Shown: piece by piece, positions 1-27,627 of the stretch | How the letters are laid out: every line of letters begins with the position of its first letter | How positions within the stretch are numbered: position 1 is the stretch's first letter | Assembly: GCA_964373795.1 (NCBI GenBank) | Contig: CAYJVY010000012.1 | Coordinates: 1-27,627, forward strand | DNA length: 27,627 bases | From: an uncultured archaeon | GTDB lineage: Archaea > Iainarchaeota > Iainarchaeia > Iainarchaeales > DATDZZ01 | Direction of reading: 5' to 3' | Program-made: the position numbers and the translations under genes | The notes under the pieces: generated by a model | Database searches by the model: none | What the model saw: only the letters and a program-made list of their open reading frames with translations | What the model was told of the DNA's origin: nothing

Positions 1-44
1 TAAAACAAAAAACTTGAAAGTCATTGAAAAAATAAGTTAGAAAA

Positions 45-704
45 CTATTTTGATACTTCAAGAAGTTCTTTTTGCACTTCTGCAACTGATTTAGTGTTAT
101 CCACAAAAATCCAGTTTCTTTTTCTTGCAATTTTTTTAAACCAAAAATCCATTTTCTTGTAAAGATCTAAAATTCTTTTTCTAGTGATTTTTTTCTTAGA
201 TTTTTTTTCAAAAAAAGAAAAAGACTTATTTTCTTGATGAAATCTTCTAAGGAAAGCCTGATTAACTGGAACATTTAAGTAAATAGTTTTATCAGGCAAA
301 ACTAAGGATTCTTCAAACAAATCTAAAAACAAGTCGGTTTTTCTTCCCAAAGCATATTCTCTTGCAAGCACTTTATAGAAATAACCATCATCAACTAATT
401 GCTTGTCAAGATTAATTAATGGCTTGATTTCAAATTCATTTAATTGCGCAAAACGAGTAAAAAAATAAGCCATTCTAGTAGTAGAAGAAACAGGCCAAAT
501 CTCTTTTTTTAAAAACTTAAAAGAAGAAGAAATATCTTTGTCAAGCTTTTTGTAAACCGCTATTTTTTTTGGAGAAATATATTTTTTATTAATTTTTCTA
601 AAATCCAATTTAATTAAGTCCAGGTTTTCAGCTAAAAGATTTGCTTGAGTTGTTTTTCCAGAGCCTTCCAATCCAACTATATTCAAAAAATTCCACTTAG
701 GCAT
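45..704 (-). CDS. P-loop nucleoside-monophosphate kinase, thymidylate-kinase-like
   Basis: This lies in ORF 45..770. The internal ATG at 704 gives MPKWNFLNIVGLEGSGKTTQANLLAENL, a dTMP-kinase-style N-terminal Walker A. The upstream 22 codons look like read-through of the promoter region. The canonical DRY motif is not seen (DDGYFYK instead), so this is a family-level call only. Stop is TAG at 45-47. Confidence 0.6.
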   Translation of the reverse strand: MPKWNFLNIVGLEGSGKTTQANLLAENLDLIKLDFRKINKKYISPKKIAVYKKLDKDISSSFKFLKKEIWPVSSTTRMAYFFTRFAQLNEFEIKPLINLDKQLVDDGYFYKVLAREYALGRKTDLFLDLFEESLVLPDKTIYLNVPVNQAFLRRFHQENKSFSFFEKKSKKKITRKRILDLYKKMDFWFKKIARKRNWIFVDNTKSVAEVQKELLEVSK

Positions 705-769
705 ACCAATAAAATTGTAAAAGGAAAAATGTAAAAATGATTGCAAACGGAGTGCTAAAGGCAAGTGCA

Positions 770-941
770 CCTGGTGCCTAAAATTTAGTGAACTTTTCCC
801 TCTAAAAAAATGAAAACCTGGTGCCTAAAAGAGGCGCATGGTGCCTAAAACTCCACATACATTATGCCTAAAACGCCGAGCAGCCGCGGCCGAGCACGCA
901 AAAAGTGTGAAGCCTGCGAAGCTAAAACCTGGTGCCTAAAA
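770..941. repeat. Intergenic array of five copies of the 14-nt core CCTGGTGCCTAAAA
   Basis: Exact copies are at 770-783, 817-830 and 928-941. Variants are CATGGTGCCTAAAA at 837-850 and CATTATGCCTAAAA at 860-873. Positions 837-873 form a 37-nt unit (core + CTCCACATA + core). Two solo cores are followed by GAGG(C/T)G. All copies have the same orientation. Confidence 0.85.
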
Positions 942-1023
942 GAGGTGTTTTAAAATTAAATGAAAACGCATCGACAATAAGTAAAACTTTGCACAAATTA
1001 ATTGCTTGAACTTGGATTGATTT

Positions 1024-1365
1024 TTATTCCCTAATTTTAACAGAATTTCTCCCAACTACAATAATTCTTTTTCTTAGGTTATCCATGGCAAATTTTTTTA
1101 CAAACCAAGCAAACAAATCTTCAACAGATCTTCTTTCCTGACTGCTTAGCCTTAGTAGAACTATTCCATGGTGAACATTAGATGGATAGTTCACTGGATT
1201 AGCAAATTCTTTATCAAGTGTCACAAGAACAAAACTATTTTCCCCACAATGTTTTGCAAGCTCTTTATCTGAAATTCCTTTCAAATTTTGGGAAAAAACA
1301 GTTGAAGAATTCTTGACCTATTTGGCTAAATTAATAGGAACATTTTCGTCAAACTTAAAATGCAT
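1024..1365 (-). pseudogene. DUF5615 / PIN-like (Mut7-C type) toxin interrupted by an in-frame TAG
   Basis: ATG at 1365 gives MHFKFDENVPINLAK, then TAG at 1318-1320. The same frame continues VKNSSTVFSQNLKGISDKELAKHCGENSFVLVTLDKEFANP...GIVLLRL to the stop at 1024. The ORF track only reports the TTG-initiated tail 1024..1284. The pattern F.FDENVP...L.G.SD.EL...VL.T.D.DF...G...LR matches DUF5615 proteins that follow DUF433 genes. Confidence 0.6.
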
Positions 1366-1394
1366 TTAAAATTCTCCTAAAAAAATAGTAGAAA

Positions 1395-1679
<285 letters not shown>

Positions 1680-1730
1680 CTACTATGCCATATGCTCTGC
1701 AGTAGTTCGCCGTTGGTGAAATAAAGCTAT

Positions 1731-1792
1731 AAAAAATAGTTTTCCTTTTTGCTTCGAACAAGTTTCCTTTTTTCAAAAAAGAAAAAGTTTTC
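1731..1792. repeat. AT-rich palindromic element E1 (homologue of 3781-3842), 3' of asnS
   Basis: The sequence AAAAAATAGTTTTCCTTTTTGCTTCGAACAAGTTTCCTTTTTTCAAAAAAGAAAAAGTTTTC aligns, by eye, at roughly four-fifths identity with 3782-3842. It has an imperfect hairpin and T-runs on the sense (minus) strand. Confidence 0.5.
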
Positions 1793-1888
1793 TTTTAGTA
1801 AAGCTTCCCAATTCAAAAAAATTTTGAATGAGTTCATTTTGCTTTTGCAAAATTGGATTCTTTTTAAGAAAAAAAATTTTGGTAAAGC

Positions 1889-1906
1889 TTTTTTTTAAAA
1901 AAAGGT
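1889..1906 (-). terminator. Oligo-T tract immediately after the asnS stop
   Basis: The minus strand reads TAA ACC TTTTTTT AAAAAAAA. A T7 run 3 nt after the stop is the usual archaeal intrinsic termination signal. Confidence 0.35.
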
Positions 1907-3199
1907 TTAAGGATAGAAGCGATTCATTGTTCTAGGAAAAGCAATTACATCTCTAATGTGTTCTAAACCCATTATCCATGTAAGCAGTCTTTCCAATCCA
2001 AGCCCTGCTCCTGAATGAGGAACTGATCCGTATTTTCTTAAATCCATGTACCATCCATAAGCATCTGGTTTCAAATTCTCTGCTTTCATTCTTGAAAGCA
2101 ATTCATCCATTGACTTGCATCTTTCTCCTGAGCCAATTATTTCTCCATATCCTTCTGGAGCTAAAACATCACAGCATAAAACTACTTTAGAGTTTTCTGG
2201 ATCAGGCCTGTGATAAAAAGGTTTTAAAGTTGCAGGATAATGTGTAACCATTATTGGCACTTCAAAGTCTTTAGTGATTTCTCTTTCTTCTTTTTCTCCT
2301 AAATCATCTCCCCATTTTAGTTCTGAAAACTTTTTTTGCGCAATTTCAAACACTTCATCATACTTAAATCTTTCAAATTTTTCTTCTACAACTCTTTCAA
2401 TTACTTTTGAATTTCTTCCAAAAAACTTCATTAAATCTTGAGCGTTTTCAAGCATTTCCTGGCAAACAGATTTCAATAATTTTTCATGAAAATTCAGTAA
2501 TTCAGGCAAGCCATCCCAAGCAGTTTCCCATTCAGCATGCTGAAATTCTGTTACATGTCTTCTAGTTCTAGAAGGCTCTGCTCTAAAAGACGGAGCAATA
2601 GTGTAAACCTTTTCAAGAGAAGTAATAAATGCCTCTAAATAAAATTGCGAAGACTGAGTTAAATAAACTTTTTTTCCAAAATATGGAACTTCAAATAAAG
2701 TTGAACCTCCTTCAACTGCTCCTGAAACAAAGCTAGGGCAATGCACTTCAACATATCCTTGTTTTTCCATGAAATTCCTAAAAGCTTGAAACAAAAAAGC
2801 CTTAGCTTTTAATGCTTTATTCATTCTAGTAGAACGAAGCCATAAATGTCTTACATCCAATAAAAAGTCTTCAGATAAATCTTTTTGAATTGGAAATTCT
2901 TGACCAAAATCAATTACTTGAATTTTTTTTAAAACCAATTCAACTCCTTGAGGAGCTCTTTCATCTTTTTTTAATTCTCCTTCAACATACAGGCTTGCCT
3001 CAATATTTGCTTTCTGCAAGTCAGCAAATTCTTTTTCTGAAACACTTCCCTTAGATGCAACGCATTGAATTTCATTTGAAGCATCTCTTAAAATAATAAA
3101 TAAATTATCTTTTCCTTCTCTTTTTCTTTTAATCCAACCCCTAATCAAAACACTTCCATTCTTGGAATTCAATGCGGACTCAACTGAAGAAAAATTCAT
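1907..3199 (-). CDS. asnS: Asparaginyl-tRNA synthetase (class IIb)
   Basis: The 430-aa product has an N-terminal OB anticodon-binding domain (VLIRGWIKRKREGKDNLFIILRDASNEIQCV). Motif 2 is FRAEPSRTRRHVTEFQHAEWE. The AsnRS hallmark C-terminus is WYMDLRKYGSVPHSGAGLGLERLLTWIMGLEHIRDVIAFPRT. GAGGT lies 8 nt upstream of the ATG at 3199. Confidence 0.92.
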   Translation of the reverse strand: MNFSSVESALNSKNGSVLIRGWIKRKREGKDNLFIILRDASNEIQCVASKGSVSEKEFADLQKANIEASLYVEGELKKDERAPQGVELVLKKIQVIDFGQEFPIQKDLSEDFLLDVRHLWLRSTRMNKALKAKAFLFQAFRNFMEKQGYVEVHCPSFVSGAVEGGSTLFEVPYFGKKVYLTQSSQFYLEAFITSLEKVYTIAPSFRAEPSRTRRHVTEFQHAEWETAWDGLPELLNFHEKLLKSVCQEMLENAQDLMKFFGRNSKVIERVVEEKFERFKYDEVFEIAQKKFSELKWGDDLGEKEEREITKDFEVPIMVTHYPATLKPFYHRPDPENSKVVLCCDVLAPEGYGEIIGSGERCKSMDELLSRMKAENLKPDAYGWYMDLRKYGSVPHSGAGLGLERLLTWIMGLEHIRDVIAFPRTMNRFYP

Positions 3200-3300
3200 T
3201 CTATTAACCTCTAAAACGAAAAACGTAAGTAAAATTCACATGCGTTAAATTTAAATTAGTTAATTCACCGCCCTGCCATATAAATCTTTGAAGCCAATGT

Positions 3301-3561
3301 TTACTTTTTTTTCCTTTTGATTTCCTCAATCAATCTCTCTAATTCCACATCAGCTTGGCCAAGCGAAGCAGGAGATCCATGCAACAGTTCAGTAACTTTT
3401 GCTAAAAGTCTTGCACTATCAGCTCTACTCATATTTGTCAAACCATGGCTTTTAACAATGGCTCTAAAATGCTGTTTTGGATCAAAGTGAGTTACATCTC
3501 TAAATGTAGGAAACCTCGCACTTGTTTTTCCAATATTTTTTGCCGGTTCTCTTTTTAACAT
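3301..3561 (-). CDS. Hypothetical small protein (86 aa)
   Basis: This lies in ORF 3301..3591. The internal ATG at 3561 is preceded by GGAGGAATTTT (Shine-Dalgarno-like GGAGG). The product MLKREPAKNIGKTSARFPTFRDVTHFDPKQHFRAIVKSHGLTNMSRADSARLLAKV... has no motif I recognise. Confidence 0.5.
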   Translation of the reverse strand: MLKREPAKNIGKTSARFPTFRDVTHFDPKQHFRAIVKSHGLTNMSRADSARLLAKVTELLHGSPASLGQADVELERLIEEIKRKKK

Positions 3562-3657
3562 AAAATTCCTCCAAAAAAAGGTAAATATCAAAATATATAA
3601 ATATTATAATGATTAATTAGAATTTATTCTTAACTCTTAAACTTTCAGAAAACACTT

Positions 3658-3764
3658 CCTGGTGCCTAAAACTCCACACACCTGGTGCCTAAAAGGTCAA
3701 ACAATTTACCGTCTCAAAAACTCAGAACCTAGTGCCTAAAACTCCACATACCTAGTGCCTAAAA
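3658..3764. repeat. Second array of the CCTGGTGCCTAAAA family (two 37-nt units)
   Basis: Unit 1 at 3658-3694 is CCTGGTGCCTAAAA-CTCCACACA-CCTGGTGCCTAAAA. Unit 2 at 3728-3764 is CCTAGTGCCTAAAA-CTCCACATA-CCTAGTGCCTAAAA. They are separated by 33 nt and have the same orientation as the array at 770-941. Confidence 0.85.
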
Positions 3765-3780
3765 AAAGTTTTTTCTAGAA

Positions 3781-3842
3781 AAAAAAATAGTTTTTTCTTT
3801 TGATTCGAAAAACTTTTCTTTTTATAAAAAGAAAAGTTTTTC
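3781..3842 (-). terminator. AT-rich palindromic element E2 overlapping the aspS stop codon
   Basis: Positions 3807-3842, GAAAAACTTTTCTTTTTATAAAAAGAAAAGTTTTTC, form a perfect 36-nt palindrome. The last 2 nt (3841-3842) belong to the aspS TGA stop (3841-3843). On the sense strand it is followed by T-runs (TTTTTC...ACTATTTTTTT). It is homologous to 1731-1792. Confidence 0.5.
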
Positions 3843-5151
3843 AAGGAGTTAATCTTTGAGGATCTCTTGGAAGAAGAATTGCTTCTTTCACGTTTTCTAG
3901 TTTCAATAAGCGTTGAACTAATCTGTCTAATCCAAATCCTACTCCTCCATGAGGAATTACTCCGTATTGAAAGATTAAAGAATAGTCTTTCATTTCATCT
4001 AAATTCAAGCCTTTTTCTGCTGCTTGTTTTTTTAGAACTTCATATCTGTGTTCTCTTTGCGCGCCAGTTGCAACCTCTACTCCGTTAAACAATAAATCAA
4101 ATGATTTAGTTGTATTAGGAATTTCTTCTGAAAGCATGTGATAAAAAGGCCTTTTGCTCCAAGGATAATTTGTTACAAAAACAAATTCTTCTTCGTGTTC
4201 TTTTAAAGCCCATTCTCCTAAAAGTCTTTCAGCTTCAGGATCTGGATCCTCTCCGTCTGGAAGATTTTTTCCTTTTTTCCTTAAAAGCTTGAATGCTTCA
4301 GGCAAGGAAATTCTTGGAATCTTTTTAGGAACAATCGGATCAACATTAAATAATTTAAATTCATTTTCACAGTTTTTTTTTAATTTTGTTATTACAAACT
4401 TCATGTAATCCTCTATTACATTCATTACATCGTGCTCGGAATTAATGAAACCCATTTCAAAATCTACTCCAGTGAATTCAGTTAAATGCCTTGTTGTAAG
4501 AGATTTTTCTGCACGAAAAACTGTTCCAATATCGTAAACCTTTTCAAAACCCGCTACAACCATCATTTGCTTGTAAATCTGAGGGCTTTGACTCAAGAAA
4601 GCTTTTCCTCCAAAATAATTTAATTCAAATAATTCTGCTCCTGATTCAACTCCTGCTTTAGTGATTTTAGGGCTTTGCATGCAAGTAAATCCTTTAGAGT
4701 CAAAAAATTCAGCTGTGAACAAAAAAAGCTTTGAACGAATTTTAAAAATCGCTAATTTTTTTGGATCCCTTAAATCCAAAAACCTGTAATCCAGTCTTAC
4801 AGATAAATCTGAAACAATTTTTCCAGAGGTATCAATTGGAGTAGGAGCTTTAGCTTTATTTATTAATTCAAAATTTGTTGGAATTAATTCAACTCCGTTT
4901 GGAGCTTGCTTTGCTTCTTGAATTTTTCCTTTAATTAAAACACTTGACTCCTTTGTTAATTCATTAAAAACAGCATAATCTTTAGCTGAAACAATTGATT
5001 TAGGCAAGGTAACTTGTAAAAAACCAGTTCTATCCTTGATTACAACAAATCTTAGCTTGCCAAAATCCCTTAAATCATGCACCCATCCGCCAACAGAAAT
5101 TTCAGTTAAAGGTTTTTTTTCTAAAACCTCTGTAATAAGCATTCTATTCAT
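3841..5151 (-). CDS. aspS: Aspartyl-tRNA synthetase, archaeal/eukaryotic type (class IIb)
   Basis: Motif 2 is FRAEKSLTTRHLTEFTGVDFEMGF. The C-terminus is GVIPHGGVGFGLDRLVQRLLKLENVKEAILLPRDPQRLTP. There is no bacterial GAD insertion. The ATG at 5151 is preceded by AGGTG with 5-nt spacing. The ORF-track start at 5157 is a GTG inside that SD. Confidence 0.92.
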   Translation of the reverse strand: MNRMLITEVLEKKPLTEISVGGWVHDLRDFGKLRFVVIKDRTGFLQVTLPKSIVSAKDYAVFNELTKESSVLIKGKIQEAKQAPNGVELIPTNFELINKAKAPTPIDTSGKIVSDLSVRLDYRFLDLRDPKKLAIFKIRSKLFLFTAEFFDSKGFTCMQSPKITKAGVESGAELFELNYFGGKAFLSQSPQIYKQMMVVAGFEKVYDIGTVFRAEKSLTTRHLTEFTGVDFEMGFINSEHDVMNVIEDYMKFVITKLKKNCENEFKLFNVDPIVPKKIPRISLPEAFKLLRKKGKNLPDGEDPDPEAERLLGEWALKEHEEEFVFVTNYPWSKRPFYHMLSEEIPNTTKSFDLLFNGVEVATGAQREHRYEVLKKQAAEKGLNLDEMKDYSLIFQYGVIPHGGVGFGLDRLVQRLLKLENVKEAILLPRDPQRLTP

Positions 5152-5340
5152 CAACACACCTTAAAGAAAAGCAATTGAAAAGAATTAAAAGACTAACCAA
5201 AATTGGTTTTCACCTCATCATTGCCTATATGAGTGGGTGTTAACGACATTAAAAAATAATACGATAAAGAGGCAAGGTTTAGTGCAAGGAATTGGTGGGA
5301 ATGCAAGGGAAAGGCAGTGTAAAGATGCGTTAAAATAGCT

Positions 5341-5670
5341 TTATTTTAACTTGAATATTTTGTTAAAGTCTATTTCGAACCCAGATGCGAATTGTTTTAT
5401 TCCTGCGTACACTAAGGCAATGCCCCCAATTACTAAATTCAATGCTAATTCTGAGATATCTTCAAATAATAATTTTATTCCAAATCCAAAAAACAATATT
5501 ATGAGTATTCCTGTGGGCAGTAAAAAAATTCCCCCCAGAATATTCATTACTGAGTTAAAATCTTTATCGTGATTAAATTTCTCTTTTCTTATAAAAATTT
5601 TGGTTAATATCCAGATTACTAAAAGAAGCAACACTAAAATTACTGTCGCTGGAAAAAAGTAAGACATCAT
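5341..5670 (-). CDS. Small integral membrane protein (109 aa, about 3 TM helices)
   Basis: Hydrophobic segments are FFPATVILVLLLLVIWILTKIF, ILGGIFLLPTGILIILFFGFGIKLL and LNLVIGGIALVYAGI. The ATG at 5670 lies 1 nt after the TGA of the preceding 49-aa ORF (TGATATG), and AGGT is 8 nt upstream. Confidence 0.6.
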   Translation of the reverse strand: MMSYFFPATVILVLLLLVIWILTKIFIRKEKFNHDKDFNSVMNILGGIFLLPTGILIILFFGFGIKLLFEDISELALNLVIGGIALVYAGIKQFASGFEIDFNKIFKLK

Positions 5671-5671
5671 A

Positions 5672-5821
5672 TCACTTGACCTGTTTTTTTAACCAATCTA
5701 TAACTGCTGGACCCAATAATGCCCCTAAAATAGCTCCGCCTGAACCAGCCATAACGCCGCCAGCAATAGCTCCAACTATTATTTTGCTTAATGTTTCTTG
5801 GTCTATGTCCGATTTTGCCAT
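5672..5821 (-). CDS. 49-aa glycine-zipper membrane peptide (below the ORF-track size cutoff)
   Basis: Hand translation gives MAKSDIDQETLSKIIVGAIAGGVMAGSGGAILGALLGPAVIDWLKKQVK followed by TGA. The ATG at 5821 lies 2 nt after the res stop (TAA AG ATG). The GxxxG/AxxxG zipper is typical of YmgE/GlsB-like peptides. Confidence 0.5.
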   Translation of the reverse strand: MAKSDIDQETLSKIIVGAIAGGVMAGSGGAILGALLGPAVIDWLKKQVK

Positions 5822-5823
5822 CT

Positions 5824-8799
5824 TTACCAACTCACACTTTTAGAGATGTCCTCAAAGCTGTCAAACCAGTATTTTTTGTATCCTTCTGAGAGTTTGTTTT
5901 TGTCTTCAGTGTACAAGAACAAGCATACATCTACTGCGTATTTGTCAAATTTGAATGTTTTTCGTTTTAATTTTTCTTCAAAAAGGAATTTGTAGCCGTC
6001 AACCTTATATTCATAGTCTGTATGGCTTGTTCCTTTTGGATCTGTAAATAATATCGTGTACTGGTTTCCTTTTTTTAGCCAGAAAATAAAGTCTGGCTTG
6101 AATTTCTCTATTTTATTGTGTGCTTTATTATAATATGGTAAATAAACCTCATCAGTATGTTCATCCAGTTTGCTGAACATCCACCAGTCGAACTGCGCCA
6201 AGAAATTGTTTTCTTTTTTCAAATAAACTTCAAGTTTCTCAATAAATCTTCGCTCGCTTTCCACACTAATAATGTGATTTATGTAATCTATTTTTTCTCT
6301 CGTTGAAAGAATTAAAGGAACATAATAATGATTGGCCACATTCTTTATTTTCAAGTCTTTAAATTCTTCTTCGCTTGAGCTTTTTGATAACTCTTTGATT
6401 TTTTTAGTGTATTCTTCAATGCTTATTTGTTTTTTCTCAAGCTTTTCTTTGAATTTTTCTTCTTCTTTTTCTGATGGAACAAACATTTTTACTTTCTCAA
6501 CAGCTTCCTTGAATTTCTCTAATTCGCTGTTTTCCAATGAAACCCTTATTTTTTTGAAGTGAATTATTTCATCCTCTAATTTCTTGAATTTATCAAGGTC
6601 TTGTAAGGTAATGTTTAGGTGGTCAACAAGTTTTTGCATTTGAATTGAAACATTTCTTGAACCATTTTCAATAAAACTGCCGTTCTCAACAAACTCTTTT
6701 GCCTCGCTAATGTGCTTTGGCTGAATTTCTCTTGCTTGCGATAACTGATTATAAATAATTTTTTCGTCTCCAAGCCAATTCAAATAGTCTTTTAACATTT
6801 GCCGGTTGCCTTCAAATTTTGGCAGTTCTGCAACAGCAACCATTTCTTTTCTGTCCTTATAAGTTGGGATAATAAGCTCTCTTTGTTTGGCGTCTATATT
6901 TTCTTCTAATTCAATTATTTCTCCCGCAGTTTTTCTTTCATACTTAATGCTTTCTAAAATCTTAGATACATTGGTTTTGCTTGTCCCAAAAACAAAAAGC
7001 GTTTCAATAAGCGACACAGCATAGTCATCAAGTTTAGAACACATTTCTTTTGCCAAATTTGTTTCTTTCTTTAATGGAATAAGCCTTTTTCTTTTTCCTT
7101 TAATTGGCTCAATTCTTACCCCTCTGCCAATTGATTGAGTAACATATTTTTTTGCGTCTCCGGTTCCAATGTTTATGAAAACCATTACATTTGGCCTGTT
7201 GCTGTCCCAGCCCTCATAAAAAGCCCTTGATCCCATCAAAATATTTACGTGATTGTCATCCTTGCTAATGCTTTTGAAAAAGCTTCTGTTTTCAAATGAC
7301 TCATTTATTTCATAGTTTTCAAGCTTTTCCTTTAACCAGGTTGTAATGTCTCCAATTTTGATTAATGCAAACGGCTGGTCAGAAGTCTTTAACTTGAAAA
7401 TGAGTTCTTCCCTGTTTGAAGGAATTTTTAGCACTTCAATTTTTCCAAAAGAAGACGCATTAAAAACCCATTTTAAAATGTCTTTTGCATCAATTTTTTC
7501 AATTAACTCTTTTTTTAGGATTAAGCTTTCGCTTCCAAACACAAACCTCGGGTGTTTTTCCAGTTCTTGAACAATCTCCTGCTTTGCTTTTTCCAATATT
7601 TCTTTATCAATGTCTCCTTTGGCAATGTTTTCTATTTCCTTAAAGAAAATTTCCAAATCTGAATCCTGAACATTTACAGAATTAACCAAAGAAACCATTA
7701 AAGGATTGTGATAAGCTGGATTTTGCAATTTTTTGTTAATTGTTTCCCTTGCCTTTTTTGCTATTGAAAGCAGGATTAGAGATTTTAGCACTATTTTTTG
7801 TTTTTCTTTGCTTTCAAAATAATCTTTTTGCTTAAAAACATTTAACTCTTGCTGTGAAAGATAAACATTCTTACCATATCCCTGCCTAATAAAGGCATCA
7901 AGGTTAAAGTTATAGATTGTTGTAAGAATATCCCACGCATCTGTAAAGGTTGCAGAAAAATTGAATATAAAACCGTTTCTTGTTAAAACAGAGTAATAAA
8001 TCTGCCTTTTTGAATCCTCTTTGTCTCCCTTATGCGCTTCATCAAGCAAAACATACCAATTGCCGTTGTTTTCAATATCTTCAAAGCTTAACAGCTTTTC
8101 CTTTGTTCTGTCTGAAATCAAGTCAGAGCGGTAAACAAAAACATTAATGTCTTCCTTGAATGAAAGCACTGTTCCTTTTTTTACTGAATCAAACTTTGTT
8201 AATTCCCACAATCTTATTTTTCTGTTTGCAAGCTTGTTAAATTCTTCAACGTGCTGTTTAATTTGCTCAATTAAATCTTCTCTATGAGTTAAAACCAGAA
8301 TGTCATTATCCGGGATTTGCTGGCCTCTTTTGAGTTTATCCAACAATTCAATTAGCTTTACTAAAATGATTGTTTTTCCTGAACCTGTTGCCATCCAGAA
8401 ACTCATTCTGTTAACAAAATTGTAAAAGTGAATCTTGTTATCATCAATTACTTTGTAGTATTCTTTTAGCTTGTTGAATAGTGCTTTGTTTCCTTTGCTT
8501 GTTATTCCAAGAGAATCAATCAGTTTGCCATCAAACCTTCTTGCTTCATTCAAAAGCTTTTTCTTTCTTTCAATGTTTGATAACTCGTTTTCTGTTTTGT
8601 TGTATTCTTGCAGTGAAACATAGTAATAGTGCAGGAAGTTTATTGCGTCTTTTATTGCTTCCTGCTGGTAATCAAAAAGCGAAATTTCTTTTGAGAAAGT
8701 GTTTAGTCTTGTGTCAATCCATTCTGATGGCAAGGTATTGAATTCTATTTCTTCAACCAAACCCTGAAAAATTAGCGGGATATTTTCTTTTTCAGCCAT
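5824..8799 (-). CDS. res: Type III restriction enzyme Res subunit (SF2 helicase plus C-terminal PD-(D/E)xK nuclease)
   Basis: Helicase motifs present: Q-like LFDYQQEAI, motif I MATGSGKT, motif II LLDEAHKG, motif III FSATF and motif VI QSIGRGVRI. The C-terminal nuclease signature is KPDFIFW...ILFTDPKG. The ATG at 8799 lies 2 nt after the mod TAG and is preceded by GGTGG. The ORF-track start at 8811 is a TTG overlapping mod. Confidence 0.9.
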   Translation of the reverse strand: MAEKENIPLIFQGLVEEIEFNTLPSEWIDTRLNTFSKEISLFDYQQEAIKDAINFLHYYYVSLQEYNKTENELSNIERKKKLLNEARRFDGKLIDSLGITSKGNKALFNKLKEYYKVIDDNKIHFYNFVNRMSFWMATGSGKTIILVKLIELLDKLKRGQQIPDNDILVLTHREDLIEQIKQHVEEFNKLANRKIRLWELTKFDSVKKGTVLSFKEDINVFVYRSDLISDRTKEKLLSFEDIENNGNWYVLLDEAHKGDKEDSKRQIYYSVLTRNGFIFNFSATFTDAWDILTTIYNFNLDAFIRQGYGKNVYLSQQELNVFKQKDYFESKEKQKIVLKSLILLSIAKKARETINKKLQNPAYHNPLMVSLVNSVNVQDSDLEIFFKEIENIAKGDIDKEILEKAKQEIVQELEKHPRFVFGSESLILKKELIEKIDAKDILKWVFNASSFGKIEVLKIPSNREELIFKLKTSDQPFALIKIGDITTWLKEKLENYEINESFENRSFFKSISKDDNHVNILMGSRAFYEGWDSNRPNVMVFINIGTGDAKKYVTQSIGRGVRIEPIKGKRKRLIPLKKETNLAKEMCSKLDDYAVSLIETLFVFGTSKTNVSKILESIKYERKTAGEIIELEENIDAKQRELIIPTYKDRKEMVAVAELPKFEGNRQMLKDYLNWLGDEKIIYNQLSQAREIQPKHISEAKEFVENGSFIENGSRNVSIQMQKLVDHLNITLQDLDKFKKLEDEIIHFKKIRVSLENSELEKFKEAVEKVKMFVPSEKEEEKFKEKLEKKQISIEEYTKKIKELSKSSSEEEFKDLKIKNVANHYYVPLILSTREKIDYINHIISVESERRFIEKLEVYLKKENNFLAQFDWWMFSKLDEHTDEVYLPYYNKAHNKIEKFKPDFIFWLKKGNQYTILFTDPKGTSHTDYEYKVDGYKFLFEEKLKRKTFKFDKYAVDVCLFLYTEDKNKLSEGYKKYWFDSFEDISKSVSW

Positions 8800-8801
8800 T
8801 G

Positions 8802-11288
8802 CTACCACCAAATCAATGGCCTAACCAAACCATAATCAAGCTTGTCAAACTCTATTTTTTCGTTTCCTTCCAAAACAACAAAACCTTTTCCAATTTTCTT
8901 AATCTTTTTTCCAGTTAAATTTGATATTGTTTCAGCTAAGTCAATGTTTGAATAAATCTTTGAAAAATCAACTTCAACCTTGTTCTTTTTGAAATCCAAT
9001 TCCATTGCTTTTAACAGCTTTTCATCTTTTAGGAAAACATACTGCTGGAAAATGCTTTTATCAGAAAAATCAGCAAAAGGATGACTCTCTTTATAAACAG
9101 CCTTCTTTAATGTTTGTTCGTATTGCTCTAAATCATAATACTTAAAGAAACCGCCACCATTCCAATTAACTTCTTTTGAAATACCTGATTTTTCTCCAGA
9201 CAAAACGCTTTTCATTCTCGGCAAAACAACAGAATCAAAATGCTCACCCATTTCAACGCCAAGCCATTTCCTACCAAGTTTATGGGCAACTGCTGTTGTT
9301 GTGCCACTGCCAAGGAAAAAGTCCATAACTAAATCTCCTTCATTGGAAGTGGATTCTATGACTCGTTTTAGGAGGGCTTCAGCATTCTCTGTCTGGAAGT
9401 CCCATCCAAAAGAATAACCCGGGATATCTGTCCAGTTAGAATCGATTTGTTTTTCTTCGGTGGGAGGTAAAAGGTATTCTACTCGTACTTTATTTTTATT
9501 TCCGCATTTTAAACAACCTTTCCAAGTTCCACTCGTATGTATATATCCGCAATTTTTACAAATCAATCTAATTTTTTGCTGTGCTTCCAATTCTCTAATT
9601 TTATTCTGTCCGTATGTCCAGTGCCTTCCTTCTGGTGGTTCGAACAAATAACCAAAAATATAAAGACCTTGCCCTTGCCCTTGCGAATCCATAGCATGCC
9701 ATCTTTCACTTTTTGCTTGTGTTAATTTTTTGAAAAGTAGATTAAATAAGAAGCTTTCATATTTAGAAAAAAGATAAAGCGAATCTGTAGCGGTATTAAA
9801 TTTCCTAACTTTAGGGTCTTGCTTGCTAATTCTACTAACAATTATTTCATTCCTAAAGTTTTCTTCTCCGAAGATGTTGTTTAACAACATTTTCACATAC
9901 ACATTTCCGTTGTAATCGCATCGGACAAATATGCTTCCTTTTTCGTTTAATAAATCTCTTGCTAAATTTATTCTGTTTTCAAGTAAGGTTATCCAGTTTG
10001 CATCTTTGTAATTTACGTTGTATAAGAAGTCTGCGTTTGTTCCTAAATTAAACGGTGGATCAATGTAAATTGTTTGTATTTGTTCTTGGAATTTTGGGAG
10101 AATGGTTTTTAGTGCTTGGTAGTTTTCTGAGTGAATTAACCAGCCGTCTAATTCGTTGTCTAAATCATCAAACAAAGAAAGCAATTCAAGTTTAATGTTT
10201 TCGTCAAAGTGCTTGGTGTCAATTGGCAAGTGCTCAAATTCTTTGTTTAAGCCCTTTCCGTTTAAATTATTAATCAGAATTTCATTTGGCTTAAAGTCTT
10301 TGCTTACAATTCCGAGTTCTTGCCATTCTTTTGCTTGCACTTCAAAGTTTTTGTGTTTTAAAATTTCTTGAATTAGCTTGTTTCCTTCTTTTTTCTTGGA
10401 AATTCTGTCCAAGGTAATTACATAGTTTGAGTTTAACACAAATTTTGGCTTGTTCCAGACTTTTACTAATTCATCTTCAAACTGTGCTACAAAGTCAATT
10501 GTCTTAAAGGCTATTTCTTTCAAAGCTTTTAACTCTTTTAATCTTCTTTCTTGGAAAAGGCTTTCTTCATCCATCAAATAGTTTTTAATCCATAAATCGA
10601 ATTGTTCTTTCAAAAACTTTTCAGCATTTTTGTTAATGAAAAAGTCCACTTCGTTTTGTTTTTCAAATATTCTGAAAATCCTAGTCAAGCCTTCTTCTTC
10701 AATAAAGACTTTTTTCTTTTTGAAGTCTTTTAAAACTTCATCTGTTTTTGTTTTTCTCCCTTTTTCAGAATAAAAAACATTGAAAGTGATTTCTTTTTCT
10801 TTCACGTTTTTTAATTCGTACATTATTTCTTTTTTCTCGTTTCCTTTTTTGTGTTCAAGCTTTGAAACATCAAAATGGATTTTATAAGAAATTCCATCTT
10901 CGTCAAAATCAATCGTCAAGTTTTTCCAAATTTTGTCACTTTTGACATAGTAAAGCATTTGAGTTTTCCAAAACAAGGCAACATCTTTGTTGTTAGTGTA
11001 AACCTGTTCATAAACTTTTGATTTCAGCGGAGTGTAGCTGAAGTAAATGCTTCCTGATTCAGAAAAATAGGTTTTAAAAAAAGAATATAATTTGTCAAAC
11101 ATTTCCTCTTTAAACTCGGGAAACTCTTTTGTTTTTCCTTCAATTTCTTTATTTAATTCCTTGAAAATTATATCAAAGTAAGCTGACTTCATTCTCATCA
11201 AATTAATAAAGCCAGAATCCCCTTCTATCTTGGCTCCAATGAAAATGTCTTTCAATTGGTCAAAAAACAATTTTTCTTTTTGAGTCAT
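8802..11288 (-). CDS. mod: Type III-like Mod DNA methyltransferase (N6A/N4C, beta-class motif order) with a long N-terminal extension
   Basis: Motif IV is IYIDPPFN at residues about 407-414. Motif I is DFFLGSGTTTAVAHKLGRKWLGVEM near the C-terminal third. A CxxC...CxxC zinc ribbon (CKNCGYIHTSGTWKGCLKCG) sits between them. The gene lies directly upstream of res with a 2-nt gap. Confidence 0.9.
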   Translation of the reverse strand: MTQKEKLFFDQLKDIFIGAKIEGDSGFINLMRMKSAYFDIIFKELNKEIEGKTKEFPEFKEEMFDKLYSFFKTYFSESGSIYFSYTPLKSKVYEQVYTNNKDVALFWKTQMLYYVKSDKIWKNLTIDFDEDGISYKIHFDVSKLEHKKGNEKKEIMYELKNVKEKEITFNVFYSEKGRKTKTDEVLKDFKKKKVFIEEEGLTRIFRIFEKQNEVDFFINKNAEKFLKEQFDLWIKNYLMDEESLFQERRLKELKALKEIAFKTIDFVAQFEDELVKVWNKPKFVLNSNYVITLDRISKKKEGNKLIQEILKHKNFEVQAKEWQELGIVSKDFKPNEILINNLNGKGLNKEFEHLPIDTKHFDENIKLELLSLFDDLDNELDGWLIHSENYQALKTILPKFQEQIQTIYIDPPFNLGTNADFLYNVNYKDANWITLLENRINLARDLLNEKGSIFVRCDYNGNVYVKMLLNNIFGEENFRNEIIVSRISKQDPKVRKFNTATDSLYLFSKYESFLFNLLFKKLTQAKSERWHAMDSQGQGQGLYIFGYLFEPPEGRHWTYGQNKIRELEAQQKIRLICKNCGYIHTSGTWKGCLKCGNKNKVRVEYLLPPTEEKQIDSNWTDIPGYSFGWDFQTENAEALLKRVIESTSNEGDLVMDFFLGSGTTTAVAHKLGRKWLGVEMGEHFDSVVLPRMKSVLSGEKSGISKEVNWNGGGFFKYYDLEQYEQTLKKAVYKESHPFADFSDKSIFQQYVFLKDEKLLKAMELDFKKNKVEVDFSKIYSNIDLAETISNLTGKKIKKIGKGFVVLEGNEKIEFDKLDYGLVRPLIWW

Positions 11289-11437
11289 TCCTTATTCGCC
11301 TCTAATTCTTTTTTCATAAAATTCTCAACCTGTTTAGATAGAATTATTCCTTTCTTCTCACAGTATGCTCGATATTTATCATAAACTTGTTCTTCAATAC
11401 TTAAAGCAACAGTTTTTTTAGCCAACCCAAACACCAC
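11285..11437 (-). CDS. Small ribbon-helix-helix (CopG-like) protein, putative controller of the RM operon
   Basis: Hand translation gives (V)VFGLAKKTVALSIEEQVYDKYRAYCEKKGIILSKQVENFMKKELEANKE. The layout is RHH-like: beta-strand KTVALSI plus two helices. Its TGA overlaps the mod ATG (ATGA). Only GTG (11437, 11434) or TTG (11425) starts are available, and there is an in-frame TAA just upstream. Confidence 0.5.
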   Translation of the reverse strand: MVFGLAKKTVALSIEEQVYDKYRAYCEKKGIILSKQVENFMKKELEANKE

Positions 11438-11439
11438 TT

Positions 11440-11470
11440 ACATATACTTCTATATGTGTTTATATATCAA
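11440..11470 (-). promoter_or_regulatory. Putative TATA box plus 7-4-7 inverted repeat operator upstream of the RHH-mod-res operon
   Basis: ACATATA (11440-11446) and TATATGT (11451-11457) form a perfect inverted repeat with a 4-nt spacer, 3 nt upstream of the GTG at 11437. The minus strand reads TTGATATATAAAC about 27 nt upstream of that GTG. This is consistent with an archaeal TATA box and a leaderless transcript. Confidence 0.4.
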
Positions 11471-11598
11471 GTCTTTTTAAAGCTTTTCAGGGAGTAGATT
11501 TCCAATGAACAAAAATAGAACAATAAGTAAATAGCCCTTACTTTTGCTTATATTTGGCATCTTTACATTAGTTTATTCTGCAAGTGTTTCAGTTGTCT

Positions 11599-11901
11599 TT
11601 AATTTGGATTGGAGTAGCAGGTCTTAATTTTTAATATGCCGAAGGCTTTTTTAGTGTTAGATTTTGTTAGTGTTTTCCCATATTCTTCTAAAATGTAGAA
11701 AAATGACCAAATAAATACTACACTAAGAATTGTTCCAACTATTGTGAAGAAAAATAAAATTGCCTTCACTAAGTTACCATCTAATAAGAATGACAAGCTT
11801 GGGGAAATAATTGCAATAAGTAATGCTAACCATCCTTGTTTTTTAATTTCAGTAAAAACATAAGTTAATGCATTTTTGTAAGCCTTAAGTTTATTGCCCA
11901 T
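11599..11901 (-). CDS. Hypothetical membrane protein (100 aa, 2 TM)
   Basis: The ORF has hydrophobic segments WLALLIAIISPSLSFLL and AILFFFTIVGTILSVVFIWSFFYIL. It overlaps the upstream ORF by 37 nt. Confidence 0.45.
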   Translation of the reverse strand: MGNKLKAYKNALTYVFTEIKKQGWLALLIAIISPSLSFLLDGNLVKAILFFFTIVGTILSVVFIWSFFYILEEYGKTLTKSNTKKAFGILKIKTCYSNPN

Positions 11902-12110
11902 ATAAATCCATATTCGTTATATAAGTGGTATCCGATATATGCCAGAATTAAGCCTAAAACAAATAACGCTACGGTGCTATTGAGTGTCGGATATTTCAAT
12001 AGCAAATCATTTAATTGTGGTATAACTATTGCAATTCTCAAACCTATCAAAACAAGATAAGCTCCAATTAGTGCGACAATAAATCCTGCTATTTGCTTTA
12101 TGTTTGTCAT
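11865..12110 (-). CDS. Hypothetical membrane protein (81 aa, 2-3 TM)
   Basis: The ORF has IAGFIVALIGAYLVLIGLRIAIVI and VALFVLGLILAYIGYHL. It is on the same strand as its neighbours and close to them. Confidence 0.5.
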   Translation of the reverse strand: MTNIKQIAGFIVALIGAYLVLIGLRIAIVIPQLNDLLLKYPTLNSTVALFVLGLILAYIGYHLYNEYGFIWAINLRLTKMH

Positions 12111-12125
12111 TAATTACCACCTTTA

Positions 12126-12314
12126 TTAAATTTCCAATATCTTCCAGCTACTCAAATCGTTTGGATTGTATTCATATTTTTCTTGGTCGTTGTAGCGCCA
12201 AGTACCGTTTACATAAATGGCTATTCCACCCCAGAGCTTTTTCCCTTTCTTGTTTTGTTCTTTAATATACTTTTGCAGCCCCTCTGCTCTTGGTCTAGCA
12301 TCCTTTGCTGTCAT
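12126..12314 (-). CDS. Hypothetical small protein (62 aa)
   Basis: ORF MTAKDARPRAEGLQKYIKEQNKKGKKLWGGIAIYVNGTWRY... Its ATG overlaps the TGA of an upstream 43-codon ORF (ATGA). No family was recognised. Confidence 0.4.
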   Translation of the reverse strand: MTAKDARPRAEGLQKYIKEQNKKGKKLWGGIAIYVNGTWRYNDQEKYEYNPNDLSSWKILEI

Positions 12315-12442
12315 CCCACTTTTCGTGTCGAATAAGCCGATGGTTCCACCTTGAGTTGAGTATCCCTAATAAAAGACTCTATTAATCTTTTTGGAATTCT
12401 AGTGTGAGGATCAATTAGTCTTACTGTAATTTTTCCAGTCAT
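12311..12442 (-). CDS. Hypothetical 43-aa ORF
   Basis: Hand translation gives MTGKITVRLIDPHTRIPKRLIESFIRDTQLKVEPSAYSTRKVG. It is the first ORF downstream of tRNA-Asn and is stop/start-coupled to the next ORF. Support is weak because of its size. Confidence 0.3.
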   Translation of the reverse strand: MTGKITVRLIDPHTRIPKRLIESFIRDTQLKVEPSAYSTRKVG

Positions 12443-12490
12443 AAAATAACTAATTCCTTTTAGATTAATAAATTATCTTTTTTTAAGAAA

Positions 12491-12564
12491 CTGGGGGAGA
12501 GAGATTCGAACTCCCGCCATCCGAGTTAACAGCCCGGTATCCTAAACCGCTAGACTATCCCCCT
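12491..12564 (-). tRNA. tRNA-Asn (anticodon GUU), no encoded CCA
   Basis: The reverse complement is AGGGGGAUAGUCUAGCGGUUUAGGAUACCGGGCUGUUAACUCGGAUGGCGGGAGUUCGAAUCUCUCUCCCCCAG. It folds as a cloverleaf with anticodon stem CCGGG/CUCGG, loop CUGUUAA, T arm GGGAG-UUCGAAU-CUCUC and discriminator G73 (as expected for Asn). It is followed by TTTCTT. Position 1:72 reads A:A. Confidence 0.9.
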
Positions 12565-12768
12565 AAATTTTTGAATATGTTTTTTTCACTAGAAAAAACA
12601 CTAAAAAGTTAACAAAAACCTAAAACGTTTAATTGGCCTACCTAGAAGCTTCTAGTGAGTATCCAGAATATATGTAATTCCGGCTTAATAAACTTTTTTA
12701 CAATAAAATCGATGAAAATACGATAAAAATGCAGTATATTTAATAATATTTCGGACAATTTACGTATT

Positions 12769-13212
12769 ATGCTTGACAAACTTGACTTTGAGGTTTTGAA
12801 TTTATTGGAGGAAGATTCAAGTACTTCTATTAGCAGGCTTGCATTAAAGCTTGGAATTCCTAAAACAACTTTGTTTGATAGAATTAAAAAATTGCGAAAA
12901 GAAGGAGTAATAAAGAAATTCAGTATTGTGAAAGATTTTGAAAAACTTGGATTAGAAGCAACTGCATTTATTTTAGTTAAATTCACTCCTCTTTCAATAA
13001 AACATGTTTCACAGAAAAGAGTTGCAGAAGAAATTTCTAAATTAAAAGGAGTTCAAGAAGTGCATATTATTTCAGGCGAATACGACATTCTAGTTAAAGC
13101 CATTGCTAAAAACTTGAAAGAATTAGGAAAACTAGTAGTAGAAAAACTTAGAGAAGTAGACGGAGTATCTGAAACAGTTACTTGCACTGTATTTGAAACC
13201 CTTAAACAGTGA
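12769..13212 (+). CDS. Lrp/AsnC family transcriptional regulator
   Basis: The 147-aa product has an N-terminal wHTH (LDFEVLNLLEEDSSTSISRLALKLGIPKTTLFDRIKKLRKEGVIKKF). This is followed by a RAM-type ligand domain (GLEATAFILVKF...VQEVHIISGEYDILVKAIAKN). Confidence 0.9.
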   Translation: MLDKLDFEVLNLLEEDSSTSISRLALKLGIPKTTLFDRIKKLRKEGVIKKFSIVKDFEKLGLEATAFILVKFTPLSIKHVSQKRVAEEISKLKGVQEVHIISGEYDILVKAIAKNLKELGKLVVEKLREVDGVSETVTCTVFETLKQ

Positions 13213-13510
13213 GATTATTCTGCAATCACAATGTTTTCTTCCCACAAAAAGAACTAGTGATTCCAACAATTTTAGTCCTGTCCTTTGGAGACAGGCATCA
13301 ACAATCTTTGGAGAAAAATTCGGAAAAACAAAAATAACAAAAAACAAAAGCCTGGAAGGAACAGTAACAGGAATCGCAATCGCAACCTTAATACCACTGC
13401 CAATATTCTCCTTCAGCAAAGCACTAGGAATAGCACTAATATGAATGCTAGCAGAATACCTGCCACTGAATGACAACTTACAGTGCCTTTTTGCACTGCG
13501 CTTGCAGTAA
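13209..13510 (+). pseudogene. Remnant of a polyprenol/dolichol-kinase-like (CTP_transf_1-like) membrane protein gene
   Basis: The frame starting at 13209 gives ...PTILVLSFGD. After a 2-nt shift the next frame gives ASTIFGEKFGKTKITKNKSLEGTVTGIAIATLIP...ALGIALI. An in-frame TGA follows at 13442-13444, then MLAEYLPLNDNL... to TAA at 13508-13510. The pattern GD.A..i.G..fGk.ki..nKSlEG....DNL resembles the C-terminal half of this family. The N-terminal half is absent. Confidence 0.4.
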
Positions 13511-13599
13511 CACTAATTTGACATAAGTTTATTAGTATTAATAAATAAAATATACGTATGACTCAGACTAATAAAACAGGTTCAGTCGTCCATCAGAGC

Positions 13600-14052
13600 C
13601 TATCTTGTCGAACTCCATTGATTATTATTCTCATTGCTTTCAGCTACCTCTTGATAGGAATCCGCTAAAATCCTGATAGAATTTCCCTTATCTGACATTG
13701 TCCATATGAAACTCTCCTCAATAGCTTGTTCTTGACCAGACTCCAAACCAAGAATACTAAAAGACCCTACCAATATTTTTCCGTTGAAAATTTGAGCTTT
13801 AGACAAAGCAGCAGTAGAAGTTCCAGAATTCTTTATCTTAACACTGAACTTTACAACATCACCCTCTTTAGGATTTTCTGGTGTCCATGTAGCTTCTGTA
13901 ATAATTAGGTCAGGCATTGATAATGATGTTACTTGTGTTTTGATCGGCATTTGTGTAGCTGGCTGTTTTGACACTTCATCAGATTTTATGCACCCACTAA
14001 CCAAAACAACTGAAATTAACACTAATGATAGTAAAAAAATCTTTCTGCCCAT
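13600..14052 (-). CDS. Secreted/lipobox protein with CARDB-like domain
   Basis: The signal peptide MGRKIFLLSLVLISVVLVSGC is followed by PDLIITEATWTPENPKEGDVVKFSVKIKNSGTSTA, and the protein ends ESNENNN. This is the typical CARDB pattern. Confidence 0.75.
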   Translation of the reverse strand: MGRKIFLLSLVLISVVLVSGCIKSDEVSKQPATQMPIKTQVTSLSMPDLIITEATWTPENPKEGDVVKFSVKIKNSGTSTAALSKAQIFNGKILVGSFSILGLESGQEQAIEESFIWTMSDKGNSIRILADSYQEVAESNENNNQWSSTR

Positions 14053-14385
14053 ATAATTTATATTGGTGATTGCTACACTTTCGCACCAAATCTCCTTAAT
14101 ATTATGCCAACCAACAACTTAAATACATTTTCTTCCAGTGGTTGAGCCTGCTGTATTGCATGCCTGTGTCTGATTCTGTTTTTCTATATAAGTTTGGACT
14201 TAAAAGAAGACATGATAGGAAGCATAATGTCGTGTCTCTCAATATTTAACTATTGTAAAGTTATATTGGGTTAATCCAATGCATCAAAGCCAAAGGCTTA
14301 GATCCGTGCGAAAAAAACCACTGCCTAATTTTGTCCTAGACTCTTTTTTTCTCGGGGTGAAAAAAATGGCAGTTGCAAAATCTCA

Positions 14386-15129
14386 TTAGTAATTTTCTTT
14401 GTAATAACTGCAACTCTTGCGAAGAAAACATTTTTCACATAAAGGTTTTTTCTGGCACAAGTTTTTAGCGAATTCAACTAAAAGCGCATGAAACTCGTTA
14501 AAGGTTTTCACCTTCTCTTTTTCCGACAAATCCTGAAAAGCTTTTTCAAATTCTTTTTGCAATGCACCATAATTTGAATAATCAAAATCTCCCCCAAATA
14601 ACTGCAAGCAGTCAGCAACGCGTTTAGTGTAAGCATCTATTACAAAAACAGGTTTTTGTGCAGCATAGAGTAAAATTGAATCAGCTGTTTCAAAACCAAT
14701 TCCTTTCAATGAAAGCAATTCTTTTCGCAACTCTTGTAACGGTTTTGAAAACAATTTATTCAAACTACCAGAATAATTTTTTTGTAAATATTTTGCAATT
14801 AAAATAATTCTTTCACTTTTTTGATTAAAATAGCCAGCAGATTTAATTATTGAAACTAGTTTTGTTTTCGAAATACTGGAAAGCGTTTCAACTTCAATTA
14901 AGTTTTCAGAAGATAAATTCGTTAAAGCTTTTTCCACATTTTTCCAAGAAGTGTTTTGAGTTAGAATTGCTCCGAGAAAAATTTCTAGCAACTCTTTTTC
15001 TGAAAACTTTTTTTCTAAAGTTTTTTGATATTCAATTTTGCATGTTTTTTTGTTAAAAGTTGGCCACCACCCTTGGCTACCAAACTCTGAGAAAAGTTTT
15101 TTGTAGAGCTGCAAAGCAGAAATAGTCAT
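14386..15129 (-). CDS. Endonuclease III-related HhH-GPD DNA glycosylase with 4Fe-4S cluster
   Basis: The helix-hairpin-helix is LKGIGFETADSILLYA and the catalytic Asp context is VIDAYTKRV. The C-terminal cluster is CQKKPLCEKCFLRKSC (C-x6-C-x2-C-x5-C). The N-terminal GWWP is typical of the EndoIII-related COG2231 group. Confidence 0.85.
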   Translation of the reverse strand: MTISALQLYKKLFSEFGSQGWWPTFNKKTCKIEYQKTLEKKFSEKELLEIFLGAILTQNTSWKNVEKALTNLSSENLIEVETLSSISKTKLVSIIKSAGYFNQKSERIILIAKYLQKNYSGSLNKLFSKPLQELRKELLSLKGIGFETADSILLYAAQKPVFVIDAYTKRVADCLQLFGGDFDYSNYGALQKEFEKAFQDLSEKEKVKTFNEFHALLVEFAKNLCQKKPLCEKCFLRKSCSYYKENY

Positions 15130-15182
15130 TGAAATATTTTGAAATCAATACATTTAAATATATTATTATCTAAATATATGTC

Positions 15183-15419
15183 ATGGGCACCATAACATTA
15201 AATGTAAAAGATAAAACTGAGGAAAAGTTTAGAAAAGCCGCAGCAATAATTTTTGGCGAAGGAAAAGGCAGCTTAGGAAAAGCTGCAATGATGGCTTTTG
15301 AACAGTGGGCTGACAGACATACAAAAGGGAATGAAACCAAAATGCTCGAATTATTAGATAAGGGATTTAAGCTTGGCAAGCTTAAATACCATTCAAGGGA
15401 AGAACTGCATGAACGATGA
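15183..15419 (+). CDS. RHH-type antitoxin (VapB-like)
   Basis: The 78-aa product has an MGTITLNVKDKTEEKFRKAAA...AAMMAFEQWADRH strand-helix-helix layout. It overlaps the downstream PIN gene by 11 nt. Confidence 0.7.
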   Translation: MGTITLNVKDKTEEKFRKAAAIIFGEGKGSLGKAAMMAFEQWADRHTKGNETKMLELLDKGFKLGKLKYHSREELHER

Positions 15420-15843
15420 ATTCTTTGTTGATACAAATATTTTGGTTTATGCATTTGATGTTTCAGAAAAACAAAAACGTCAAATTGCAAAAAACATTGT
15501 TGAAGACATTACAAAGGGCAGGAAAAAAGGAGTAATTTCTAATCAAATACTTGGAGAACTTTTCATTGTTCTTACAAACAAAATTACAAATCCTTTAAAT
15601 GAAGAAAATGCACAAATAATAGTTAATGGAATCATTGACTCTGTAAACTGGAAAAAAGTAAATTACACTACTAGCACTATACATCAAGCTATGGACACAG
15701 TGATTAAAGAAAAAAGACCTTTTTGGGACACAATAATAACAGAAACAATGTTGGAAAACAAAATTTACGTAATATTAACTGAAAATACAAAGGACTTCAA
15801 GTCTAAAAATATAACAGCACATAATCCTTTCAAAAATGATTAG
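15409..15843 (+). CDS. vapC: PIN-domain ribonuclease toxin (VapC-like)
   Basis: MNDEFFVDTNILVYAF carries the first acidic PIN residue in the FVDTN context. Downstream are ...ISNQILGELF... and ...TENTKDF. The ATG at 15409 was chosen over the ORF-track start at 15373 because it gives the canonical N-terminus and antitoxin overlap. Confidence 0.85.
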   Translation: MNDEFFVDTNILVYAFDVSEKQKRQIAKNIVEDITKGRKKGVISNQILGELFIVLTNKITNPLNEENAQIIVNGIIDSVNWKKVNYTTSTIHQAMDTVIKEKRPFWDTIITETMLENKIYVILTENTKDFKSKNITAHNPFKND

Positions 15844-15925
15844 ATTATCAAAGCAATCACACATCAAAATTTTGAGAGAAGTTGATTAAAAATTTTTTCC
15901 ATTAATTTATGAATATCTTAATTAT

Positions 15926-18900
15926 TTATTTGCATGTAAAATCTATTTTGCCAGGTAAAACACTATTGTAATATGCTTTTTCTTCGTTTAATGCTTTGAA
16001 TAATTCTGATTCATTCCAAAAGAATTCAACCTTTTGCCCATCGTTTGAAACGCATAGCATTTGTTGTTCAATTAATTCCATCATTTTAGATAAAGAATTG
16101 TTTTGCTCTAAAAAGTTTAATGAAGAATCATGTAAAGGTAATTCAGTTGTTTGATTTGGCATTTGACTTGTTCTAAGATATTCTCCTCTAGAGTTTTGGA
16201 ATAACTGTAAATTATTTGGATTAGTTGTTAAATCATTGCAAGCAGAATATAAATTATATTTTTCATTAATTGGAGTGTAAAAAATTGATTGCAAGAAAAC
16301 CATTGAGTCATTATTTAATCCGTTTCTTGTATCGTTCCAATTAAATCCGTAAACCTTGTCTGTATTGATTGGAACATCTAAATCTTGTCTTAAAGCACAA
16401 CTTCCAGGAGCATTTAAAGATGCTTGAACGTCTTTTTGATTTAAAGGCATTAAAGCTCCTTTAAAGTCTTTACACAAACCAGTTCCTTCAGTCATTGTTG
16501 AACCAGTTCCACTCCATACATTTCCATTTGTCCCTAAAGAAATTAATGGAGTTGTTCCAGATTTTTTCAAAAAATAATATTGTGAAGCCTTGTCTGCTTT
16601 TTGTTGCATTCCCATTAAAATAGGAGCAGCATTTGATGGACTGAAAACCAGTTTTCTTGAAGGAGAATCAAAAGAGAAAACCTTTCCTCTAGAAGAATTA
16701 TTTAATGCATTTATTTCAGAGTTAACATCTACTCTTATTTTTGGAAACTTCACTGCATCATAGTCAGGGTTTTCATATTCATTTGCATTTACAACTAATT
16801 TACTGCTTCTAACTAAAGTTATTCCTGTTCCGGTTAAAGGAATTCCATATCCTGTTCTCTTAAATTTTCCTGTACTTGAATCAAATCCAATCATTCCATC
16901 AAATGGAATGCTGTATAATGGATTGTTTGCAGGAATTTCTCCTACTTTGTTTAAAGTAATTGTTACTGAAACATTTGGATTAGGGTTTCCGCTTACAAAA
17001 AATAATTGATTTACTTTGTCATCAAAATTGAAATCCATGTCAACAGAGTAAAGTCCTGGTTCTTTTAATGGAATTAATGGATCTCCGTTAATGTCAACTA
17101 TTTTAAATCTTGAAGGAGTTTGCATGATTTTAAAAACTCCGTCATCTGAAGCATAAAACCAGTCTGGAACATCGTTTACTGCAATATTATTTTTATAGTA
17201 TGATACAAAGTCTTGCAATAAATCTTCACTGTAACCGTCTTTCATTAAAGCAACAGTGAAATTTGCGTACTTAAATCTTTCCTGAGAATTTACATCAGTA
17301 TATAATTTTTTAATTTCATTCAATCTTTTTGCAAGCATTATATTGAATTGAACTGCATCACAGTACTTGAATTCAGGGTTTGCAGTATCACATTTATCTA
17401 AAGAAATTGATTGCCAATCCCAGTTATATTCAAGTAAAGGCTTTGCATCTTTTCCAGTTGTTCCTTTCAATCCAGCTGAAGAAAAACAAGTAGCTGCTTC
17501 TCCGGATGAAACCTTTACATGAAAGGATTCTTGCCCTGTTTTAATTCCTCCTTTTCCATTATCTAAAGTGTCTTGAACTTTTAGCAAAGCAAATTGATCT
17601 CCTCCAGGAGCATTTCTATTAAGCAAACTAAAATCAATTAATCCTTGATGATCTTTATCTGGAGACAAATAATCCACTAATACTCCGTGAAGCTTTGTCT
17701 TCAAGCTAGCTGAAGCATCAGAGTAAGTTGAAATCATAATTTTATCAGATCTGTCTTTAACTGGATAACCTCCTGCAAGGGAAGTTAAAGCAAATCCAAG
17801 CAAATATTTTTCATTGCAATAATATGTTCCACAAAACCCATTTACAAGTGATTGCACTCCAGCTCCAATGCATTTTCCTTTATAATCAGTTCCACAATCA
17901 GTGTTAAAAAAATAATTTTCAACTCCGCCTACTGCTTGCTTTAATAAAATTAATGGCTGTAAATTTGTTACATCAATTGCATTTAATGAAAGAGTTCTAA
18001 AATAAGGCGAAAAATATGGAGCCCTATTTTTCACTGAATTTTCTAATCCAGTTTTTAACTGAGTTGAAATAATTGACTGCCAATCAGTTTTTGGCTTAAT
18101 TTTAATGTCATGCCCTGCAGTTGAAAGCTCAGTGTTTTTATCCACTCCAATCATTGAATAAACTTTTGTTGAAAGCAAGCTTGGCTCGGTTTTAGGAATC
18201 GTTAAATACCCTGAATGATATTGATCACAAACACGTACTCGTTTATAACAGCCTTCACTTACACTATGACTACATCCTCTAGAAAAACATCTACAGCTTT
18301 TTGTTACATTTCTACAATCGACTGCAGGAGTAATAATTGTTCCATGAAGAGTATGCCATCCTTGAGTTAAAGTAAAAATTTTTCTTCCTCCAGGAGCATT
18401 TATTACGCCTTCGTTTGGAGTGCCTTCATCTATTTTTAAATAACCGCTCCAACCTCCAGGCCAATATATTTCAATTGGAATGTTTTGCCCTGTTTTTTCC
18501 GCTACATAAAACCATGACTTAAAATTAATTCCAAGAGAATCTCCATTTGTAATTAAAAACAACCATTTCATATCAGAAGGCAAGCCATTAGGCAAATAAG
18601 GACTAGGAGTTGAATCACCAATATCATTTCCAGCTAAAGGTCTTCCTTCAGCATCACATGCTCCAATGCTATAACAATATACTGGATCCATTTTTCCTTT
18701 CAATGGATCGCAATCAGCATTTGGAGCAGTACACCAAGTTAATTCTCCTAACATGTTTCTTTCCAATGCACTTGAATAACCAATTCTTTGATCATCTGTT
18801 GCAACTAAGTCTATTGCGTTAATGAAAACCTTTTCAGCTCCTTCTTTTAGAATTGGAAACTCAAATTCATTTCCAGGAGGTAATTCAGTAAAAGTTGAAT

Positions 18901-21900
18901 CACTTAAATAATTCACTACTCCTTTATATTCTGGATCACTTGGAGGAGAAATAACTTTTCTTTCAATTTTATTTGGATCGTTGTCAATAACATCATAGTA
19001 AACTAATTTGTTTTGCTCTGCAAACCTATCAGCTAATGAAGCTAAACCTAGTCCTCTCACTACTTCTACTTTAGGCATTTCATGGTTTTCAGTGTACTTA
19101 AAGCATTGATTTGTTGCAGTATCAGGTATTACAGTAAATTTTCCTTTATCTTGTCCTAAAGTAATGTTGTACTTGAATTTGTTTAAAGAAAAACAACTGC
19201 TTTGCCCTGGCGGAGTTTCAACTAATACTTCTTTTAATTTTGCTTCAGCTGGATTAAAATTAGTTAAAGTATCTGCAGCTTTTTTAATGTTAACCAATAT
19301 TTCGTAAAACCCTATATTAGTTGCATCTCTTACCTCTATTTCTTGTTTTCCTGCTTTAAGTAATTTAAATGTTTCAGGCGAGAAAGAAATGCTTACTCCC
19401 TGAGCATATAAAGGTTTTTCTAACTTGAATTCTAATTCATCACTGCAATTATTTATTACTTCAAATCTTCCAATTGCCCCTTTAATGAATTGAACTTGAT
19501 TTAATCCAATGTCAACACAACTGAAACGCACATTGCCTCCAAGCTTTGAAGCAACCTCTAAAGATTTTTCTGCTTCTTTAAATGGAACTTTTAAAGCCTT
19601 GAAAAAATATTTGTCTCCTGCTTGAAGATTATCTAAAACAATTGAAACAAATCCACTTGAATTAGTTGTAAAAGTTTGAACATTTCCTGAAGAAAAATCA
19701 TTGTCTCCTTTCTTTAACTTAATTTGAGCAAAAGAAATTAATTGATCTTTATCGTCTTTAATTCTTACAACTAAATTATTTGAAATTCCTGTAAACAATT
19801 TTTCTGGAAGAATTTCAAGTTTTAATTCTCTTTTAGGCAATACATTAAACCTCAATGTTTCCTTGTTGTCAGGCAAATTCACTTTAATATTGAAATCCAT
19901 TATACTAGGAGTAGAAGTTTTTTGAGGAGTGAAATCAAATTTGAAATCCTTTGACTGACGTGGATCCCAAACACTTCCAGAAGAAAAAGTCTTGGAATCA
20001 AATCCTAAAAAATCCTTATTTGCGTTATCTGCTGTAACAATTATTCCAACATTGTTAAAGGTTTGCTCTGTTTGATTTAATACACTGAATTCAAGGGAAT
20101 AAGTTATTCCTTGTTCTAATCCTATAAAGCTTTGACTTTTTGGATCAATTTTTGAGTCAAGCATGCTTCCTGGAACTCCTCCTTTAATGTGAAAACTGAA
20201 AGCAAATTTAGGGCATTTAGGATCTCTTGCATCACAAAAAATTGTTTTCCCTACAACAAAGCCTCTTTCAGTTAAATCAATCTCTGATTTAATTCCATTA
20301 AAATCTGCTTCTCCTTGAAATCTAACTTTAAAAGAGTTATTATCAGTGTTCTCGTCAACTTTAATTCTCACTCCGAATTCATATACTCCTTCTCTTAAAT
20401 TTGAGTTCTTGAAATTAATTTGCCTTCCAATTAAATTTGAAGGCTTAGAGTTAGTGAAAGGACTTCCTGAAACAAATTCCGTTGACAAAACTCCTTTTTC
20501 TCCTCCCAGTAAATCTGATTCTTTTAAAACAGCAACTAATTCATTTAAAGGAGTTGACTCTCGATCCATTCTAAAATGAATTTTAGTTGAATCAGGTTTT
20601 TTTCTTAAAAACAAATTAAATAATAAAAAGTATTCATTTGAAGGCAAAATACTTGAAACTCTTTTTCTGTCAAGTGATTGAACTTCAATTAATTTTAAGT
20701 CAAAATCTTTTGAAAGACTTGCTTGTTTAGTTAAAACAATTTTGGAAACAATGGATTCATTTTTTCCAATTGAATAACAAAAAGAATTAAATGACAGGAA
20801 ACCATTTTTGTCTACTAAAATGAAAGGCTGTTTATCTATTTTGAATTCTTTTTTAACAGTTCTTCCATCTGAATCAGTTAAAACACTTGCCAGTAATTCA
20901 TTGTCAGAACAGTTAACAAATTTCACTAAAGCTCCTGAAACCTTGTTCCCAGAATCATCTACTAATTCTACTTGAATTGCCCCACTAGCTAAAACAAGTG
21001 AAACATTTAAATCCAATTCTTTAGTTTTAGAATTAATTGCAGCCTTTGAAGACTTTCCTGAAGCAGTTTGATTACTTGCTTCAGCAAAATATTCTCCTTC
21101 TAAGGGAAGATTTGAAAAACTAATTCTTCCATCTTTTCCAGTTAATTGCTTTGAAGCAACAATTGGAATTCCTGGATTCAAAGAATTAAACAATAAAACA
21201 TTTACTCCTTCCACTGCAACCTTGTCAGTGTTTTGCACTAAAACATTTACTTTTCCATAATTCAATTGCTTTCCATTCAAGTCGTTTAAAGCCTTTTCTA
21301 ATTTAATTATTTCAGGGTCTTTAACGCTTTTCAATACTAGTTTTACTTTCACTATTTTGTTAACATAATTTGTTGCTCTTACAAGCAATGAATAATTTGA
21401 ATCAGCATCAGCTGGAGCAGAAAACTTTCCCTCAGCATCACTTGAAGAAGTCATGGAAAACTTTGCATCAGTGAAAACATCTAATTGGGCTTGAATTCCT
21501 GAATTAGAATTTGCGTCAACTATTTTTACAAAAATTTGCTTTCTTTTATTCTCTGGAACAGGAGTTAAAACAATTGTTGTTTCAAAAGGCTTTGAAGCAT
21601 CACTAAAAGAAAAACTTGAATCCTCTGAACTAAATTCAGCCAAGGCATGAAATGCGAATGCTTTATAGCTTCCAGTTGGCATGTTTGAAAAAGAAACAGT
21701 TCCACTTTCACTTGATTCTTGAGTTCCAACAACATTTGAACTAGTGCTTCCAGTGTCTTCAACCAAGTTAACAGTAATCCCAGTTAAAGGTTTTCCTTGA
21801 GAGTCAACTAATTTAACAATAATTGTTCCTTTTTTTGCATTATTTGCAAGAGAAGCTTGTTGTTTTTCTAATTGAAAAACATTTGATCCACTGCTTAAAA

Positions 21901-22594
21901 CTTTTGAAAGAGTTGAATAACCTTCAACTTTTACTTCAGCTGAAAGAGCTCCACATCCTTTAGGAATTACAGGCAATTCAATTAAAGACTGAAAACTAGT
22001 TATAGTAGACTGAGGCAATTGAATTCCATACTCGCAAGACAATTCAATTGAAATAGCTTTAGATCCATCAAGTTTTGCCCGAGAATCCTTGTCTTCAACA
22101 ATTATTTTAATTTTTTCATTCAAAGAAGTTTTCCTAGTCAAATAAATTGTCACAGGTTTTTCAATGCTTAAACCAAACTCAACTCCATTTAAATCCTCAA
22201 ACCCTTCACTCTTAACCTCTAACACTTTTAATTTCTCAAAATACTCTACACTAAACGCGCCATTTACATCAGTTTTCTTAATTAATTTTTTTTCTTGTGC
22301 ATCACTTTTTTGATTTTTTAAAAGCAAGCTAAACTCAATTCCTTCAAGTTTTGCTCCATCCAAATCCTTAACTAAAACAGTTGCAGTTAAAGGAGTGTCC
22401 TCTAAAAACAAAAACAAGTAAACCCCTAAACCTAAAACAGCTATTAATCCAAAAAAAATTACTGCTAAAAAAAGATAAAAAGAAGGAACACTTTTATCAA
22501 TTCCATCAACTAATCCTTGAATTGGAACAACTTTATTAATTGCCTCAACCAACTCATAATACTTTGCCTCAACAAATTCGAGTAGATTACCCAT
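15926..22594 (-). CDS. Giant (2222 aa) membrane-anchored surface protein with repeated beta-sandwich (CarboxypepD_reg/Ig-like) modules
   Basis: It is one uninterrupted ORF. GGGGT lies 4 nt before the ATG at 22594. The N-terminal anchor is SFYLFLAVIFFGLIAVLGLGVYLFLFL. There are several modules of the type GTIIVKLVDSQGKPLTGITVNLVED...GTVSFSNMPTGSYKAFAF. A Cys-rich stretch, CRNVTKSCRCFSRGCSHSVSEGCYKRVRVC, is encoded around 18220-18330. Confidence 0.9.
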   Translation of the reverse strand: MGNLLEFVEAKYYELVEAINKVVPIQGLVDGIDKSVPSFYLFLAVIFFGLIAVLGLGVYLFLFLEDTPLTATVLVKDLDGAKLEGIEFSLLLKNQKSDAQEKKLIKKTDVNGAFSVEYFEKLKVLEVKSEGFEDLNGVEFGLSIEKPVTIYLTRKTSLNEKIKIIVEDKDSRAKLDGSKAISIELSCEYGIQLPQSTITSFQSLIELPVIPKGCGALSAEVKVEGYSTLSKVLSSGSNVFQLEKQQASLANNAKKGTIIVKLVDSQGKPLTGITVNLVEDTGSTSSNVVGTQESSESGTVSFSNMPTGSYKAFAFHALAEFSSEDSSFSFSDASKPFETTIVLTPVPENKRKQIFVKIVDANSNSGIQAQLDVFTDAKFSMTSSSDAEGKFSAPADADSNYSLLVRATNYVNKIVKVKLVLKSVKDPEIIKLEKALNDLNGKQLNYGKVNVLVQNTDKVAVEGVNVLLFNSLNPGIPIVASKQLTGKDGRISFSNLPLEGEYFAEASNQTASGKSSKAAINSKTKELDLNVSLVLASGAIQVELVDDSGNKVSGALVKFVNCSDNELLASVLTDSDGRTVKKEFKIDKQPFILVDKNGFLSFNSFCYSIGKNESIVSKIVLTKQASLSKDFDLKLIEVQSLDRKRVSSILPSNEYFLLFNLFLRKKPDSTKIHFRMDRESTPLNELVAVLKESDLLGGEKGVLSTEFVSGSPFTNSKPSNLIGRQINFKNSNLREGVYEFGVRIKVDENTDNNSFKVRFQGEADFNGIKSEIDLTERGFVVGKTIFCDARDPKCPKFAFSFHIKGGVPGSMLDSKIDPKSQSFIGLEQGITYSLEFSVLNQTEQTFNNVGIIVTADNANKDFLGFDSKTFSSGSVWDPRQSKDFKFDFTPQKTSTPSIMDFNIKVNLPDNKETLRFNVLPKRELKLEILPEKLFTGISNNLVVRIKDDKDQLISFAQIKLKKGDNDFSSGNVQTFTTNSSGFVSIVLDNLQAGDKYFFKALKVPFKEAEKSLEVASKLGGNVRFSCVDIGLNQVQFIKGAIGRFEVINNCSDELEFKLEKPLYAQGVSISFSPETFKLLKAGKQEIEVRDATNIGFYEILVNIKKAADTLTNFNPAEAKLKEVLVETPPGQSSCFSLNKFKYNITLGQDKGKFTVIPDTATNQCFKYTENHEMPKVEVVRGLGLASLADRFAEQNKLVYYDVIDNDPNKIERKVISPPSDPEYKGVVNYLSDSTFTELPPGNEFEFPILKEGAEKVFINAIDLVATDDQRIGYSSALERNMLGELTWCTAPNADCDPLKGKMDPVYCYSIGACDAEGRPLAGNDIGDSTPSPYLPNGLPSDMKWLFLITNGDSLGINFKSWFYVAEKTGQNIPIEIYWPGGWSGYLKIDEGTPNEGVINAPGGRKIFTLTQGWHTLHGTIITPAVDCRNVTKSCRCFSRGCSHSVSEGCYKRVRVCDQYHSGYLTIPKTEPSLLSTKVYSMIGVDKNTELSTAGHDIKIKPKTDWQSIISTQLKTGLENSVKNRAPYFSPYFRTLSLNAIDVTNLQPLILLKQAVGGVENYFFNTDCGTDYKGKCIGAGVQSLVNGFCGTYYCNEKYLLGFALTSLAGGYPVKDRSDKIMISTYSDASASLKTKLHGVLVDYLSPDKDHQGLIDFSLLNRNAPGGDQFALLKVQDTLDNGKGGIKTGQESFHVKVSSGEAATCFSSAGLKGTTGKDAKPLLEYNWDWQSISLDKCDTANPEFKYCDAVQFNIMLAKRLNEIKKLYTDVNSQERFKYANFTVALMKDGYSEDLLQDFVSYYKNNIAVNDVPDWFYASDDGVFKIMQTPSRFKIVDINGDPLIPLKEPGLYSVDMDFNFDDKVNQLFFVSGNPNPNVSVTITLNKVGEIPANNPLYSIPFDGMIGFDSSTGKFKRTGYGIPLTGTGITLVRSSKLVVNANEYENPDYDAVKFPKIRVDVNSEINALNNSSRGKVFSFDSPSRKLVFSPSNAAPILMGMQQKADKASQYYFLKKSGTTPLISLGTNGNVWSGTGSTMTEGTGLCKDFKGALMPLNQKDVQASLNAPGSCALRQDLDVPINTDKVYGFNWNDTRNGLNNDSMVFLQSIFYTPINEKYNLYSACNDLTTNPNNLQLFQNSRGEYLRTSQMPNQTTELPLHDSSLNFLEQNNSLSKMMELIEQQMLCVSNDGQKVEFFWNESELFKALNEEKAYYNSVLPGKIDFTCK

Positions 22595-22671
22595 TAAACC
22601 CCAACCAATAAATAAAACAATTAATTATGAATTATGCTTTAAATATAACAAAGTTTTATTTAATAAAATTA

Positions 22672-22850
22672 TCGTGCGCCGTTCAGCCGCGCAAGGTTCA
22701 GCCCTTGAAGCTGAAGGGTCACGTGACCCCTCATGCTCGACGCACGAGACGTCGCAGCTGACAAGGCTGAGTGTTCGTGTGGGCATTGCGCTTGCCGCGC
22801 GAGACTACAGCTGAAGGCCTATGAAGGCACTCACCTAACATGGCGACATG
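22672..22850 (-). ncRNA. GC-rich structured element, copy A (unclassified candidate ncRNA or repeat)
   Basis: This is a sharp GC-rich block in AT-rich surroundings with no convincing ORF. It has a perfect palindrome GGGTCACGTGACCC at 22716-22729. The 15-mer at 22736-22750 is the exact reverse complement of 27475-27489. The strand was chosen because a G:U pair extends the hairpin only in this reading. Confidence 0.4.
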
Positions 22851-22869
22851 ATTCCTAAAAAAAGAGCCA

Positions 22870-23613
22870 CTACTTCCAGGCAATAAAAACACTGTAATGC
22901 CTTTCCCCAGGAATTTTTACATAACAATCAACTTTGCTAAAACCAATGTCTTTCAAAGTTGCTACTAATTCTGCATGTGAAAGAAGATAACTGCTATAAG
23001 TATGGCTGAAAACTTGTTTTGATTTGTTTTCAGAGACAATTGTTCTCCAGCTTCTAACACACCTAATATTGGATTCTTTGTTATAAAAAACATGCCAAAG
23101 CAAGCCAATGTTTATATTATTAATTTCCTTAAAACCAAGGTCAACAAAACCTTCCTTTTCATCTCTGCCATAAATATCCACATACAAAAAACCACCAACT
23201 TTTAGTACATCAAACATTGCTTTAAGTGAAGACCTAATCAAATTTTTTGCAGATGAAAAATCTAATTTATTTGTGTCCCAAGAATTCACATAAATCAAAG
23301 AATTCCCTCTGCATAAAACGCAATCGAATTTTTCCAAAAAAACTCCAGACAGATCAACCCAATTAATTTTATTGAATGGAATAAATATGTTTTCCTTTTC
23401 ACAATTTTCTTGAAATTTTGCAATCATTTTTTCAGAACCATCAGAACAAACAACATCAAATCCTAATTTTTTTAGTTCAATTGAAGGGTTTCCAGTGCCA
23501 CAAGCGCAATCCAAAATTTTTCTTGCACCTTGTTTTGACAAAAAATCTGCAATGCCTAAATGCAAATCATCTGTGTAAAGAAAATTCTGACACAAGTCCC
23601 AAAGATCAGCCAC
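22870..23613 (-). CDS. Class I SAM-dependent methyltransferase, glycine/sarcosine N-methyltransferase-like
   Basis: Motif I is ILDCACGTGNPSIELKKLGFDVVCSDGSEKMI, followed by ...INWVDL...FDCVLCRGNSLIYV, which resembles the GNMT/GSMT pattern. The probable start is the GTG at 23613, preceded by GAGGT with 4-nt spacing. The ORF-track start at 23670 is a TTG. Confidence 0.75.
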   Translation of the reverse strand: MADLWDLCQNFLYTDDLHLGIADFLSKQGARKILDCACGTGNPSIELKKLGFDVVCSDGSEKMIAKFQENCEKENIFIPFNKINWVDLSGVFLEKFDCVLCRGNSLIYVNSWDTNKLDFSSAKNLIRSSLKAMFDVLKVGGFLYVDIYGRDEKEGFVDLGFKEINNINIGLLWHVFYNKESNIRCVRSWRTIVSENKSKQVFSHTYSSYLLSHAELVATLKDIGFSKVDCYVKIPGERHYSVFIAWK

Positions 23614-23769
23614 ATTAACCTCAACATTTTCAAGCAAACAAAACCACCACAAAACCCAAAAAAACAGCAATAGTTAAATAAGTATCAAATCTTCAAATTA
23701 TTAATAATTAACAAGAAAATTTTTAACAAAAAGATAAATATTTAAACAAATTTAGCCATTATATTAAAT

Positions 23770-24747
23770 ATGAACAATTTTGGACTGGATTTAAAGAACA
23801 TGCAAATATTGTACCAGCTTGACTTGAATTCCAGAAAAAGCTTTTCAAGTATAGGGAAAAAAACCAGGTTGAGCCCGGAGGTGGTTTTCCACAGGGTGAA
23901 AAAACTTCAGGAAAATGGAACAATAAAATATTTTTACACCATCATCAACCCAATAAAACTTGGATTTCAAGGCTTCAGATTGTATATAAAATTTTCCGGT
24001 CTTGGAATAGAAAAAGAAAAAGAAATTCTGGATTTTTTGATTAAGCACAAAAAAACCTGGTGGGTTGTAAAAGTCCAAGGAAAATGGGATATTGACATTC
24101 TTTTATGGGTTAAAGACACTTACGATTTTGAAAATTTTTGGAATGAATTTAAGGACAATTATTTGGAATTTATTTCTGAATACCTACTTACAATTTTCAC
24201 AGAACTATATCACTTCAACAAGGCATATCTTGTGAGCAAAAAACGTGGAGAAGAAAAAACAATAACTTTCGGAAAAAGCTTGCAAAGAAATCCAAAAATT
24301 GACGAACTTGACTGGAAGATATTGAAAAGTATTTCAGTTAATGCAAGAAAACCAACAATTGAAATAGCACGTGAAGTAAACAGCTTTGCAAAAATTGTGG
24401 CATATAGAGTAAAAAAAATGGTAAAAGAAGGAATAATCCTTGGATTCAAGCCATTAATTGATTTGGAAAAAATTGGAATGAAATATTTTAAACTAGACAT
24501 TAACTTAAAAAATATGAAAACATGGCACAAGCTTGTCTCATTTTCACAATCATGTCCAAATATTACATATGTTGATCAAACAATAGGCACATCTGATTTC
24601 GAAGCAGACATAGAAGCAGAAAGCAATGAAAAATTCTACTCACTAATTCAAGAAATCCGTGCAAAATTTGGAGAAAATATACGTGATTATTCTTATTTTG
24701 TAGTGGAAAAAATTTATAAAATCAGTTATCTGCCTCACAAGTATTAG
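23770..24747 (+). CDS. Tandem (duplicated) Lrp/AsnC-type regulator
   Basis: The 325-aa product has two HTH+RAM modules. The first is MQILYQLDLNSRKSFSSIGKKTRLSPEVVFHRVKKLQENGTIKYF... The second is LDWKILKSISVNARKPTIEIAREVNSFAKIVAYRVKKMVKEGIILGF... Confidence 0.85.
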   Translation: MNNFGLDLKNMQILYQLDLNSRKSFSSIGKKTRLSPEVVFHRVKKLQENGTIKYFYTIINPIKLGFQGFRLYIKFSGLGIEKEKEILDFLIKHKKTWWVVKVQGKWDIDILLWVKDTYDFENFWNEFKDNYLEFISEYLLTIFTELYHFNKAYLVSKKRGEEKTITFGKSLQRNPKIDELDWKILKSISVNARKPTIEIAREVNSFAKIVAYRVKKMVKEGIILGFKPLIDLEKIGMKYFKLDINLKNMKTWHKLVSFSQSCPNITYVDQTIGTSDFEADIEAESNEKFYSLIQEIRAKFGENIRDYSYFVVEKIYKISYLPHKY

Positions 24748-24860
24748 TTCGAAAAAATAGCCAAAGAATTGATATTGATCTTGAACTTAGCTCTATTTTA
24801 ACACTTGATCAAATAGTTTGGAGTAGAAAAGAAATAAACTTTTGGAGCTGAACATGACTG

Positions 24861-25865
24861 TTAGCTTCCGAATTCGAATAAATTTTTTTGACTGAATTCA
24901 TTTAAAGGCTTTGAAGGAATTTTTAGTTTTTTTGAAACATGATGGGAAAACTCTTTTGCAAAGCCATGAGTTGTTAAAACCATTTTAGGATTAGAGCATT
25001 CAATGTATTCAATTAATTGCTTGAAATCAGAATGATCACTTAAAGGAAATAATTTATCAAATCCTTTTCTATAACTCCATCCAGTTGCAATTCCTGAAAC
25101 AACTTTTTTATTCAACGAAAGTTCAAGAAATTCAGTCAAGCCAGGCTCAACTAAATGAGGAGGAATAATTAACACATTTGAATCCTTTAAATTATGGTCT
25201 AATTTAATGAATTCTCCTAAATTAATTCCCTTATTCTTGTAAACAGAATTAAATTCAAATGCTTTTTCATAAACTAATGGAGTTTCATTTGAATACTCGT
25301 TAACTATTTTTGTAAGCTCTTGAGCCTTGCCTAAAGAATAACCAGCTAAAACAATGAAATTATTTTTTTTTGCTTCACTTGAAATCCATTTCCCAATTTC
25401 ATTGTATACTTCTTCTCTTTCAGGGAAAACAAATTCAGGCAAACCAAAGGTTGACTCAATTACTAATACATCTGAATTCAAAATTGGAGCTCCTTTTTGA
25501 ATAATCGAATCTTGTAATTTCATGTCATTCGTTAAAACAATTGTTTTCTCTGCATTGAATTCAATTTGAACTGCTCCAAGAATATGTCCAGAGTTATGAA
25601 AAGTAAAACTAAAATCATATAACTCTGTTTTCTTGTTTAAAGGAATTTTTTCAACCGCAATTGTTTCATCAAATTTGTCTGAAAGCAAGGCATAAGTTGC
25701 TTCAGATAAAAAAATTCTTGCATTATTTTTTTTAGAAATTTTTGCATGATCTGAATGAGCATGAGAAATAAATTTATAATCTGCTTCAACGCTTTTAGTT
25801 GAATCAACTGCCAATTTTACTCCTCTTTCCAAAATAATTCCATTTTCTTCTTTTAATTCAAACAT
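24861..25865 (-). CDS. Metallo-beta-lactamase fold / beta-CASP-like nuclease
   Basis: The 334-aa product has the HxHxDH motif as ISHAHSDHAK. Later features are ...HNSGHILGA..., ...VIESTFG... and a C-terminal PLSDHSD...LTTHGF, typical of short beta-CASP RNA/DNA-processing exonucleases. Confidence 0.8.
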   Translation of the reverse strand: MFELKEENGIILERGVKLAVDSTKSVEADYKFISHAHSDHAKISKKNNARIFLSEATYALLSDKFDETIAVEKIPLNKKTELYDFSFTFHNSGHILGAVQIEFNAEKTIVLTNDMKLQDSIIQKGAPILNSDVLVIESTFGLPEFVFPEREEVYNEIGKWISSEAKKNNFIVLAGYSLGKAQELTKIVNEYSNETPLVYEKAFEFNSVYKNKGINLGEFIKLDHNLKDSNVLIIPPHLVEPGLTEFLELSLNKKVVSGIATGWSYRKGFDKLFPLSDHSDFKQLIEYIECSNPKMVLTTHGFAKEFSHHVSKKLKIPSKPLNEFSQKNLFEFGS

Positions 25866-25934
25866 TCAAGCCGCCTTGCTTTAAAGATAAATATAAAATA
25901 TTCATTAAAGCACTAAGAAGAATAAAAAGCTTTC

Positions 25935-26630
25935 CTATCTTCCAGCTAAACCAGGAGATGCAAGGATAGCAACTCCAAAAATTAGGAAAACAACAAGTAA
26001 TACAGCTAACGCAATAGCAAATAAAATTGCTAAAGGAATTAATACTACTCCTGCAGCCTTTAAATCATCTAATTTAAAGAAAGCTTTAACTAGCATTATA
26101 TCTAAAAACAAGAAATAAAATCCTAAAGGAACAGCCAACAAGTTCAGTAAAGGAATTGGACTCAATAAACCTGTTACAAGTGTTTGACCAGCAGTCAAAT
26201 ACATCATATTAGGCAAGTATTGCATGAAATCCTTTTGCGCTCCAAAAAAACCTGCAAGAAGTGAATGAATGAAAGCAAAAATTCCTAAGAAAACTACTCC
26301 AAAAATTATTCCTCCAATAATTGCAAAAGGGCTTATAATTAAATCAAAAGCTAATCCAAAAATTGTTTGAATAATTACATTTCCTATTATTAAAAGATTT
26401 CCACCTGAAAAAGCTCCTGCCAAAACCACTCCCAAAACTGCTCCAAGTATTCCAAAAATTATTCTAAAAATTAATTGCCAAACCCCAGTAATAAGAGTTA
26501 CAATAGCAAAAGGAACCAAGGCCTGCATTAATTCAAATTTTCTTGAAACAAGTTTATCCATTGAAGTTTTCATTAAAAGAATGTCAAGAAAATCTTTAAC
26601 TGTTACAATGAAATCGCTTACTAAACCCAT
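25935..26630 (-). CDS. Polytopic membrane protein (Yip1/DUF1282-like by topology only)
   Basis: There are five to six hydrophobic helices rich in G/A/I/L. The ATG at 26630 (MGLVSDF...) is preferred over the TTG at 26648 used by the ORF track. Confidence 0.6.
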   Translation of the reverse strand: MGLVSDFIVTVKDFLDILLMKTSMDKLVSRKFELMQALVPFAIVTLITGVWQLIFRIIFGILGAVLGVVLAGAFSGGNLLIIGNVIIQTIFGLAFDLIISPFAIIGGIIFGVVFLGIFAFIHSLLAGFFGAQKDFMQYLPNMMYLTAGQTLVTGLLSPIPLLNLLAVPLGFYFLFLDIMLVKAFFKLDDLKAAGVVLIPLAILFAIALAVLLVVFLIFGVAILASPGLAGR

Positions 26631-26748
26631 AGTGACAAAAATAGACAAAACAAGTATTTAAATCTATCCTCTAAAACAATTCCGTTATTTTTTTGAATTA
26701 TTTTATTCAACTACTAGTTTTTTAAAGAATAATAAGTAAAAATATATT

Positions 26749-27228
26749 ATGCGTGAACGACCTACAACTAGAAGAATTGTTGTAACTAAAAGCCCTCAAC
26801 AACTACTTTCTGGAACAACTAGAAAAGAAATTAGAAGACAAAGAACTGAAATAAGAGAAGCTGAAGTTAAAAGAATTATCAACAAAGAGGTAAAGCTTCC
26901 AGAACCTGTTCCAGTTAAACCATTAATTTTTGAAAACCAAAAAAGAGTTGAAATTAGTGTTAAAGGCCAGAGAGTTACTCTTCCATTAAATGATTTAACT
27001 AGAAACTTAACTGAGGTTTTTGTTGAACAAAATGATGTAGCAATGTATATTTGGAGAGTTAAACCAACTAGTGAACACATTCCTCCAAATGGCAGGATTA
27101 GAGAAGACTTTCAATTAATTTATAAAATTCCTCCAAATGCTCCAGCTCCTGAACACTTTTCCACTATTTCAAGAGAACCAGAAAGAATTAAAACTGAAAC
27201 AAAAAAGCCTTGGTGGCAATTTTGGTGA
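26749..27228 (+). CDS. Hypothetical protein (159 aa), basic N-terminus
   Basis: The ORF has ATG at 26749, directly after an AAAATATATT TATA-like tract. The N-terminus is Arg/Lys-rich (MRERPTTRRIVVTKSP...RKEIRRQRTEIRE). No family was recognised. Confidence 0.55.
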   Translation: MRERPTTRRIVVTKSPQQLLSGTTRKEIRRQRTEIREAEVKRIINKEVKLPEPVPVKPLIFENQKRVEISVKGQRVTLPLNDLTRNLTEVFVEQNDVAMYIWRVKPTSEHIPPNGRIREDFQLIYKIPPNAPAPEHFSTISREPERIKTETKKPWWQFW

Positions 27229-27396
27229 AAAAAGTTTGTTTTTCAAACAAGTTCTTGCTTTAGATTGTTGGAAAAACAAACTCAAAAGCAATAATAAATA
27301 ATTCACTCTAATAATTATGGCTAAAATTTTTAGTAAAATTTTACCAATTTACTCCCAATACTAATTAAGTTAAGCTCCCAAATACTAATTTGTTAT

Positions 27397-27590
27397 TCGC
27401 TGTCAAGTGTGACATGTGTGATGTCAAATCACGCATGACAGGTGTGAAGTCAAGTCTCGCACCTTGAACGCGATGTCTCGTGCGTCGAGTGCGAGGGCCG
27501 ACGTCGGCCTTCAGCCTCGCCGGCTGATCGCCTCAGCTTCGCCGGCTGAACGCGCTTCAAGGGCCGAGTATTGTTCAAGGGAAATTTGCT
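27397..27590 (+). ncRNA. GC-rich structured element, copy B (homologue of 22672-22850 in opposite orientation)
   Basis: It has the 15-mer GTCTCGTGCGTCGAG at 27475-27489. The perfect palindrome GGCCGACGTCGGCC is at 27496-27509, flanked by GAGG and TTCAGC as in copy A. A closing helix pairs 27462-27472 with 27551-27562. CGCCGGCTGA(T/A)CGC is duplicated. It is GC-rich against an AT-rich flank. Confidence 0.4.
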
Positions 27591-27627
27591 TTGAAAGCAT
27601 TTAAAAAAGGGAAAAAATAAAAGTTTT

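Follow-up and report, generated by a model that had tools for sequence, protein, structure and literature searches.

Layout of the locus

Does the Type III restriction-modification (RM) system of this probably archaeal locus include the two small membrane proteins encoded directly behind it, or does it end with its restriction subunit? The question arises from five co-directional open reading frames (ORFs) on the minus strand of the 27.6-kb stretch of DNA analysed here (the window), which an earlier note had described as a compact, translationally coupled operon. The features that concern us, listed from the promoter side, are:

11432..11482, minus strand: putative promoter/operator of the operon, with a TATA-like box, an inverted repeat and a GGTG motif
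11285..11425, minus strand: RHH gene, encoding a probable ribbon-helix-helix (RHH) DNA-binding protein, 46 aa from TTG; candidate operon controller
8802..11288, minus strand: mod, Type III methyltransferase, 828 aa
5824..8799, minus strand: res, Type III restriction subunit of 991 aa; SF2 helicase/ATPase at the N-terminus, putative PD..DxK nuclease motif at the C-terminus
5672..5821, minus strand: p49, an orphan 49-aa glycine-zipper hydrophobic peptide
5341..5670, minus strand: p109, an orphan 109-aa membrane protein with three predicted helices
5158..5340, minus strand: spacer between p109 and the AspRS gene, non-coding, with a T-run and the likely AspRS promoter

Reading the sequence bore out this layout, with all five ORFs at the positions claimed. 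The RHH stop and the mod start overlap as ATGA; the TAG of mod and the res ATG at 8799 are separated by CA (a gap of 2 nt), the TAA of res and the p49 ATG by AG (2 nt), and the TGA of p49 and the p109 ATG by a single T (1 nt). Judging from this spacing, the five ORFs may be translationally coupled. The identities that the note had given to the genes (RHH-like protein, Type III Mod, Res, Gly-zipper peptide and three-helix membrane protein) hold as well.

An archaeal setting, also claimed, is likely: the AspRS is of the short type (436 aa), the operon is preceded by a TATA-like box, and the closest relatives of Res come from Woesearchaeota and Pacearchaeota metagenome-assembled genomes (MAGs). 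In three AspRS relatives (L087, L114 and L093) an HhH-GPD gene lies 120-700 nt upstream of AspRS. In the window these two genes are 9.2 kb apart, an interval that contains the cassette as well as other small orphan membrane ORFs (81 and 100 aa). By this comparison, the locus is within a 9.2-kb lineage-specific variable region. Neither an integrase nor an att repeat was found here.

Mod and Res

Mod matched the PADLOC MTase_III model PDLC03638 end to end (1019.7 bits; residues 1-828 on model positions 1-816) and Pfam N6_N4_Mtase with E=3e-36. Its motif IV, DPPF at 410-413, precedes motif I (FxGxG, here FFLGSGTT) at 657-664, and a Cys4 zinc-ribbon occupies residues 577-597 of the target-recognition region. 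The nearest solved structures are themselves Mod subunits (6k0w, 7dsu and that of EcoP15I, 4zcf). Simple-sequence repeats of the phase-variation type are not present. From its family membership, Mod would be a beta-class N6-adenine-type methyltransferase that hemi-methylates an asymmetric recognition site and provides target recognition.

Res matched Pfam ResIII (E=1.4e-17), as well as DEAD and SWI2_SNF2, and the PADLOC model REase_III (PDLC03654) with E=3e-28, a match that spans only part of the protein. Its helicase motifs are MATGSGKT at 136-143 (Walker A), LDEAHKG at 252-258 (DEAH-like) and QSIGRGVR at 555-562 (motif VI). A putative nuclease motif lies near the C-terminus, PDF at 902-904 and DPK at 920-922, although no profile or structure match confirmed its fold; in an alignment of 14 diverse homologues, both this motif and the helicase motifs are invariant. 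Homologues of Res are numerous (3589 at E<=1e-10), come from archaea and bacteria, and include relatives named Type III res by their sources. Sequence and profile searches of the PDB returned no detectable match to any solved structure, EcoP15I Res included, which makes Res a divergent branch of the Type III kind. By analogy to its family, Res would bind Mod, use ATP to communicate between unmethylated sites and cut foreign DNA.

We fetched 102 Res-family loci; 76 loci had enough sequence downstream of res. Of the 80 genome loci, 68 contained a mod gene, which without exception preceded res on the same strand, and the two genes lay within 70 nt of each other in 44 of 67 loci scored for distance. 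A predicted viral contig (L126) carries the plain two-gene version. Across these relatives, the conserved unit is the mod-res pair, an ordinary and widespread Type III pair.

The pair shares with Type III RM systems of the EcoP15I/EcoP1I kind the order of mod upstream of res in one operon, an N6_N4 Mod whose motif IV precedes motif I and whose target-recognition region is central, and a Res that combines N-terminal SF2 helicase motifs with a putative C-terminal PD..DxK nuclease motif. It differs in that Mod is longer (828 aa) and carries a zinc-ribbon in its recognition region, and in that Res lies beyond sequence and profile reach of EcoP15I Res. The locus is one more member of a very large Type III family, and on that account carries little weight for defence-system discovery.

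The small protein upstream of mod

All profile matches of the small protein encoded ahead of mod were sub-threshold, and all were to RHH-type families: DUF6364 (E=1.9e-4), RepB-RCR_reg and CcdA, along with an Arc-like repressor in PHROG (E=6e-4). None was to a helix-turn-helix (HTH) family. A single-sequence AlphaFold2 model (pLDDT 84.5) has an extended, strand-like N-terminus followed by two helices; a Foldseek search returned nothing useful. These profiles and the model suggest that the protein is probably an RHH regulator. Counted from GTG the ORF spans 11285-11437, and the likelier start is the TTG at 11425 (46 aa, MAKKTV...), because a GGTG lies 6 nt upstream of it and because it agrees with the start of a homologue in a Thermoplasmata MAG (L002).

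That homologue, 55% identical, is also encoded upstream of mod, and a decayed copy of the RHH gene precedes mod in the closest Res relative (L086). Six other loci have an HTH protein unrelated to RHH in this place, HTH_3 in four (L008, L019, L021, L036) and HTH_17 in two (L009, L041). The small DNA-binding protein that the earlier note had pointed out ahead of mod is therefore recurrent in the Mod/Res family, and its place in the operon looks like a controller-protein slot.

Ahead of the RHH gene we found a TATA-like TTTAAA at 11476-11481, a perfect 7-bp inverted repeat, ACATATA-N4-TATATGT, at 11440-11457 between the TATA-like box and the RHH start, and a Shine-Dalgarno-like GGTG at 11432-11435. 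Inverted repeats such as the one at 11440-11457 are not rare in AT-rich DNA. The RHH homologue of the Thermoplasmata MAG is preceded by the same order of elements: TTTAAA, CATATA-type repeats, GGTG and start codon. We regard 11432..11482 as a putative promoter/operator.

Controller (C) proteins of RM operons, such as C.PvuII, C.AhdI and C.Esp1396I, are classically Xre-type HTH proteins that accompany a Type II pair. The locus resembles such operons in that a very small DNA-binding gene runs straight into the first enzyme gene on the same strand and overlaps its start, in the inverted repeat between a promoter element and the controller's own start, and, in other members of the Mod/Res family, an Xre-type HTH in the same slot. 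It differs in that its candidate controller is RHH-like and stands ahead of a Type III pair. Most likely, the RHH protein is a controller-type autoregulator, which would bind the ACATATA-N4-TATATGT palindrome ahead of its own start codon and so set expression of mod and res.

Coding evidence for p49 and p109

p49 contains eight glycines, with GxxxG repeats at G17/21, G22/26 and G29/33/37, and a hydrophobic stretch from I14 to I41; it is called as a gene in a protein collection (P0122). AlphaFold2 predicted three long helices for p109 (residues 5-29, 37-68 and 70-106; mean pLDDT 73.6). We compared both ORFs with first-order Markov sequences of 666 nt each, simulated to match the composition of the window. 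In these, ATG ORFs reaching 109 aa or more on the given strand had a chance probability of p=0.0015; for ATG ORFs of 49 aa or more whose start fell no more than 6 nt from the res stop it was p=0.0027. In codon usage, the annotated frame was the best of six for both, with log-likelihoods per codon of +0.425 (p49) and +0.126 (p109), where the other frames averaged -0.6. The score of p109 is lower than that of mod and res (about +0.23) and similar to that of nearby small membrane ORFs (0.07-0.14), and the first-codon-position GC of p49 is 0.52 in a genome of 32% GC. Taken together, these measures suggest that p49 and p109 are probably real genes.

They are very probably co-expressed with res, as a functional partner would be, since neither a terminator nor a promoter would fit into junctions this short (2 nt and 1 nt). 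The spacer at 5158..5340 scored negative for codon usage in all six frames. It holds the first long T-run after the operon, a T6 (5251-5256) that may serve as an archaeal terminator; a hairpin terminator of the bacterial type was not found there.

p49 and p109 in the context of related loci

A search of 5.8 billion proteins found no homologue of p49. For p109, the same word-indexed search and an exhaustive phmmer run against 1.84 billion representatives, which covered p109 only, returned nothing except p109 itself. tBLASTn found neither protein in any of the 102 Res-family loci, and neither matched a family in PADLOC (E<=0.1), PHROG or NCBIfam.

We also asked what follows res in its relatives. 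Among the 76 loci with enough downstream sequence, no protein family recurred after res beyond near-identical genomes; the one exception was a group of short ORFs shared by four bacterial loci, apparently the translation of a conserved non-coding element. A co-directional ORF started between -30 and +60 nt of the res stop in 29 of the 76; a small ORF with a predicted transmembrane (TM) segment followed res in only four, which is no enrichment. What lies after res differs between loci, and in many cases it is part of another defence system. In one relative (L001) the res stop lies in a 4-nt overlap with the Type II methyltransferase gene of another system, in a close relative (L081) res is followed directly by a TM protein whose partner is a PIWI-like gene, and two operons (L001 and L082) contain toxin-antitoxin-like pairs of the nucleotidyltransferase/HEPN-like kind. 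Because res is joined equally tightly to separate systems in sister loci, its minimal junctions to p49 and p109 are weak evidence of a common function; in compact archaeal genomes minimal spacing is no indicator of functional membership.

The earlier note had proposed an extended RM-plus-membrane-effector variant, and had named beforehand, as its refutation, small ORFs missing from beside homologous mod-res pairs. That is what we found, and both the PADLOC comparison and the survey of Res-homologue neighbourhoods went against the proposal. By these searches, p49 and p109 are not a conserved part of the Type III system; they are orphans specific to one lineage. Orphan status shows a lack of conservation, not of function.

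Discussion

Altogether, we consider it likely that the locus is a mobile Type III cassette of promoter, RHH gene, mod and res within a variable region, and that p49 and p109 are not restriction components. The cassette would be horizontally mobile and its present host a low-GC, probably DPANN-type archaeal genome. p49 and p109 would be read from the transcript of res for the plain reason that the gaps are too short to hold signals, and may be small membrane proteins of the kind that fills archaeal variable islands. Makarova et al. (2014, PMC4158269) described archaeal 'dark matter islands', in which small and transmembrane proteins are overrepresented. The locus resembles these islands as a narrowly distributed, fast-evolving cluster that is rich in such proteins, adjoins defence genes and lies in a variable region between conserved housekeeping genes; such islands are a descriptive category, not a mechanism.

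Alternatively, p49 and p109 might form a self-contained toxin/immunity or addiction pair that hitch-hikes on the RM transcript, in which a membrane-active p49 and its protector p109 would serve island stabilisation or cell competition independently of restriction. In size and order they recall known pairs in which a small hydrophobic immunity protein comes after an ionophoric or bacteriocin-like peptide, as in the CDI ionophore/CdiI pairs (PMC11630599) and microcin V, where a short Gly-zipper peptide also precedes a small multi-helix membrane protein. CdiI immunity proteins have 72-100 residues and form a two-helix hairpin (PMC11630599), which differs from the three predicted helices of p109. 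p49 weakly resembles microcin V in the Gly-rich part of the latter (Pfam MccV; 17.7 bits, E=0.0055); the match is under the cut-off of 27 bits and falls in a low-complexity Gly/Ala stretch. The toxin-antitoxin-like pairs inside the operons of two relatives provide a parallel for such hitch-hiking. Against it, no C39 peptidase or ABC exporter was found among ORFs of at least 90 aa in the window, no delivery domain lies near p49 and p109, and the two proteins are without homologues in which co-variation could be followed. We consider this pair unlikely.

Quite unlikely, in our judgement, is a five-gene system in which the Type III enzyme has p49 and p109 as its membrane effectors or sensors. They could, for example, provide an abortive-infection back-up: should restriction fail, the membrane would be permeabilised, and p109 would be the gatekeeper of p49. 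PrrC of the EcoprrI Type Ic operon, a conserved anticodon nuclease that recurs with Type Ic systems, is an abortive-infection effector; as an extra non-RM gene in an RM operon it is a precedent for the idea, and it differs from p49 and p109, which are orphans without recurrence. Junctions free of intervening signals and a coding signal in both ORFs are consistent with such a system. So is the glycine-zipper helix of p49, a motif of pore-forming and ionophoric proteins (PMC11630599), and variable membrane proteins beside the RM genes of some archaea have been proposed to take part in defence at the membrane (PMC4158269). The TM protein directly after res in the close relative points the same way, though it is paired with the PIWI-like gene. 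Opposed to this are the absence of p49 and p109 homologues from the protein searches and from all 102 Res-family loci, the lack of a recurrent downstream family, of a PADLOC match and of enrichment for small TM ORFs, and the equally tight joining of res to clearly separate systems.

That one or both small ORFs are non-functional, chance or recent frames that belong to a 3' UTR transcribed from the cassette's 3' flank, is very unlikely: strict orphan status and the low codon score of p109 would fit, but the improbable ORF lengths and positions, the best-of-six frames, the similarity of p109 in score to nearby small membrane ORFs, the glycine-rich composition and first-position GC of p49, and ATG starts 1-2 nt past the preceding stop all argue against it.

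If p49 and p109 did work with the enzyme, a DPANN-type archaeon would have a restriction system that has recruited a membrane effector newly evolved de novo, which would be of real interest; our results give no indication of this. What the cassette of promoter, RHH gene, mod and res does bring out is that the regulator slot of this Mod/Res family is filled by unrelated DNA-binding folds (RHH, HTH_3 and HTH_17), which suggests that controller-type regulation may be common outside Type II systems.

Anatomy of the operon

Reading of the sequence and of its ORF list bore out the five consecutive ORFs with minimal junctions described in the earlier note, all of them on the minus strand. The last two are p49, a 49-aa Gly-zipper ORF, and p109, which encodes a predicted three-helix membrane protein.

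Open reading frames of the operon
11285-11437, minus: first small ORF (RHH), 50 aa from GTG; stop overlaps the mod ATG as ATGA
8802-11288, minus: mod, 828 aa; TAG, then CA, then the res ATG
5824-8799, minus: res, 991 aa; TAA, then AG, then the ATG of p49
5672-5821, minus: p49, 49 aa; TGA, then T, then the ATG of p109
5341-5670, minus: p109, 109-aa ORF, last of the five

Judging from its sequence context, the RHH ORF more probably starts at TTG 11425 than at the GTG, giving 46 aa that begin MAKKTV; a GGTG lies 6 nt upstream, and this start agrees with that of a homologue in L002, a Thermoplasmata MAG (L numbers denote loci of other genomes or contigs fetched for comparison). A scan for bacterial-type promoters and terminators around res, p49 and p109, which is ill-suited to archaea, gave counts no higher than shuffle expectation. 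We infer that p49 and p109 are co-transcribed with the cassette.

Mod and Res form a Type III pair

Mod matched the PADLOC Type III methyltransferase model PDLC03638 over its full length (1019.7 bits) and also matched Pfam N6_N4_Mtase. Its DPPF motif (410-413) precedes FxGxG (657-664), and its closest solved structures are Type III Mod subunits, including EcoP15I. Res matched ResIII, DEAD and SWI2_SNF2, with a partial match to PADLOC REase_III, and its Walker A, DEAH-like and VI motifs and C-terminal PDF...DPK are invariant among 14 homologues of 48-67% identity. The family matches, the motifs and the solved Mod relatives confirm the Type III identity proposed for both proteins, whose enzymatic mechanism is presumably that of their families. 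Even with a 14-sequence Res profile, no sequence-detectable relative of Res was found among solved structures, and Res therefore represents a divergent branch of the Type III kind.

The Res family is very large, with 3589 proteins at E<=1e-10; in species-representative genomes, 572 stretches were confirmed, from many phyla of both archaea and bacteria. The members nearest to the window's Res, with 62-68% identity, were found in metagenomes and in MAGs of DPANN type (Pacearchaeota, Woesearchaeota). Searches of IMG/VR with the single Res sequence and with p109 returned nothing, and the Res profile found 12 predicted viral contigs. A viral origin was rejected on these null results and because the closest viral contig (L126, 62% identity) carries a plain mod-res pair, with neither the RHH gene nor the small ORFs.

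The target-recognition region of Mod carries an inserted Cys4 zinc-ribbon (CKNCGY...CLKCGN, residues 577-597, window 9500-9560), and no phase-variation repeats were found in mod. Two close relatives have mod split into two ORFs, of 514 and 181 aa at L001 1883-4381 and of 589 and 235 aa at L124 2526-4999, a sequence pattern which suggests that some cassettes of the clade are decaying.

A probable small regulator precedes mod

All profile matches of the RHH protein fell below threshold; they were to the ribbon-helix-helix families DUF6364, RepB-RCR_reg and CcdA and to a PHROG Arc-like repressor (E=6e-4). Its single-sequence AlphaFold2 model has an extended N-terminus followed by two helices (pLDDT 84.5), and a Foldseek search of the PDB, uninformative for a 46-residue monomer, gave only hits with E>3. 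A 55%-identical homologue lies directly 5' of mod in L002, and the DNA before it shows TTTAAA, CATATA-type repeats, GGTG and start codon in the order seen in the window. In the window, a perfect inverted repeat (ACATATA-N4-TATATGT) lies between the TATA-like box and the RHH start. L086, which holds the closest Res relative, has a decayed RHH copy with an in-frame stop.

Across the family, a small co-directional ORF ends at the mod start in 24 of the 42 loci with enough upstream sequence, and four of these 24 are HTH_3 and two HTH_17 proteins. The slot before mod thus recurrently holds small, unrelated DNA-binding proteins. By analogy with C-protein-regulated RM systems, we infer a controller-like, autoregulatory role for the RHH protein.

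The operon lies in a lineage-specific variable region

An aspartyl-tRNA synthetase gene, AspRS, flanks the p109 side of the operon. In the three contigs with its closest relatives (L087, L114 and L093; 58-63% identity), an HhH-GPD glycosylase gene is found 120-700 nt 5' of AspRS. The window homologue of that gene is at 14386-15129, and the 9.2 kb between it and AspRS (5158-14385) form a lineage-specific variable region. Besides the five-ORF operon, it contains genes for a CARDB protein and an Lrp-type regulator, tRNA-Asn, a small gene with a frameshift, and two more small orphan membrane ORFs (81 and 100 aa). We found no att-like repeat or integrase in the region. Integration via the tRNA-Asn (12490-12566) was rejected: a search of 5100-12700 for a second, directly repeated copy of the tRNA 3' end found none, and an integrase is likewise missing. 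The region fits the picture of archaeal 'dark matter islands', which have an excess of small proteins and of transmembrane proteins (PMC4158269).

The overlapping 81-aa and 100-aa membrane ORFs (11599-12110, minus) and a 27-aa hydrophobic ORF (11477-11560) lie just 5' of the putative RM promoter on the same strand. None of the three has a family match or is a paralogue of p49 or p109; the RM cassette may have inserted into a run of small membrane-protein genes. Next to them, an ATGA joins ORFs of 43 and 62 aa, which together resemble a single gene with a frameshift.

Frameshifted small gene and its relatives
Window 12126-12442, minus: 43-aa and 62-aa ORFs
L084 8999-9265: relative
L085 4276-4542: relative

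The 62-aa part shares 52% identity with an 88-aa ORF located 8 nt 3' of res in a Woesearchaeota genome, in which a DTK motif takes the place of the window's STR; the gene matched no family. On these sequences, the gene may tend to accompany the RM family. Elsewhere in the window, the repeats of a 2222-aa protein (15926-22594, minus) are Ig-like, CarboxypepD_reg and MG4-type; it is presumably a giant surface protein of a kind common in DPANN archaea.

p49 and p109 are orphans

On our favoured reading, which we consider probable, an ordinary Type III cassette that carries an RHH controller shares its transcript with two orphan genes downstream, whose membrane proteins have no demonstrable connection with restriction. 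Searched by word index against 5.8 billion proteins, p49 and p109 each retrieved nothing but themselves, and exhaustive phmmer of p109 against 1.84 billion cluster representatives had the same outcome. Neither had a significant PADLOC, NCBIfam or PHROG family match or a solved-structure relative, and BLASTP within the window among p49, p109 and the 81-aa and 100-aa ORFs found no significant paralogy.

The N-terminus of p49 loosely resembles a double-glycine leader (...IAGG), and a Pfam match to MccV, located in Gly/Ala-rich sequence, is below cut-off. We regard an independent toxin/immunity pair hitch-hiking on the RM transcript as unlikely. Membership of p49 in a bacteriocin family was rejected, since the window has no exporter or peptidase and there is no significant family match.

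The earlier note proposed instead that the two small proteins are membrane effectors extending the Type III system. Variable membrane proteins occur near RM genes in some Pyrococci, and membrane-associated defence has been suggested for them (PMC4158269), so the idea has precedent as a hypothesis. Our literature search found no described system of Type III RM plus membrane effectors in archaea. tBLASTn of p49 and p109 found nothing across 102 Res-family loci (80 genome loci, ten further close relatives from exact protein look-up and the 12 predicted viral contigs); the small ORFs are not conserved beside homologous mod-res pairs, and the proposal fails on this point. A true RM-plus-effector system is slightly less likely again than a toxin/immunity pair.

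The ORFs themselves carry a coding signal and predicted membrane helices, and this part of the proposal stands; their membership in the RM system is not supported. A stretch of 28 residues in p49 is hydrophobic and contains GxxxG repeats, and the p109 model consists of three long helices. In simulations at window composition, p was 0.0015 for an ATG ORF that reached 109 aa or more on a given strand of a 666-nt stretch, and 0.0027 for one of 49 aa or more beginning <=6 nt from the res stop; the small ORFs are therefore beyond chance. A codon model trained on ten other window genes ranked the annotated frame best of six for both p49 (+0.425 per codon) and p109 (+0.126 per codon), compared with an off-frame mean of -0.6, 0.07-0.14 for neighbouring small membrane ORFs and about 0.23 for mod/res. 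That the two are non-functional, as their lack of relatives might suggest, is the least probable reading beside this coding signal.

Variable genes around mod and res

Tight junctions alone are no proof of a gene's membership in a system. A co-directional ORF starts -30 to +60 nt from the res stop in 29 of the 76 loci with enough sequence 3' of res. Apart from one cluster, all-against-all BLASTP of the downstream ORFs found no family common to independent loci. That cluster consists of short ORFs from four bacterial loci and seems to be a conserved non-coding element read as protein (alignment A3). The element is ~100 nt long with the core ...GGCGGGCGGAAACGCTGGG...TTGCTCAAAAAAGGTTCGCACTTCGTTCAGTAATTGCGAC, lies 60-400 nt 3' of res in different phyla, and has no Rfam match.

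Sites of the non-coding element
L019 about 10040-10210
L021 about 9965-10150
L030 about 4830-5025
L044 about 2760-2930

A small ORF with a predicted TM segment follows res in only four loci, of which three are independent. Those downstream genes that could be named are parts of other systems. In L001 the gene after res encodes a Type II methyltransferase and has a 4-nt overlap with the res stop; an IS240-type transposase gene follows res in L083, and genes for a TM protein and a PIWI-like protein follow it in L081. The first protein of the L081 pair (9012-11593, overlapping res) has 346 aa and C-terminal TM segments; the second, of 516 aa, matches PIWI/pAgo weakly (PADLOC PprPIWI, E=7e-9). The two may form a short-Argonaute system equipped with a membrane effector.

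Extra genes, spanning 0.5-3.9 kb, also lie between mod and res in 21 of 67 scored loci.

Examples of genes inserted between mod and res
L001 4383-7008
L082 5086-6008
L086 3881-5995
L123 3338-4980
L081 4116-5969
L122 2203-5008

Their contents differ, and include nucleotidyltransferase/HEPN-like pairs (PADLOC PDC-M05A/B), RNase H with DUF553, HTH_3-M78 with DUF4411, and groups of unknown proteins of 130-220 aa. In this family, hitch-hiking modules seem to have a hot spot at the mod-res junction. From these inserts and the variable downstream genes, it follows that the cassette resides in defence islands, in which modules unrelated to one another are crowded together with minimal gaps.

Follow-up and report, generated by a model that had tools for sequence, protein, structure and literature searches.

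Two diverged GC-rich islands with conserved hairpins in an AT-rich archaeal genome: a candidate lineage-specific structured RNA

Introduction

What is a compact GC-rich block doing immediately ahead of a giant surface-protein gene in a genome that is otherwise strongly AT-rich? The question is raised by a stretch of 27,627 nt from an uncultured archaeon of the Iainarchaeota (contig CAYJVY010000012.1 of assembly GCA_964373795.1, positions 1-27,627), hereafter the window. An initial annotation, made from the sequence alone, flagged positions 22672-22850 as a candidate unclassified structured RNA. GC-rich blocks in AT-rich genomes are a classic signature of stable RNAs. Klein, Misulovin and Eddy reportedly screened AT-rich archaea by GC content in 2002, the outcome being HgcA-G of Methanocaldococcus and Pyrococcus. 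GC-rich intergenic regions have likewise served as an approach to bacterial RNAs (PMC8723152, PMC11109978). Here we analyse this block, island A, together with a second copy, island B, and weigh the structured-RNA reading against its alternatives.

Results

GC-rich islands and their gene context

Island A comprises the whole GC-rich block at 22672-22850 (minus strand) and has a GC content of 60.3%, that of the remaining window being 31.7%, in agreement with the abrupt compositional change described initially. An 80-nt GC scan of the window placed the two highest peaks at 22651-22878 (maximum 0.65) and 27396-27606 (maximum 0.71). The second peak corresponds to island B (27390-27575, plus strand), a diverged copy in inverted orientation, with 58.0% GC over 27390-27570 compared to 31.7% for the rest of the window. 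Minimum free energies (MFE) were -75 kcal/mol (z -2.3) for the minus strand of 22668-22852 and -81.6 kcal/mol (z -3.9) for island B.

Island A lies downstream of a SAM-dependent methyltransferase gene (22870-23670, minus strand) and upstream of the gene for a 2222-aa surface protein with Ig-like and carboxypeptidase-regulatory domains (15926-22594). Island B follows a 159-aa plus-strand ORF and reaches to 57 nt from the end of the window. The presumed sense strands are minus at A and plus at B, each copy being directed at its downstream gene. Island A had been placed on the strand of the 2222-aa gene from the outset, and the conservation of its hairpins, described below, favours that same strand.

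A tract of seven T residues (22857-22863, minus strand) separates the stop codon of the methyltransferase gene (22870) from island A. Transcription termination at oligo-T tracts is known in archaea, and on this basis the T7 tract could be the terminator of the methyltransferase gene, a TATA-like box for island A, or both. At the other end, the GC-rich block of island A is followed by a UUUU run and by an AT-rich flank, AAACTTTGTTATATTTAAAGCAT (22634-22656, minus strand), which weakly resembles the flank downstream of island B, GAAATTTGCTTTGAAAGCAT (27581-27600, plus strand), its counterpart in the alignment; the shared pattern AAAYTTTGYT...TTKAAAGCAT is weak evidence in such AT-rich DNA. Lying ~35-45 nt before the ATG, the flank at 22634-22656 may serve the 2222-aa gene as its BRE/TATA promoter region. 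No hairpin followed by a T-run was detected as a terminator in 22400-23000, by a bacterial-type criterion that carries limited weight for archaea.

The host is a DPANN-like archaeon. Synteny of its Lrp-methyltransferase gene pair extends to metagenome-assembled genomes labelled 'archaeon', in which the neighbouring genes include the archaeal markers Hjc, NurA, Rad50, aS21, S17e and Rpb6. Lrp/AsnC genes are located at 23770-24747 and 12769-13212. No transposase, recombinase, integrase or reverse transcriptase was found among the 18 larger ORFs of the window scanned against Pfam. Island A itself was initially judged to lack a credible ORF, and indeed only 53-aa ORFs span it; peptide searches with four stop-free frames of islands A and B recovered no relatives.

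Islands A and B are diverged copies of one element

The first hint of a second copy was a 15-mer at 22736-22750 that recurs as its exact reverse complement at 27475-27489, a recurrence that holds and extends well beyond the 15 nucleotides: A, read on its minus strand, is 70% identical over 83 nt to B read on its plus strand (E = 1e-7 by BLAST in a small local database). The pair also forms the longest inverted repeat of the window (58 nt, 76%), and the longest exact match between the copies is 15 nt. Allowing up to three mismatches, the 15-mer has three matches in the window where 0.02 would be expected; the additional one is a degenerate copy inside island A (22791-22805). From their sequences, the two islands are best described as diverged paralogues.

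Both islands are rich in short internal repeats. The words TCAGC/GCTGA, which are complementary to each other, occur six times in A against 0.39 expected (none of 10,000 shuffles had as many) and four times in B against 0.39 expected (p = 7e-4), an excess of 10- to 15-fold. The words CCTTGAA/TTCAAGG are present in both islands, and the two copies of GTTCAGCC reported in island A, at 22681 and 22696, are the sole occurrences in the whole window. Island B contains a 22-nt tandem duplication of a hairpin unit (27511-27532 and 27533-27554), and island A a degenerate tandem with 15-mer copies 55 nt apart. The order of the modules differs between the islands. The 5' domain of A (22762-22850, minus strand), which comprises the degenerate 15-mer copy and two imperfect hairpins, aligns poorly to B.

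A three-hairpin module retains its pairing in both copies

The best conserved part is a 62-nt module that aligns between the copies without gaps (22696-22757, minus strand, in A; 27468-27529, plus strand, in B), scoring 88.6 and 88.9 bits, respectively, with our model R1. The alignment (A3), in which A is read on the minus and B on the plus strand, was produced by MAFFT and not fitted to any structure. It contains three consecutive hairpins. In H1' of island A (22730-22748, minus strand), the arms CUCGUGC and GCAUGAG form seven pairs around the loop GUCGA, with the 5' arm and the loop inside the 15-mer. H2 (22716-22729, minus strand), with arms GGGUC and GACCC around ACGU, is the perfect 14-nt palindrome GGGTCACGTGACCC already noticed at this position; its counterpart in B has the arms GGCCG and CGGCC. 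H3 (22698-22714, minus strand), supported by both the fold and the alignment, pairs UCAGCU with GGCUGA around UCAAG. The corresponding hairpins of B, all on the plus strand, are located at 27477-27495 (H1'), 27496-27509 (H2) and 27511-27527 (H3). Island B carries in addition H3b (27533-27549, plus strand; UCAGCU and GGCUGA around UCGCC), a tandem duplicate of the H3 unit that scores 13.5 bits against positions 44-60 of R1, and a 5' hairpin predicted by folding (27399-27445, plus strand), in which CUGUCA pairs with UGACAG and an inner helix is formed by GUGUGA and UCACGC.

Across the two copies, H1' has 7 bp and an invariant GUCGA loop (CUCGUGC/GYRYGAG), H2 has 5-8 bp and the loop ACGU (GGNNN/NNNCC), and H3 has 6 bp with a 5-nt loop (UCAGCY/GGCUGA, loop UC followed by AAG or GCC). 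The 18 proposed pairs are standard in all 36 cells of the two-copy alignment, compared to 36-47% when the 3' partners were slid by 1-3 columns. Seventeen columns vary, ten of them in helices, and pairing is preserved in all ten. Three of the five H2 pairs are changed on both sides, whereas four pairs differ by one-sided transitions (G-C/G-U or U-A/U-G); three of the one-sided changes fall in H1', where pairing is kept throughout by G-U. The initial annotation had looked to homologues for compensatory changes in its helices, and the sole homologue available, copy B, keeps the three hairpins through compensatory and wobble-compatible changes. With two sequences only, the shuffle control is weak and cannot reach significance (51 of 500 shuffles attained the observed pairing values) and, A and B being paralogues, their changes need not represent many independent events.

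One strand of the core folds better than the other

The consensus fold of the sense strand (RNAalifold) has an energy of -29.7 kcal/mol, a structure conservation index (SCI) of 1.05 and a z-score of -6.4 against 500 column shuffles; the antisense strand reaches -19.1 kcal/mol and z -3.4. The sense fold is stronger because wobble pairs turn into A-C mismatches on the opposite strand. The individual cores show the same tendency, with -43.0 (minus) versus -31.9 kcal/mol (plus) for A and -51.9 (plus) versus -46.9 kcal/mol (minus) for B. The strand assigned initially is thus preferred by the consensus fold of the core, but not by island A as a whole, the two strands of which fold equally well (-73.1 kcal/mol minus, -75.1 kcal/mol plus). 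The antisense strand still matches R1 with 30-32 bits, since the module is a near-palindrome centred on H2. Taken together, the wobble-compatible changes and the predicted strand asymmetry point to selection acting on an RNA, on the strand towards the downstream gene, and constitute the main argument for it.

Closing helix and competing folds

Single-sequence and consensus folds of A enclose the hairpins in a helix between UCAGCUGCG (22753-22761, minus strand) and CGCGGCUGA (22683-22691, minus strand), and folds of B in a helix between CCUUGAACGCG (27462-27472, plus strand) and CGCGcUUCAAGG (27551-27562, plus strand). This long-range closing helix has 9-11 bp in both copies, with arms that are non-homologous in sequence. 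Apparent covariation in it is to be discounted because it depends on a hand-made alignment, MAFFT aligning the 3' arm of A with hairpin H3b of B. The closing architectures of A and B are thus not strictly homologous.

A different domain-closing helix had been put forward for island A, pairing 22701-22713 with 22755-22767. The pairing is possible (CCTTG:CAAGG plus AGCTG:CAGCT, and a 1x2 internal loop), but as the closing element it does not belong to the consensus; in A it shares nucleotides with the loop and 5' arm of H3, a hairpin with which it competes. The CCUUG/CAAGG pairing exists in B, outside an extra hairpin, and AGCUG:CAGCU reflects the self-complementary CAGCUG. In A, CAAGG can alternatively pair with a second CCUUG just downstream, which is the pairing taken by the MFE fold, and UUCAGC with either of two GCUGAA segments. 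Island A is accordingly predicted to have several mutually exclusive folds, among which two sequences do not discriminate.

Tests against known RNA and element classes

With Rfam 15 at gathering thresholds, the whole window yielded a single match, the tRNA-Asn gene at 12491-12564, and island A matched no family. Lowering the stringency to E up to 10 over 22550-22950 and 27300-27627 gave nothing near a gathering threshold among 4227 models, the best sub-threshold matches being chrB-a (20.9 bits; threshold 43.9, E = 0.2) and mir-9416 (17.6 bits; threshold 100). The early impression that tRNA, RNase P RNA and SRP RNA are absent was borne out by Rfam and ARAGORN. Neither ARAGORN nor RF00005 matched either island, so that neither reads as a tRNA, a split tRNA or a tRNA-like element.

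Archaeal C/D box sRNAs are ~50-70 nt long and carry a 5'-proximal C box (RUGAUGA) and a 3'-proximal D box (CUGA); RTGATGA is absent from both strands of both islands, and CTGA is frequent only within GCTGA. An H/ACA sRNA would be a hairpin with an internal pseudouridylation pocket, an upper stem bearing a K-turn or K-loop, and an ACA just 3' of the lower stem. Judged on the ACA, this class was rejected as well: the trinucleotide occurs on the sense strands only twice in A (22780 and 22774, both in its 5' domain) and twice in B (27412 and 27438, both in its 5' hairpin), never after the base of a hairpin. The RNA of a retron or of a diversity-generating retroelement is disfavoured by the lack of a reverse transcriptase among the 18 Pfam-scanned ORFs and by the nature of the differences between A and B, which are transitions and compensatory changes, none adenine-specific in pattern.

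Further classes concern the islands as a pair. A transposon or virus bounded by inverted terminal repeats is made unlikely by an interior of syntenic core DNA and by repeats that are only ~70% alike; by eye, neither target-site duplications nor convincing terminal inverted repeats were seen at the island edges. A MITE would be expected in several near-identical genomic copies, with target-site duplications and a transposase-bearing autonomous partner; the window offers two copies ~70% alike over 83 nt and no transposase among the scanned ORFs. Palindromic repeats of the REP/BIME or GC-cluster type would be dispersed in large numbers; the UCAGCC-loop-GGCUGA unit recurs within the islands, and exact-motif scans of the public collections gave no true match. 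A processing stem of the rRNA type between A and B was rejected, as the intervening genes lie on both strands.

Search for relatives

Among the collections searched, the known family is confined to two copies in one DPANN-like metagenome-assembled genome. Collections were scanned with exact patterns rather than with covariance models. The 15-mer had 28 matches in viral contigs, all random sites in GC-rich phage DNA, and combined with CTTCAGC it had five in 185,579 species genomes (from which the genome of the window is evidently absent), all random GC-rich bacterial sites. Together with ACGT and TTCAGC, it had no match in JGI metagenomes. The structure pattern TCTCGYG-N10-GRGGG-N3-ACGT-N3-CCYTC gave one random match in JGI metagenomes, in a coding region with 67% GC, and none in viral contigs, for which two more motif scans returned one random match and none, respectively. 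Sensitive BLASTN against phages and plasmids produced no match. At the protein level, the four concatenated stop-free frames retrieved nothing at E up to 10, a two-sequence profile retrieved only low-complexity repeat proteins from 1.84 billion representative proteins, and exact look-up of a partial ORF called over island B in a Logan assembly led back only to its own contig. Finally, neither the window nor 66 kb of DNA from relatives (L037-L042) yielded an additional copy with R1.

The neighbouring genes were also followed in related genomes. Relatives of the methyltransferase (~40% identity) keep the Lrp-methyltransferase pair, which is then followed by an aspartate-decarboxylase-like gene, with no island. 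The genes of distant homologues of the 2222-aa protein have no GC island upstream, indicating that there is no conserved link between giant surface genes and GC islands.

Assembly breaks and hairpin arrays in a distant relative

Both islands are sites of breaks in an independent Logan assembly (ERR3478686) of the same sample, the contigs of which cover 12366-22702 and 22790-27521. Such breaks fit repeats, population heterogeneity or poor coverage; the longest exact match between A and B, at 15 nt, is too short to cause them by itself.

In the distant relative L037, short GC-rich tandem hairpin arrays of ~130-190 nt directly adjoin tRNA genes. Four near-identical copies of ACGGCUUUAUGCCGU lie there within a span of 600 nt, flanking tRNA genes or, in one case, inside an apparent tRNA intron of ~160 nt. 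As there is no room for a promoter, the arrays must share the transcripts of the tRNAs. Neither BLAST nor model R1 revealed sequence common to them and A or B. GC-rich hairpin arrays seem to recur in these genomes, and at least some of them seem to be RNA.

Discussion

Our tentative preference is to see in islands A and B a pair of paralogues of a lineage-specific structured RNA, its sense strand directed towards the downstream gene, although we consider its chance to be somewhat below even. The label of an unclassified structured RNA is upheld insofar as the islands belong to no known family, a second copy exists and the hairpins are kept; the closing helix originally drawn for it is not part of the consensus. 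The RNA reading gains from the transcribed hairpin arrays of L037, and is weakened by the duplicating hairpin modules of the islands, selfish palindromic repeats looking alike.

We infer the transcription of the islands, the ends of the RNA and its role as follows. A closing helix and the three-hairpin array would form a four-way-junction-like fold of ~80-100 nt, embedded in a transcript of roughly 160-190 nt. This would be a stand-alone small RNA, starting just after the T7 tract behind the methyltransferase gene and ending where a U-rich stretch precedes the AT-rich, promoter-like segment of the gene for the 2222-aa protein. A stand-alone RNA is preferred because the T7 tract would set island A apart from the upstream gene, the U-run follows the GC block, and the BRE/TATA-like flank would put the start of the giant-gene mRNA downstream of the island. 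The invariant loops on very stable stems suggest a stable protein-binding scaffold that would present these loops and the junction bases.

The islands are orphan candidates of a familiar kind, GC-rich structured intergenic elements in an AT-rich genome, rather than a new kind of system. Among their closest parallels are the Hgc RNAs: A and B are likewise isolated, strongly folding, GC-rich intergenic segments with no ORF, found by the same criterion. Unlike those RNAs, they match no Hgc family nor any other Rfam model (4227 models, E up to 10) and are known from sequence alone, in a DPANN-like archaeon represented only by metagenomic data. The closing helix with three hairpins also recalls the tRNA cloverleaf in forming a four-way junction of ~80-100 nt, but the loops, in size (5, 4 and 5 nt) as well as in sequence, do not fit D, anticodon or T loops.

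A serious competitor, if an unlikely one, is that the islands are a selfish or neutral cluster of GC-rich palindromic repeats, in which hairpin modules (UCAGCC-loop-GGCUGA, CCUUGAA/UUCAAGG and an ACGT-centred palindrome) multiply and are shuffled locally in AT-rich spacers, and the hairpin is kept for the spread or survival of the element rather than for a job as a cellular RNA. The 10- to 15-fold excess of TCAGC/GCTGA, the 22-nt tandem hairpin in B, the 55-nt degenerate tandem in A and the differing order of modules are all what such a cluster would leave behind. The same holds for the near-symmetry of the module, both strands of which match R1; the Logan contigs break inside the islands (22702/22790 and 27521), as repeats can cause, and L037 has four near-identical copies of a different hairpin, ACGGCUUUAUGCCGU. 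REP/BIME elements, the GC clusters of yeast mitochondria and the palindromic elements of Rickettsia are present in tens to hundreds of similar copies per genome, and bacterial palindromic elements travel with a dedicated tyrosine transposase, RAYT. Islands A and B resemble them in being short GC-rich hairpins found in both orientations, locally duplicated, intergenic and subject to compensatory change. Unlike them, A and B are two known copies in 27.6 kb of genome, ~70% alike with no exact match above 15 nt, and neither the window nor the 66 kb from relatives holds another. No transposase lies nearby, and the island edges display no target-site duplications or convincing terminal inverted repeats. 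Moreover, the wobble-compatible changes and the strand asymmetry of 10 kcal/mol point to selection on one strand, as RNA. Should the islands be palindromic repeats nonetheless, they would document elements similar to GC clusters in AT-rich archaeal genomes and would explain breaks in short-read assemblies at such sites.

Rather unlikely, too, is a cis-acting 5' leader of the downstream mRNA, the 6.7-kb surface-protein mRNA at A and that of the gene after B, in which the fold would shield the 5' end from exonucleases, switch in response to a protein or ligand, or act as a roadblock. Both copies do share a strand with the gene that follows them at a distance of 60-80 nt, possible homology runs on into the AT-rich stretch between island and gene, and the mutually exclusive pairings of A (CAAGG with two CCUUG, UUCAGC with two GCUGAA) would in principle allow switching; comparable islands of L037 are co-transcribed with adjacent tRNAs. 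Counting against a leader are the BRE/TATA-like flank 35-45 nt before the ATG, from which the mRNA would begin only past the island, the UUUU run after island A, and the distant homologues of the giant protein, which have no upstream GC island. Long 5' UTRs are, in addition, unusual in most archaea.

We regard as improbable a function at the level of DNA, whether as a binding array or cruciform for a regulator such as the nearby Lrp/AsnC proteins (23770-24747 and 12769-13212) or as repeats for inversion of the 4.6-kb segment 22851-27389. The copies are inverted and bracket five genes, each has a perfect 14-bp palindrome with conserved GG...ACGT...CC, and the islands stand just upstream of promoter-like sequence. 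A protein-binding site would, however, conserve its bases, whereas the three central pairs differ between copies and yet stay perfectly palindromic, and a strand asymmetry in folding is meaningless for duplex DNA. In addition, no recombinase or integrase was found among the Pfam-scanned ORFs of the window, only 15 nt are identical between the copies, and the segment encloses the Lrp-methyltransferase pair, which relatives keep as syntenic core genes rather than as cargo. Residual GC-rich DNA of foreign origin, or a small protein gene of high GC content, could account for the abrupt jump in composition and for the 53-aa ORFs spanning the island, but is scarcely credible, as the translated frames have no protein relatives, phage and plasmid collections contain no DNA match, and two diverged copies with conserved hairpins are unlike a decaying gene fragment.

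DPANN archaea have tiny genomes and a symbiotic life, and to our knowledge their regulatory RNAs are almost uncharted. A parallel in layout comes from RUF6 of Plasmodium falciparum, GC-rich non-coding RNA elements located beside the var surface-antigen genes (PMC5175341). Both are multi-copy, GC-rich, non-coding elements of ~130-180 nt in very AT-rich genomes, beside very large surface-protein genes. RUF6 is eukaryotic and has no relation to A and B in sequence or structure, so that the analogy is one of layout only; a surface-protein gene is known to follow just one of the two islands, and distant homologues of that gene come without islands. It is a long shot that A and B are founding members of a class of DPANN-specific GC-rich small RNAs that sit beside giant surface or host-interaction genes and control them in cis or in trans, or else the RNA subunit of an undescribed ribonucleoprotein. 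If such a controlling class did exist, it would be an archaeal counterpart of the GC-rich non-coding RNAs that govern var gene choice in Plasmodium. More generally, a conserved stable RNA beside the gene for the 2222-aa surface protein, if confirmed as such, would provide a handle on how such cells regulate their interaction surface.

Assembly breaks at the GC-rich islands

Three Logan contigs from an independent assembly of the same organism (L029, L030 and L031, sample ERR3478686) are identical in sequence to the window and break inside both GC-rich islands, the paralogous blocks that are candidate structured RNAs: in island A (22672-22850, minus strand) at 22703-22789 and in island B (27390-27575, plus strand) at 27521. 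The island A core, 22703-22789, is missing from both of the Logan contigs that flank it. The AT-rich spacer directly 5' of island B carries a direct repeat, CCCAA(A)TACTAATT, in two copies (27354-27366 and 27377-27390), possibly with a promoter or regulatory role.

Hairpin arrays and tRNA genes in a distant relative

Within the DNA of a distant relative (GCA_043824355.1, contig JBDRTA010000015.1; region 220-1060, in whose own coordinates the following positions are given), arrays of short GC-rich hairpins lie on both flanks of a tRNA-Gly(UCC) gene (313-385). Reading by eye, we found a second, putative tRNA gene interrupted by an insert of ~160 nt, which separates a 3' part at about 790-825 from a 5' part at about 985-1035; ARAGORN did not call this split tRNA. 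Four copies of one hairpin, ACGGCUUUAUGCCGU, are distributed over these flanks and the putative intron.

Other genes in the window

Adjoining the tRNA-Asn gene (12491-12564) is a minus-strand region, 12126-12442, that may represent a frameshifted or split gene. Here, a 43-codon ORF starting at 12442 and ending at a TGA stop (12311-12313) is carried on in a different frame by a 62-aa ORF (12126-12314), which crosses a local GC-rich stretch (12267-12362, GC 0.53), both on the minus strand. A Logan contig of the same organism ends within this region, at 12366. Also on the minus strand are the overlapping ORFs of a type III restriction-modification pair (5824-11288), one encoding a 995-aa Res helicase-type subunit and the other an 828-aa N6/N4 DNA methylase. 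Directly 3' of the giant surface-protein gene (15926-22594, minus strand), a plus-strand gene for a PIN-domain protein (15373-15843) and a small ORF 5' of it, called in the Logan contig, look like a toxin-antitoxin pair (15170-15843).

Repeats around the synthetase paralogues

Two neighbouring paralogues of class II (Asp/Asn/Lys-type) aminoacyl-tRNA synthetases are encoded on the minus strand (1907-3199 and 3841-5157), and the intergenic DNA following each is alike, as seen in the direct repeats D12 and D20 (1731-1806 and 3782-3856; ~75-80% identical). The box (A)ACCTGGTGCCTAAAA recurs at irregular spacing (~23-110 nt) in two intergenic clusters: five copies in 768-945, just 5' of the minus-strand thymidylate kinase gene (45-770), and four in 3660-3773, just 5' of a minus-strand 96-aa ORF (3301-3591) that adjoins the two synthetase genes. 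The former cluster also contains a GC-rich stretch (GC peak 0.575). The clusters could constitute a regulator-binding array or, alternatively, a further RNA element.

Follow-up and report, generated by a model that had tools for sequence, protein, structure and literature searches.

Two diverged, mutually inverted GC-rich hairpin elements in an AT-rich, probably archaeal contig, tentatively read as genes for a lineage-specific structured small RNA

In AT-rich genomes, structural RNA genes reportedly stand out as GC-rich islands, a classic hallmark, as in the work of Klein, Misulovin and Eddy from 2002 on GC-rich archaeal RNA genes. To our knowledge, almost nothing has been described about the non-coding RNAs of small, AT-rich, uncultured archaea. 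GC-rich, hairpin-forming elements are also described outside this setting. REP/REPIN-RAYT systems are bacterial and consist of short, GC-rich extragenic palindromes that keep their hairpin between diverged copies, number tens to hundreds of near-identical copies alongside a gene for the Y1 (HUH) RAYT transposase that mobilises them, and in the case of REPINs bring two inverted arms together into a hairpin of about 100 nt (PMC3116915; PMC3337134). The mobile GC clusters of yeast mitochondria are numerous eukaryotic-organellar modules of 30-60 bp, palindromic and GC-rich within very AT-rich DNA, that fall into subfamilies and undergo local duplication (PMC4478555). In the AT-rich genome of Plasmodium falciparum, GC-rich RUF6 elements of about 135 nt lie beside large variant surface-protein genes (PMC5175341). 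Finally, replication template switching can create or maintain hairpins and leaves clustered, exactly mirrored substitutions in the arms of perfect hairpins, for which no selection is needed (PMC8794818).

The window, the whole stretch of 27,627 nucleotides analysed here, has a background GC content of 0.32 and contains two GC-rich islands, copy A at 22666-22860 (minus strand, the strand homologous to B) and copy B at 27397-27590 (plus strand). The two lie 4.7 kb apart and are mutually inverted, and the reverse complement of A aligns to B. GC content is 0.52-0.65 in island A and 0.55-0.72 in island B. When 60-nt windows with a GC content of at least 0.5 are sought, they fall in the tRNA-Asn gene, in short stretches at 831-940, 5701-5780, 9371-9430 and 12271-12350, and in only two long islands, A and B. 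The tRNA gene has a GC content of 0.58, and because the islands match it within a contig of 32% GC and resist AT pressure, they favour an RNA reading. Folded as RNA, the whole of island B reaches -87.8 kcal/mol (z = -4.1). Our tentative preference, with somewhat less than even confidence, is that A and B encode a structured small RNA confined to this lineage, as two paralogous genes that diverged long ago; this would be a credible, if unproven, new family.

Among the described systems, the islands resemble the RNA genes of Klein, Misulovin and Eddy (the Hgc families of Rfam). They likewise form sharp intergenic GC islands of 100-200 nt in an AT-rich genome of archaeal type, contain several hairpins, occur in more than one copy and have folds more stable than shuffled sequence. 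They differ in that no Rfam model, Hgc included, reaches E = 0.1, that the host is not a known thermophile, and that the elements are so far known from sequence alone. With REPs and REPINs they share the GC-rich extragenic palindrome and the hairpin kept between diverged copies, but here there are two diverged copies, no RAYT in the window and an archaeal-looking host. The likeness to yeast GC clusters extends to palindromic modules and local duplications; no sequence relationship exists, and mobility of the present elements is hypothetical. RUF6 offers a parallel in length, composition and, for A, a large surface-protein neighbour, which is known for that copy only; the two are unrelated in sequence, and we treat the parallel as an analogy and not as membership.

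The feature that ties A to B most firmly is an exact 15-mer, GTCTCGTGCGTCGAG, at 22736-22750 (minus) in A and at 27475-27489 (plus) in B. The initial annotation had reported this match, and it holds: none is expected by chance, and zero shuffles reproduced it. The 15-mer grows to a 20-mer with one transition between the copies. Also confirmed in both copies are GAGG on the 5' side and CCTTCAGC on the 3' side of the central hairpin, as well as two common blocks, GCTTCAAGGGC (11 nt) and CGGCTGAACG (10 nt), whose order is reversed between A and B. The alignable core spans about 90-110 nt at roughly 65-77% identity (77% in MAFFT columns), and the 5' domains of the two copies permit no alignment. 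The 5' domain of A (22765-22860, not assigned to a strand) contains a second GGCCTTCAGC word and a AGTCTCGC word common to B, and the elements as a whole are assembled from short inverted words, GGCTGAA/TTCAGCC and TTCAAGG/CCTTGAA. In its 5' domain, B carries a 26-nt tandem duplication (TGACAKGTGTGAWGTCAARTCWCGCA; 27410-27461, plus; Tandem Repeats Finder period 26, 2 copies, 84% matched), overlapped by a hairpin at 27400-27441 in which an inverted repeat pairs 27400-27412 with 27429-27441. A supposed insertion of about 35 nt in B proved instead to be a 22-nt tandem duplication of hairpin 3 (27511-27553, 90% matched in Tandem Repeats Finder), and the 26-nt and 22-nt duplications together point to repeated replication slippage in this copy. 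As a separate observation, the 15-mer of A can form 10 bp with the 3' tail of the element (22672-22681 with 22738-22747), and a similar complement of the 15-mer in B sits 5' of the core at 27431-27438. Either an alternative fold or mere chance in GC-rich sequence could account for such pairing.

Read as DNA, the 20-nt inverted repeat GAYGTCTCGTGCGTCGAG could mark the crossover sites of a site-specific recombinase, in which case the 4.7-kb segment 22751-27474 would be an inverton or shufflon. The repeat has one mismatch, its halves lie 4.7 kb apart and flank five genes, and the neighbouring giant surface protein is a typical target of phase variation. We nevertheless consider this most unlikely. 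The window contains no recombinase, the contig and the Logan assembly have the same orientation, and the conserved hairpins around the repeat are left unexplained. In addition, the Logan contig L001 passes the repeat by 32 nt at B and, at A, begins 40 nt inside it, and these are not the branch points that a crossover in the 20-nt repeat would give.

On an unguided alignment, three adjacent hairpins are paired throughout in both copies. Hairpin 1, which contains the 15-mer, is CUCGUGC-GUCGA-GCAUGAG in A (22730-22748, minus; seven pairs, one G-U) and CUCGUGC-GUCGA-GUGCGAG in B (27477-27495, plus; seven pairs, two G-U). Its 5' arm, within the 15-mer, is unchanged between the copies, and its 3' arm differs at three consecutive bases, CAU in A against UGC in B, all of which remain paired through G-U or G-C. 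Hairpin 2 is a perfect 14-nt palindrome in both copies, GGGUC-ACGU-GACCC in A (GGGTCACGTGACCC; 22716-22729, minus) and GGCCG-ACGU-CGGCC in B (GGCCGACGTCGGCC; 27496-27509, plus; extendable by GAG/UUC). The initial annotation had described mirrored changes in this central hairpin and further pairing in its flanks, and both are present: three positions on each arm have changed, all of them to complementary bases and with no pair broken, and the flanking GAG...TTC adds G-U, A-U and G-C pairs. Hairpin 3 is UCAGCU-UCAAG-GGCUGA in A (22698-22714, minus; six pairs) and occurs in B as two tandem 22-nt units of UCAGCY-UCGCC-GGCUGA (27511-27554, plus; Tandem Repeats Finder period 22, and recovered in the folds), with a U-G pair in A at one position where B has C-G.

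An unguided MAFFT alignment places 18 pairs in the three helices, and all 18 form in both copies (36 of 36 cells). Three of them differ in both partners, and four differ in one partner only and pair through G-U; when the pairing register is slid, just 36-51% of cells are paired. Under a structure-guided alignment there are 29 pairs, none broken and 8 changed on both sides, the extra compensations hinging on that alignment. With n = 2 sequences the shuffle control has a floor of 50/500, which places covariation beyond statistical testing of the R-scape type. Perfect helices in both copies at about 65-77% identity argue that each locus is under constraint and is not a decaying insertion, and an RNA is further favoured because several changes are tolerated only through G-U pairing on one strand.

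The mirrored changes of hairpin 2 can also be read without any selection. A replication template switch in a quasi-palindrome could have remade one arm from its partner, with the islands as functionless GC-rich remnants, and the three changes (GTC to CCG) are adjacent and exactly mirrored, as a single such event predicts (PMC8794818); products of slippage, the two tandem duplications, lie nearby. The initial claim that kept pairing with changed sequence signals a structure under selection is sound for the central hairpin, and by way of G-U pairs for hairpin 1, but was overstated in strength, as it compares two copies and as one template-switch event could suffice for hairpin 2. That sufficiency equally weakens the case for an RNA (PMC8794818), and it carries a more general caution: perfectly mirrored changes resemble covariation, and two sequences cannot tell selection from template-switch mutation. 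As an account of the elements as a whole, neutral template switching seems to us quite improbable. It predicts Watson-Crick mirroring only, whereas hairpins 1 and 3 are kept through one-arm G-U wobble changes, and it accounts neither for an exact 15-mer amid roughly 65-77% identity nor for the persistence of GC islands under strong AT pressure.

The pairing also depends on the strand. The initial annotation had noted a G-U pair available in one orientation only, and consensus folds compared on both strands bear the asymmetry out, with -44.5 kcal/mol on B(+)/A(-) against -30.0 kcal/mol on the opposite strand, where 8 consensus cells turn into A-C mismatches (structure-guided alignment). Each core taken alone is 6-8 kcal/mol more stable on B(+)/A(-), and the G-U pairing of hairpin 1 works on that strand only. 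Because G-U pairing holds on one strand only, these results suggest a single-stranded structure, most simply an RNA read from B(+)/A(-). The preference has its limits: the main hairpin of the A 5' domain (22765-22812) reaches -33.7 kcal/mol on the plus strand against -24.7 kcal/mol on the minus strand, opposite to the core, and whole-island z-scores show no separation between strands. Both results weaken the RNA reading.

Beyond the three hairpins, B closes on itself through a long-range helix in which UGAAGUCAAGUCUCGCACCUUGAACGCG (27445-27472, plus) pairs with the inverted repeat CGCGCUUCAAGGGCCGAGUAUUGUUCA (27551-27577, plus) in the minimum-energy and centroid folds alike. The duplex has an energy of -26.2 kcal/mol, equalled by 1 of 1000 shuffles. 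In A, the RNA fold joins UCAGCUGC (22754-22761) to GCGGCUGA (22683-22690) on the minus strand, enclosing 22683-22761, and 80 of 1000 shuffles do as well, which makes this helix marginal. A closing helix conserved between the copies, as first proposed, is convincing for B and weak for A, and its conservation rests on the structure-guided alignment. The CCTTG:CAAGG helix originally drawn for A appears only in a fold with DNA parameters, and the RNA minimum-energy fold uses the pairing just described instead. Against shuffled sequence, the core folds have z = -3.9 (B) and z = -3.6 (A). Both copies can also adopt an alternative fold in which GAYGU pairs with GCGUC and hairpin 2 is lengthened via GAGG/CUUC; this fold is incompatible with hairpin 1, and two mutually exclusive folds in both copies make a conformational switch conceivable.

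Taken as a whole, B approximates a single long imperfect palindrome of 133 nt with mutually paired arms of about 28 nt, in the manner of a REPIN (1/1000 shuffles, as against 80/1000 for A). This palindrome is among the points in favour of the main rival explanation, a selfish, non-autonomous, GC-rich palindromic repeat resembling a MITE, a REPIN or a yeast-mitochondrial "GC cluster", which we regard as possible though on balance unlikely. The DNA hairpin would then be mobilised by an enzyme encoded elsewhere that recognises the hairpins and the 15-mer, and A and B would represent diverged subfamilies. Two inverted intergenic copies within 5 kb fit such an origin, as do the short inverted words, the local tandem duplications and a family seemingly limited to this lineage, and mobile palindromes of high GC content have precedents in AT-rich genomes (PMC4478555; REPINs, PMC3116915). 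More broadly, the loose architecture of the elements, with two tandem duplications, swapped blocks and self-complementary words, suits non-functional or selfish palindromic DNA as well as RNA. Contigs of the Logan assembly (k = 31; ERR3478686) stop inside both cores, at 22702, 22790 and 27521, as further repeats elsewhere would cause, but the breaks are equally explicable by a drop in coverage in GC-rich hairpin DNA. The NCBI contig spans both cores, and we treat these ends as uninformative.

Several observations stand against a selfish repeat. First, the open reading frames of the window include no transposase, RAYT or integrase, no target-site duplication was seen, and the terminal pairing of A is not significant (80/1000). 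Second, a covariance model trained on A and B retrieved only these two and their antisense strands from the 27.6-kb window, with no third copy or fragment. Third, strong divergence with zero broken pairs is unexpected for neutrally decaying insertions, and a double-stranded cruciform needs no G-U pairing on one strand. If the elements do prove to be selfish palindromic repeats, they would extend REPIN- and GC-cluster-like elements to this archaeal group.

Under the explanation we prefer, two paralogous RNA genes, the RNA would have a core of about 90-135 nt within an island of up to about 190 nt (predicted ends). Transcription would use the minus strand at A and the plus strand at B, so that both genes face away from the intervening 4.5 kb. 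Three adjacent hairpins would be enclosed by the long-range closing helix: hairpin 1 with arms CUCGUGC and GYRYGAG around a GUCGA loop, hairpin 2 with 5 bp and an ACGU loop, and hairpin 3 with arms UCAGCY and GGCUGA. The invariant 15-nt segment, as 5' arm and loop of hairpin 1, would be the working part, probably recognised by its sequence through a protein or a complementary nucleic acid, and a pairing partner, if there is one, would be complementary to GUCUCGUGCGUCGAG. The other helices would serve as a scaffold, variable provided that pairing persists, and the combination of an invariant segment riding on a variable scaffold also favours an RNA. The initial annotation had argued that the structure speaks against a simple protein-binding sequence. 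This part we do not uphold, since the exact 15-mer constrains sequence besides structure and is compatible with binding of a protein or of a complementary nucleic acid. A real RNA would constitute a new family in that archaeal group, and the invariant 15-nt segment on its pairing-conserving variable scaffold would provide an experimental handle. Counting against an RNA are the small number of copies (just two), the absence of a homologue in the other genomes scanned by exact motif and of any Rfam match, the lack of a clear promoter or terminator, and the very small distance from the methyltransferase stop codon to A.

The genomic setting bears on how the elements might be expressed. Read as RNA, A lies downstream of a methyltransferase gene and after a T7 run, with a very short gap between the methyltransferase stop codon and the element. 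Its 3' end (about 22670) is about 75 nt from the ATG (22594) of the gene for a 2222-aa surface protein on the same strand. B lies downstream of a 159-aa open reading frame, from which a T-rich hairpin and 150 nt of AT-rich spacer separate it, and the window ends 37 nt past B. On its own strand, each element comes after the oligo-T run with which the upstream gene closes, and this would fit a separate transcription unit. Read as A(-)/B(+), both elements point away from the intervening 4.5-kb block, which encodes the methyltransferase, a double-HTH Lrp-like regulator, an MBL-fold exonuclease-like protein, a Yip1-like membrane protein and the 159-aa open reading frame; the block is unshifted in composition and contains neither a transposase nor a recombinase. 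A single-sequence AlphaFold model of the 159-aa protein has a mean pLDDT of 45 and is unusable.

This arrangement raises the alternative, which we judge improbable, that each element acts in cis on its downstream gene, either as an RNA leader or as a regulatory DNA module; that gene would be the one for the 2222-aa protein in the case of A and one beyond the window in the case of B. Such a role would agree with the short distance between A and the ATG on the same strand, with the outward direction of both copies, with two exclusive folds followed by T-rich sequence, as in an attenuator, and, by analogy only, with the GC-rich RUF6 RNAs beside the var surface-antigen genes of AT-rich Plasmodium (PMC5175341). 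A TATA-like AT-rich stretch between A and the ATG speaks against it, as this suggests that the gene for the surface protein is probably served by a separate promoter located downstream of A. Any gene that B precedes lies outside the window, which stops 37 nt after the element, and no comparable element occurs near the distant homologues of the surface protein. A more far-reaching proposal, which we hold to be highly doubtful, is that the islands are the first members of a family of GC-rich structured RNAs, archaeal (DPANN-type) and so far undescribed, that sits beside giant surface-protein genes and controls their expression or rearrangement via the 15-nt segment. If true, it would amount to a prokaryotic counterpart of the RUF6/var arrangement of Plasmodium or to a hairpin-guided DNA switch.

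Searches for relatives covered known families, genomes, metagenomes and proteins. At the gathering threshold, Rfam 15 found only the tRNA in the whole window, and with E up to 10 the best matches to either element (E = 0.18-0.9, Hgc families included) were unrelated and far under gathering. ARAGORN reported only tRNA-Asn at 12490-12566, and no tRNA, tmRNA or split tRNA half in the elements. The 15-mer followed by NNNGAG(G) gave 22 matches in JGI metagenome contigs and 44 in 596 Gb of GTDB genomes, all of them chance matches inside overwhelmingly bacterial sequence of 50-77% GC and without likeness to the elements beyond the motif. In viral contigs a three-block pattern had 0 matches and the bare 15-mer only chance matches, and distant-mode blastn with both elements gave no meaningful match in plasmids. 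Contigs encoding distant homologues of the 2222-aa protein contained neither GC islands nor covariance-model matches. A coding function had been thought unlikely, and this agrees with our results, as the 22-nt and 26-nt indels shift the frame. One frame is open in A and B alike, and its profile had 0 matches among 1.84 billion representative proteins. Among eight open frames Pfam returned nothing credible and only a single match below threshold, to EGF_integrin (E = 6e-4; 20 bits, where the cut-off is 27), in a spurious 41-aa frame.

Known mobile-element ends and other described element types were considered in turn. The initial annotation had allowed that the region might be the terminus of a known mobile element, and nothing for this was found among the window neighbours, in Rfam or in terminal features. 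As a MITE, neither copy is flanked by a target-site duplication or direct repeat, and B has imperfect terminal inverted repeats; outside the A-B block there is a single chance-level 8-mer, AAAGTTTT. Ends of IS200/IS605 elements and TnpB/IscB guide RNAs were rejected, with no adjacent tnpA, tnpB or iscB and no match to the Rfam HEARO model; the neighbours are a methyltransferase, the surface protein and the 159-aa protein, which lacks an HUH motif. An integron attC site was set aside, as neither element has RYYYAAC...GTTRRRY boxes at its foot and the two copies face opposite ways, unlike cassettes arrayed in one orientation. The template and variable repeats of a diversity-generating retroelement were likewise set aside, as the substitutions are not confined to adenines (G to C, T to C and C to G also occur) and no reverse transcriptase domain is found in the window. 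Archaeal C/D or H/ACA guide RNAs would call for a C box near the 5' end or an ACA past the closing helix, neither of which is present, and the Rfam snoRNA models were silent. Origin recognition boxes were discarded, the GC skew having no turning point, and hammerhead and twister ribozymes were also considered and rejected.

The window, part of a 35,769-nt NCBI contig, probably comes from a DPANN-type archaeon. It encodes a non-discriminating AspRS of archaeal type, an AsnRS, three Lrp/AsnC regulators, a CARDB protein and PIN toxins, together with a Type III restriction-modification system and the 2222-aa surface protein, which is rich in Ig-like domains. Genes for defence and addiction cluster at 1024-1637, 5824-11288 and 15170-15843 and comprise a DUF433/DUF5615 pair, Type III Res and Mod, and a PIN-domain toxin preceded by a small open reading frame. 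At 12126-12442 (minus), two abutting open reading frame fragments of 43 and 62 aa with raised local GC adjoin tRNA-Asn (minus strand) and may represent a broken gene; a Logan contig ends at 12366. Exact look-ups with proteins of the window retrieved just short Logan contigs from the same population. This population is represented, at 99.8-99.9% identity, in Logan assemblies for both ERR3478686 and ERR4904391, and two independent runs compared with positions 1-3786 of the window show 2-8 SNPs per 3.5 kb, indicating strain-level variation. Finally, a motif, (CCT)GGTGCCTAAAA, occurs in 8 copies, all on the plus strand, in two intergenic clusters (773-941 and 3661-3764) near the AsnRS, AspRS and thymidylate-kinase genes, with 9 matches against 0.65 expected. 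The clusters match no Rfam family; the first surrounds a 50-nt GC-rich stretch at 875-925, and one Logan contig begins within the second, at 3678.
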